A DNA stretch of 62,978 nucleotides, filler included, from Chiloscyllium plagiosum (lineage: Eukaryota), in assembly GCF_004010195.1 (NCBI RefSeq). It is 10 parts of 9 records of this genome, joined end to end, with 100 filler letters (N's around TTAATTAATTAA, not from the genome) between each part and the next. Parts side by side here need not be neighbours in the genome. Positions count along the whole stretch, not along the records: positions 1 to 31,207 come from NC_057717.1; 9 more parts are not named here. The stretch is one strand, 5' to 3'. Positions 1 through 62,978 of this stretch are shown piece after piece. The translations under genes were made by a program, and so were the position numbers. How positions within the stretch are numbered: the first letter of the stretch is position 1; each line of letters opens with the position of its first letter. The notes beneath the pieces are model-generated. The model was not told the DNA's origin. It worked only from the letters and a program-made list of their open reading frames with translations, and searched no databases.

Positions 1-50
1 GACTAACATTGAGACAGTAACAAAGAGAGACTTGAACAACAAACACTCAC

Positions 51-99
51 ATGATTAGAAAGTCAGTAACAGACTGAGAAAAATTGTCGACACAATCAT
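51..99 (-). pseudogene. IGHV: IgM VH leader exon, cluster A (nonsense codon); V exon lies left of the window
   Basis: Reverse strand reads ATG ATT GTG TCG ACA ATT TTT CTC AGT CTG TTA CTG ACT TTC TAA TCA T|gtgagt. This 49-nt phase-1 exon is homologous to the leaders at 21649 and 37767, with an in-frame TAA. Confidence 0.9.
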
Positions 100-185
100 T
101 CTGATAACTTGTGGGAAACGGTTCTGTCAAGACCTTTCTAAACAAAGCCGACCCAGGAGTGTTGAATTACGGTGTAGTGCCTAGG

Positions 186-192
186 ATTTATA
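186..192 (-). promoter_or_regulatory. TATA box of VH promoter, cluster A
   Basis: TATAAAT on the minus strand about 87 nt upstream of the leader ATG; same position in all three clusters. Confidence 0.7.
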
Positions 193-2064
193 TGGCCATC
201 GGAAGGGGCAGGCTTACAGCTTCCGCATGTTGGTGTCCTGCTGGAGGCTGAGACTGGGTCCTGGTATCAGCTTGCACAGCCCGAACACATGGGCTCATGT
301 ATTTACATGAAGTTATGCTTAAACATGGACACATACACATCTTGGGATATTTGTTTTGCTGAATAGCTTCTTTGGAAGTAAATTTGAGTAGCTTCAGGTC
401 TGTTTCACATGATAGTTGCATGTATTTTGTTTTAAAAAAAAACAAATTCAACTGGAAGTTATCTCCCTTTATTTCTACATTCATTCACAAGCCGATAAAA
501 CTAAAGTTAAAGTTCAAACATATTTCCAGCCAATAAAACAGTTGAGCTTTTCTTCCCTATATACTGCAAGTCTCTGTCGCACTACAAAATAACATGTAAT
601 TCATATGAAACATTTCAGAATTCAATTTAGGCAACTGAATACAGAGAGTGTCCAAAGTGATTATATTTAGAATATTCAATTAGAAGTTAACTCCCTTTAA
701 TCCTTCATTCCACCACAAGCAGATAAAGCTAAAAAGAACTTCAATAATATTATTAGCCAACAAAATGAATGACTTTATTTGCTGTTACTCAAAGTCTCTC
801 TCACATTACCAAATAACATACCATTTCTAATCTGCGTTTCTAAATTCAGTTTAGGCAACCTAATGTGGAGCATGTCTAAAGTGACTATGTTCAGAATGTG
901 AGTGTATGTCACTAAACAGTTTGGACCCGGAGATTAGAAGCACCCCCTTACATTGCAGAATGTCTCTCCTTGCAACTTTTTTTTCAAATTGCTCCGACAC
1001 TAAAATGCACAGTAAAGGAAAGCTGTGTGCCTGAGAAACAAAATGTGAGTCCGCAGTGATACATAACACCGAGGTAAACTTTTGAAAGAGCATCTAATGA
1101 ACTAGAACAAGACAGTCCATAAGTTGTTTTTAAAATCCTCAACGTCTAAACCATTGCATGTAACAATCTGGGTACATCAGGAATGTTTGGTTAAATTAGA
1201 GAGTATTACAGTAATAATTACCACGAATGTAGGTTATAAACAGTACATTTCTCTGCTCACTGATAACTCTGAAAGGGCAGTTAGCTCATAAAAATCTGCA
1301 AATATTCACGGTTACACTACACCAGTATTAACCATGTATAAAGGGCCCACTCAGTTTTAATGAGATACATGAATCAGAGAATGGTGTATCAAGTGATGTG
1401 AATTTGAACCAATTCAATTTTGTTAATTTACTTTGAGATGATAACAAATGTTACTGCAATGTGGGATTTTGGATCCACTAACTTCATATTCAGGAGCTTT
1501 AAAGATACTCAGTAAACAGGCTGAACTAACCAGAATGTCACTGCATTCAATGTCCTGTTTTCTGATAGTCATACAATGAATGCTGTATTCAGTGACTTTC
1601 CTTTTTAAAGAAGAAATGCCAAGTGAAATGTATCCATTGTGAGTAAATGGGACAATATAGCTTGTTTGGTAGGACTTTACTATAGTTGATTCATTTTCCC
1701 TTTAATCGGCCAGATACAATAGTTGGCAGCAATTAAGCTGACTTGAGTTAAAAGGTCCTTGAGTTCCCAGTTTCATTTACTGGAAGCAGGTGGAGTTTCT
1801 GTAGTGGATCAAAGATATTTTGTCTCACTGTTGACCAGTTGGTGGAAAGCCAACTGCAAACCATAACCACCGCCTCTGCAGAAACAAATCGACTCAGCAA
1901 CAATACTGGAGAAAAGTTTAATTTTCAGTTGTTAAACTTGGAGAACTAGTCACTCCTCTCATTGAAGGAAATATTCGCAGAGTCTCAGACACAACCTTAA
2001 CATCAACAGTTCATTCAAGGATCACTACAGCACTGTTTAGTATTGAGAAAAATTAATAAATAGT

Positions 2065-2360
2065 CATAGAGTCATGGAGTGATACAGCATGGTTACAGAC
2101 CCTTCGGTCCAACCAGTCCATGCCAGTCATAATCCCAAACTAAACTAATCCCACCTGTGTGTACTTGGCCCATATCCTTCCAAACATTTGATATTCATTC
2201 ACTTATCCAAATGTCTTATAAAGGTTGTAAGTATCCATCGCCAGATCATCCTACACACAAACCATTCTCTGTGTAAAAGGTTGTCTCTGATATCTTTTTT
2301 AAAATTTTTCTCCTCTCATTGGAAAAACATGTTCCCTATTGTTGAAATCCCCCACCATAG
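2065..2360 (-). mobile_element. CR1-type LINE 3' end fragment (paralogues about 19385-19690 + and 35495-35800 +)
   Basis: Degenerate CR1 ORF2 terminus and 3' tail (GGACCGAAGGGTCTGTAACCATGCTGTA...GACTCTATGACT on the minus strand). Confidence 0.7.
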
Positions 2361-3769
2361 GGAAAATATGCCACTGTCTTAGTCAAAAATTGAAAACAAT
2401 CCCAGCTCCAAACATTTACAAAATATCGCTATGGATCTTCCTCGAATCCAAAAAAATTGTCCCCTTTGATCAATGATTTATAAAATTTACTCGCGTATCT
2501 ACTAGACGTTTTCAAACAACTTCTTAAGTGCAAATGGTTCACAACAATCGGATTAAAGTAACATTTCGTGCGCTACCCCACACACAAAAAAAAACAAGTT
2601 TGTTGACACAAATTGTTCTGAGGATATCTACAATGGATTCTTTTATCAAACAAAATCATTTCCAATGTTGTGAGTGCTCTGAATATTAAGTTGTGTCTGA
2701 CTGCAGATGAAACTGGCTGATCTGGGTAAAAGTACAGTTTGTGCCTTTCACATTGTGAATGTATATTGCTGACTTTAGTTGAATAAAGTGATGTTGTCCC
2801 AGGCATCGTCTGGCACCATTAATTAGACCATTAATTTCCACATCACTAGCCGTAGGGTCAGGTGGAGTTTATTGATACGTGATATTTTTGAAACGAAAGC
2901 TTCGTACATTTCCAGTATGAATCATGTCAATTAGAGCCATCCACGTTTCCACTCATGGCTTTATAAACTTGTATGAGGTCACCCCCCCCCCCCCCCTTGT
3001 TACTAGTTCAAAGAAATGAAAGGAACTTCTCCAACCATATTGTTCAATTTTAGTTGGCTTCAAACACCATAAAAAATAAATGTTCATGTCATTGCTGATT
3101 TATGGGAGAATTCCATGTACATAGTATCTGCTGAAATACCTGCAGTACCATCCTGAATCTGGTTCGCAGGTTCATCTGTTGCTCACAAATGCAACCAGGC
3201 ATCAGGGAATAGTGAACATCACCCACCCCCACCCCTCCACCCTTCCCCTCTGTACTTTGCACTTTGTGAAATCCGTGTTGTCAATAATCAGTTAAAAGAA
3301 AGTTTTTTTAAAACTTTCTTAATTCATGTTGCTGATCTTGGCTGAATAAAGGTATGTTGCTGTCAGCATTTCTGGGGAACATGTCTGCATTTTTTTCATG
3401 TCAGTTTACAATGATATTAAGTCAAGAATAGTCAAAATATCCTGAGGAACAACGTTTAGAAATGGGCCTATTAGCTCCTCAGGGCTGGACCAACTGTTTG
3501 AATATTGATACAGTTCTGCCCTTACTTTTTCCCCATAAGCCAGGATTTACAGCATTGGAGATCATATCGATGTTGATAATGGATTAGACCCTACACAATG
3601 TTCCCGAATGTTTACAGTGCTATCACCTGCACGGTTACGGACAACATGCTATAAATTGGGTGTTGGCTGGAAGGCTCTGTCTTCACGTGATACAGGTGCG
3701 ATGGGTGAAGTGATCTATCTCTGTCGTGAAAACTTCCTACTACTTGAAATTCATCTTTCCTACTTTGTC

Positions 3770-4182
3770 TCCGGGATGTTGCCTGGAATGGAGAATAGGT
3801 CATACGAGGATAGGTTGAGAGTGCTAGGCCTTTTCTCATTGGAAAGGCGAAGGAAGAGGGGTGACTTGATAGAGGATTATAAGATGATCAGGGAATAGAT
3901 AGACAGAGACTTTTTCCCCGGGTACAACAGAGTGTTACAAGGGACATAAATTTAAGGTGAAGGGTGAAAGGTATAGGGGGGGATGTCAGGGGTGGGTTCT
4001 TTACCCAGACAGTGGTGGGGGCATGGAATGCGCTGCCTGTGGGAGTGGCAGAGTCAGAATCATTGGTGACCTTTAAGCGGCAATTGGATAGGTACATGGA
4101 TAGGTGCTTAAGCTAGGACAAATGTTCGGCACAACATCGTGGGCCGAAGGGCCTGTTCTGTGCTGTATTGTTCTATGTTTTA
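3770..4182 (+). mobile_element. CR1 (HER-like) LINE 3' fragment
   Basis: Translates RMLPGMENRSYEDRLRVLGLFSLERRRKRGDLIE..YK.I and FFTQTVVGAWNALP, then the GGGCCGAAGGGCCTGT tail and TTCTATG repeat. Confidence 0.9.
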
Positions 4183-5217
4183 TGTAAGAAGCCCTGGGAT
4201 GGGTATCACTGAGGAAGTTGTTGCTGAGCAACTGCTGCTTGGTAAAACTGTTAATGACATCCATCATATTTTACTGATTATCGAGAGTAAATTAACCAAG
4301 CTGTATCTGGCTGGACTAGAATTGTCCTTTTTTTTCACATACTGGTCATACTTAGGCGATTTTGCCATGTAGATGAGAGTGTTGCAGCAGTATTAGAATA
4401 GCTTTGGGAGGGGGAGGGGAGCGGGGGTTCACAACAAGATTTGGAACAAGTCTATTATTTTGACCGAACACCAAGCTGCAGGTGGTGGTGCACATCAAGT
4501 TATTTGAAAACGTCCTTCACAACAGATATGTTAGTAAATTTTAGAAATCATTGATCAAAGGGACAATTTTGTTTGGATTCAAGGAAGATCCATAGTGATA
4601 TTTTGTAAATGTTTGGAGCTGTGATTGCTTTAAATTTTTAACTAAGACATTGGCATACAGTGCACAACTTCACAATTTGCTGTAACATGAAACTCGCAAC
4701 CACTGTGAACCTGGAAGGCGATGGTTCAGAATTTAACAAGGACCTAGCAAGGTTCATGGATGGACCAACAAATGATTCATGAAATTTTACAAAGGCATTT
4801 CTGAAATGATTAATTTAGCTAGGAAGAATGTAGAGACACAAATTCACATCTCTGTTTGCTATATACTATAAATCACTTTTCTATTATATCCTAAAATACT
4901 TGTTAGGATACTTCTATTATATCCTAAAATATGAACTTTGTTCATATTTGATACACTCTATCTTGTTCCGGTGTTAAGATAGTTTCTTTATTTATTTCAC
5001 TCAAGACTGTATGCTGTATTTTTGCCTCAGTATTGACTAAACTCGGTTTGGTGCCAGCTTATATCATTCGAGCTGCTTTTTCAGGAAGTGAATCTCTCCA
5101 CCTGTTATGTCAAAATAATCTGTTCATGCGGAGATAAAAATAAATCCTGTTAATATCATCCCAAATTCAGACTCGGTTATTTTGTATTTATTCATTGGAA
5201 ATGAACAGAATATGACC

Positions 5218-6345
5218 GGCCTGTTCTTGGTGGAGTGGGAGAGGGAGTTAAAGTGTTCAGCCACGGGGCCGTGAGGGTGGTTGGCACGGGTGTCCTAGAG
5301 ATGTTCTCTGAAATTATCAGCAAGTTAGTGTCCTGTCTCCCTGATGTAGAGGAGACCACATCAGGTGGAACAGACACAGTGGATGACATTTGTGGAAGTA
5401 TAGATAAATTTCTCTGGGATGTGGAAGGATCATTTGGGGCCTTGTCGGAGGTGAGGGGGGAGGTGTGGGCACAGGTTTTGCACTTCCTGTGGTCGCAAGT
5501 GAAGGTGACAGGGGTGGGGAGTGGGCTGGTGGAGGGCCATGGACCTGACGAGGGAGTCGCGGAGGGAATGGTGTCTCCGGAATGCAGATAGGGGTAGGGA
5601 GGGAAATATACCCCGAGTGATGGGTTCTGTTTACAGGTGGTGGAAGCAGCGGAGGATGGTGCGTTGGAAATTGAGGACCAGGAGGGCTCCCTGTTGCGAT
5701 TGGAGGAATGGGGTTCAAGGGCATTGTCGACCACGTGGGAGGGGAAATTGCAGTCTTTGAAAAAGGACGTTATCTGGGATGTTTTATGGTGGAACTGGTC
5801 CTCCTGGGAGCAGATGCGGTGGAGACAGAGGAATTGACAATAAGGGATGGCATTTTTACAGGAGGTCGGGTGGGAGGAGTGTAGTCCAGGTAGCTGTGGG
5901 AGTCAGAGGGATTGTAGTAAATGTTTAGTCGGTCACTGGAGATAGAGGTGGAGAGGTCTAGGAAAGGGAGGGAGGTGTCCGAGATGGTCCCTGTGAAGTT
6001 TAGGTCAGGGTGGAAGGTCTTATTAAAGTTGATGAACTGTTCAACCTCCTCGTGGTAGCATGAGGTGGCGTTGATACCGTCATCAATGTAGCGGTGGTAA
6101 AGGTGGGCAATGATACCAGTGTAGCTGTGGAAGATTGACTGTCCCACATATCTGACGAAGAGGCAGGCATAGCTGGGGTCCATACAGGTGTCCATGGCTA
6201 CCCCTTTGGTTTGGAGGAAGTGGGAGGATTGAAAGGAAATGTAGTTGAGGTTGAGCATGTACTGCTTGGGTTGGAGTGACAGGAAGAAACGGACAGCTTC
6301 GAGGCCGACATCATGGCGTTTGGATGTGTACAGGGCCTGGACATT
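5218..6345 (-). mobile_element. Penelope-like retroelement remnant (RT plus GIY-YIG region)
   Basis: RT motifs KGVAMDTCMDPSYACLF, RYIDD, LPFLDL, DSHSYLDY, followed by a CxxxxCxxC motif and a frameshifted endonuclease region. Confidence 0.9.
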
Positions 6346-7908
6346 CTGTTCATTCTGGGGCTTATCAATAGCTTGCAGTTATTATGGAACTGCAAGTGCA
6401 ATGGCAGGGAACTCGGAGAAACCAATGTTTAAGTCTTCTGCTTGAAGCAAATTTTGACCAGAACATTTAAACACCACAAAGCTCACTGTAGGAAATGCCA
6501 GGGCTGCAACTTTTAATAATATTTGAAACTTTGTTAAAAATAGGGGTTTTTAGTCATAGTTTCTGAAATAATCAAGAAAATAATTAACCGTTAGAACAAG
6601 CTCTTTCAAAGAGAGAGGATTTGCAAAGTTTGAAACCATACGGTGCTGTGGTTTATTTGAATTCAATGTCGGTCAGAGTTAGATATAGACAAGGTGATCT
6701 CTCCATATATTGATTCTGTTAATCGGACACACCGACATACCTGTCTGTACAAAACTGTATTATTTGTTTAGTTGATCAAAATTTAGGAAACAGATCTAAC
6801 AGAATGTATTCGGCTGGGAAGGTGATGGATACAGAAGACAGAATCAAAAACTGGGAACATTAAATCTGAAGATAGACTAACAAGTAGTACAAGATCAAAG
6901 ACATGACAAGGTGCATGTCGATATGTACCAGACGTTAGTGAATCGAATGAGCTTGTTAGATGGTCGAGAGACTCGTCCAATGATGTCCTGGAATCAGACC
7001 GTGAAACAGAGATCGAAAGGTCGATTTGCAAATGTCACTTCAATGTGATCGCTTCATACTCTGTGTCCTGATATAGGCCACATTGGCAGATGTTTCCGCT
7101 AGATTGCATCCCCTGGGTTTATTTTCTGATCAGAAGTGAGATGTGTGGCTTGCTGCTGGCACATAGAAACAGGAAGTTGCGTGCCAGCTGAGAATGATAC
7201 ATCAGGCGCTACTTTCCGTATTATCAGCACAAACAGTCTTCCTACCTCTGAGGGTGAACATACATCAACAGTGTCAAGAACAAATGGACAGCTTGTTGTT
7301 GGTCTCAACATTGTATTCAATTCCATTCCCATTTTCCAGAATGAAACAGAAGAGACACAAGATTATTTCAGCTAGAGTAAATTATCTGTCAGAGAGATAA
7401 GAAGAGTTATCATTGGGTGAAAGGAGCTAAATGACAATGTGTAGTTTCACTCATAAACCTATGTTTAAAAGTAGAAAACTTGGGGGAAGTTAATAAGTAA
7501 ATCTAATAAACAACATTCATTAAAAGTTGGAATTGTAAGGTTTAAGCAATAAAATTCAGCATGGCTTTGGTGGAAGTGATAACATATCGGAAGTGGTTGA
7601 TTCTGTTTTCCGGAGAGGAAATGAGATGTGACATCGGGTGTAAAAAGTGGATGTAATGCTTCTTGACTTCAATCAGGTTTTTGACCAGATCTTGCATCTT
7701 TAATATGGTAAGGGTTCATGGGAGCTGATGCATTTTGGCAAATCCATCGAAGGTTTATTTGTTGGCAGAAGGTAATGATCGAAGGTAGTCATTGTGAAGA
7801 CATCTTGTGTCCAGTGGCTTACTATATGACATGGTGCTGGATCTTTTGCTTTTTGCAGCGTATATCAACGATCTAGTCAAGAATGTAGCAATTTTGATCA
7901 GTAAGTTC

Positions 7909-8103
7909 TTTACCCAGAGAGTGGTGGGGGCATGGAATGCGCTGCCTGTGGGAGTGGTAGAGTCAGAATCTTTGGTGACCTTTAAGCGGCAATTGGATAG
8001 GTACATGGATGGGTGCTTAAGCTAGGACAAATGTTCAGCACAACATCGTGGGACGAAGGGCCTGTTCTGTGCTGTATTGTTCTATGTTCTATGTTCTATG
8101 TTC
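7909..8103 (+). mobile_element. 5'-truncated CR1 insertion specific to copy A, 7-bp TSD TAAGTTC
   Basis: TAAGTTC at 7902-7908 and 8104-8110; (TTCTATG)n tail; the site is empty in B (about 13715) and C (about 30548). Confidence 0.9.
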
Positions 8104-8699
8104 TAAGTTCAAAGATGAGGTGAAAAACGTTTGGTTATGCAATTAGTGAGGAGGAAAGCCAGTGTGGCATCGATTACCTTGCCTGTTGGAGAGAAGAATT
8201 GAAAACAGAACATTATATCCTAAAGTCTGTGAAGTAAAGTATTTTTGAAACTAACAATTTAAGCGAATATACGGTGCATTGTTGGAATCTACACAATACA
8301 AAGGACAAGCAATCTTCTGTTGTGAATATCCACATCATGGAGTGGGGGTTGGAGTTATAGTCTGGAGATATTGAGCTAGACCATTCATTCAGGAAACAGG
8401 GGTCTGAGACCACAGTGCTGCCACATCAAGTTGTGAATTAAAGTTGATAATTAAACAACTCTTTGAAGGAATAAGCTCCACGGATATTCCCTTGCTCTGC
8501 TTTGGAGAGCACAAAACATCAGCGCAAAAGTTAAGGCTGAAGCATTCACAGCAATCTTCAGCCAGAAGTGCCAATTGTGTGATCCATCTCGGCATCTTCC
8601 ATAGATCACTAATATTACAGATACCTGTCTTCAGGGAATTCGCTTCTCTCCATGTGAAATCAAGACACTGTTGGGCGGGGACGGGTGGGGTGGGGGGTG

Positions 8700-10150
8700 G
8701 GGGGGCAGGGGTTACCGCAAATGCTATGGAGCCTGACAAAATTCTGGCAATAATACTGATGACTTGTGCTAGCCAAGCAATCCCGGTACAGCTAAAACAC
8801 TGGCATGGACAATGTGGAAAATAGGCTAGGCACATCCTGTGCACAGAAAATAGGTCAAACCACCCTGGCTAATTACTGCCCCATCAGTCCATGCTCAATC
8901 ATGAGTTACATGGAGGAAGGTGCTATCAAGCAGCACTAGCTCAGCAATAACCTGCGTAAATGTGGGTTACGCAAGGCCTACTCAGGTCATGTCTGAATTA
9001 CAGACTTGATTTAAACATGGACAAAGAACTGAATTCCAGAAATGAGGGGAGAGTGACAGTCCTTGACATTAAGGTCACATTCGGCAGAGTGTGATATTAT
9101 GGAATCGTAGCAAAACTGGATTCAATGGGCATTAGGCGACAAACTCCCTGCTGCCTGCAGTCATACCTCACACATTGGAAGATGGCTCTGCTTGTTAGAG
9201 GGCAGTCGTCTCAGCCAAAGCAAATCTCTGTTGGAGTTCCGAAAGAAAGTGTCCTTGGCCCAATCATGTTCAGCTGCTTCAGCAATGACCTTCCCTCCAT
9301 CAGAAGATCAGAAGTGAAATCTGCATTAATCTAGCACATTTTTGTGACTCCTCAGTCCACATTCAAATGCAATAAAATCTGAACAATTTCCAGACTTGAG
9401 CTGACAAGTGGCACATAGCATTCACACCACAAAACTGCGAGACAATGACCATTGACAATAAGAGACAATTTAACCAAAACCCCTTGACATTCAATAGTGT
9501 TACCATCACTGCATCCCTCACCATCAACACCCTGGGTTTTTATTGTTCATTAGAAATTGAGCTGGACACTCCATATAAATACAATGGTTGTACGAGTAGG
9601 CCAGAGGCTAGGAATACGACAGCGAGTAACTCACCCTCCTGACTCGCAAAGCCAATTGACTGTCTAAGAGACAGAGGTCAGGAAGCTAATTGCACAGCTC
9701 GCCCCGTGACTAGATAGGAGCAGCTTCAACTGCACTCAAGAAGCTTGGCATTGTCCAGGACAAAGCATCCCACTTGATCAGTAGCACATCCACAAGCATC
9801 CATTGCCTCCAAATCTGATGCTTAGTACCTGCCATATGCACTATCTAAAATACTACACTGCAGTAACTTAGCCACTTCCTTAGACAGTACCTTCCCACTA
9901 CCACTTGCATCTCGAAGGACAGGAATACCAGATATATGGGAACAGCACCACTGTAAGCTCCTCTCTAAAACACTCGGCATCCTGACATGGAAATATTCAC
10001 CGATCCTTTACTGTAATTGGGTCAAAATCTGGAATTTTCTTCCTCAAGCCATTTTGGAATATATTATTTCAGAAAGGCAACTTACTGCCATCTGCTGAAG
10101 GACATCTACAGACAACTAAAAGCAACCACCATCTTCCATGAGTCAATAAA
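8700..10150 (+). mobile_element. Old CR1-clade LINE ORF2 remnant (paralogues about 11670-13120 - and 28520-30010)
   Basis: Decayed RT motifs (MWKIG..HPVHRK..SNHP.NYCPIS; SVGVPKESVLGPIMFSCFSNDLPS); boundaries approximate. Confidence 0.75.
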
Positions 10151-10470
10151 AAAATCGTTGAAGCTAACATGACAGTTTGATAAAGTGATTGAGGAGGCAT
10201 TATGAGTATGTAATAAGCAATCAAAAGGTTTGGAGTAAAGTTCCAGAATCAGTCCCTACCATGGTAGCTTCAATTAATAAAAGAGTATGAAATGAAAATG
10301 CTGGAATAATGAACGACAATGGCAGACCTACCAAAGGTTTGAAGCATGTTACATGGTTCAGTATTCTCCTTCAGAGGAGGACGTCTGACCTTCCTACCTG
10401 GCCTGCCCTACCTGTTCAACAATAAGGTGATGGTCCTTTCCTGTGCCGAACATGACCAAGAAACCCATCA

Positions 10471-10690
10471 GGAGAAAGTGAGGACTGCAGGTGCTGGAGA
10501 TCAGAGTTGAGAGTGTAGTGCTGGAAAAGCACAGCAGGTCAGGCAGCATCTGAGGAGCAGGAAAATCAACATTCAGGCATAACCCCTTCATCATGTATCC
10601 TAATGAAGGCCTCATGCCCGAAACGTCGATTCTCCTGCTCCTCGGACGCTGCCTGACCTGCTGTACTTTTCCAGCACTACAGTCTCGACT
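10471..10690. mobile_element. Palindromic non-autonomous Penelope-derived element (paralogue about 27988-28210)
   Basis: Arms 10505-10594 and 10599-10690 are near reverse complements; each arm matches the PLE terminal repeat seen at 53960-54080. Confidence 0.8.
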
Positions 10691-13600
10691 GAGAAGCCAT
10701 TTGGTTGTAATAAAGCTTCTTAAGAAAGATCAACCATAATTAGCCGAGCAACATGGCAGGCCTTCAAAAAGGTAGCTGATGACCACCTTCTTGGGATATG
10801 TGACTAACCTTTTCATAAGTCAGTGAAGAATTCAAAAAATGCAAATTACGNNNNNNNNNNNNNNNNNNNNNNNNNNNNNNNNNNNNNNNNNNNNNNNNNN
10901 NNNNNNNNNNNNNNNNNNNNNNNNNNNNNNNNNNNNNNNNNNNNNNNNNNNNNNNNNNNNNNNNNNNNNNNNNNNNNNNNNNNNNNNNNNNNNNNNNNNN
11001 NNNNNNNNNNNNNNNNNNNNNNNNNNNNNNNNNNNNNNNNNNNNNNNNNNNNNNNNNNNNNNNNNNNNNNNNNNNNNNNNNNNNNNNNNNNNNNNNNNNN
11101 NNNNNNNNNNNNNNNNNNNNNNNNNNNNNNNNNNNNNNNNNNNNNNNNNNNNNNNNNNNNNNNNNNNNNNNNNNNNNNNNNNNNNNNNNNNNNNNNNNNN
11201 NNNNNNNNNNNNNNNNNNNNNNNNNNNNNNNNNNNNNNNNNNNNNNNNNNNNNNNNNNNNNNNNNNNNNNNNNNNNNNNNNNNNNNNNNNNNNNNNNNNN
11301 NNNNNNNNNNNNNNNNNNNNNNNNNNNNNNNNNNNNNNNNNNNNNNNNNNCACTTTCTCCTGATGGGTTTCTTAGTGAGGTCGGCACAGGAAAGGACCAT
11401 CACCTTATTGTTGAACGGGTAGGGCAGGCCAGGTAGGAAGGTCAGATGTCCTCCTCTGAAGGACAATACTGAACCATGTAACATACTTCAAAGCTTTGGT
11501 AGGTCTGTGAATATCGTTCATTATTCCAGCATTTTCATTTCATTCTCTTTTATTAATTGAAGCTACTATGGTAGGGACTGATTCTGGAACTTTACTCCAA
11601 ACCTTTTGATTGCTTATTACATACTCATAATGCCTCCTCAACCACTTTATCAAACTGTCATGTTAGCTTCAATGATTTTTTATTGACTCATGGAACATGG
11701 TGGTTGCTTTTAGTTGTCCGTAGTTGTCCTTCAGCAGATGGCAGTAGGCTGCCTTTGTGAAATAACATGTTCCAAAATGGCCTGAGGAAGGGAATTCCAG
11801 ACTTTGACCCAATTACAGTAAAGGATCGGTGGATATTTCCATGTCAGGATGCCATGTGTTTTAGAGAGGAGCTTACAGTGGTGCTGTTCCCATGTATCTG
11901 CTGCTCCTGTCCTTCGAGATGCAAGTGGTAGTGGGAAGGTACTGTCTAAGGAAGTGGCTAAGTTACTGCAGTGTAGTATTTTAGATAGTGCATATGACAG
12001 GTACTAAGAATCAGATTTGGAGGCAATGGACGCTTGTGGATGTGCTACTGATCAAGTGGGATGCTTTGTCCTGGACAATGCCAAGCTTCTTGAGTGCAGT
12101 TGAAGCTGCTCCTATCCAGTCAAGGGGCGAGCTGTGCTATTAGTCTCCTGACCTCTGTCTCTTAGACAGTCAATTGGCTTTGCGAGTCAGGAGGGTGAGT
12201 TACTCGCTGCAGTATTCCTAGCCTCTGGCCTGCTCAGACAACCATTGTATTTATATGGAGTGTCCAGCTCAATTTCTAATGAACAATAAAACCCAGGGTG
12301 TTGATGGTGAGGGATTCAGTGAAGGTAACACTATTGAATGTCAAGGGGTTTTGGTTAGGTTGTCTCTTATTGTCAATGGTCATTGTCTCGCAGCTTTGTG
12401 GTGTGAATGCTATGTGCCACTTGTCAGCTCAAGTCTGGAAATTGTCCAGATTTTGTTGTGTTTGAATGTGGACTGAGGAGTCACAAAAAAGTGCTAGATT
12501 AATGCAGATTTCACTTCTGACCTTCTGTTGGGGGGAAGGTCATTGCTGAAGTAGCTGAACACGATTGTGCCAAGGACACTTTCTTCAGGAACTCCAACAT
12601 AGATTTGCTTTGGCTGAGACGACTGCCCTCTAACAAGCAGAGCCATCTTTCAATGTGTGAGGTATGACTGCAGGCAGCAGGGAGGTTGTCACCTGATACC
12701 CATTGAATCCAGTTTTGCTAGGCTCCATAATATCACAGTCTGTCGAATGTGACGTTAATGTCAAGGGCTGTCACTCTCCCCTCATTTCTGGAAATCAGTT
12801 CTTTGTCCATGTTTAAATCAAGTCTGTAATTCAGACATGAGCTGAGTAGGCCTTGTGTAACCCACATTTACGCAGGTTATTGCTGAGCTAGTGCTGCTTG
12901 ATAGCACCTTCCTACATCTAACTCATGATTGAGCATGGACTGTTGGGGCAGTAATTCGCCAGGGTGGCTTGACCTATTTTCTGTGCACAGGACGTGCCTG
13001 GCCTATTTTCCACATTGTCCATGCCAGTGTTTTAGCTGTACCGGGATTGCTTGGCTAGCACAAGTCATCAGTATTATTGCCAGAATTTTGTCAGGCTCCA
13101 TCGCATTTGCAGTAACCCCTGCCCCCCTCTCCCCACCCCCCCCTCCCCCCAACGGTGTCTTGATTTCACATGGAGAGAGGCTAATTCCCTGCTGACTGGT
13201 ATCTGTGATGTTGGTGATCTATGAAAGATGCCGAGATGGATCACACAATTGGCACTTCAGGCTGAAGATTGCTGTGAATGCTTCAGCCTTAACTTTTGTG
13301 CTGATGTGTTGTGCTCTCCAAAGCAGAGCAAGGAAATATCTGTGGAGCTTATTCCTTCAATGAGTTGTTTAATTATCAACTTTAATTCATGACTTGATGT
13401 GGCAGCACTGTGGGCTCAGACCCCTGTTTCCTGAATGGATGTTCTAGGCACAATTTCTCCAGACTATAACTCCAACCCCCACTCCATAATGTGGATATTC
13501 ACAACAGAAGATTGTTTATCCTTTGTATTGTGTAGATTCCAACAATGCATCGTATATTCGCTTAAATTGTTAGTCTCGAAAATACTTTACTTCACAGACT

Positions 13601-15254
13601 TTAGGATATAATGTTCTAGTTTCAAATCTTCTCTCCGACAGGCAAGGCCATCGATGTCACGCTGGCCTTCCTCCTCACTAATTGCAAAACCAAACATTTT
13701 TCTCCACATCTTTGAACTTACTGATCAAAATTGCTACATTCTTGACTAGATCGTTCATATACGCTGCAAACAGCAAAGGATCCAGCACCAAGTCATATAG
13801 TAAGCCACTGAACACAAGATGTCTTCACAATGACTACCTTTGACCATTACCTTCTGCCAACAAATAAACCTTCGATGCATTTGCCAAACGGCACCAGATA
13901 CCACGAACCCTTACCATATTAAAGGTGCAAGATCTAGTCAAAAACCTGATTGAAGTCAAGAAGCATTACATCCACTTTTTGCACCCGATGTTACATCTCA
14001 TTGCCTCTCCGGAAAACAGAATCAACCACTTCCGATATGATATCACTTCCACCAAAGCCATGCTGCATTTTATTGCTTAAACCTTACAATTCCAACTTTT
14101 AATGAATGCTGTCTCTTAGATTTACTTATTAACTTCCCTCAAACTTTCTACTTTTAAACATAGGTTTATGAGTGAAACTACACATTGTCATTTAGCTCCT
14201 TTCACCCGATGATTACTTCTCTTATCTCTCTGACAGATAATTTACTCTAGCTGAAATAATCTTGTGACTCTTCTGTTTCATTCTGGGAAATGGGAATGGA
14301 ATTGAATACAATGTTGAGACCAACAACAACCTGTTTGTTCTTAACACTGTCAGTGTGTGTTCACCCTCAGAGGCAGGAAGACTTTGTGCTGATTAATACG
14401 GAAAGTAGCGCCTGATGTATCATTCTCAGCTGGCACACAACTTCCTGTTTCCATGTGCCAGCAGCAAGCCACACATCTCACTTCTGATCAGAAAATAAAC
14501 CCAGGGGATGCAATCTGGCGGAAACATCTGCCAATGTAGCCTATATCAGGACACAGAGTGTGAAGCGATCACATTGAAGTGACATTTGCAAATCGACCTT
14601 TCGATCGCTGTTTCACGGTCTGATTCCAGGACATCATTGGACGAGTCTCTCGACCATCTAACAAGCTCATTCGATTCACTAACGTCTGGGACATAACGAC
14701 ATGCACCTTGTCATGTCTTTGATCTTGTACTCTCTTTTCAGATTAATCTTCCCAGTTTTTGATTCTGTCTTCTGTATCCATCACCTTCCCAGCCGAATAC
14801 ATTCTGTTTGATCTATTTCCTAGATTTTGATCAACTAAACAAATAATACAGTTTTGTACAGACAGGTATGTTGGTGTGTCAGATTAACAGAATCAATATA
14901 TGGAGAGATCACCTCGGCTGTATCTAACTCTGACCGACATTGAATTCAAATAAAGCACAGCACTGTATGGTTTCAAACTTTGCAAATCCTCTCTCTTTGA
15001 AAGAGCTTGTTCTAACGGTTAATTATTTTCCTGATTATTTCAGAAACTATGACTAAAAATCCCTATTTTTAACAAAGTTTCAAATATTATTAAAAGTTGC
15101 AGCCCTGGCATTTCCTGCAGTGAGCTTTGTGGTGTTTAAATGTTCTGGTCAAAATTTGCTTCAAGCAGAAGACTTAAACATTGGTTTCTCCGAGTTCTCA
15201 GCCATTGCCCTTGCAGTTCCACAATAACTGCAAGCGATTGATAAGCCCCAGAAT

Positions 15255-16320
15255 TAACAGAATGTCCAGGCCCTGTACACATCCAAACGCCATGATGTCG
15301 GCCTCTAAGCCCTCCGTTTTTTCCTGTCACGCCAACCCAAGCAGTACATGCTCAACCTCAACTACATTTCCTTTCAATCCTCCCACTTCCTCCAAACCAA
15401 AGGAATAGCCATGGAAACCCAGCTATACCTGCCTCTTCGTCAGATATGTGGAACAGTCAATCTTCCACAGCTACACCGGTATCATTGCCCACCTTTACCA
15501 CCGCTACATTGATGACTGTATCAACGCCACCTCATGCTACCACTAGGAGGTTGAACAGTTAATCAACTTTACTAAAGCCTTCCACACTGTCCTAAACTTC
15601 ACAGGGACCATCTCGGACACCTCCCTCCCTTTCCTAGACCTCTCCACCTCTATCTCCAGTGACCGACTAAACATTTAATACAAGCCCACTGACTGCCACA
15701 GCTACCTGGGCTACACTCCTCCCACCCGACCTCCTGTAAAAATGCCATCCCTTATTGTCATTTCCTCTGCCTACACTGCACCTGCTCCCAGGAGGACCTG
15801 TTCCCAGATGACCTCCTTTTTCAAAGACTGCAATTTCCCCTCCCATGTGGTCGACGATGCCCTTGAACCCCATCCCTCCAATCGCAACAGGGAGCCCTCC
15901 TGGCCCTCATCTTCCACCGCACCAACCTCGCATACATCATATCATCCTCCGCTGCTTCCACCACCTGTAAACAGACCCCATCACTCGGGGTATATTTCCC
16001 TCCCTACCCCTATCTGCATTGGGGAGACACCATTCCCTCCACGACTCCCTCGTCAGGTCCATGCCCCTCCATCAGCCCACACCTCCCCCCTCACCTCCGA
16101 CAAGGCCCCAAACGATCCCACCACATCCCAGAGAAATTTGTCTATACTTCCACAAATGTCATCCACTGTGTCTGTTCCACCTGCTGTGGTCTTCTATACA
16201 TCAGGGAGACAGGACACGAACTTGCGGATCATTTCAGAGAACATCTCTGGGACACCCGTGCCAACCAACCCCACGGCCCCGTGGCTGACCACTTAACTCC
16301 CTCTCCCACTCCACCAAGAA
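15255..16320 (+). mobile_element. Penelope-like element remnant, copy B
   Basis: Paralogous to 5218-6345; RYIDD and LPFLDL motifs with stops and deletions. Confidence 0.9.
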
Positions 16321-16861
16321 AAGTCCGGTCATATTCTGTTCATTTCCAATGAATAAATACAAAATAACCGAGCCTGAATTTGGGATGCTATTAACAGGAT
16401 TTATTTTGATCTAAGCACGAACAGATTATTTTGACATAACAGGTGGAGAGATTCACTTCCTGAAAAAGCAGCTCAAGTGAGAGAAACTGGCACCAAACCG
16501 AGTTTGGTCAATACTGAGGCAAAAATACAGCATACAGTCTTGAGTGAAATAAATAAAGAAACTATCTTAACACCGGAACAAGATAGAGCGTATTAAATAT
16601 GAACAAAGGCACATGCATCTTAGGATATAATAGAAAAGTAATTTATAGTACATTGAAATGCAAACAGAGATGTGAATTTGTGTCTCGACATTCTTCCTAG
16701 CTAAATTAATCATTTCAGAAATGCCTTTGTTAAATTTCATGAATCATTCGTTGGTCCATTCCACGAACATTGCTAGGTCCTTGTTAAATTCTGAACCATC
16801 GCCTTCCAGGTTCACAGTGGTTGCGAGTTTCATGTTACAGCAAATTGTGAAGTTGTGCACT

Positions 16862-19381
16862 GTATGCCAATGTCTTAGTTAAAAATTTAAAGCAATCACA
16901 GCTCGAAACATTTACAAAATATCACGATGGATCTTCCTGGAATCCAAAAAATTGTCCCTTTGATCAATGATTTCTAAAATTTACTAACATATCTGTTGTG
17001 AAGGACGTTTTCAAATAACTTGAAGTGCAAATGGTTCACATCAGTCGGAATACAGTAACATTTCATGTGTTACCCCATACCAAAAGAAATCAAGCAATAT
17101 TCACGAGTTGCTCTCAGCAAGTCTATGATGGACTGTTTTATCAAACAAAATCATTTCCAATGTTGTGAGGGCTTGTCTATCTTCTGTGCAATGGTCTGAA
17201 TTTTGTGTCTGACTGCAGATGAAACTGGCTGATCTGGATAAAAGTACAGTTTGTGCCTTTCACGTTGTTAATGTATATTGCTGACTTTAGTTGAATAAAG
17301 TGATGTTGTCCCAGGCATCGTCTGGCACCATTAATTAGACCATTAATTTCCACATCACTAGCCAGACTATCAGGTGGGGTGTATTGATCTCATTGAAACG
17401 AATGCTTGGAATATTTCCGGTATGAATCATGTGAAGTGGAGCCTCTGAATGAGACATAGAACATAGAACAATACTGCACAGAACAGGCCCTTCGGCCGTC
17501 GATGTTGTGCCGAACATTTGTCCTAGCTTAAGCACCTATCCATGTACCTATCCAATTGCCACTTAAAGGTCACCAATGATTCTGACTCTGCCACTCCCAC
17601 AGGCAGCGCATTCCATGCCCCCACCACTCTCTGGGTAAAGAACCTACCCCTGACATCTCCCCTCTACCTTCCACCCTCCACCTTAAATTTATGTCCCCTT
17701 GTAACACTCTGTTGTACCGGGGAAAAAGTCTCTGTCTATCTATTCCCCTGATCATCTTATAAACCTCTATCAAGTCACCCCTGTTTCTTCGCCTTTCCAA
17801 TGAGAAAAGGCCTAGCACTCTCAACCTATCCTCGTACAACCTATTCTCCATTCCAGGCAACATCCTGGAGACAAAGTAGGAAAGATGAATTTCGAGTAGT
17901 AGGAGGTTTTTACGACAGAGCGAGATCACTTCACCCATCGCACCTGTATCACTTTATAGCATGTTGTCCATAACCGTGAGAGCACTGGAAACATTCAGGA
18001 ACATTGTGTAGGGTCTAATCCAATATCAACATAGATATGATCTCCAATGCTGTAAATCCTGGCTTATGGGAAAAAAGTAGGGGAAGAACTGTATCAATAT
18101 TCAAACAGTTGGTACAGCCCGGAGGAGCTAATAGGCCCATTTCTAAACCTTGTTCCTCAGGATATTTTGACTATTCTTGACTTAATATCATTGTAAACTG
18201 ACATGAAAAAAATGCAGACATGCTCCCCAGAAATGCTGACAGCAACATACCTTTATTCAGCCAAGATCAGCAACATGAATTAAGAAAGTTTAAAAAAATC
18301 TTTCTTTTAACTGATTATTGACAACACGAATTTCACAAAGCGCAAAGTACAGAGGGGAAGGGTGGAGGGGTGGGGGTGGGCGATGTTCGCTATTCCCTGA
18401 TGTCTGGTTGCGTTTGTGAGCAACAGATGAACCTGCGAACCATATTCAGGATGGTACTGCAGGTATTTCAGCAGATACTGTGTACACGGAATTCTCCCAT
18501 AAATCAGCAATGACATGAACATTTTTTTTTTTTTGGTGTTTGAAACCAACTAAAATTGAACAATATGGTGGGAGAAGTTCCTTTCATTTCTTTGAACTAG
18601 TAACAAGGGACGCTCTTTGTGGACCTGGGGTGGCAGGACGATCTTTCACAGCAGAATGTGAGGGAACAGAATCATGTTGGAAATCCAGATAGATTGGAAC
18701 TTGTTTCACTGGAGGGTGAGAGTTCGGGGAGGGGGGTGACCTCATATAAGTTTATAAAGCCATGAGTGGAAAGGTGAATGGCTCTAAATGACATGATTCA
18801 TACTGGAAATGTACGAAGCTTTCGTTTCAAAAATATCACATATCAATAAAGTCCACCTGACCCTACGGCTAGTGATGTGGAAATTAATGGTCTAATTAAT
18901 GGTGCCAGACGATGCCTGGGACAACATCACTTTATTCAACTACAGTCAGCAATATACATTAACAATGTGAAAGGCACAAACTGTACTTTTACCCACTTCA
19001 GCCAGTTTCATCTGCAGTCAGACACAACTTAAAATTCAGACCATTGCACAGAAGATAGACGAGCGCTCACAACATTGGAAATGATTTTGTTTGATAAAAG
19101 AATCCATTGTAGACTTCCTCAGAGCAATTCGTGTCAACAAACTTGTTTTTTTGTGTGTGTGGGGGGTAGCGCACGAAATGTTACTTTAATCCGATTGATG
19201 TGAACCATTTGCACTTAAGAAGTTGTTTGAAAACGTCTATCACAGTAGATACGCGAGTAAATTTTACAAATCATTGATCAAAGGGGACAATCTTTTTTGG
19301 ATTCGAGGAAGATCCACAGTGATATTTTGTAAATGTTTGGAGCTGGGATTGTTTTCAATTTTTGACCCAGACATTGGTGTA
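16862..19381. repeat. Long inverted repeat (arms about 16862-17443 and 18780-19381)
   Basis: The arms are reverse complements, e.g. CCCAGGCATCGTCTGGCACCATTAATTAGACC versus GGTCTAATTAATGGTGCCAGACGATGCCTGGG; also present in C (about 32933-33518 and 34912-35492). Confidence 0.9.
17454..17870 (-). mobile_element. CR1 LINE 3' fragment, copy B
   Basis: Paralogous to 3770-4182; RLRVLGLFSLERRR motif. Confidence 0.9.
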
Positions 19382-21545
19382 TTTCCCCTATGGTGGGGGA
19401 TTTCATCAATAGGGAACATGTTTTTCCAATGAGAGGAGAAAAAATTTAAAAAATATATCAAAGACAACCTTTTACACAGAGAATGGTTTGTGTGTGGGAT
19501 GATTGGGTGGTGGATACTTACAACCTTTAGAAGACATTTGGATCAGTAAATGAATATCAAATGTTTGGAAGGATATGGGCCAAGTACAGACAGGTGGGAT
19601 TCATTTAGTTTGGGATTAGGACTGGCATGGACTGGTTGGACCAAGGGGTCTGTTTCCATGCTGTATCACTACATGACTCTCTGACTATTTATCAATTTTT
19701 CTCAATATTAAACAGTGTTGTAGTGATCCTTGAATGAACTGTTGATGTTAAGGTTGTGTCTGAGACTCTGCGAATATTTCCTTCAATGAGAGGAGTGACT
19801 AGTTCTCCAAGTTACACAACTGAAAATAAACTTTTCTCCAACATTGTTGCTGAGTCGATTTGTTTCTTCGGAGGTGGTGGTTATAGTTTGCAGTTGACTT
19901 TCCACCAACTGGTCAACAGTGAGACAAAATATCTCTGATCCACTACAGAAACTCCACCTGCTTCCAGTAAATGAAACTGGGAACTCAAGGACCTTTTCTG
20001 CAGTCAGCTTAATTGCTGCCAACTATTGTATCCGGCCGATTAAACGGAAAATGAATCAACTAAAATAAAGTCCTACCAAACAAACTATATTTTCCCATTT
20101 ACTCACAATGGATACATTTCACTTGGCATTTCTCCCTTTAAAAGGAAAGTCACTGAATACAGCATTCACTGTATGACTATCAGAAAACAGGACATTGAAT
20201 GCAGTGACGTTCTGGTTAGTTCAGTTTTTTTTATTGAGTATCTTTAAAGCTCCTGAATATGAAGTTAATGGATCCAAAATCCCACATTGCAGTAACATTT
20301 GTTATCATCTCAAAGTAAATTAACAAAATTGAATTGGTTCAAACTCACATCACTTGTTACACCATTCTCTGATTCATGTATCTCATTAAAACTGAGTGGG
20401 CCCTTTATACATGGTTAACACTGGTGTAGTGTAACAGCGAATTTTTGCTGATTTTTATGAGTTAACTGCCCTGTCAGAGCTATCAGTGAGCAGAGAAATG
20501 TACTGTTTATAACCTACATTCGTGGTAATTATTACTGTAATACTCTCTAATTTAACCAAATATTCCTGATGTACCCAGACTGTTACATGCAATGGTTTAG
20601 ACGTTGAGGATTTAAAAAAAACTTCGGGACTGTCTTGTTCTAGTTCATTAGATGCTCTTTCAAAAGTTTACTTAGGTGTTATGTGTCACTGCGGACTCAC
20701 ATTTTGTTTCTCAGGCACACAGCTTTCCTTTACTGTGCATTTTAGTGTCGGAGCAATTTGGGAAAAAAAGATGCAGGGAGAGACATTCTGCAATGTAAGG
20801 AGGTGCTTCTAATCTCCGGGTCCAAACTGCTTAGTGACATACACTCACATTCTGAACATAATCACTTTAGACATGCTCCATATTAGGTTGCCGAAACTGA
20901 ATTTAGAAACGCAGATTAGAAATGGTATGTTATTTTGTAATGTGAGAGAGACTTTGAGTGACAGCAAAAATAAAGTCATTCATTTTGTTGGCTAATAATA
21001 TTATTGAAGTTCTTTTTAGCTTTATCTGCTTGTGGTGGAATGTGGGATTAAAGGGAGTTAACTTCTAATTGAATATTCTTAATATAATCACTTTGGACAT
21101 GCTCTGTATTCAGTTGCCTAAATTGAATTTTGAAATGTTTAGTATGAATTACATGTTATTTTGTAGTGCGACAGAGACTTGCAGTATCCAGGGAAGAAAA
21201 GCTCAACTGTTTTATTAGCTAGTAATATGTTTGAACTTTAATTTTAGTTTTATCTGCTTATGAATGAATGTAGAAATAAAGGGAGTTAACTTCCAGTTGA
21301 ATTTGTTTTTTTTTTAAACAAAATACATGCAACGACCATGTGAAACAGACCTAAAGCTACTCAAATTTACTTCAAAAGAAGCTATTCAGCAAAACAAATA
21401 TCCCAAGATGTGTATGTGTCCATGTTTAAGCAGAACCTCATGGAAAGACATGATCCCATGTGTTCGGGCTGTGCAAACTGATACCAGGATCCAGTCTGAG
21501 CCTCCAGCAGGAAACCAACATGTGGAAGCTGTAAGCCTGCCCCTT

Positions 21546-21562
21546 CCAATGGCCATATAAAT
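21546..21562 (+). promoter_or_regulatory. TATA box (21556-21562) of VH promoter, cluster B, with adjacent CCAAT sequence
   Basis: CCAATGGCCATATAAAT about 87 nt upstream of the ATG; CCAAT reads CCGAT in A and C, so it may be incidental. Confidence 0.65.
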
Positions 21563-21648
21563 CCGGGGCACTGGACCGAAATTCAACTCTCCTGGGTCGG
21601 CTCTGTTTAGAAAGATCTTGACAGAACGGCTTCCCACAAGTTAACAGA

Positions 21649-21697
21649 ATGATTGTGTCGACACTTTTTCTCAGTTTGTTGCTGACTTTCTTATCAT
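21649..21697 (+). CDS. IGHV: IgM VH leader exon, cluster B (open)
   Basis: MIVSTLFLSLLLTFLS + T|gtgagt; 127-nt intron to the AG at 21823-21824; the spliced signal peptide ends ...SCVQS. Confidence 0.93.
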
Positions 21698-21824
21698 GTG
21701 AGTGTTTGTTGTTCAAGTCTCTCTTTGTGACTGTCTCAATATTAGTCTACGGCAGGAATGTAAAAGACTCAGCCATCATTTCATCAGCATTAATGCTCAT
21801 GGTTTATTTGTTTTCTTTTTAAAG

Positions 21825-22128
21825 GTGTCCAGTCGGGGGTTGTTTTGACCCAGCCAGAGGCAGAGACTGGCCGTCCCGCAGGCAGCCTGAAACTGACCTG
21901 TAAATCCAGCGGGTTCGATCTTAGCAGCTACGCCATGCACAGGGTCCGACAGGTTCCCGGACAGGGTCTGGAGTGGCTGCTGTACTACTATAGTTCATCC
22001 AGCAGTAACTATGCACCAGCGATTAAGGGTCGATTTACTGCGTCCAAAGACACTTCAAACAAAATTTTCGCGTTGGACATGGAGAACCTGAAGATCGAAG
22101 ACACCGCCATCTTTTACTGTGCAGGAGA
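21825..22128 (+). pseudogene. IGHV: IgM VH exon, cluster B: open frame, conserved Trp changed to Arg, RSS lost
   Basis: [49 protein letters not shown]...[10 protein letters not shown] is a typical shark IgM VH. WVRQ is RVRQ, no heptamer follows, and the frame stops at 22154-22156. Confidence 0.92.
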
Positions 22129-22232
22129 GCCAAACCAAACTCAACACAGAATCTGAGTTTCATTTAATTCAGAAATTAGTCACATGAAGAGAAAGTTTTT
22201 AAAAAGTCACTAAGAAAGTTCAAAGTTCTTAC

Positions 22233-22282
22233 CTGAAGTCACTGTCACCGTGGTCCCTTGGCCCCAGTAGCCAAAGTTATAT
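22233..22282 (-). other. IGHJ: Joined D2-JH segment (inverted relative to V)
   Basis: Minus strand: ATATA (first 5 nt of D2) + ACTTTGGCTACTGGGGCCAAGGGACCACGGTGACAGTGACTTCAG|gtaag = YNFGYWGQGTTVTVTS, with WGxG motif and an intact donor. Confidence 0.93.
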
Positions 22283-22310
22283 CACTGTGAGACACGTTGT
22301 GTCAAATACT
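22283..22310 (-). other. 12-spacer RSS, 5' RSS of D2, cluster B
   Basis: Heptamer 22283-22289, 12-nt spacer, nonamer 22302-22310; identical to 39029-39056 in cluster C. Confidence 0.9.
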
Positions 22311-22613
22311 ATGACTGACCGTAAACTGTAAAATGCAGAGAATTTCTTCACTTTCTAGAAAGCAGTGATTCAGACTCCTCTAAAAATGATTTGGTGCATT
22401 ATTTCAGGTTTTACTATTCATCGTATTTTGAAAGCTTGGAATACTTTTCCAGGTTTGGTCTGCATTTAACTTGACAATCAACACGAAGAAGGTAGAAACA
22501 AATTATACATTTGTACAAACTAGCACTACCAGATTGCGTTTAAATTGCATCTCACATTATTTCTCGCTCCTGCCATGGTAGAAATCACCAATTTGAGATT
22601 AACACTTGTCAGT

Positions 22614-22693
22614 GGTTATTGTATGAGGATGTCGCTGTGCACAACACTGTGACGCACTGTAGTATCACAATGATGTAGACCAGTACACCTATT
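22614..22693 (-). other. D1 segment (22652-22665) with 12- and 22-spacer RSSs, cluster B (inverted)
   Basis: Minus strand: cattgtg-ATACTACAGTGCGT-cacagtg-22 nt-acaataacc; the 5' nonamer is degenerate (aataggtgt). Confidence 0.9.
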
Positions 22694-23053
22694 CTCTGTT
22701 CTTTACTCCAGATCTCAGTTTTCATTTAAAAGAGCCATTTAGTACTGATCATGTTTAGAATGAATGCCATAGTTGACATACCAATTAGCAGTGATTTCCT
22801 GAGCTGTCAGATATATTAAAACTAACATTTTGTCCGAGCATTTAATTGATGGAAGTGTTAGCAGTACATATGACATGCCCAAAACATTGCCCCATTGTGT
22901 CACCAGTTTGCTAGTTTAAATGGTACATTTCCTCTTTTATAGTTTTGTAAGAGGCAGCCTGAGGTCTGCTTCAGATCGCAGTTGGTATAATTGCATTTAA
23001 AACTCGTACTGACCGTCAGTTTATGATGGAATTGACAAAATGTTCCCTCGAGC

Positions 23054-23071
23054 TGTTTTTGAACGGGTCCA
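23054..23071 (-). other. Truncated V 23-RSS (nonamer plus 9 nt of spacer; heptamer missing)
   Basis: Minus strand TGGACCCGT-TCAAAAACA equals 38269-38286 of cluster C; the 21 nt CACAGCGAGAGGAACCAGGGC are absent. Confidence 0.9.
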
Positions 23072-23256
23072 ATTGGTGTTTTCTTTCTGGTGAGGAGATT
23101 GACTCTCTGGATTACTTTCACTACCAATATTTGTGAAGTTCTTTTGTTTCTCATGAATCATTTCTGCATTTGTTAAACTTATACGACATATTTTTCTCTG
23201 CTTGATTGAAAACATAACATCCATTTGTAACAGTCTGAAAAACAACTTAAGGCAGA

Positions 23257-23463
23257 AACCCGCAAGTGTGAGAAATGAAAAAAAACGAGTTTTCAATGCA
23301 TTGACTTTAAAAAAAAAACTCAGTTCTAATTATAAACTAATTGAATTTTGTTTTCAGTAACCCGCAAGTGTGAGAAATGAAAAAAACGAGTTTTCAATGC
23401 ATTGACTTAAAAAAAAAAACTCAGTTCTAATTATAAACTAATTGAATTTTGTTTTCAGTAACC
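23257..23463 (+). repeat. About 102-bp tandem duplication specific to copy B
   Basis: Two near-identical units starting AACCCGCAAGTGTGAG; single copy at about 40278-40384. Confidence 0.92.
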
Positions 23464-24724
23464 TCATTCAAAATAAAATTTGGGACCAAAATCTGAAACT
23501 GCAGAATTGATCAGATTATGCAATTGAAACTAACTTAAAATTATAATGTGGTAATATTTGTCCATTCAGTAATTTTGTTTTGACCATGAAGTAATTAATC
23601 AATATATACCTTCAACCGCTCCACTGTGTGCTGCACAAGATTGTCACGATCAAGAAGGGTGTACAGGTTGGAAATAAATTGAACTGTTGCCGGAAACTTT
23701 ACAGCTTTAAGTGTTAAGTCCCCTCATAAACAAGGTTGCTGTTATGACTTGTTATTTCTATTCAATTTAATCATTAGTTTGCTTGATTCTGAGCAGCTTT
23801 GTTAGACTTCAATTTGTTTTTTTTTGTGAGGTTACATCATGTTCTTGGTTCTGTTGAAAATGTTTGCAGAGCTAGTTCTGCTGCAAACACACCGTATTAT
23901 GATCTGGTGATCGTTGATCTGTTGAGGAGGGAATGTGCTTGGGTAACATTAAATGTATTATATTTGGGAAACCGTTTCCGGTTTCTACATTGTTGGTGAC
24001 GTGAACCGCTCCAGGTTCACCATTCAATGCAATCAGCATGCGAGTTGAAATTTAATAAAGCCTATTATTAAGTCAAAGGCAAATCGCAAAGGTTTTAGAA
24101 ATGAAGGGAAAACAGATACCTTCGGGCGCCATTTTTACTTAAAATAAATAATTAAGTATTTTTCTAATCCATGCTTTACAATCCAAATTCAGAACTCAAC
24201 TATCTAGTTCAATCACAAGGTCTGTCTTTAAACAGTTTACAAGTCATAGATAAATATAAATAGAATTTCAAAAGCCTAATGTTCTAATATTTCTTCCTCT
24301 TGAGCAAAAATGCCATGACTGTGTTATAATTGATCAGGAAACACCTTTCAATTCCGCTGTACACTACATATATATTTTTCTGGCTGGAAAAGATCATTGG
24401 CAAAGACCATTTGGAAATTCTGCTCAATTCTATGAAGAACAGATCAGTTTCACTGCTTTGATCGGTTTCACACGTAACTTGAGTTAATTAATTGTTATGT
24501 CCCTGATTAAACTGGATTTGCAGGATAAAAATAAAACATTAACTGAATTATTTAATCTGCACAGTGCTTTAGGTGTTCCCAATCTGTGTATTTTAAATAA
24601 ATAGTTACATTTGACTGCAAAATATCAACTGAAGAGTCATTCTTTAGGAAACAACTGCTATAGTGAATTATGTGTCCAAGGCCAAATTTCGAATTACTTA
24701 AAATAACCCACTCATGAACTCGCA

Positions 24725-25065
24725 GGGCAGCATGGTGTCTCAGTGGTTGGCACTGCTGCCTCACAGTGCCAGGGTCCCAAATTCGATTCCACCCTCGGGT
24801 GAATGCCTGTGTGGAGTTTGCACATTCTCCCTGTGTCTGCATGGGTTTCCTTCGGGCGCTCTGGTTTCCTACCACAGTCCAAAAGTTGTGCAGGTCAGGT
24901 GATTGTGAAATTTAGCACAGCCATAGTGTTCAGTGATGTGTAGGTTAGGGTGCATTAGTCGGGGTGAATATAAATTAGGGGGAATGGGTCTGGGTGGGCT
25001 ACTTACTGTTCAGAGGGTCAGTGTGGAATTGTTGGGCCAAATGGCCTGTTTCTATACTGTAGGAA
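24725..25065 (+). mobile_element. HE1-type tRNA-derived V-SINE (paralogue about 41965-42235)
   Basis: tRNA-like head GGCAGCATGGTG..CAGTGGTTGGCACTGCTGCCTCACAG, central GTGTGGAGTTTGCACATTCTCC and CR1-like tail. Confidence 0.85.
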
Positions 25066-25309
25066 CTCTATTCTTAAAACCATGGGAGTACTTGCTGCAA
25101 ACGCAGAGCATTCATTTTACATCGATGTGTTCAGACGTATGCAGAGTTCACAAGTTTGCAGAAGACATGAACTAAAGGATAACAGAGCACATTGTTTATT
25201 CAGACACTGGAAAAAAGAGTAATATGTATTTTAATTAATATACTTGACCGATTTATTGCAATGTAGCGATCGGAAGGAATCTGCTCACATTAGTTAAGTG
25301 TGACAATCA

Positions 25310-25597
25310 TTTAGATTAGATTTCCTGCAGTATGTATCGGGCCATTTGGCCCAACAAGTCCACACCGACCCTCTGAAGAGTAACCCAGCCAGACCCATTC
25401 CCCTACCCTATATTTACCCCTGACTAATGCACTTAACACTATGGACAATATAGCATGAGCAGTTCACCTGACATGCACATCTTTGGATTGTGGGAGGAAA
25501 CATTCACAGACACAGGACACATTGTATAAACTTCATATAGGCAGTCACCCGAGGCTGGAACCGAGTCTGGGTACCTGGACCTGTGAGGCAGCAGTGC
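25310..25597 (-). mobile_element. HE1-type SINE (paralogue about 42478-42762)
   Basis: Reverse complement of the SINE body with an (AATCT)n tail. Confidence 0.8.
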
Positions 25598-28500
25598 CCA
25601 CATTTACTGAGACAACCGCTAAAGTGGGCAACTCCAGACAGAAGCATGTTTTCAATTCATACCTTTTTAAACATTTTCGTTCATTAAAAGCAGTTAACAA
25701 GAAAATGACCTTGCCCTAATTCCTTCAACAGAAATGCTTTCCACACTGGAATGCAGTATTGACTTTATGCAGTGCATGCAAAATCTCCACAGTTCAAGGA
25801 ACGTTTTAAGAATATGTAAAAATAATTTAGAGAATAATCCATTTCCTCAGGATCTGTACTTTAATTGGCGATATTTCCCACCTCAATAATTTTGTTAAAT
25901 ACAATGACTTATTAAGTTTATGAACTCAGTGGTTATTTATGTTCTTGTGAACACATTCTCGTTCACATTAATCCACTAGTTAGTTCCTCTGATGAATGTT
26001 CAATTACAGTGAATATATTTGACGTGAGGAGTTGAGCAATGTATCCTCTAGGATTAAGTCTGTTGTACAGTTTGTTTCAGTGCTATCTCTGACTAACTTG
26101 TCAACGGTCCTGACCATTTGTAAATTGTCTAGTTCTGATACCTGAATCTCAAACAGTTCAATTTCATCTCGCGCTTCAAAACCACTTTTATCTGCCAGAA
26201 ATACAATATGCGATTAGGTGCCTCAGAATTGAGAGCCCTGACTAAGTTGTTCCAATCAGAATGAACGTTTCAGGAACAAATGGCAGTTAGCAAGAGTTTT
26301 GAAATTGGTTGTTGGCAACAAAAGATATTTGATTGAGCGAGGCAGAGGGAAATATGCTGTATATTTTCTTTGTGCCCCAATTATGCAGGACGTGTTTCGT
26401 GGCACAATGTAGAATCAGAATTTTTTTGCATCTTATTATTTGAAAACCTATTATCAGCTTTTAATGTCACTGGCAAAGGTCATATTACACTTCAAAACAT
26501 TTTAATATTTTTCAAACTAAGTAGACCGTCTGGTGCAGCAACATTCACAGGGGAAAGAGGAAGGGAGTTCTCGGGTGAAATCCAGTGACAGTGATTTGAT
26601 GGCAATGCAATTCCGAGTTTTATTCCTCTGTAGTTTCCATAGAGTTTGAACAATTTGGAGCTGCTGTCAAAGTATTATTGGTAAATGTTGAAATGTTACT
26701 TTCATTGTACAAACATTCTGGAACAATCCCTGTTCCAATAAGAGTACCAATAAGAGGTCAAACACCTGAAAAGCTTTGTCCAAATGGGGTGATGATCTCT
26801 ACAGTAAAAGCGCATCACTGGCCTCAACCATGCAAGAAGGGGAATTATTGTACCACACGGTCAGNNNNNNNNNNNNNNNNNNNNNNNNNNNNNNNNNNNN
26901 NNNNNNNNNNNNNNNNNNNNNNNNNNNNNNNNNNNNNNNNNNNNNNNNNNNNNNNNNNNNNNNNNNNNNNNNNNNNNNNNNNNNNNNNNNNNNNNNNNNN
27001 NNNNNNNNNNNNNNNNNNNNNNNNNNNNNNNNNNNNNNNNNNNNNNNNNNNNNNNNNNNNNNNNNNNNNNNNNNNNNNNNNNNNNNNNNNNNNNNNNNNN
27101 NNNNNNNNNNNNNNNNNNNNNNNNNNNNNNNNNNNNNNNNNNNNNNNNNNNNNNNNNNNNNNNNNNNNNNNNNNNNNNNNNNNNNNNNNNNNNNNNNNNN
27201 NNNNNNNNNNNNNNNNNNNNNNNNNNNNNNNNNNNNNNNNNNNNNNNNNNNNNNNNNNNNNNNNNNNNNNNNNNNNNNNNNNNNNNNNNNNNNNNNNNNN
27301 NNNNNNNNNNNNNNNNNNNNNNNNNNNNNNNNNNNNNNNNNNNNNNNNNNNNNNNNNNNNNNNNAATAAGTTGCTAAAGCCACTTCAGAATACAATCGAT
27401 TACTTCCCAATGGGTCTGGAATCTCATGTTGGCCAGACCATGGAAAGGTGACAGATGCCTTGTCTTTCGTGAACCAGCTGTTTTTGTATTTTTCCATTGA
27501 CTCGTGACATGGTCACCATTTGGCTTTCTTTCCGATTCCAGGCTTTCTTTGAATTCAAATTTCACCCTGGGCAAACAATGGTATTCCAAGCCCCGTCCAT
27601 TCAACATCAAACTGGAGTTTGGGAACACTGGTGTCATGATATCACCACTGTGATCCTAATATTGGAAATGCAGAGAAAGCGGTCACAACCAGAAATGCAA
27701 TAAATCTGACACTTTACATCATGAACAAATATTGGAGTGTAATACTGGTAAGAACTCTCCTGCTGTTCACAGCAACATCACAGGAGAATTTGCATCCAAT
27801 CATCAATCTTAAATTTGTACCGGACTCTGTCTGAAGAGCCTAACTCACTGTAATTTGCATTTTTTGAATTCTTCACTGACTTATGAAAAAGTTAGTCACA
27901 TATCCCAAGGAGTTGGTCATCAGCTACCTTTTTGAAGGCCTGCCATCTTGCTCGGCTAATTACGGTTGATCTTTCTTAAGATTTCTCAGTCGAGACTGTC
28001 GTGCTAGAAAAGTACAGCAGGTCAGGCAGCGTCCGAGGAGCAGGAGAATCGCAGTTTCGGGCATGAGGCCTTCATTAGGATACATGATGAAGGGGTGATG
28101 CCTGGAACGTTGATTTTCCTGCTCCTCGGATGCTGCCTGACCTGCTGTGCTTTTCCAGCACTACACTCTCAACTCTGATCTCCAGCACCTGCAGTCCTCA
28201 CTTTCTCCTGATGGGTTTCTTGGTCAGGTTCGGCACAGGAAAGGACCATCACCTTATTGTTGAACGGTAGGGCAGGCCAGGTCGGAAGGGCAGACGTCCT
28301 CCTCTGAAGGACAAGACTGAACCATGTAACATGCTTCAAACCTTTGGTAGGTTTGCCATTATCGTTCATTATTCCAGCATTTTCATTTCATACTCTTTTA
28401 TTAATTGAAGCTACCATGGTAGTGACTGATTCTGGAACTTTACTCCAAACCTTTTAATTGCTTATTTCATACTCATAATGCCTCCTCAACCACTTGATCA

Positions 28501-31307
28501 AACTGTCATGTTAGCTTCAACGATTTTTTTATAGACTCATGGAACATGGTGGTTGCTTTTAGTTGTCCGGAGTTGTCCTTCAGCAGATGGCAGTAAGCTG
28601 CCTTTCTGAAATAACACGTTCCAAAATGGCCTGAGGAAGGGAATTCCAGATTTTGACCCAATTACAGTAAAGGATCGTTGAATATTTCCATGTCAGGATG
28701 ACAAGTGTTTTAGAGAGGGGCTTACAGTGGTGCTGTTCCCATGTATCTGCTGCTCCTGTCCTTCGAGATGCAAGTGGTAGTGGGAAGGTACTGTCTCAGG
28801 AAGTGGCTAAGTTACTGCAGTGTAGTATTTTAGATAGTGCATATGGCAGGTACTAAGAATCAGATTTGGAGGCAATGGACGCTTGTGGATGTGCTACTGA
28901 TCAAGTGGGATGCTTTGTCCTGGACAATGCCAAGCTTCTTGAGTGCAGTTGAAGCTGCTCCTATCCAGTCAAGGGGCGAGGTGTGCTCTTAGCCTCCTGA
29001 CCTCTGTCTCTTAGACAGTCAATTGTCTTTGCGAGTCAGGAGGGTGAGTTACTCGCTGTCGTATTCCTAGCTTCTGGCCTGCTTGTACAATCATTGTATT
29101 TATGTGGAGTGTCCAGCTCAATTTCTATTGAACAGTAAAACCCAGGGTGTTGATGGTGAGGGATTCAGTGATGGTAACACTATTGAATGTCAAGGGGTTT
29201 TGGTTAGATTGTCTCTTATTGTCAATGGTCATTCTCTTGCAGTTTTGTGGTGAGAATGCTATGTGCCACTTGTCAGCTCAAGTCTGGATATTGTCCAGAT
29301 TTTGTTGCGTTTGAATGTGGACTGAGGATTCGCAAAACAAAGTGCTAGATTAATGCAGATTTCACTTCTGACCTTCTGATGGAGGGAAGGTCATTGCTGA
29401 AGCAGTTGAATATGATTGGGCCAAGAACACTTTCTTTCGGAACTCCAATGGAGATTTGCTTTGGCTGAGACGACTGACCTCCAACAAGCAAAGCCATCTT
29501 CGAATGTGTGAGTTATGACTGCAGGCAGCAGGGAGTTTGTCGCCTAATGCCCATTGAATCCAGTTTTGCCACGACTCCATAATATCACACTCTGTCGAAT
29601 GTGACCTTAATGTCAAGGGCTGTAACTCTCCCCTCATTCGCTTCTCTCCATGTGAAATCAAGACATTGTTGGGCGGGGGGGGGGGGGGGGGCGGGCAGGT
29701 GTTACTGAAAATGCTATGGAGCCTGACAAAATTCTGGCAATAATACCTGATGACTTGTGCTAGCCAAGCAATCCCGGTACAGCTAAAACACTGGCATCAA
29801 CAATGTGGAAAATAGGCCAGGCACGTCCTGTGCACAGAAAATAGGTCAAACCACCCTGGCGAATTACTGCCCCATCAGTCCATGCTCAATCATGAGTTAG
29901 ATGTATCAAGCAGTACTAGCTCAGCAATAACCTGCGTAAATGTGGGTTACGCAAGGCCTACTCAGCTCATGTCTGAATTACAGACTTGATTTAAACATGG
30001 ATAAAGAACTGAATTCCCTGCTGACAGGTATCTGTGATATTAGTGATCTATGGAAAATGCCGAGATGGATCAGACAATTGGCACTTCTGGCTGAAGATTG
30101 CTGTGAATGCTTCAGCCTTAACTTTTGTGCTGATGTTTTGTGCTCTCCAAAGCAGAGCAAGGGAAAATCTTTGGTGCTTATTCCTTCAATAAGTTGTTTA
30201 ATTATCAACTTTAATTCACGACTTGATGTGGCAGCACTGTGGTCTCAGACCCCTGTTTCCTGAATGAATGGTCTAGTCACAATATCTCCAGACTATAACT
30301 CCAACCCCCACTCCATGATGTGGATATTCACAACAGAAGATTGCTTATCCTTTGTATTGTGTAGATTCCAACAATGCATCGTATATTCGCTTAAATTGTA
30401 AATTAAAAAGTAAATACTTTACTTCACAGACTTTAGGATATAATGTTCTGTTTTCAATTCTTCTCTCTGACAGACAAGGTCATCGATGTCACACTGGCTT
30501 TCCTCCTCACTAATTGCAATACCAAACGTTTTTCACCTCATCTTTGAACTTACTGATCAAAGTTGCTACATTCTTGACTAGATCGTTCATATACTCTGCA
30601 AACAGCAAAGGATCCAGCACCAAGTCATATAGTAAGCCACTGGACACAAGATGTCTTCACAATGACTACCTTCGACCATTACCTTCTGCCAACAAATAAA
30701 CCTTCGATGCATTTGCCAAACTGCACCAGCTCCCATGAACCCTTACCATATTAAAGATGCAAGATCTGGTCAAAAACCAGATTGAAGTCAAGAAGCATTA
30801 CATCCACTTTTTGCACCCGATGTCACATCTCATTGCCTCTCCGGAAAACAGAAGCAACCACTTCCGATATGATATCACTTCCACCAAAGCCATGCTGAAT
30901 TTTATTCCTTAAACTTTACAATTCCAACTTTTAATGAATGCTGTCTCTTAGATTTACTTATTAACTTCCCCCAAGTTTTCTACTTTTAAACATAGGTTTA
31001 TGAGTGAAACTACACATTGTCACTTAGCTCCTTTCACCCGATGACAACTCTTCTTATCTCTCTGACAGATAATTTACTCGGGCTGAAATAATCTTGTGTC
31101 TCTTCTGTCTCATTCTGGGAAATGGGAATGGAATTGAATACAATGTTGAGACCAACAACAACCTGTTTGTTCTTAACACTGTCAGTGTGTGTTCACCCTC
31201 AGAGGCANNNNNNNNNNNNNNNNNNNNNNNNNNNNNNNNNNNNNNNNNNNNTTAATTAATTAANNNNNNNNNNNNNNNNNNNNNNNNNNNNNNNNNNNNN
31301 NNNNNNN

Positions 31308-32400
31308 ATGTCCAGGCCCTGTACACATCCAAACGCCATGATGTAGGCCTCGAAGCCCTCCGTTTTTTCCTGTCACGCCAACCCAAGCAGTACATGCTCA
31401 ACCTCAACTACATTTCCTTTCAATCCTCCCACTTCCTCCAAACCAAAGGGGTAGCCATGGACACCTGTATGGACCCCAGCTATGCCTGTCTCTTCGTCAG
31501 ATATGTGGAACAGTCAATCTTCCACACCTACACTGGTACCATTGCCCACCTTTACCACCGCTACATTGATGACGGTATCAACGCCACCTCATGCTGCCAC
31601 TGGGAGGTTGAACAGTTCATCAACTTTATTAAAGCCTTCCACATTGTCCTAAACTTCACAGGGACCATCTCGGACACCTCCCTCCCTTTCCTAGACCTCT
31701 CCACCTCTATCGCCAGTGACCGACTAAACATTTACTGCAAGCCCACTGACTCCCACAGCTACCTGGGCTACACTCCTCCCACCCGACCTCCTGTAAAAAT
31801 GCCATCCCTTATTTTCATTTCATCTGCCTACACTGCACCTGCTCCCAAGAGGACCAGTTCCACCATAAAACATCCCAGATAACCTCCTTTTTCAAAGACT
31901 GCAATTTCCCCTCCCATGTGGTCGACGATGCCCTTGAACCCCATCCCTCCAATCGCAACAGGGAGCCCTCCTGGTCCTCATCTTCCACCGCACCAACCTC
32001 GCATGCATCATATCATCCTCCGCTGCTGCCACCACCTGTAAACAGACCCCATCACTCGGGGTATATTTCCCTCCCTACCCCTATCTGCATTCCGGAGACA
32101 CCATTCCCTCCGCGACTCCCTCGTCAGGTCCATGCCCCTCCACCAGCCCACACCTCCCACCTCACCTCCGACAAGCCCCCAAATGATCCTACCACATCCC
32201 AGAGAAATTTATCTATACTTCCACAAATGTCATCCACTGTGTCACTTTCACCTGATATGGTCTCCTCTACATCAGGGAGACAGGACACTAACTTGCGGAT
32301 CATTTCAGAGAAAATCTCTGGGACACCCGTGCCAACCAACCCCACGGCCCCGTGGCTGACCACTTTAACTCCCTCTCCCACTCCACCAAGAACAGGCCGG
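31308..32400 (+). mobile_element. Penelope-like element remnant, copy C
   Basis: ORF 31394-31882 with KGVAM, RYIDD and LPFLDL motifs. Confidence 0.9.
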
Positions 32401-33527
32401 TCATATTCAGTTCATTTCCAATGAATAAATACAAAATAACCGAGCCTGAATTTGGGATGATATTAACAGGATTTATTTTGATCTAAGCACCAACAGATTA
32501 TTTTGACATAACAGGTGGAGAGATTCATTTCCTGAAAAAGCATCTCAAATGATATAAGCTGGCAACAAACCGAGTTTGGTCAATACTGAGGCAAAAATAC
32601 AGCATACAGTCTTGAGTAAAATAAATAAAGAAACTATCTTAACACCGGAACAAGATAGAGTGTATTAAATATGAACAAAGGCACAAGCATTTTAGGATAT
32701 AATAGAAAAGTAATATATAGTATATTGAAATGTAAACAGAGATGTGAATTTGTGTCTCGACATTCTTCCTAGCTAAATTAATCATTTCAGAAATGCCTTT
32801 GTTAAATTTCATGAATCATTCGTTGGTCCATTCCACGAACCTTGCGAGGTCCTTGTTAAATTCTGAACCATCGCCTTCCAGGTTCACAGTGGTTGCGAGT
32901 TTCATGTTACAGCAAATTGTGAAGTTGTGCACTGTATGCCAATGTCTTAGTTCAAAATTTAAAGCAATCACAGCTCCAAACATTTACAAAATATCACTAT
33001 GGATCTTCCTTGAATCCAAAAAACATTGTCCCTTTGATCAATGATTTCAAAAATTTACTAACATATCTGTTGTGAAGGAGGTTTTCAAATAAATTGAAGT
33101 GCAAATGGTTCACATCAGTCGGAATACAGTAACATTTCGTGTGTTACCCCATACAAAAAGAAATCAAGCAATATTCACGAGTTGCTCTCAGCAAGTCTAT
33201 GATGGACGGTTTTATCAAACAAAATCATTTCTAATGTTGTGAGGGCTCGTCTATCTTCTGTGCAAAGGTCTGAACTTTGTGTCTGACTGCAGATGAAACT
33301 GGCTGATCTAGTTAAAAGTACAGTTTGTGCCTTTCACATTGTTAATGTATATTGCTGACTTTAGTTGAATAAGGTGATGTTGTCCCAGGCATCGTCTGGC
33401 ACCATTAATTAGACCATTCATTTCCACATCACTTGCCAGACTATCAGGTGGAGTCTATTGATCTCATTGAAACGAATACTTGGAATATTTCCGGTATGAA
33501 TCATGTGAATTAGAGCCTCTGAACGAG

Positions 33528-33955
33528 ACATAGAACATAGAACAATACAGCAGAGAACAGGCCCTTCGGCCCACGATGTTGTGCCAAACATTTGTCCTAG
33601 CCTAAGCACCTATCCATGTACCTGTCCAATTGCCACTTAAAGCTCACCAATGATTCTGACTCAGCCACTCCCACATGCAGCGCTTTCCATGCCCCCACCA
33701 CTCTCTGGGTAAAGAACCTACCCCTGACATCCCCCCTATACCTTCCACCCTTCACCTTAAATTTATGTCCCCTTGTAACACTCTGTTGTACCCGGGGAAA
33801 AAGTCTCTGAATGTCTACTCTATCTATTCCCCTGATCATCTTATAACCCTCTATCAAGTCACCCCTCTTCCTTCACCTTTCCAATGAGAAAAGGCCTAGT
33901 ACTCTCAACCTATCCTCGTACGACTTATTCTCCATTCCAGGCAACATCCTGGAGA
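33528..33955 (-). mobile_element. CR1 LINE 3' fragment, copy C
   Basis: YKMIRGIDRVD..LFP..TRGHKFKVKGGR...FFTQRVVGAW. Confidence 0.9.
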
Positions 33956-36900
33956 CAAAGTAGGAAAGATGAATTTCGAGTAGTAGGAAGTTTTCACCAC
34001 AGAGAGAGATCACTTCGCCCATCACACCTGTATCACGTAAAGACAGAGCCTTCCAGCCAACACCCCATTTATAGCATGTTGACAATAACCCTGCAGGTGA
34101 TAGCACTGTAAACATTCGGGAATATTGTTTGGGGTCTAATCCATTATCAACATAGATATGATCTCCAATGCTGTAAATCCTGGCGTATGGGGAAAAAGTA
34201 GGGGCAGAACTGTATCAATATTCAAACAGTTGGTCCAGCCCTGAGGAGCTAATAGGTCCATTTCTAAACGTTGTTTCTCAGGACATTCTGACTATTCTTG
34301 ACTTAATATCACTGTCAACTGACATGAAAAAATGCAATCATGTTCCCCAGAAATGCTGAAAGAAACATACCTTTATTCAGCCAAGATCAGCAACATGAAT
34401 TAAGCAAGTTGAAAAAAAAACTTTCTTTTAACTGATTATTGACAACATGGATTTCACAAAGTGCAAAGTACAGAGGGGAAGGGTGGAGGGTTGGGGGTGG
34501 GCGATGTTCACTGTTCCCTGATGTCCGGTTGCGTTTGTGAGTAACAGATGAACCTGCGAACCAGATTCAGGATGGTACTGCAGGTATTTCAGCAGATACT
34601 ATGTACACGGAATTCTCCCATAAATCAGCAATGACATGAACATTTATTTTTATTGTGTTTGAAGCCAACTAAAATTGAACAATATGGTTAGAGAAGTTCC
34701 TTTCGTTTCTTTGAACTAGTAACAAGGGACGCTCTTTGTAGACCTAGGGTGGCAGGAGGATCTTTCACAGCAGAATGTGAGGGAACAGAATCACCGTTGG
34801 AAATCCAGATAGACTGTNNNNNNNNNNNNNNNNNNNNNNNNNNNNNNNNNNNNNNNNNNNNNNNNNNNNNNNNNNNNNNNNNNNNNNNNNNNNNNNNNNN
34901 NNNNNNNNNNNCATACTGGAAATGTACGAAGCTTTCATTTCAAAAATATCACATATCAATAAACTCCACCTGACCCGACGGCTAACGATGTGGAAATTAA
35001 TGGTCTAATTAATGGTGCCAGACGATGCCTGGGACAACATCACTTTATTCAACTAAAGTCAGCAATATACATTCACAATGTGAAAGGCAGAAACGATACT
35101 TTTACACACTTCAGCCAGTTTCATCTGCAGTCAGACACAACTTAAAATTCAGACCATTGCACAGAAGATAGACGAGCGCTCACAACATTGGAAATGATTT
35201 TGTTTGATAAAAGAATCCATCGTAGACTTCCTCAGAGCAATTCGTGTCAACAAACTTGTTTTTTTTGTGTGTGTGGGGTAGCGCACGAAATGTTACTTTA
35301 ATCCGATTGATGTGAACCATTTGCACTTAAGAAGTTGTTTGAAAACGTCTATCACAGTAGATACGCGAGTAAATTTTATAAATCATTGATCAAAGGGGAC
35401 AATCCTTTTTGGATTCGAGGAAGATCCATAGTGATATTTTGTAAATGTTTGGAGCTGGGATTGTTTTCAATTATTGACTCAGACATTGGTGTATTTTCCC
35501 TATGGTGGGGGATTTCAACAATAGGGAACATGTTTTTCCAATGAGAGGAGAAAAATTTTATAAAGGATATCATAGACAACCTTTTACACAGAGAATGGTT
35601 TGTGTGTGGGATGATTTGGTGGTGGATACTTACAACCTTTAGAAGACATTTGGATAAGTAAATGATTATCAAATGTTTGGAAGGATATGGGCCAAGTACA
35701 CACAGGTGGGATAAATTTAGTTTGGGATTAGGACTGGCATGGACTGGTTGGACCAAAGGGTCTGTAACCATGCTGTATCACTCCATGACTCTATGACTAT
35801 TTATCAATTTTTCTCAATATTAAACAGTGCTGTAGTGATCCTTGAATGAACTGTTGATGTTAAGGTTGTGTCTGAGACTTTGCGAATATTTCCTTCAATG
35901 AGAGGAGTGACTAGTTCTCCAAGTTACACAACTGAAAATAAACTTTTCTCCAGCATTGTTGCTGAGTCGATTTGTTTCTGCGGAGACGGTGGTTATGGTT
36001 TGCAGTTGGCTTTCCACCAACTGGTCAACAGTGAGACAAAATATCTCTGATCCACTACAGAAACTCCACCTGCTTCCAGTAAATGAAACTGGGAACTCAA
36101 GGACCTTTTCTGCAGTCAGCTTAATTGCTGCCAACTATTATATCCGGCCGATTAAAGGGAAAATGAATCAACTAAAATAAAGTCCTACCAAACAAATGAT
36201 ATTTTCACATTTACTCACAATGGATACATTTCACTTGGCATTTCTCCCTTTAAAAGGAAAGTCACTGAATACAGCATTCACTGTATGACTATCAGAAAAT
36301 AGATCATTATAGAAGCAGAATGACGTTCTGCTTAGTTCAGTCTGTTTATTGAGTATCTTTAAAGCTCCTGAATATGAAGTTCATGGATCCAAAATCCCAC
36401 ATTGCAGTAACATTTGTTATCATCTCAAAGTAAATTAACAAAATTGAATTGGTTCAAACTCACATCACTTGTTACACCATTCTCTGATTCATGTATCTCA
36501 TTAAAACTGAGTGGGCCCTTTATACATGGTTAACACTGGTGTAGTGTAACAGAGAATTTTTGCTGATTTTTATGAGTTAACTGCCCTGTCAGAGCTATCA
36601 GTGACCAGAGAAATGTACTGTTTATAACCTACATTCGTGGTAATTATTACTGTAATACTCTCTTAATTTAACAAACATTCCTGATGCACCCAGACTGTTA
36701 CATGCAATGGTTTAGCCGTTGAGGATTTAAAAAAAACTTAGGGACTGTCTTGTTCTAGTTCATTAGATGCTCTTTCAAAAGTTTATCTAGGTGTTATGTA
36801 TCAGTGCGGACTCACATTTTGTTTCTCAGGCACACAGCTTTCCTTTACTGTGCATTTTAGTGTCGGAGCAATTTGAAAAAAAAAAAAGATACAAGGAGAG

Positions 36901-37766
36901 ACATTCTGCAATGTAAGGAGGTGCTTCTAATCTCCGGGTCCAAACTGTTTAGTGACATACACTTACATTCTGAACATAATCACTTTAGATATGCTTCATA
37001 TTAGATTGCCTAAACTGAATTTAGAAACGCAGATTAGAAATGGTATGTTATTTTGTAATGTGAGAGAGACTTTGAGTGACAGCAAAAATAAAGTCATTCA
37101 TTTTGTTGGCTAATAATATTATTGAAGTTCTTTTTAGCTTTATCTGCTTGTGGTGTAACGTAGGATTAAAGGGAGTTAACTTCTAATTGAATATTCTTAA
37201 TATAATCACTTTGGACACGCTCTGTATTCAGTTGCCTAAATTCAATTTTGAAATGTTTAATATGAATTACATGTTATTTTGAGTGCGACAGGGACTTGCA
37301 GTATCCAGGGAAGAAAAGCTCAACTGTTTTATTAGCTAGTAATATGTTTGAACTTTAATTTTAGTTTTATCTGCTTGTGAATGAATGTAGAAATAAAGGG
37401 AGCTAACTTCCAGTTAAATTTGTTTTTTTTTATAAACAAAATACATGCAAATACCATGTGAAACAGACCTGAAGCTACTCAAATTTACTTCCAAAGAAGC
37501 TATTCAGCAAAACAAATATCCCAAGATGTGTATGTGTCCATGTTTAAGCAGAACCTCATGTAAAGACATGATCCCATATGTTCGGGCTGTGCAAGCTGAT
37601 ACCAGGGTCCAGTCTCAGCCTCCAGCAGGAAACCAACATGCGGAAGCTGTAAGCCTGCCCCTTCCGATGGCCATATAAATCCTGGGCACTGGACTGTAAT
37701 TCAACACTCCTGGGTCGGCTCTGTTTAGAAAGATCTTAGCAGAACCGCTTCCCACAAGTTATCAGA

Positions 37767-38247
37767 ATGATTGTGTCGACACTTTTTCTCAGTTTGTTAC
37801 TGACTTTCTAATCATGTGAGTGTTTGTTGTTCAAGTCTCTCTTTGTGACTGTCTCAATGTTAGTCTACGGCAGGAATGTAAAAGACTCAGCCATCATGTC
37901 ATCAACATTAATGCTCATGGTTTATTTGTTTTCTTTTTAAAAGTGTCCAGTCGGAGGTTGTTTTGATCCAGCCAGAGGCAGAGACTGGCCGTCCCGCAGG
38001 CAGCCTGTAACTGACCTGTAAAACCAGCATGTTCGATCTTAGCAGCTACACCATGCATTGGGTCCGACAGGTTCCCGGACAGGGTCTGGAGTGGCTGCTG
38101 TACTACTATAGTTCATCCAGCAGTAACTATGAACCAGCCATTAAGGGTCGATTTACTGCGTCCAAAGACACTTTAAACAAAATTTTCGCGTTGGACATGG
38201 AGAACCTGAAGATCGAAGACACCGCCATCTATTAGTGTGCAAGAGAA
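37767..38247 (+). pseudogene. IGHV: IgM VH pseudogene, cluster C (leader 37767-37815, V exon 37943-38247)
   Basis: Stops: TAA in the leader (37809), TAA in FR1 (38008), TAG in YYC (38233). The splice acceptor AG is changed to AA. Otherwise close to the cluster B V. Confidence 0.95.
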
Positions 38248-38286
38248 CACAGCGAGAGGAACCAGGGCTGGACCCGTTCAAAAACA
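38248..38286 (+). other. V 23-spacer RSS, cluster C
   Basis: CACAGCG-23 nt-TCAAAAACA. Confidence 0.9.
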
Positions 38287-38646
38287 GCTCGAGGGAACAT
38301 TTTGTCAATTCCGTCATAAACTAACGGTGAGTACGAGTTTTAAATGCAATTATACCAACTGCGATCTGAAGCAGACCTCAGGCTGCCTCTTACAAAACTA
38401 TCAAAGAGGAAATGTACCATTTAAACTAGCAAACTGGTGACACAATGGGACAATGTTTTGGGCATGTCATATGTACTGCTAACACTTCCATCAATTAAAT
38501 GCTCGGACAGAATGTTAGTTTTAACATATATGACAGCTCAGGAAATCACTGCGAATTGTTATGTCAACTATGGCATTAATTCTAAACATGATCAGTACTA
38601 AGTGGCTCTTTCAAATGAAAATTGAGACCTCGAGTAAAGAACAGAG

Positions 38647-38726
38647 AATGAGTGTACTGGTCTACATCATTGTGATACTATAGTGGGTCACAGTGTTGTG
38701 CACAGCGACATCCTCATACAAAAACC
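38647..38726 (+). other. D1 segment (38675-38688) with 12/22 RSSs, cluster C
   Basis: aatgagtgt-12-cattgtg-ATACTATAGTGGGT-cacagtg-22-acaaaaacc. Confidence 0.92.
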
Positions 38727-39028
38727 ACTGACAAGTGTTTATCTCAAATTGATGATTTCTACCATGGCAGGCGCGAGAAATAATGTGAGATGCAATTTAA
38801 ACGCAATCCAGTAGTGCTAGTTTGTACAAATGTATAATTTTTTCTACCTTCTTCGTGTTGATTGCCAAGTTAAATGCAGACCAAACCTGGAAAAGTATTC
38901 CAAGCTTTCAAAATACAATGGATCGTAAAAGCTGAAATAACACACTGAATCATTTTTAGAGGAGTCTGAATCACTGCTTTCTAGGAAGTGAAGAAATTCT
39001 CTGCATTTTACAGTTTACAGTCTGTCAT

Positions 39029-39099
39029 AGTATTTGACACAACGTGTCTCACAGTGATATAGCTGGAGTGACACTGCAATTATGATCAATACAAAAACC
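39029..39099 (+). other. D2 segment (39057-39071) with 12/12 RSSs, cluster C
   Basis: agtatttga-12-cacagtg-ATATAGCTGGAGTGA-cactgca-12-acaaaaacc; fits the shark IgM V-D1-D2-J cluster layout. Confidence 0.92.
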
Positions 39100-39544
39100 T
39101 ATTCAGCCTCNNNNNNNNNNNNNNNNNNNNNNNNNNNNNNNNNNNNNNNNNNNNNNNNNNNNNNNNNNNNNNNNNNNNNNNNNNNNNNNNNNNNNNNNNN
39201 NNNNNNNNNNNNNNNNNNNNNNNNNNNNNNNNNNNNNNNNNNNNNNNNNNNNNNNNNNNNNNNNNNNNNNNNNNNNNNNNNNNNNNNNNNNNNNNNNNNN
39301 NNNNNNNNNNNNNNNNNNNNNNNNNNNNNNNNNNNNNNNNNNNNNNNNNNNNNNNNNNNNNNNNNNNNNNNNTCAAAGATGTTCGAGACATTACCAAACA
39401 TGATTAAAATATGCTAAGATATCATTATTCACTTCTTGAATATATGTTCTTACTCTGATTATATTTTCGCATTTATTTTGTTAATTTTGTTGATGCCCGG
39501 TAGGTTAGAAACTGTCATAATATTTTCTTGCGGTGCTATATTGC

Positions 39545-40070
39545 ATTCTGTTGATTAGATTCTGAGTTTGTTTTACTTGATTCTGTTGAATTGATTTGAT
39601 TGGATTTTGGCTTTGCTTTAGTTGATTCGGTTGAACTGTGTTGATTAGATTCTGACTTGGTTTTTACTTTGTTGAATTGTGTTGATTGGTTTTTGAAATT
39701 GTTTTATTTGATTCTGTTGAATTGAATTGGTTGGATTCTGATTATGTTTCAATCAAATCTGTTGTTTTGAGTTATTTGGATTCTGATTTTATTTTCCTTG
39801 ATTCTGTTGAATTGAGTTGATTGGATTTTGGCTTTGTTTTAGTTGATTCGGTTTGAACTGTGTTGATTGGATTCTAGACTTTGTTTTTACTTGGTTTTTT
39901 GAATTGTGTTGATTGGAATTGTTTTATTTGATTCTGTTGAATTGAATTGTTTGGATTCTGATTATGTTTCAGTCAAATCTGTTGTTTTGAGTTGATTGGA
40001 TTCTGATTTTATTTTCCTTGATTCTGTTGAATTGAGTTGATTGGATTCTTATTCATTTTGTGAAATTGAT
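39545..40070 (+). repeat. G/T-skewed degenerate tandem repeat array in the J-C intron
   Basis: About 45-bp units (TTGATTCTGTTGAATTGAGTTGATTGGATTCTGA...) arranged in about 220-bp higher-order repeats (39578-39798, 39799-40018, partial third). Confidence 0.9.
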
Positions 40071-41496
40071 CAGCGTTTTCATGCTTTCTGTAATCGGTGT
40101 TTTCTTTCTGGTGAGGAGATTGACTCTCTGGATTACTTTTCATTACCAATATTTGTGAAGTTCTTTTGTTTTTCATGAATCATTTCTGCATTTGTTAAAC
40201 TTATATGACACATTTTTCTCTGCTTGATTGAAAACATTACATCCATTTGTAACGGTCTGAAAAACAACTTAAGGCAGAAACCTGGAAGTGTGAGAAATGA
40301 AAAAAAACGAGTTTTAATGCATTGGCTTTTTAAAAAAAAACTCAGTTCTAATTGTAAACGAACTGAATTTTGTTTTGAGTAGCCTCATTCAAAATAAAAT
40401 TTGGGACTAAAATCTGAAACTGCAGAATTGATCAGATTATGTAATTGAAAGTAACTTATAATTATAATGTGGTAATATTTGTCCATTCAGTAATTTTGTT
40501 TTGACAATGAAGTGATTAATCAATATATGCCTTCAACCGCTCTACTGTGCGTTGCACAAGACTGTCACGATCAAGAAGGGTGTACAGGTTGGAAATAAAC
40601 TGAACTATTGCCAGAAACGTTACAGCTTTAAGTGTTAAGTCCCCTCACAAACAAGGCTGCTATTATGACTTGTTATTTCTATTCAATTTAATCATTAGTT
40701 TGCTGGATTCTGAGCAGCTTTGTTAGACTTCAATCTGGGTTTGTTTTGTGAGGTTACATCATGTTCTTGGTTCTGTTGAAAATGTTTGCAGAGCTATTTC
40801 TCATGCAAACACACCGTGTTTTGATCTGGTGATCATTGACCTGTTGAGGAGGGACTGTGCTTGGTTAACATTAAATGTGTTATATTTGGGAAACCGTTTC
40901 TGGTTTCTCCATTGTTTTTGCAATGTTAACACGGTTGGTGACAGTGAACCACTCCAGGTTCCTCATTCATTGCAATCAGCATGGGAGGTGAAATGTCATA
41001 AAGCCTATTATTAAGTGAAAGGCAAATCGCAAAGGTTTTAGAAATGAAGGGAAAACAGATACCTTCGGGCGCCATTTTTACTTAAAAGTAATAATTAATG
41101 ATTAATCTAATCCATGCTTTACAATCCAAATTCAGAACTCTATTATCTAGTTCAATCACAAGGTCTGTCTTTAAACAGTTTACAAGTCATCGAGAAATAT
41201 AAATAGAATTTCAAAAGTCTAATGTTCTAATAGTTCTTGCTCTTGAGCAAAAATGCCATGACTGTGTTATAATTGATCAAGAAACACCTTTCAATTCCGC
41301 TGTACACTACAAACATATTTTTCTGGCTGGAATGGATCATTGGCAAAGACCATTTGGAAATTCTGCTCAATTCTATGAAGATCAGGTCAGTTTCACTGCT
41401 TTGATCAGTTTCACACGTAACTTGAGTTAATTCATTGTTATGTCCCTGATTAAACTGGATTTACAGGATAAAAATAAAGCATTAACTGAATTATTG

Positions 41497-41792
41497 TGGG
41501 TGGCACGGTGACACAGTGGTGAGCACTGCTGCCTCACAGCGCCAGAGACCCTGGTTCAATTCCCGCCTCAGGCGACTGGCTGTGAGGAGTTTGCACAATC
41601 TCCCCGTGTCTGCGTGGGTTTCCTCCGGGTGCTCCGGTTTCCAAAAGTGTGCAGGTCAAGTAAATTGCCCGTAGTGTTAGGTGAAGGGGTAATTGTAGGA
41701 GAATGGGTCTGGGTAGGTTACGCTTCGGCGGGTCGGTGTGGACTTGTTGGGCCGAAGGGCCTGTTTCCACACTGTAAGTAATCTAATCTAAT
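41497..41792 (+). mobile_element. HE1-type SINE insertion specific to copy C
   Basis: Full tRNA head and (AATCT)n tail; the site is empty at about 24552 in B. Confidence 0.9.
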
Positions 41793-44559
41793 TTAATCTG
41801 CACAGTGCTTTAGGTGTTCCCAATCTGTGCATTTTAAATAAATAGTTACATTTTACAACAAAATATCAACTGAGGAGTCATTCTTTAGGAAACAACTGCT
41901 ATAGTGAATTATGTGTCCAAGGCCAAATTTCGAATTAATTAAAATAATCCACTCATGAACTCGCAGGGCAGCATGGTGGCTCAGTGGTTGGCACTGCTGC
42001 CTCACAGTGCCAGGGTTTCCTTCGGGCGCTCTGGCTTCCTACCACAGTCCAAAAGATGTGCAGGTCAGGTGATTGGCTGTGCTAAATTGCACACAGTGTT
42101 CAGGGGTGTGTAGGTTAGGGTGCATTAGTCAGGGATAAATATAAATTAGTGGGAATGGGTCTGGGTTGGCTACTTACTGTCCAGAGGGTCCGTGTGGAAT
42201 TGTTGGGCCAAATGGCCTGTTTCTATACTGTAGGAACCCTACTCTTAAAATCATGGGCGTGCTTGCTGCAAACGCAGTGAATTCATTTTACATCGATGTG
42301 TTCAGACGGATGCAGAGTTCACAAATTTGCAGAAGACATGAACTCAAGGATAACAGAGCACATTGTTTATTCAGACACTGAAAATAGAGTAATATTTATT
42401 TTAATAAATATACTTGACCGATTTATTGCAATGTAGCGATCGGAAGGAATCTGCTCACATTAGTTAAGTGTGACAATCATTTAGATTAGATTTCCTGCAG
42501 TATGTATCGGGCCATTTGGCCCAACAAGTCCACACCGACCCTCTGAAGAGTAACCCACCCAGATCCATTCCCCTACCCTATATTTACCCCTAATGCACCT
42601 AACACTATGGACGATACAGCATGACCAGTTCATCTGACATGCACATCTTCGGATTGTGGGAGGAAATCCATACAGACACAAGGGAGATTCTGTAAACTCC
42701 ACATAGGCAGTCACCCGAGGCTAGAACCGAGCCTGGGTACCTGGATCTGTGAGGCAGCAGTGCCCACATTTACTTAGACATCCGCTAAAGCGGGCAACTC
42801 CAGACAGAAGCATGTTTTCAATTCATACCTTTTTAAACATTTTAGTTCATTAAAAGCAGTTAACAAAAAAATGACCTTGCCCTAATTCCTTCAACAGAAA
42901 TGCTTTCCACACTGGAATGCAGTATTGACTTTATGCAGTGCATGCAAAATCTCCACAGTTCAAGGAACATTTTAAGAATATGTAAAAACAATTTAGAGAA
43001 TAATCCATTTCCTCCGGATCTGTGCTTTAATTGGCGATATTTCCCACCTCAATAATTTTGTTAAATACAATGACTTATTAAGTTTATTAACTCAGTGGTT
43101 ATTTATGTTCATTGTGAACACATTCTCGTTCACATTAATCCTCTGGTTAGTTCCTCTGATGAATGTTCAATTACAGTGAATATATTTGACGTGAGGAGTT
43201 GAGCAATCTATCCTCTAGGATTAAGTCTGTTGTGCAGTTTGTTTCAGTGCTATGTCTGACTAACTTGTCAATGGTCCTGACCATTTGTAAATTGTCCAGT
43301 TCGGATACCTGAATCTCAGACAGTTCAATTTCATCTCGCGCTTCAAAACCACTTTTATCTGCCAGAAATACAATATTCGATTAGGTGCCCCAGAATTGAG
43401 AGCCCTGAATAAGTTGTTCCAATTAGAACGAACGTTTCAGGAACAAAAGGCAGATAGCAAGAGTTTTGAAATTGGTTGTTGGCAACAAGAGATATTTGCT
43501 GCATATTTTCTTTGTGCCTCAGTTATGCAGGACATATTCCGTGGCACANNNNNNNNNNNNNNNNNNNNNNNNNNNNNNNNNNNNNNNNNNNNTTAATTAA
43601 TTAANNNNNNNNNNNNNNNNNNNNNNNNNNNNNNNNNNNNNNNNNNNNCCAATTAAATCTGTTGGACTATAACCTGGTGTTGTGTGATTTTTAACTTTGG
43701 GCCTACTGTTGTATTCTCTGTGCCTCTTTACTTCATTTTCCTCTTTTGAAATACTCTTGTAAAACTACGTGTTTCAGCAAAGATTAGTCATCTGCCATAT
43801 ATTTTATATTATCCTTTATCACAAGTTTCTTGATCCTGCCCTCATAGTGTGTTGTATGACATTTTTATTACATCCGCAAAAAGTAATCAATTCTAATCAA
43901 TCAGCTCTGTACTGTTTGTAATGCCTTCAGATCCTTCTTAAAGCGAAGAGATTAACTGGATGCAATGCTCTAAATGAGGTCTAATTAATGACTGTTACAA
44001 TTTCAATATAATCTCCTCTCATTTGTCTGTATTCCGTTAATGATGAAGACTACAATGGTGTAGATATTTACGATCAAACTATTCAGAGATGTTATTACAC
44101 ATCTATGGAGCAAGTGGGATTTGAACCCAATATCTTAGTCCCGAGTTAGCAACAATATCATTGCACCACCAAAAGCCCTAATCAGATATTGTGTGCTTGA
44201 CTAACTACTCTGTCACCCTTTCCTACCACTTTCAATGCACGAACGCATGCACATTTCTCTTCTAGGATTTAATTCACGTGACGGTTGTCTATCCTTAATT
44301 TTCCTGGAAACAGTAGTGGTAAGCCACCTTATTGAACTGGTTCAGTTCGTATAGAGTAGGGGTGTCCACAATGCTGTTGGAAAAGAGGTTTCAGATTTTG
44401 ACGCAGCAACAGGGAGGAAACAATGATGCATTTCCAGAATATTACATTGGCTTGGAGGTGAACTTAAAATGGTAATGTTTCAATGCATCTGCTGGAGTTG
44501 TCCTTCTGGGAGATCGATACTGCAAGTTTGGGTAATTTTACCAAGGGATCCCCTAGGCA

Positions 44560-46950
44560 GCAATAATCACAATGTAGTTAACTTTAATTTAAGGGACAAA
44601 GAATGTGACGAAGGCTCATGTTTTAAATTTTCAATCACAGCAGTTATTGTCTGCTTAAGACAGAGACGAATGAATTGAATTTGAAATTATTTTAAGGGTT
44701 AGATCAACAGAGAGAAAAGGCCAGTCATTTTAGACGTATTTCATAAAACGCAGCTGAAATATATTCCAGCGAGAAAGAATGACTCTTCATGAAAAATACA
44801 CTGCTTGTGGTTATCTAAGGAAGTTAAATAAACGAAAAAAGCCATGCAATTCTAAAGGTTAGTGATCATAAGATTGCTTCAGTTGAATAACAAGAAACTA
44901 AATTATAAGAATGAGGAAGCTATGGTTCAAGAAAGATCTAATTAGAAATCAGAATTTCTACAGGCATTTAAAAATGAAACTTAAAAATAAAATGAGCAGT
45001 GTTTCTCTGTGGAATGAATCTAAAGAATCTAATGAAGTAGAATGTAAAAAAATGGCAGATGAATTAAATTGATTTTTTACATAAGCCTTCATTTTAGAGG
45101 GCACTAATTGCACGTCAGAAATATTCACAGATCGGGGCGTGAAAGGGCGTGATGAACTTGGAGCAACTGCAATCACGGAAGATATATTGAGAGAAAAATA
45201 TCTGAACTAAAAATTTACAGATCTAGAATTCACCCTCAAATCTTTAAAAATAGTGGTTGCTGACACATTCGATACATTTGGCTTTATTCTTACAAAATTT
45301 CCGATGTTCCGAATTAGAACATGGGATTGGATAAGGCAAGGCCACTCTTCTGCATAAGGAAGGCAGAGAGCAGGAAGATATGGGCCAGATAGCTTGACAT
45401 CACACTGAAACCTATTACTAAGGAGATCATAACAGAGGACTTAAAATAGCTCCACGGCTATCAGGCAAAATTAAGATAGTTCTGTAATAAAGAAGATGCG
45501 ATGAACGAATTTATTGAAGTTCTTTAAGAAGTAACAATCAACATGCATAAAAAGTGATCATAGCTGTGTTTTCGTTGAATATTCATATGACATTTAATAA
45601 GGTGCCACATTAAAAGTTGCTGAATAACCTAAGAACTCTCGATGTAAGTGTTGACCTCAGATGGAGGATCGGTTATCTATCAGAACATGGAGAGGATGTA
45701 TGAAAGAGCCATTTTTGGTTTGGCAACATGAAACGAGTAGAGTCCACAAGAATCATTTCTTAGTCCTCGACTATTTACTTTTATATCAATGATTTTGTTC
45801 ATGAGCCAGAATACATAGCGGTAAAATCGGCTGATAACACCGGCACGGTGGCTCAGTGGTTAGCACTGCTGCGTCACAGCATCCGGGTTCGATTGCAGCC
45901 TTGGGCGACTGTCTGTGTGGCTTTTGCACATTCTCCCTGTGTATGTGTGGGTTTTCTCCCGGTGCTCCGGTTTCCTTCCACAATCCAAACGTGAATTGGC
46001 CATAGTGCTAGGTGCATTAGTCAGAGGGCAATGGGTTTGGGTGGGTTACTCTTCAAAGGGTTGGTGTGGACTAGTTGGACTAGAGGGACCTAGTGGACTA
46101 GAAGGACCTGTTTCCGCACTGTAGGGAATCTAATCTGAATGTTAGTTAGGGTAGTAAATTGAGAAGAGGAAATTAGGAGTCTGAAAAGGAAAGTAAGTGA
46201 ATGCGTAAAAAGTTGTCAGATGACGCATAATGTGGGCATATCCACTTTTGTACAAAGTATAGTAACACAGCATGTTAATTGTAATTGAGCGAACTCTGAG
46301 GGTACAGGAGAATGTGTGTGTACTGATGATTCATACCAACTGGTTTGCAACCAGTGATTAAGAATGCAAATGGAAAGGTGTCATTTATTTCATGGAAAAT
46401 AGAAGCTAAAAATGTTTTGCTGCAGTCGTACAGAGAGTTGGTGAGACCATATCTGGAATACTAAGTACAGTTCTGTTGCTTCATTTGAGAAAGGACGTAA
46501 TTGCAAAAACAGTTCAGAAGTGGATATCCAGTAAAATGGGGGTATCTTATAAGGTACATTTCGACAAATTGATCTTTTATGCATTTGCATTCAGAAGAAC
46601 GAAGGTGATCTTCTTCATATGATTCTGAGGGAATTGACAGGATAGAAGTTAAAATGGATATTTCTCTTGCTTTAGAAACTAAAATTAGGAGCCATAGTTT
46701 AACAATAAGGGATCTCCCGTTTAAAACTAAGACAACATATTTTCTCTGCCAAAACGTTCTGAAACTATTGAATTCTGTTCTGTAGAGAGCAGTGGAAGCA
46801 GGATGATTAAATATTTTTAAGGCAGAGATAGACGGATTCTTGACTAACAAGATACTTAAAGAGCAACGGGGCAGCAGTTAAGTTGAGCTAAGGGACATAT
46901 TGAAATTAACAATTTTCTTCCCAATTAGGCGAATAGCCTGCTCCTGCTCC
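44560..46950 (+). mobile_element. Old degenerate CR1 LINE ORF2 interrupted by an HE1 SINE (about 45840-46136)
   Basis: Decayed motifs resembling FNKVPH, LVRPYLEY.VQF and LNIFKAEIDGFL; boundaries approximate. Confidence 0.7.
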
Positions 46951-48134
46951 GAGTTGTACTTTTGCTTGAAACTTTGTGATTTGCTGTCGCACATCATGTA
47001 TGTGGCACACTCCATTCTATTGTCTGCTATTGGTGGACATATTGAATGTTTATGATCGTGGATAAGCTACCAAGTTATTGTGGCAGCCTTATCCTGGTTG
47101 ACAGAAAGCCTCTCAAGAGCTGTTGTAGCTCGACTCATCCAGGCGAGAGGAGAACTTTCCACCACATTCCCGACTTGTGATTGATAAAGTGGGACTTTCT
47201 TTCATGTCAGTTAGTCCAGCAGAATAGTTGGTTTCCGGCCTGCTCTTTCAGACACAAATTTAAATGGCTCGTCTAATTATGTTTCTGGTCAGTGATGCAG
47301 CACACAGTGTTGATGCTGGGTCATTGGGTGGTAATGCCGTTGAATTTCAAGCACCTTTACTTAGGTCTTTATCCCAGGTCACACAATGCATTTTTACTGG
47401 TTAAGAAAAAAGGATTAGAAAGAAAGTTAAAATGTGCCAATAAATTTGATAAAGAAAAACGATTCTCTGTGATGATACATCTAGACAAGTAGGCAAACAT
47501 TAACTTAAGTACTAGGGGCTCTGGGCGTACTATGAGGATTCATTCCTTTGCACACGTTATCGGGTGAGTTATTGGTGTTCAAGACGTGTATATAAAACAA
47601 AGGCAGGAAGCTACAGCAACGACATGTTTATTTCATGATCAAGTTGAAAAGCAAAGCGGCGTTTATGAACGAATTGATCTTTTTAATGTTGCCTCGAGGC
47701 AAAATGACATCTTCCTGTGTCTAGGTAATAGGATCAAAGTAGGGCTTTCTGCTTTGGTACAACAAAATCAAGGGAGGTTGAAATTGCTTCTACCTATGGT
47801 TGTGTAACCAGTATCGTCAGGGATTATTGGCCTCTGGTATGCTTTTACTGAAGAATTTTGTTTCATAATCCTAGATCGACCTCTGTTGTTCTTTTGCAGA
47901 AGTGCATTGCCATTTCAGAACATCTTTTTAAAAATAAATTCTCCCTTCATTCGTTTAATTTTACATCCTACTTTGCGTTCTGTCTAATTATCTTTCAAAC
48001 ACATTATTTATTTTTGTTAACTTTCTTTCTGTCTTTTTTGTCTCTTGTTATTGTAAAAACTCGCGGACGTTGCAAAATAACCCGAATAGGCGTGGTTTTA
48101 TTTTTCATAGTGATATGTTTCCTGCGGCCTTTGG

Positions 48135-48368
48135 AGTTCTTGTTCAGCTGCTTTATCTCTTTGAGTCATTGTGAAGACTCCAGGCGCAATAATACATGGC
48201 TGAGTGATTGGCTTGGAGCCTGGACGTCTTCAGGTTGAACATGGACCCTGTCATTCGCTCGGCAATGAAACCGTCCACTGTCTCCATTGGATCCACAGCA
48301 CCGGTGGTAACGGAGTAAAACAGCAACTGCAGTTCTTTCCCCGGGAATTGTCTGTACCAGTACATTGC
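48135..48368 (-). CDS. TRBV: TCR beta V segment, 3' part (TRBV30-like; coding to 48174) with 23-RSS
   Basis: MYWYRQFPGKELQLLFYSV...SAMYYCAWS, followed by CACAATG-23 nt-ACAAGAACT; the 5' end is cut by the contig edge. Confidence 0.85.
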
Positions 48369-48468
48369 NNNNNNNNNNNNNNNNNNNNNNNNNNNNNNNN
48401 NNNNNNNNNNNNTTAATTAATTAANNNNNNNNNNNNNNNNNNNNNNNNNNNNNNNNNNNNNNNNNNNN

Positions 48469-48670
48469 CAGCGGGAAGGTCAGAAACCCTCTCTCCTGAT
48501 CGCCAGTGCACAACTCGATTCACAGGAGTCTCCGAGCAATTCAGCGGCAATGGATCAGGGACCAGTTTCACCCTGACAATCAGCAATGTTCAGAATGAGG
48601 ATGTCGCTGACTATTACTGTCAGCAACGTTACAGCTGGCCTTCACGGTGATACAGAGCCGTACAAAAACC
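48469..48670 (+). pseudogene. IGKV: Ig light chain kappa-type (NS4-like) V, 3' part, 1-nt frameshift, 12-RSS
   Basis: [11 protein letters not shown]..[-1 nt near 48510]..[43 protein letters not shown]; CACGGTG-12-ACAAAAACC at 48643-48670. Confidence 0.9.
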
Positions 48671-49064
48671 TCAATGTGCACAGCACCACCACCTGTACTG
48701 ACACATTCCACATTTTTGTGACATACACACAGTCCCACCTCCTGCACTGACACATCCACAGTTATATGTAAATGAAATTGAACAAATTACCCCATACCAG
48801 GATTGTCACTGTACACGCCACACTCCAGTCCTTGTGGTGTCCACTGCTCACTGAAGGCCTCACGTTTCCCTCTTACACTCCATGGCCACACGTGAAGAGC
48901 AGCTGCAAGATTTAACATCGAAAAATAAAGTTCACAAACTGCACAAGCCCAGCTGGACACAACCCAAAGAGACAGAGGGAGGGCAGGGAGAGGGTGAGAC
49001 TGAATAAGAGACAGAGAGAGAGACAGGGAGAGGTTGAGAGTGAGGGAGGGAAGCAGAGAGCAGA

Positions 49065-49138
49065 AGTTTTTGTCCAGCCTCTGCACTGGGAGCTCTTACT
49101 ATGGCGTACGTTCCGTAAAGGAACCAAGCTCAGACTGA
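49065..49138 (+). pseudogene. IGKJ: Kappa-type J (49104-49138) with damaged 23-RSS
   Basis: AGTTTTTGT-23-TACTATG (terminal GTG lost), then RTFRKGTKLRL (FGxG changed to FRKG) and a |gtaag donor. Confidence 0.88.
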
Positions 49139-49629
49139 GTAAGCAAACCTCAATCATCCATTATTAACCCGTTCAATCTCTAACCACAATTTATAAAACA
49201 CAAATACTGAATTGTTGAAGTGTTGCAGTGAAGGAAATATTTTATTGAGGAACACCGCGATACCATACGGTGTACACCTGTATTTCTGTAGTCCTATAAC
49301 CCCGTTAAAAAGCAAGATATAAGTCAGTCAGTTTTACTCACCGTGTGGAGGAGCTCTGTCCACTTGCAGCCTGTGGTCCCATTCCTGCAGCATGGAATGA
49401 AATCAGTGAGTAGCCTCCTGCCAGTCTCAGTGTGACAGACGCGGGCAGATTTTAATGTGAGATCTGGAATGATCTTTGGGAATATTTTTTGCCATTTCTA
49501 TAAAATTTCACCTGCTTTCTGAATGATTCATATTATCTATGTCCCTCATGATTTTATAAACCTCTATGTTGTCACTCCTCAGACTCTTTCACTTCAGGGG
49601 AAAAATGTCTCAGCTTTTCCAGCTGCTCA

Positions 49630-50520
49630 TATTCATGGAGTCATACAGCGTGGAAACAAACATTTCAGTCCAACTTGCCCGTGTTAACCAGATATCCTAA
49701 ACTGACCTCATCCCATTTGCCAGCATTTGGCTTACATCCCTCTAAACCCTTCCTGTCCATGTTCCCATCCCAATGTGTTTTAAATGTTATAATTTTATCC
49801 GCCTCCCACACTTTCTCTAGCAGCTCGATCCAGACACACACCACCCTCTGCGTGACAAGTTGCCGCTCGGGTCCCTTTTGACTCTTTTGTCTCTCACCTT
49901 AAACCTATGTCATCTTGTTTTGGACTCCCCTTGCCAAGGAAAAGACCATGGATATACACCCTGTCCATGTCCCTCATGATTTTATGCACATCTATAAGGT
50001 CACCCCGAGGCCTTAGATGCTGCAGGGAAAATAGGCCGATTTCTTCAGCCTCTCCCGACAGCCGAAACCCTCCAATTCCTGGCCATATCCTTGTAAATCT
50101 TTTTCGCTGTCTTTTAAGTTTAACAACATCCTTCCTATCTCAGGATGATCAGAATTGTTCACATTATTCCCAAAGTGGCCTCACCACCTGCTGTACAACT
50201 GCAAAATGATGTCCCAACTCCTATACTCAATGCAGTGACCAAGAAAAGCAAGCACACCCAACACCTTCTTCATCTCCCTGTCTACCTGTGACTCCACTGT
50301 CAAGGAATAATGCACCTGCACCTGCACCTTCACCCCTCGGTCTATTTGTTCAGCAAATCTCCGCAGGGCCCTACCATTAACTGTAAAAGTCCTGCCATGG
50401 TTTGGCTTTGCAAAGTACAGCACTCACATTTATCTGAATTAAACTTCATCTGCTATTCCTCAGCCCACTGGCCCAGTTGGTCAAGTTCCCATTGTACTCT
50501 TAGACAGCCTTCTTCACTGG
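49630..50520 (-). mobile_element. CR1 LINE 3' fragment
   Basis: ORF2 C-terminal motifs (IEYRSWDIILQLY) and 3' tail. Confidence 0.8.
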
Positions 50521-50759
50521 ACACAATGCCACCTGAAAATTCATCTGAACACACTCTCACAACTCTGGCCCCTCCCTGCCTGTTAAACTGCTACTACCCA
50601 GTCTATATTCAAAAACTAAAGAGCCATTTATAATGACTCTATCACGTTTGCTGGTATCTGTAATTACTTGCATTTGTATTCCTCTGTATCCTTCCCACTG
50701 GGTGCTGACTTATTGACTGCTCTGAGGATTCTGTGGTCCTTGGTGTTCCTCACTGATTA

Positions 50760-51660
50760 TCCCCCCTGGCTCCCACAGCCCAGCCAAGTTAGTTTAAACC
50801 CTCTCCAACAGCACTAGTAAATCACCCCAAAGGAACTCAGTCCCAGCTCAGTTCAGGAACAACGCTGTCTGGTCTGTCCAGGTCTCATCTCCCCCAGACC
50901 CACTCCCAATGCCCAAAAATCTAAAGCCCTCCCACTGGATCTTCTTTCCAGCTTCACATTCACCTGTGTTATCCTCCTGTTCCTATTCTCACTTGGGTGG
51001 GGCACTGGGAGCAATCCGGAGATTCTTACTGTTGAGCTCCCAGTGCTAATTCCCTCCAGAGCCCCCTAAATTCTGACTGCAGGACCACATCCCTTTTCTC
51101 CCTCTGTCACTAGGACTGATGTGGACCATGACTGCTGACTGTTCCCCTTCTCCCCTCAGGGTGCTCTGCAGCCGCTCAGAGACATCCTTGACCCTGACAC
51201 CAGGGAGACAACACACCATCCTGGATTCCCATCTGCAACTGCAGAAACATCTATCGATTGCTCTCACTCTCGAATCTCCTCTCACTATCCCTCTTCCAGT
51301 CTTACTTGTGCCCCCCTGTACAGCTGAACCCTCCACCTTGGTGCTAGGGACTTGGCTCTGGCTGCACTTCAGAGATGAACCATCATTCTCATCAGGATTC
51401 TGAACTGAATCCCAGTTGGAGAATGGGATGCACACAGGGGATTCCTCTACTAGCTACCTGGTCCTTTTGGACTGTCTGCTGCTCCCCCATTCCCTCTCTC
51501 CCTGCATACTCTGCAACTGCAGAGTGACCACATCTAGAAACGTGCTCTCCACGGAGCTCTCAGCCTCACGGATGCTCCGCACTGACACCAGCTGCTGCTC
51601 AAGCTCCGGAACCCGGAGCACCAACTGCTGTCACTGACCACACTTCCTGTGCTCATGATA
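50760..51660 (-). mobile_element. CR1 LINE ORF1 (SGNH esterase-like) remnant
   Basis: GIVRGDSRVRAIDRCFC..ESRMVCCLPGVRVKDVSERLQSTLRGEGEQSAVMVHI is characteristic of CR1 ORF1. Confidence 0.85.
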
Positions 51661-51824
51661 TTCCAAGAGCTAAGAAGCATTCTGAAGTTCCCACCTAAAT
51701 GCACACTCTCTTCACCCTTTTGTCATCTCTTGGCAAAGTTCTGATGACAAACAGTTACAGCAGGGCTCACAGTCCTGTGGGTTCAGTGTTCCAGGGTTTT
51801 GGGGAAACTCTCCAGAAGACTTTA

Positions 51825-52623
51825 AGAAATAGGGGCAGAAATCAGCCATTCAGCCCATGGAATCTGCTCTGCCATTTGATCTTGGCAGAAATGCTTCTCA
51901 ACCCCATTCTCCTGCCTACTCCACAGGAACGTTCGATCCCCTTAACTATCACGAACCTATCTATCTTTGTCTGAAATACACTCAGTGACTTGGCCTCCAC
52001 TTCCCTCTGTAGCAATAAGTTCCACAGATTCACCACCCTCTGGCTGAAGAAATTCCTCCTCATCTCAACTCTAAAGGGTCGGCCCTTCATTCTGAGGCTG
52101 TGTCTTGGTTACCGAGTCTCTCCTGTTTTTGGAAACATCTTTTCCACAACCACTCTATCCAGGCTGATCAGTATTCAGCAAATTTAAATAAGATTCCTCC
52201 TCATCCTTTTAAACTCCATCGAGTACAGACCCAGAGTCCTCAACCGCACCTCATATGACAAGCCCTTCATCCCCAGGATCATTCGTGTAAACCCCTCCAA
52301 TGCCAGCACATCGTTTCTTAGAACATGGGTCCCAAACCTGCTCACAATATTCCAAATGCAGTCTGACCAGAGCCTTACACAGCCTCAGCACTACATCTCT
52401 GCTCTTGTATTCTGGCCCTATTGAAATGAATGCTTGCATTTCATTTGCCTTCCCAAGCACAAACTGGACCTGTCTGTTCACCTGAAGAGAAACCTGAATG
52501 AGGTTTGTGCTTTAGATTTCCAAAAGCTTTCCTTATTTAGAAAACAGTCTTTGCATCTCTTCTTCCCACCAAAGTGCATAACCTCACACTGTAACACATT
52601 GTATTCTATCTGCCAATTCTTTG
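51825..52623 (-). mobile_element. CR1 LINE 3' fragment
   Basis: KALVRLHLEYCEQVW and RRNFFSQRVVNLWN motifs. Confidence 0.88.
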
Positions 52624-53665
52624 NNNNNNNNNNNNNNNNNNNNNNNNNNNNNNNNNNNNNNNNNNNNTTAATTAATTAANNNNNNNNNNNNNNNNNNNNN
52701 NNNNNNNNNNNNNNNNNNNNNNNCTTATTGAATGCACATCTGTGTGTGTGTGTGTATGTACATAAATGTGTCTTTTGGTGAGAGCCTGCATATGTGTCTT
52801 TACGTGTGTCATTTGTGAGCATCTCTCTGTATCTGTGTGTGTTTCTGCTCTTATGCAATTTTTATTATTCTAATTTTATTGTTCTAATTTTAATGGATTG
52901 CCCACAATTTGATCTGACCTTGTTGTTGTAGAAAACATTTCCCATCATCGTGAAGAGATAAGCGTTTTATGAGCAACTCTTCTGTTGCAGTGAGAGAATT
53001 TCTGTCTCTGAGACAAAAGTCCTGAGTTCAAATCCCCACTGCCCCAGAGATAACATTTCTGAATATGTTTATTAGAAAATAGCTACTCATATTCTGTATT
53101 TGAAACAATGCAATATCAGGTGTTCGAATATTACAATTGATCCCATGTGCTCCGGAAAACGGAGACAAGACTATGGAATACAAACCGGGATGATGCAAAC
53201 ACAGTTTCGGATTGTGGGAGTCACTGTTAATCATTTGTTAACAGGGCCAAGCATGTCCAACATGCTTCAAAGGTATTATTTTGCTTGGAAATTTTACATC
53301 TTCAAATAGTAAGCAAGAAGCTGAATGTTCCTGTTAGTAACTGGGTTATATTACAGAGGACCTCTACTGTGAAAACTCTGCACTGGGAGTAAGAGTACAG
53401 ACCGTTCATCCTTCCACTCTCCTCTTCCCTGTGCTCCACAACAACTTATCTGTTGGTTCTCTTTGGTGTGAAAGTGAAGATACATTCTGTCAACTCATGC
53501 GCTGGGGCAAGATCCTGGCAGTTTCCCAGAAACAAAGGTTACATTCAAATTGCTCTGCACTCTTTACAATTGGTATCTCTTTAAGAGATTAAAAGTCTCT
53601 TAAATTTGCATTTCCAATTGGTGCAATGTGGCAGTTTAAAACTGACGTGAATTTTGTAAGAATGG

Positions 53666-53858
53666 GGAAAAACAAGGACTGCAGATGCTGGAAACCAGAT
53701 TCCAGATTAGAGTGGTACTGGAAAAGCCCGGCAGTTCAGGCAGCATCCGAGGAGCAGGAAAATCGATGTTTCAGCAAGGGCTTTTGCCCGAAACGCGATT
53801 TTCCTACTCCTCAGATGCTGCCTGAACTGCTATGCTTTTCCAGCAACACTCTAGCCTA
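53666..53858. mobile_element. Palindromic Penelope-derived element with 16-bp TSD
   Basis: AATTTTGTAAGAATGG at 53650-53665 and 53859-53874; the site is empty at about 61265 in the paralogous contig. Confidence 0.88.
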
Positions 53859-53955
53859 AATTTTGTAAGAATGGCCAATCGGGGAATCAGGAACACGAAG
53901 TTCAAAACTCATGGTCTACCCTTAACGTAGAATGGACATTGTCCGATTTCAGAGG

Positions 53956-55081
53956 TAAAAACAATGACTGCAGATGCTGGAAACCAGATTCCGGATTAGT
54001 GGTGCTGGAAGAGCACAACAGTTCAGACAGCATCCAAGGAGCTTCGAAATCGATGTTTCGGGCAAAAGCCCTTCATCAGGAATAAAGACAGTGAGCCTGA
54101 AGCATGGAGAGATAAGCCAGAGGAGGGGGTGGGGAAAAAGTAGCATAGAGTATAATGGGTGAGTGGGGGAGGGGATGAAGGTGATAGGTCAGGGAGGAGA
54201 GGGTGGAGTGGATAGGTGGAAAAGGAGATAGGCAGGTAGGACAAGTCCGGACAAGTCATGGGGACAGTGCTGAGCTGGAAGTTTGGAANNNNNNNNNNNN
54301 NNNNNNNNNNNNNNNNNNNNNNNNNNNNNNNNNNNNNNNNNNNNNNNNNNNNNNNNNNNNNNNNNNNNNNNNNNNNNNNNNNNNNNNNNNNNNNNNNNNN
54401 NNNNNNNNNNNNNNNNNNNNNNNNNNNNNNNNNNNNNNNNNNNNNNNNNNNNNNNNNNNNNNNNNNNNNNNNNNNNNNNNNNNNNNNNNNNNNNNNNNNN
54501 NNNNNNNNNNNNNNNNNNNNNNNNNNNNNNNNNNNNNNNNNNNNNNNNNNNNNNNNNNNNNNNNNNNNNNNNNNNNNNNNNNNNNNNNNNNNNNNNNNNN
54601 NNNNNNNNNNNNNNNNNNNNNNNNNNNNNNNNNNNNNNNNNNNNNNNNNNNNNNNNNCCTTGTTACAGTTGGAGGGGTGGGGTCTGCGGGCGGAGGTGCG
54701 GGATGTGGACGAGATGCGTTGGAGGGCATCTTTAACCACGTGGGAAGGGAAATTGCGGTCTCTAAAGAAGGAGGCCATCTGGTGTGTTCTGTGGTGGAAC
54801 TGGTCCTCCTGGGAGCAGATACGGCGGAGGCGGAGGAATCTGGAATATGGGATGGCATTTCTGCAAGAGGTAGGGTGGGAAGAGGTGTAATCCAGGTAGC
54901 TGTGGGAGTCGGTGTTTTGGTAAAAAATGTCAGTGTCAAGTCGGTCGTCATTAATGGAGATGGAGAGGTCCAGGAAGGGGAGGGAGGTGTCAGAGATGGT
55001 CCAGGTAAATTTAAGGTGAGGGTGGAATGTGTTGGTGAAGTTGATGAATTGCTCAACCTCCTCGCGGGAGCACGAGGTGGC
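53956..55081 (-). mobile_element. Young 5'-truncated Penelope-like element downstream of Cmu4
   Basis: Open RT-thumb frame (FHPHLKFTW..LPFLDL..DSHSYLDYTSSHP..IPYSRFLRLRRICS) and a terminal repeat; absent from the paralogue at about 61365. Confidence 0.92.
54052..54079 (-). ncRNA. Minimal hammerhead ribozyme motif in the PLE terminal repeat
   Basis: CUGAUGA-A-GGGC(UUUU)GCCC-GAAAC-AUC; catalytic core intact, stems I and III weak. Confidence 0.6.
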
Positions 55082-55212
55082 AGGTTGGATAAGGTACTTG
55101 GTGAAATCCTGCAATGAGTGAGCTTTACTCTGTTTCTCACCCAGGGTGTATCTGAGCAGCAACATTAACTGCACAAGATATACTTCCCAGACCAGTTAAT
55201 AATCCAATTTAA

Positions 55213-55459
55213 CTGTGTGGAGTTTGCACATTCTCCCCGTGTCTGTGTGGGTTTCCTCCGGGTGCTCTGGTTTCCTCCCACAGTCCAAAGATGTGCAGGT
55301 TAGGTGAATTGGACAAGCTAAATTGCCTGTAGTGTTAGGTGCATTAGTCAGGGGGAAATGTAGGGGAATGGGTCTGGGTGGGTTGCTCTTCGGAGGCAGG
55401 TGTGGACTTTTTGGGCCGAAGGGCCTGTTTCCACACTGTAGGGAATCTAATCTAATCTC
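55213..55459 (+). mobile_element. 5'-truncated HE1-type SINE (same insertion at 56094-56241)
   Basis: Central V-domain and (AATCT)n tail; the site is empty at about 61503. Confidence 0.88.
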
Positions 55460-55583
55460 AACTGCACAGATGGAATAGAAGAGTAGGAAACAATTAATTC
55501 AGCGGTTGTGTATTTAACTCAAAACTGGAGAAAAAAAAAACTTTATTACTTTTGTTGAATTATTAAATGAAACTTAGAGATTT

Positions 55584-55972
55584 TTATTGACATGAATTAA
55601 CAGTGTCCATCAGTGCAAGCGAAATGTTTACAAAACTTGGTTTACTGCTGGATTTATTGACTGTTCTGTTGATGATCTTCAACAGAATCACTTCATGTCC
55701 CACCACACAGGAGTAAGAAGCACCGCTGGCCCAGTCTTCCGCTGTAATGGATAACAGGCTGGACACGAAGAAGGAGGTGATGTCACTCTGCGCTATTACC
55801 TCGGTGTTCTTGTAGTTACTGGGATTTACAGGCTCGCCATTGTTTGTCCACTTGAAGATCTCTCGGGGGGAGAAACCTCTCACTAAACAGGTGAGGGAGA
55901 GAACCCTTTCAGCAGAGATTTCTTCTGTTGGTGGCAGGAGCACAGACACTGATGGCTCCTGTGGATTAATCA
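55584..55972 (-). CDS. IGHM: IgM Cmu4 exon with secretory tail (open; one-codon deletion, several atypical substitutions)
   Basis: ttttgcag acceptor; [26 protein letters not shown]...YSCVVGHE...[19 protein letters not shown]; AATAAA at 55542-55547. Confidence 0.9.
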
Positions 55973-56360
55973 CTGCAAAATATTTGAGACAAANNNNNNN
56001 NNNNNNNNNNNNNNNNNNNNNNNNNNNNNNNNNNNNNTTAATTAATTAANNNNNNNNNNNNNNNNNNNNNNNNNNNNNNNNNNNNNNNNNNNNGGCCATG
56101 CTAAATTGCCGATAGTGTTACATGCATTAGTCAGGGGAAAATGTAGGGAATGGGTCTGGGTGGGTTGCTCTTCGGAGGCAGGTGTGGACTTGTTGGGCCG
56201 AAGGGCGTCTTTCCACACTGTAGGGAATCTAATCTAATCTCAACTGCACAGATGGAATAGAAGAGTAGGAAACAATTAATTCAGCGGTTGTGTATTTAAC
56301 TCAAATGTGGAGGAAAACACTTTATTACTTTTGTTGAATTATTAAATACAACTTTGAGAT

Positions 56361-56739
56361 TATAATTGACATGAATTAACAGTGCAAGCGAAATGTTTAC
56401 AAAACTCGGTTTACCACTGGTTTTCTTGACTGTTCTGTTGATGATCTTCAACGGAACCACTTCTTGTCCCACCACACAGGAGTAAGAAGCAAGATTGGTC
56501 ATCTTCTGAAATGGAAAACAGGCTGTGCATGAAGAAGGAAGTGATGTCGCTCTCCGCTATCACCTCGGTGTTCTTGTAGTTACTGGGATTTACAGGCTTG
56601 CCATTGTTTGTCCACTTGACGAAGACCTCTCGGGGGGAGAGACTGGTCACTAAACAGGTGAGGGAGAGAAACCATTCAGCAGAGATTTCTTCTGTTGGTG
56701 GCAGGAGCACAGACACTGATGGCTCCAGTGGATTACTCA
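56361..56739 (-). pseudogene. IGHM: IgM Cmu4-secretory pseudo-exon
   Basis: Frameshift near 56497 (conserved W lost) and a 10-nt deletion between CACTG repeats in the tailpiece. Confidence 0.9.
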
Positions 56740-57028
56740 CTGCAGAATATTTAAGACAAATATAAATCAAGTATAAAAATCCAGAATCAATATCGCGATT
56801 TCACTAAATATTAAAATATGCCATTTGTAATTTGGGATTTATTCACTTTCATTTTCTAAAAGGAGCAGAATGGTATCCATAATGTTCAGTAAAAGATGTT
56901 TCCCACCTTCTCTGACTTAATCAGAATACAATATCCTTTGGTCTGTCTCTTTCTTAGGAGGAGAAAGTGAGGTCTACAGATGCTGGAGATGCTTTTATCG
57001 TTTCATGCTGGACACACTTTCCTCATTC

Positions 57029-57056
57029 CTGAAGAAGGGCTTATGCCCGAAACGTC
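57029..57056 (+). ncRNA. Minimal hammerhead ribozyme motif in a PLE-derived insert (about 56958-57122), Cmu3-Cmu4 intron
   Basis: CUGAAGA-A-GGGC(UUAU)GCCC-GAAAC-GUC, with a GUC cleavage triplet and palindromic ACGU stem III. Confidence 0.65.
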
Positions 57057-57275
57057 GATTCTCCTGTTCCCTGGATGCTGTCTGACCTGCTGCGCTGTGC
57101 CAGCAACACATTTTCAGCTCCAACTCTTTCGAAATCAGCTACCTTGCAATCCTGCCATCAGACGCATCATTAATGCTCCCAACGGTGTTTGCTCATTACC
57201 AAGCAAAGCCTGCCATTGATGTAACTGGTTCTGGATCATACATGGGATGCTTTGTGTTTTAATCTCACCGCTCAC

Positions 57276-57581
57276 CTTTCTCCTTGTGGATAGAGTGTCT
57301 CAGCAGAGTCGGTAGATTCTGATGGTACACCGCACATTCAAAAGTAACGCCACTCAGCCAGGCTTCAGTAGAAATGTCTAATTTGCTGAACACGCTGTCG
57401 GGATTCTATCCAGGCTGCTCAGCAATTTTTAATTTCAGAGGCTTATTTTCTTGTATATAGGTGACGCTGACTCCAGAAGGAAGATTGGACACAATGCAGG
57501 TTAACGTCACCATCGCCTCCACTAAGACCTGTTCTCCTGGCGGCTGGAGGATTTTAACCGTGTAATCATGGCACACAGTAT
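57276..57581 (-). pseudogene. IGHM: IgM Cmu3 exon with in-frame stop
   Basis: 306-nt AG/GT-bounded exon: [27 protein letters not shown]...[34 protein letters not shown]; TAG at 57406-57408; core Trp changed to Tyr. Confidence 0.9.
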
Positions 57582-58150
57582 CTGGCGGGAAACAGAAATC
57601 AAAATCAATGGAAAATGCCTCTCTAGGATGAAAACACCTACTCTTCAGGTTATTTCCTCACAAGGTGAAGTAACCACCTTCGAAATGGCAACTTCCAACT
57701 ATTGCTGAAACCATGCTTACTATTGTTTATGTATTTTGATCTGTGAAAGCATTCGTGATTACCTATAACATGCCCTGTTTAGTTATTCCTAAAGAACACT
57801 GGCTTTGTAACAAGTGNNNNNNNNNNNNNNNNNNNNNNNNNNNNNNNNNNNNNNNNNNNNTTAATTAATTAANNNNNNNNNNNNNNNNNNNNNNNNNNNN
57901 NNNNNNNNNNNNNNNNGTTTTCTGGGATTTCTGAAACATATTGGAATAAGATCAAGATTGTCTCTGTTCCCAAATCCATTCCCAGGTCTGTGTTATTTGG
58001 GGACAATTTTAACTGGCCTTGCCCACTGGGAATTGATGGAATTGGTTGAAATGTTGGTTGGCCCACACCTGATTTCACTCTTCAGTGTCATTCCTGAAGT
58101 TCCCATTTATGGGGCTGTGAAAGATCTGATGCTAGAATCCTGGACAAGAC

Positions 58151-58426
58151 ATTTCCTTGTGAAATAATCCTTTCCAGCTTCCAGACATCTCTTTAAATGC
58201 TCAACAAAGATTCCATGCAGCTGTGTTTCCCAGTAATTGTTCCAGGATTCATCGAAATCCCATTCCTCTTTTGTCTTCACTGCAAAGTGATTGGTTACGA
58301 TCCATCTCATTCTGTCTGGGTCTAAACTGATATAATCCTTTCCATTGGCTCCAAATCTCATCGATCCCTTCACAGAGCCACCATCACTGACCTCAACAGT
58401 AATAAACCATTGAAAGATGTGAATTC
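58151..58426 (-). CDS. Non-classical MHC class I alpha2 exon lacking both canonical cysteines (UBA-like lineage likely)
   Basis: 276-nt phase-1 exon GIHIFQWFITVEVSDGGSVKGSMRFGANGKDYISLD...TKEEWD...HGIFVEHLKRCLEAGKDYFTRK; weak donor T|gtcttg. Confidence 0.85.
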
Positions 58427-59227
58427 CTGTCACTAACCCAATAAGAATCAATGATCAATAATTAATTCTTAACTGAAACTGCGAAACAATCTGATCAAAG
58501 GTGAAGGGGGATCCTGTATCAGGCCCAGTGAGAGGGGGTTACACACGGTGCTAATCCCCACGGCCTGTGCTGTCAGAGGGTCCCAGACTCAGGCAGCACT
58601 GACCCTTTCTCCAGTCGCTGCCTCACACCTCAACCTGGAGCAGATAAGGAACGGGCTCTCTGATCCGGGTCAGAATTCCAGCGCTCACATTCCCACTGTC
58701 CTGGAACGACAGGCCCAGTCCTTCTGGTCAGTTATTTTGATCACAGGCTGCATTCTGGGGGATGTAGTCCATGTCTGTCCGTGACCACTCTGTCAGCCTC
58801 CCACAGGCACTGGCCCACGATCGGACTCTGTGTGTTATTTACAAGGACCCTCTCCCCCCGTGGGGCTGTGCAATCTCTTCCCCTGAGCCTGGCTGAATGG
58901 AGATGAGGGTACATTTCTTTAAATTGCCTATTACCTCGTGTACAACTTCCACAGATTATAGCAATGTTTTTAATTTTGTTCTAGTTGCTCAATCTGTTCA
59001 TCACAGATTACACAGAATGGGTTGGGCTTGTGTGAGGCAATGGTCATATCCCAGAATGCTCAGCTGCTCCGTAGGTTTCACAATATATCCATACAACCTG
59101 ATTCNNNNNNNNNNNNNNNNNNNNNNNNNNNNNNNNNNNNNNNNNNNNTTAATTAATTAANNNNNNNNNNNNNNNNNNNNNNNNNNNNNNNNNNNNNNNN
59201 NNNNGGTACTGCCAGCTGTTGGGTATT

Positions 59228-59562
59228 TCCAGCAGCACAGCACCAAGTGGGGCAGCACGCTGGCTCCGTGGTTAGTGCTGCTGCCTCACAGTGCTAGGGA
59301 CTCAGGTTCCATTCCAGCCTCGGGTGACTGTCTGTGTGGAGTTGGCACTTTCTCCCCATGTCTGTGAGCGTTTCCTCCCACAGTCCAAAGATGTGCAAGC
59401 TGGGGGAATTGCAAATGTTGTGTTCAGTGATTGGGAGGTTAGGTGCATTAGTCAGGGTTAATTGTAGCATAATAGGATAGGGGAATGGGTCTGGATGCGT
59501 TACTTTTCAGAGGGTGGGTGTGGACCTGTTGGGCCAAATGGCCTGTTTGCACACACTGTAGA
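59228..59562 (+). mobile_element. HE1-type SINE
   Basis: tRNA head, central domain and CR1-like tail. Confidence 0.8.
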
Positions 59563-59891
59563 ATTTCGATGAATCTGAATTTCCTTGGTTTGTAGTTTGT
59601 GAAACTTCTCTGCTCTTCACAGCAATCCAGTGAAAGTGTCAGTTGGTGAGATCTTCAAACAGTTACTGGGGTGGAATCAGGATATTCTTCTTCCTAAATT
59701 ATATGGCAATGGTCAAGGAGGGAACCAATGATCATGATCAGCAACTGGTAGGAAACAAAAATAAACTCCAGTTATGCTGTCGACTTCAGCGGGAGCATAG
59801 TGGCAAACGATTACAGCTGAGGATACATTTGAGTAACTGATAAGGTCAAATTAACAAAAACTAACATGCTCAATTGGTCATTCTATTGTAG

Positions 59892-60197
59892 AGACAACGT
59901 CTCCCCCCACGCTTTATGGCCTGGTCTCCTCCTGTCAGGAGCATAACACCGGTTCTGTGATCTTTGGTTGTTTGGCGATGGACTATTCCCCTGACGTCAC
60001 CAAGGTAACCTGGAAGAAAGGTGGGGAGCTAATCACGACTGGATTGAATACTTACCCATCAGTGAGAAACAAGAAGGAAACCTACACCCTGAGCAGCCAG
60101 TTAACCCTGCCCGGGTCAGTGGTAGGTTGCCCCAGCAATATCTCCTGTGAGGTTCAACACAGCGGGTCACACAAGAACAAAGTAATGACATGTCCAG
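59892..60197 (+). CDS. IGHM: IgM Cmu1 exon (open)
   Basis: 306-nt exon [44 protein letters not shown]...YTLSSQL...[13 protein letters not shown]|gtatg. Confidence 0.92.
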
Positions 60198-61623
60198 GTA
60201 TGTGTTGTGGGAACTGTGATAAACAGGTCATCTGTGATTAACATGAATAAGGCATTATTTNNNNNNNNNNNNNNNNNNNNNNNNNNNNNNNNNNNNNNNN
60301 NNNNTTAATTAATTAANNNNNNNNNNNNNNNNNNNNNNNNNNNNNNNNNNNNNNNNNNNNTATATGCACATTTGAGTGTGCACATAAATATGTGCCTTTA
60401 GGTGAGAGCCCGTATATGTGACATTATGTGTGTATTTGCGATCATCTCTCTGTATCTGTTCTTATAACAGACTGCAATTTTTATTATTCTAATTTATTGT
60501 TCTAATTTTAATGCATTGCCCATAATTAGATTTGACCTTGGTGTTGTCGGAAACATTTCCCATCGTCATGCAGAGATAAGCGTTTTATGAGCAACTCTTC
60601 TGTTGCAGTGATAGAACTTCTGTCTCTGAGAGAAAAGGCGTGAGTTCAAATCCCCACTGCCCCAGAGATAACATTTCTGAATATGTTTATTAGAAAATGT
60701 CTACTTGTGTTCTGTATGTGAAACAAAATGATATAAGGTATTCGAATACCAGAATTGATCCCATGTGCTTCAGAAAACTGAGACAAAACTATGGAATTCA
60801 AACTGGGACGATACAAACACCAGTTTTGGATTATGGAAATCAATGTTAACCATTTGTTAACAGAGTCAAGCGTGTCTAACATGCTTCAAAGTTACTGCTT
60901 TGCATGGAAATGTTAAATCTTTGGACAGTAAGCAAGGAGCTGACTGTTCCTGTTAGTAACTGGGTTACATTACAGAGGACATCCACCATGAAAACACTGC
61001 ACAGGGAGCAAGAGGACAGACCATTCATCGTTCCCCTCCCCTCTGCTCCACAACAACTTATCTGTTGATTCTCTTTGTTGTGAAAGTGAAGATACATTCT
61101 GTCAACTCATGCGCTGGCGCAAGATCCCTGGCAGTTACCCAGAAAGGTTACATTCAAACTGTTCTGCACTCTTTACGATTGGTATGTTCCAATCAAATTT
61201 AATTTTAAAGCGTCTTAAATTTACATTTCCAATTGGTGTAATTTGGTAGTTTAAAACTGACATGAATTTTGTTAGAATGACCAATTGGGGGAATCAAAAA
61301 CACCAAGTTCAAAACTCGTGCCCTACCCTTGACATAAAATGGACATTGTCAGATTTTGTCACAGAGGGATTTAGGATGGATAATGTACTTGGCGGAATCC
61401 TGCAATGAGTGAGCTTTACTCTATCTCTGACCCAGGGTGTATCTGAACAGAGAACATTAACTGCACAAGACACTCGTCCTAGACCTGTTAATAATCCACT
61501 TTAACTACACAGATGGAATGTAAGTCAGAGTGGGAAACAACTAATTCAGTATTTAATTCACAGCTGGAGGTAAAATAACACTTCATTACTTCTGTTGAAT
61601 TATTAAATGCAACTTTGAGATTT

Positions 61624-61855
61624 TTATTGACATGAATTAACAGTGTCCATCAGTGCAAGTGAAATGTTCACAAAACTCGGTTTACCGCTGGATTTATCGA
61701 CTGTTCTGTTGATGATCTTCAATGGAATCGCTTCATGTCCCACCGCACAGGAGTAAGAAGCACCGCTGGCCCACTCTTCCACTGTAATGGATAACAGGCT
61801 GTAGATGAAGAAGGAGGTGTTTTCGCTCTCCGCCATCACCTCGGTGTTCTTGTAG
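61624..61855 (-). CDS. IGHM: IgM Cmu4-secretory exon, 3' part (intact)
   Basis: [72 protein letters not shown]; the internal TM donor G|GTAAA is retained. Confidence 0.92.
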
Positions 61856-62119
61856 NNNNNNNNNNNNNNNNNNNNNNNNNNNNNNNNNNNNNNNNNNNNT
61901 TAATTAATTAANNNNNNNNNNNNNNNNNNNNNNNNNNNNNNNNNNNNNNNNNNNNTCTCTCTATACTATCGCAACAACCTGTTTTCACGACTGAACCTCA
62001 GAATTTGCCCCAAGCAGTCCTGAGATGGAAGAGACTTGAAATTCAGTGCTGACAATGACCTTTGTCCTGCCAGCTCAGCCCTGTTCTATTTTAAAGTTGT
62101 GTCTCCTCTGTGGACTGTC

Positions 62120-62457
62120 TCAAACCCTCTGCACACATTCTGATCTCCTGATGCTCTTGCTGAGGGGAGAGGGGAGGGTCACGTGGGTGAGGGCACAGGA
62201 GAAGCGAGCGTTGGACTCCCAGTCAGACCCAGAGAGGGTCAGCAGGCTGCTGACACTGTAGGTGCTGTCCGAAGCTCGCAGGTAGTTGCTGGTCTGAACC
62301 CCGTCCGAAATGACTGCACCGTCGTTCTTCCACTGCACCTCCAGCTCATCAGGATAGAAGTGATTGGCAAGGCACACCAGGGTGGCAGTGCCCTTGGCAT
62401 TGACCTGGTCCCGGGAGGGGGTCAGCAGGGTGAGCTTTGGCTGAGGGTTCTCATGGC
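62120..62457 (-). CDS. IGKC: Ig light chain kappa-type (NS4-like) constant exon
   Basis: tctttcag acceptor; HENPQPKLTLLTPSRDQVNAKGTATLVCLANHFYPD..WKNDG...YSVSSLLTLSGSDWESNARFSCALTH..SECVQRV*. Confidence 0.92.
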
Positions 62458-62978
62458 CTGAAAGACAAGAGAAGCAATTTTAATCCCTGCCAAACAAATG
62501 GATTTTGACTCTCAGCATATTCACTGGCAAATCAATCTTATTGAACATTTGTAGTCAATACAGAATAAACCAGACAAAAGAACAGACATTGTTCACATTG
62601 CTTCTTGGGATTTGAGTGTCACTAACAGGGCCAGCATTTATTGCCCATCCCTAATTGCCCCGAGAAGGTGATGGTGAAAGAGAAGGGACAGTTTTGGACC
62701 ATCGTTTATGGAATGAATGTGGGCAGCTGGAAGGGCTATCAATGGGGGAGCATTTCAGTGACAGTGATCAGAACTCAGTGAGATTGAGAGTAGGGATGGA
62801 AATGGAGAACCATGGAGCAAGTGTAAAAGTTTACATTGGCGAATGAACTATTTTAATAAACTGTGTGGTGATTTAGCAAAAGTGGACTGGCACCAGCGGC
62901 ATGATGGGAAATCAGTATCAGGGCAGTGGAAGCCCTCGCAGGATTAGACAGAGATCATTCAGAATCTGTTCCCACAAG

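What the first reader, a model, noticed from the sequence alone, without database searches (positions are those of the whole stretch)
22120..23080. Inverted D1-D2J block with one break at the V coding end: a fixed aberrant V(D)J event
Seen: relative to cluster C, 22130-23071 is inverted. At the left junction, V homology ends at TGTGCAGGAGA, within about 1 nt of the heptamer border, and joins the J-C intron about 100 nt past J in reverse. At the right junction, the V signal end lacks its heptamer and 14 spacer nt and joins the intron at the site matching about 40092, with 1 nt of microhomology. Established: RAG cuts at the coding/heptamer border, and cartilaginous fish carry germline-joined Ig genes attributed to RAG activity in germ cells. 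Inference: a RAG break at V was repaired onto non-RSS intronic breaks, giving inversion plus deletion, and became fixed. Both intronic ends bracket the switch-like array, so a combined RAG and switch-type (AID-like) origin is conceivable. I know of no description of this configuration but cannot check novelty.
Basis: partly seen in the sequence, partly recalled or inferred. Interest (0 to 1): 0.82.

Follow-up and report, generated by a model that had tools for sequence, protein, structure and literature searches.

The report
Inverted D-J block in shark antibody gene
In one shark antibody heavy-chain gene cluster the short stretch holding the D and J segments lies backwards, with one breakpoint exactly where the V(D)J recombinase normally cuts, so the cluster is dead, but it could not be shown that this is inherited rather than a one-off of the sequenced DNA.

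Summary
A VH gene (leader 21649-21697, V exon 21825-22128, + strand) runs straight into a 942-base block (22130-23071) that lies on the minus strand. The block holds the first 103 nt of the J-C intron, a fused D2J, D1 with both signals, the V-D1 spacer, and the V signal's nonamer with 9 spacer nt. From 23072 the distal J-C intron resumes on the + strand.

Contigs from three related organisms, and a Chiloscyllium punctatum protein that reads through the V signal, show the ordinary same-strand order. Against the contig of organism B the window lacks 22 letters at the V border (one coding nt, the heptamer, 14 spacer nt) and 513 intron letters. Homology breaks exactly at 22128/22130 and at 23071.

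A recombinase cut or nick at the V border, followed by illegitimate repair, is the best reading. 'Fixed' is not shown. The AID or switch-type idea has no support. V also carries a private loss of the invariant tryptophan (W to R), which fits a dead cluster. Interest is moderate.

The parts
21649..21697 (+). VH leader exon (MIVSTLFLSLLLTFLS plus 1 nt)
   Evidence: Translation. In one search a spliced joint 21697->21825 (GT..AG) appears in 2 contigs of run X15, from paralogues.
21825..22128 (+). VH exon (V-set). It carries a private W-to-R change at the invariant Trp (codon 21941-21943). Its coding end is intact to within 1 nt.
   Evidence: Pfam V-set, E 3.6e-12. 86 of 99 identical to P0001. At 21941 (A in the window, T in the runs) X1 and X5 show only the other letter and X15 nearly only it (37115.2 of 37274.4); X6 has no depth there (table 3).
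22129..22130 (.). Junction 1: V coding end joined to the reversed J-C intron. The G at 22129 is templated by neither side.
   Evidence: In one search, X5 record 17 ends at 22128 and record 18 starts at 22130. X1 and X6 have loose ends before 22130.
22130..22232 (-). First 103 nt of the J-C intron, inverted
   Evidence: X5 record 18.
22233..22282 (-). Fused D2J coding segment. The D2 part is at least 22275-22282, the J part at most 22269 downward, and 22270-22274 is of unclear origin.
   Evidence: Loose ends at 22269 and 22275 in X1, X5 and X6.
22283..22310 (-). 12-spacer signal upstream of D2J (CACAGTG, 12 nt, AGTATTTGA, read on the minus strand)
   Evidence: Signal scan. Coordinates.
22614..22693 (-). 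D1 (22652-22665) with its 5' 12-spacer signal (weak nonamer) and its 3' 22/23-spacer signal (CACAGTG ... ACAATAACC)
22694..23053 (-). V-D1 intersegment DNA, inverted
   Evidence: X5 record 17 lies on 22824-23071 and continues from V on one strand. P0001 read-through.
23054..23071 (-). Remnant of the V 23-spacer signal: the nonamer TCAAAAACA and 9 spacer nt. The heptamer and 14 spacer nt are missing.
   Evidence: 22 extra letters in X5 record 17, and the loose end behind 23071 in X1, X15 and X6.
23071..23072 (.). Junction 2: the trimmed V signal end joined to the distal J-C intron, with 1 nt of microhomology at 23071
   Evidence: In one search both the signal-side and the intron-side contigs include 23071.
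23072..26864 (+). Distal part of the J-C intron in the orientation of V. It includes a 101-bp tandem duplication at 23253-23463. No C-domain exon was found before the N run.
   Evidence: X5 record 18.. ORFs and Pfam scans give no Ig family.

Best explanation
This is a dead IgM-type heavy-chain minilocus of a shark close to Chiloscyllium.

Shown:
- The 942-bp segment between the V coding end and a point 103 nt into the J-C intron is inverted.
- 22 nt are lost at the V border: one coding nt, the heptamer and 14 spacer nt.
- About 513 nt are lost from the intron.
- D2 and J are fused.

Inferred:
- The V(D)J recombinase cut or nicked at the V coding/heptamer border.
- The V coding end was joined almost untouched to non-signal intron DNA.
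- The trimmed signal end was joined to a second intron site with 1 nt of microhomology.
- This happened either by end joining of two breaks or by a replicative template switch primed from the nick.

Inferred and not shown: the event happened in the germ line of this lineage and is inherited.

Consequences that follow from the anatomy:
- V has no heptamer and cannot recombine.
- D and J point away from V and from any C exons.
- The cluster is therefore a pseudogene, which fits the private loss of the invariant tryptophan in V.
For: -
- The ordinary order appears in related genomes, breaking exactly at the window's junction coordinates (X5 records 17 and 18; loose ends in X1, X15 and X6). It also appears in P0001.
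- The flanks share no long inverted homology that could mislead an assembler or drive homologous inversion.
- There are no N letters at the junctions.
- Junction 1 has at most 1 added nt and junction 2 has none. This resembles the germline joints of Lee et al. 2000, which show little sign of TdT (PMC2193156, passages).
- Window-private letters are spread over the promoter, V, the inverted block and the intron alike (table 3; 40 rows shown, 42 not shown). This looks like evolutionary divergence of one cluster and not like local hypermutation.
- The 4 V-exon rows shared by at least three runs (21837, 21905, 21941, 22063) all change the protein, including Trp to Arg.
- Germline recombinase activity that makes joined Ig genes, DJ fusions included, is established in cartilaginous fish (PMC2193156 and PMC5192425, passages).
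Against: - No read or contig from any run was shown to cross either inverted junction. Only 32 pieces were listed and 1058 were not, so this is not proof of absence.
- The best run holds 0.37 of the sampled words. At many places none of the laid runs that cover the place shows the window's letter. The window's own individual or species was therefore never examined.
- The block sits in a 15.5-kb stretch between two 500-N runs, a size that a few long reads could give.
- D2-J fusion plus a second recombinase-type event on one molecule is what a lymphocyte would produce. Partial rearrangements such as V-D-DJ are common in shark thymocytes (PMC2435157, passages).
- Recombinase signal ends are normally joined without loss (recalled). 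Here 21 nt are gone.
- No partner signal was found.
Confidence: 0.45

Rival explanations
1. It is a somatic product. A lymphocyte (thymocyte or B-lineage cell) in the tissue used for sequencing joined D2 to J and then made an aberrant inversion at V. One or a few long reads of that molecule survived as a small contig.
For: - The stretch between the two 500-N runs is 15.5 kb.
- There are two recombinase-type events on one molecule.
- Partial rearrangements are frequent in shark lymphocytes (PMC2435157, passages).
- The inverted form was not seen in any laid run.
Against: - Assemblers usually drop single-molecule variants (recalled).
- The V already carries a private loss of the invariant Trp, and private letters run from upstream of the promoter to far into the intron. 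This fits an old pseudogene better than a cluster that was functional until a somatic accident.
- There is little or no N addition at the two inversion junctions.
Confidence: 0.2
2. It arose by canonical inversional V(D)J recombination between the V 23-signal and a cryptic 12-signal of the same orientation inside the intron. The heptamer-to-heptamer signal joint was later eroded. This is a germline event that differs from the best explanation only in mechanism.
For: - The inversion topology is what two signals of the same orientation give (established knowledge).
- The first 30 deleted letters hold a nonamer-like run (loose end before 22130).
- The rest of the 513 letters is unseen.
Against: - The nonamer-like run has the J-type orientation, which gives deletion and not inversion.
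- No CAC-headed heptamer lies in the 30 known letters next to the J-proximal break.
- Neither retained intron end starts or ends as a signal end.
- No signal joint is left.
- The model needs a second deletion event.
Confidence: 0.1
3. It is an assembly or library artefact, such as a chimeric read or a wrong graph path. The real locus has the ordinary order.
For: - The region is multi-copy, with paralogues about 93-94% alike within the piece, and is broken by N runs.
- No outside support for the junctions was found.
Against: - A random chimera would not break within 1 nt of the V coding/heptamer border.
- The block occurs once, so it is not a fold-back duplication.
- No shared words or inverted repeats lie at the junction flanks.
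- No N letters lie at the junctions.
- The same block also carries a clean D2-J fusion.
Confidence: 0.1
4. It is an ordinary evolutionary inversion with deletions, for example from replication error, that owes nothing to the recombinase. The breakpoint at the V border is coincidence.
For: - Junctions with 0-1 nt of microhomology and flanking deletions are typical of replication-based rearrangements (recalled).
- Three of the four break positions are not at signals.
Against: - The chance of hitting the V border within 1 nt is roughly 0.6% by my own arithmetic, or roughly 4% for any of the six coding/heptamer borders.
- The same cluster shows a second recombinase-type event, the D2-J fusion.
Confidence: 0.1
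5. The origin combines the recombinase with a switch-type (AID) break. The intron breaks arose in a switch-like repeat array.
For: Sharks switch between clusters, as the reviews read here state (passages). That the joints lie in the J-C intron is recalled from Zhu et al. 2012, which is not held here.
Against: - The deleted stretch is unseen apart from 60 letters, which show no array.
- The retained flanks have no tandem array within 180 nt.
- AID acts in activated B cells, which would make the event somatic and contradict 'fixed'.
Confidence: 0.03

Closest known systems
Germline-joined and partly joined Ig genes of cartilaginous fish (VD-J, VD-DJ, VDJ, VJ)
   Same: The segments are fused by a recombinase-type deletion, with trimming and little N addition. 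The D2-J fusion here is of that kind, and its 5' signal is kept. Sources: PMC2193156 and PMC5192425, passages.
   Different: Known cases are simple deletional joins in one orientation. Here V is not joined to a segment. It is joined to intron DNA, and the D-J block is inverted. Germline status is not shown here.
Inversional V(D)J recombination (teleost IgL clusters, per PMC5192425 passages; mouse kappa, recalled)
   Same: The DNA between two breaks is inverted, and the V coding end is kept almost intact.
   Different: There is no partner signal, no retained precise signal joint, and deletions of 21 and about 513 nt. The product is non-functional. Shark clusters normally have all segments in one orientation (PMC5192425, passages).
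Illegitimate recombinase events in lymphoid cells (a coding or signal end joined to a non-signal break; cryptic-signal deletions). Recalled, not read here.
   Same: One authentic signal break is repaired onto DNA that is not a signal.
   Different: Those events are somatic and are mostly described in mammalian leukaemia and lymphoma. Here the candidate is a heritable event inside an Ig minilocus.
Replication-based template-switch rearrangements (FoSTeS/MMBIR). Recalled.
   Same: An inverted segment flanked by two deletions, with 0-1 nt of microhomology at the junctions.
   Different: The proposed priming end is a recombinase nick at a signal border. This is my inference and nothing here tests it.

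Membership tests
Cartilaginous-fish IgM-type heavy-chain minilocus (V-D1-D2-J-C) | VH exon with a split leader | tested here: met
   Pfam V-set. 87% identical to a C. punctatum VH. Leader translation. A spliced leader joint appears in X15 contigs.
Cartilaginous-fish IgM-type heavy-chain minilocus (V-D1-D2-J-C) | D and J segments flanked by 12- and 23-spacer signals | tested here: met
   a D2J 12-signal, a D1 3' 22/23-signal, a D1 5' signal with a weak nonamer, and a remnant of the V 23-signal.
Cartilaginous-fish IgM-type heavy-chain minilocus (V-D1-D2-J-C) | C exons downstream of J in the same orientation | tested here: inconclusive
   None of the ORFs of 70 aa or more in 23072-26864 or 27365-31207 has an Ig family. 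An N run at 26865-27364 may hide or replace the C exons.
Germline-joined Ig gene | Segments fused, with loss of the intervening DNA and of the two signals used | tested here: met
   This holds for D2-J. Contigs of related organisms part from the window at 22269 (going on into a J signal) and at 22275 (going on into a D2 3' signal).
Germline-joined Ig gene | Present in non-lymphoid DNA and inherited | not testable with these tools
   No run of the source genome was found (best share 0.37).
Canonical inversional V(D)J recombination | A 12/23 pair of signals in the same orientation at the two breaks | tested here: inconclusive
   The retained flanks hold no signal-like site (only the D2J and D1 signals in 21800-24000). 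Only 60 of the 513 deleted letters are known.
Canonical inversional V(D)J recombination | A precise heptamer-to-heptamer signal joint kept on the chromosome | tested here: not met
   The V heptamer and 14 spacer nt are absent. Junction 2 is spacer to intron.
Recombinase-mediated transposition of a signal-ended fragment | Both ends of the moved piece are signal ends, with a 3-5 bp target duplication | tested here: not met
   One end of the block is plain intron. No duplication lies at 22125-22130 or 23071-23076. The target-duplication criterion is cited from PMC2193156, passages.
Switch-type (AID-dependent) recombination | Breaks inside a repetitive, hotspot-rich region upstream of C | not testable with these tools
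   The deleted stretch is not in the piece. The nearest tandem repeat in the retained intron starts 180 nt from the junction.

The most novel reading that the evidence does not exclude
The inversion is heritable. On this reading the recombinase acted in germ cells of this shark lineage. It fused D2 to J, and it also made an illegitimate product, with a V coding end joined to non-signal intron DNA and the D-J block flipped. Germline recombinase activity would then produce structural damage and pseudogene clusters as well as joined genes. This would be a new source of birth and death among Ig miniloci. It would also be a natural example of a two-ligation (inversional) germline event, which Lee et al. 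2000 considered unlikely to succeed.
Probability: 0.45. Interest if true: 0.6.

Novelty: new variant of a known kind. Interest (0 to 1): 0.45.

Why it matters
Germline-joined Ig genes are the only footprint so far of recombinase activity in shark germ cells, and they are all tidy deletional joins.

An inherited inversion with one break at a signal border and the other at ordinary DNA would show that the germline enzyme also makes mistakes. Such mistakes restructure and kill miniloci. That bears on how the multi-cluster Ig loci turn over, and on the cost of carrying a domesticated transposase.

If the structure is instead somatic or an artefact, the lesson is practical. Small contigs at antigen-receptor loci in assemblies may carry lymphocyte rearrangements and should not be annotated as germline.

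Tried and rejected
1. An intact cluster for base-by-base comparison was not in the piece. Two exact-pattern scans of metagenome contigs found nothing. The comparison therefore rests on the Logan contigs and on P0001.

2. I looked for the junction in predicted proteins. The V ORF with its junction tail found 14 proteins, and none carried the tail. This is a weak negative, because such ORFs are rarely annotated.

3. Homology-driven inversion or an assembler confused by inverted repeats is rejected. The best inverted pair touching the junction flanks is 30 nt at 70-73%.

4. A cryptic signal in the retained flanks was not found (2 sites seen, both real D/J signals; shuffles give a mean of 0.5).

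5. Transposition of a signal-ended fragment is rejected. One end is not a signal and there is no target duplication.

6. I considered using N addition at the D2-J joint to tell lymphocyte from germ cell. This was dropped. The 5 letters at 22270-22274 may be J-derived, because J 5' ends differ between clusters.

7. Literature. Searches turned up no description of an inverted D-J block in a cartilaginous-fish Ig cluster. That is 5 full-text searches of an incomplete library, not proof that none is in print. Zhu et al. 2012 and Zhang et al. 2013 were not held, so what I say of shark switching is from the reviews (passages) and from recall. For all papers I saw only search listings and 'find' passages. 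Supplements were not consulted.

Full report
**What the piece is.**
- The piece runs from 1 to 31207 and has two 500-N runs, at 10851-11350 and 26865-27364.
- A self-comparison shows three copies of the same roughly 10-kb upstream region. Positions 1-10849 are an inverted copy (about 93-94% identical) of 11351-21747. Positions 27850-31207 are a third copy in the orientation of the second.
- The second copy ends in a VH gene on the + strand.
  - The leader exon is 21649-21697 (MIVSTLFLSLLLTFLS).
  - The leader intron is 21698-21824. Two contigs of run X15 show it spliced out in paralogues (GT..AG).
  - The V exon starts at 21825.
- The V exon is a V-set domain (Pfam E 3.6e-12). Its best named relative is a Chiloscyllium punctatum protein, P0001 (87% identity).
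- The genome is therefore a shark near the bamboo sharks. The species is not known to me.

**The observation.**
- V coding ends ...TGTGCAGGAGA at 22128.
- The next 942 bases (22130-23071) read sensibly only on the minus strand. In minus-strand order they hold:
  - 9 nt of signal spacer and the nonamer TCAAAAACA (23071-23054);
  - about 360 nt of V-D1 spacer;
  - D1 (22665-22652) between CATTGTG and CACAGTG;
  - the D1-D2 spacer;
  - a 12-spacer signal (22310-22283);
  - a 50-nt coding segment (22282-22233) that translates as YNFGYWGQGTTVTVTS;
  - a GT splice donor and 103 nt of intron, down to 22130.
- From 23072 the sequence is again on the + strand.
- A consensus scan of 21800-24000 found exactly two signal sites, the D2J 12-signal and the D1 3' signal. 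Shuffled sequence gave 0.5 on average.

**Outside evidence that this is an inversion of an ordinary cluster.**
- No run held more than 0.37 of the sampled words of 21600-23600.
- I laid Logan contigs of four runs from three organisms and four studies on 21500-24000. The numbers of pieces laid were 695 for X15, 279 for X1, 11 for X5 and 89 for X6.
- Run X5 (organism B) has contigs long enough to show the order.
  - Record 17 carries V up to 22128, then 22 letters absent from the window, then 23071..22824, all on one strand.
  - Record 18 carries 22269..22130, then 513 letters absent from the window, then 23071-23308 and 23411-23534, all on one strand.
- That is the ordinary order: V, signal, V-D1 spacer, and so on to J and the intron.
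- The eight listed X5 pieces differ from the window at 78 of 2242 letters (about 96.5% identity). That is closer than the window's own paralogous copies (about 93.5%).
- In X1, X15 (organism A) and X6 (organism C), contigs leave the window exactly at 23071, from both sides. In X1 and X6 they also leave it at 22130.
- The letters that follow 23071 on the signal side are those of a heptamer, 14 spacer nt and a V end.
- Independently, P0001 reads from V straight through the signal into the V-D1 spacer. Its residues 18-116 match the window's V. Its residues 119-141 match the minus-strand translation of 23098-23024 (15 of 23).
  - The window lacks one coding nt, the heptamer and 14 spacer nt at V.
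  - It lacks about 513 nt of intron.
  - 23071 is a shared letter.
  - The G at 22129 belongs to neither side.

**The D2J fusion.**
- J-type contigs match the window only up to 22269 and then go on into a J 5' end and its signal.
- D2-type contigs match only from 22275 and go on, the other way, into the rest of D2 and its 3' signal. Both are seen as loose ends in X1, X5 and X6.
- The window's segment therefore has D2's 5' signal and first 8 nt, and J's body.
- The five letters between them cannot be assigned.

**What was not found.**
- No listed contig of any run crosses either inverted junction. Only 32 pieces were listed and 1058 were not, and contigs drop rare variants, so this is not absence.
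- At many places none of the laid runs that cover the place shows the window's letter. At 21941 and 22063 that is X15 (at 21941 nearly all of its depth), X1 and X5. At 22189, 22530/22531 and 23698 it is all four runs. This comes, table 3, which shows 40 rows and leaves 42 unshown.
- None of the runs is therefore the source of this cluster.
- 'Fixed' is thus untested, and so is 'germline'.

**Why I still think the structure is real DNA and recombinase-initiated.**
- The junctions are inside a contig, with no N letters beside them.
- The block occurs once, so it is not a fold-back.
- The flanks share no inverted homology beyond 30 nt at 70-73%.
- One breakpoint falls within 1 nt of the V coding/heptamer border. 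By my own rough arithmetic this has a chance of about 0.6% for four breakpoints in about 2 kb.
- The same block carries a second recombinase-type product, the D2-J fusion.

**Mechanism.**
- Shown: an inversion, two deletions, an almost intact V coding end, at most 1 added nt at junction 1, and 1 nt of microhomology at junction 2.
- Inferred: a recombinase cut or nick at the V border.
- Two repair routes fit.
  - (a) A full break at V and a second break in the intron, with resection of 21 nt from the signal end and about 513 nt in the intron, followed by end joining in the wrong orientation.
  - (b) A nick only, which needs no partner signal (recalled). The 3' end of the V coding strand would prime copying of the other strand from the intron back towards V. 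Copying would run off 21 nt short of the nick and switch to the distal intron at a 1-nt match.
- Route (b) explains the intact coding end and the nearness of junction 2 to the nick without a second break. Nothing here tests it.
- Canonical inversional recombination with a cryptic signal is not excluded, because 453 of the 513 deleted letters are unseen. It needs a later loss of the signal joint. The 30 letters next to the J-proximal break show no CAC-headed heptamer in the required orientation.

**Germline or somatic.**
- For germline:
  - V has a private change of the invariant tryptophan to arginine (21941). The four V-exon differences shared by at least three runs all change the protein.
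  - Private letters are spread evenly from upstream of the promoter to the distal intron, as in an old, diverging pseudogene.
  - The inversion junctions show almost no added letters. This is like the germline joints of Lee et al. 2000, which show little sign of TdT (PMC2193156, passages).
- For somatic:
  - The stretch between the N runs is only 15.5 kb.
  - Two recombinase events lie on one molecule.
  - Partial rearrangements, V-D-DJ among them, are common in shark lymphocytes, especially thymocytes (PMC2435157, passages).
- I put germline at about 0.55 in all (0.45 for the best explanation plus 0.10 for the cryptic-signal variant), somatic at 0.2, artefact at 0.1 and a non-recombinase inversion at 0.1.

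**Consequences.** Without its heptamer V cannot be cut again. D1 and D2J keep good signals but face away from V. No C-domain exon was found in 23072-26864 or after the second N run. The cluster is non-functional.

**Comparison with what is known.**
- Reviews state that shark clusters keep V, D and J in one orientation, and that germline forms VD-J, VD-DJ and VDJ occur (PMC5192425, passages).
- Lee et al. 2000 argue for recombinase activity in germ cells. They remark that an inversional germline event would need ligation at two sites and so be rarer (PMC2193156, passages).
- Five full-text searches gave no description of an inverted D-J block in such a cluster. The library is incomplete, and two key shark switching papers were not held.
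- I file the finding as a new variant of a known kind, conditional on germline status.

**The AID or switch idea.** Nothing supports it. The deleted stretch is unseen, and the retained intron has only a 101-bp tandem duplication starting 180 nt from the junction. AID action would also imply a B cell, that is, a somatic event.

Noticed in passing
window 1-10849 vs 11351-21747, and 27850-31207: Three copies (about 93-94% alike) of a roughly 10-kb region upstream of V. The first two are inverted relative to each other around the N run at 10851-11350, so two V genes would stand head to head about 21 kb apart. The left V runs off the piece at position 1, which lies inside its leader intron. If the N runs are scaffold gaps, the relative orientation may be arbitrary.
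   Followed up: partly
window 21941 (codon 21941-21943): The invariant framework-2 tryptophan of V is arginine here (AGG). X1 and X5 show only T at 21941 and X15 nearly only T; X6 has no depth there. Three other private V changes also alter the protein (21837, 21905, 22063).
   Followed up: partly
window 23253-23463: A 101-bp unit is present 2.1 times (97% alike). The contig of organism B skips 102 letters (23308->23411), so it has one copy fewer. This is a recent tandem duplication in the distal J-C intron.
   Followed up: partly
run X15 laid on window 21500-24000: X15 is listed with kind '?', but it behaves like RNA or cDNA. It shows a spliced leader joint (21697->21825), very high depth on V, and a D1-to-J joint (22267->22655) with 7 extra letters. 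That joint is an ordinary somatic D-J junction of a paralogous cluster.
   Followed up: no
window 3600-8100 and 13700-18000: These stretches have strong GC skew and several long ORFs on both strands, one holding a YIDD-like motif (5770-6258, minus strand). They look like decayed retroelement copies. The reverse-transcriptase reading is recalled. Pfam gave no family for the 7 tested.
   Followed up: partly
window 24736-25077 vs 25614-25310: An inverted pair of about 340 nt (72% alike) inside the distal intron, probably two old copies of a short interspersed repeat.
   Followed up: no
window 26865-27364 and downstream: After 3.8 kb of intron comes an N run and then, at once, the far-upstream region of the next cluster. 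No C exons are seen for this cluster. They are either hidden by the N run or missing.
   Followed up: partly
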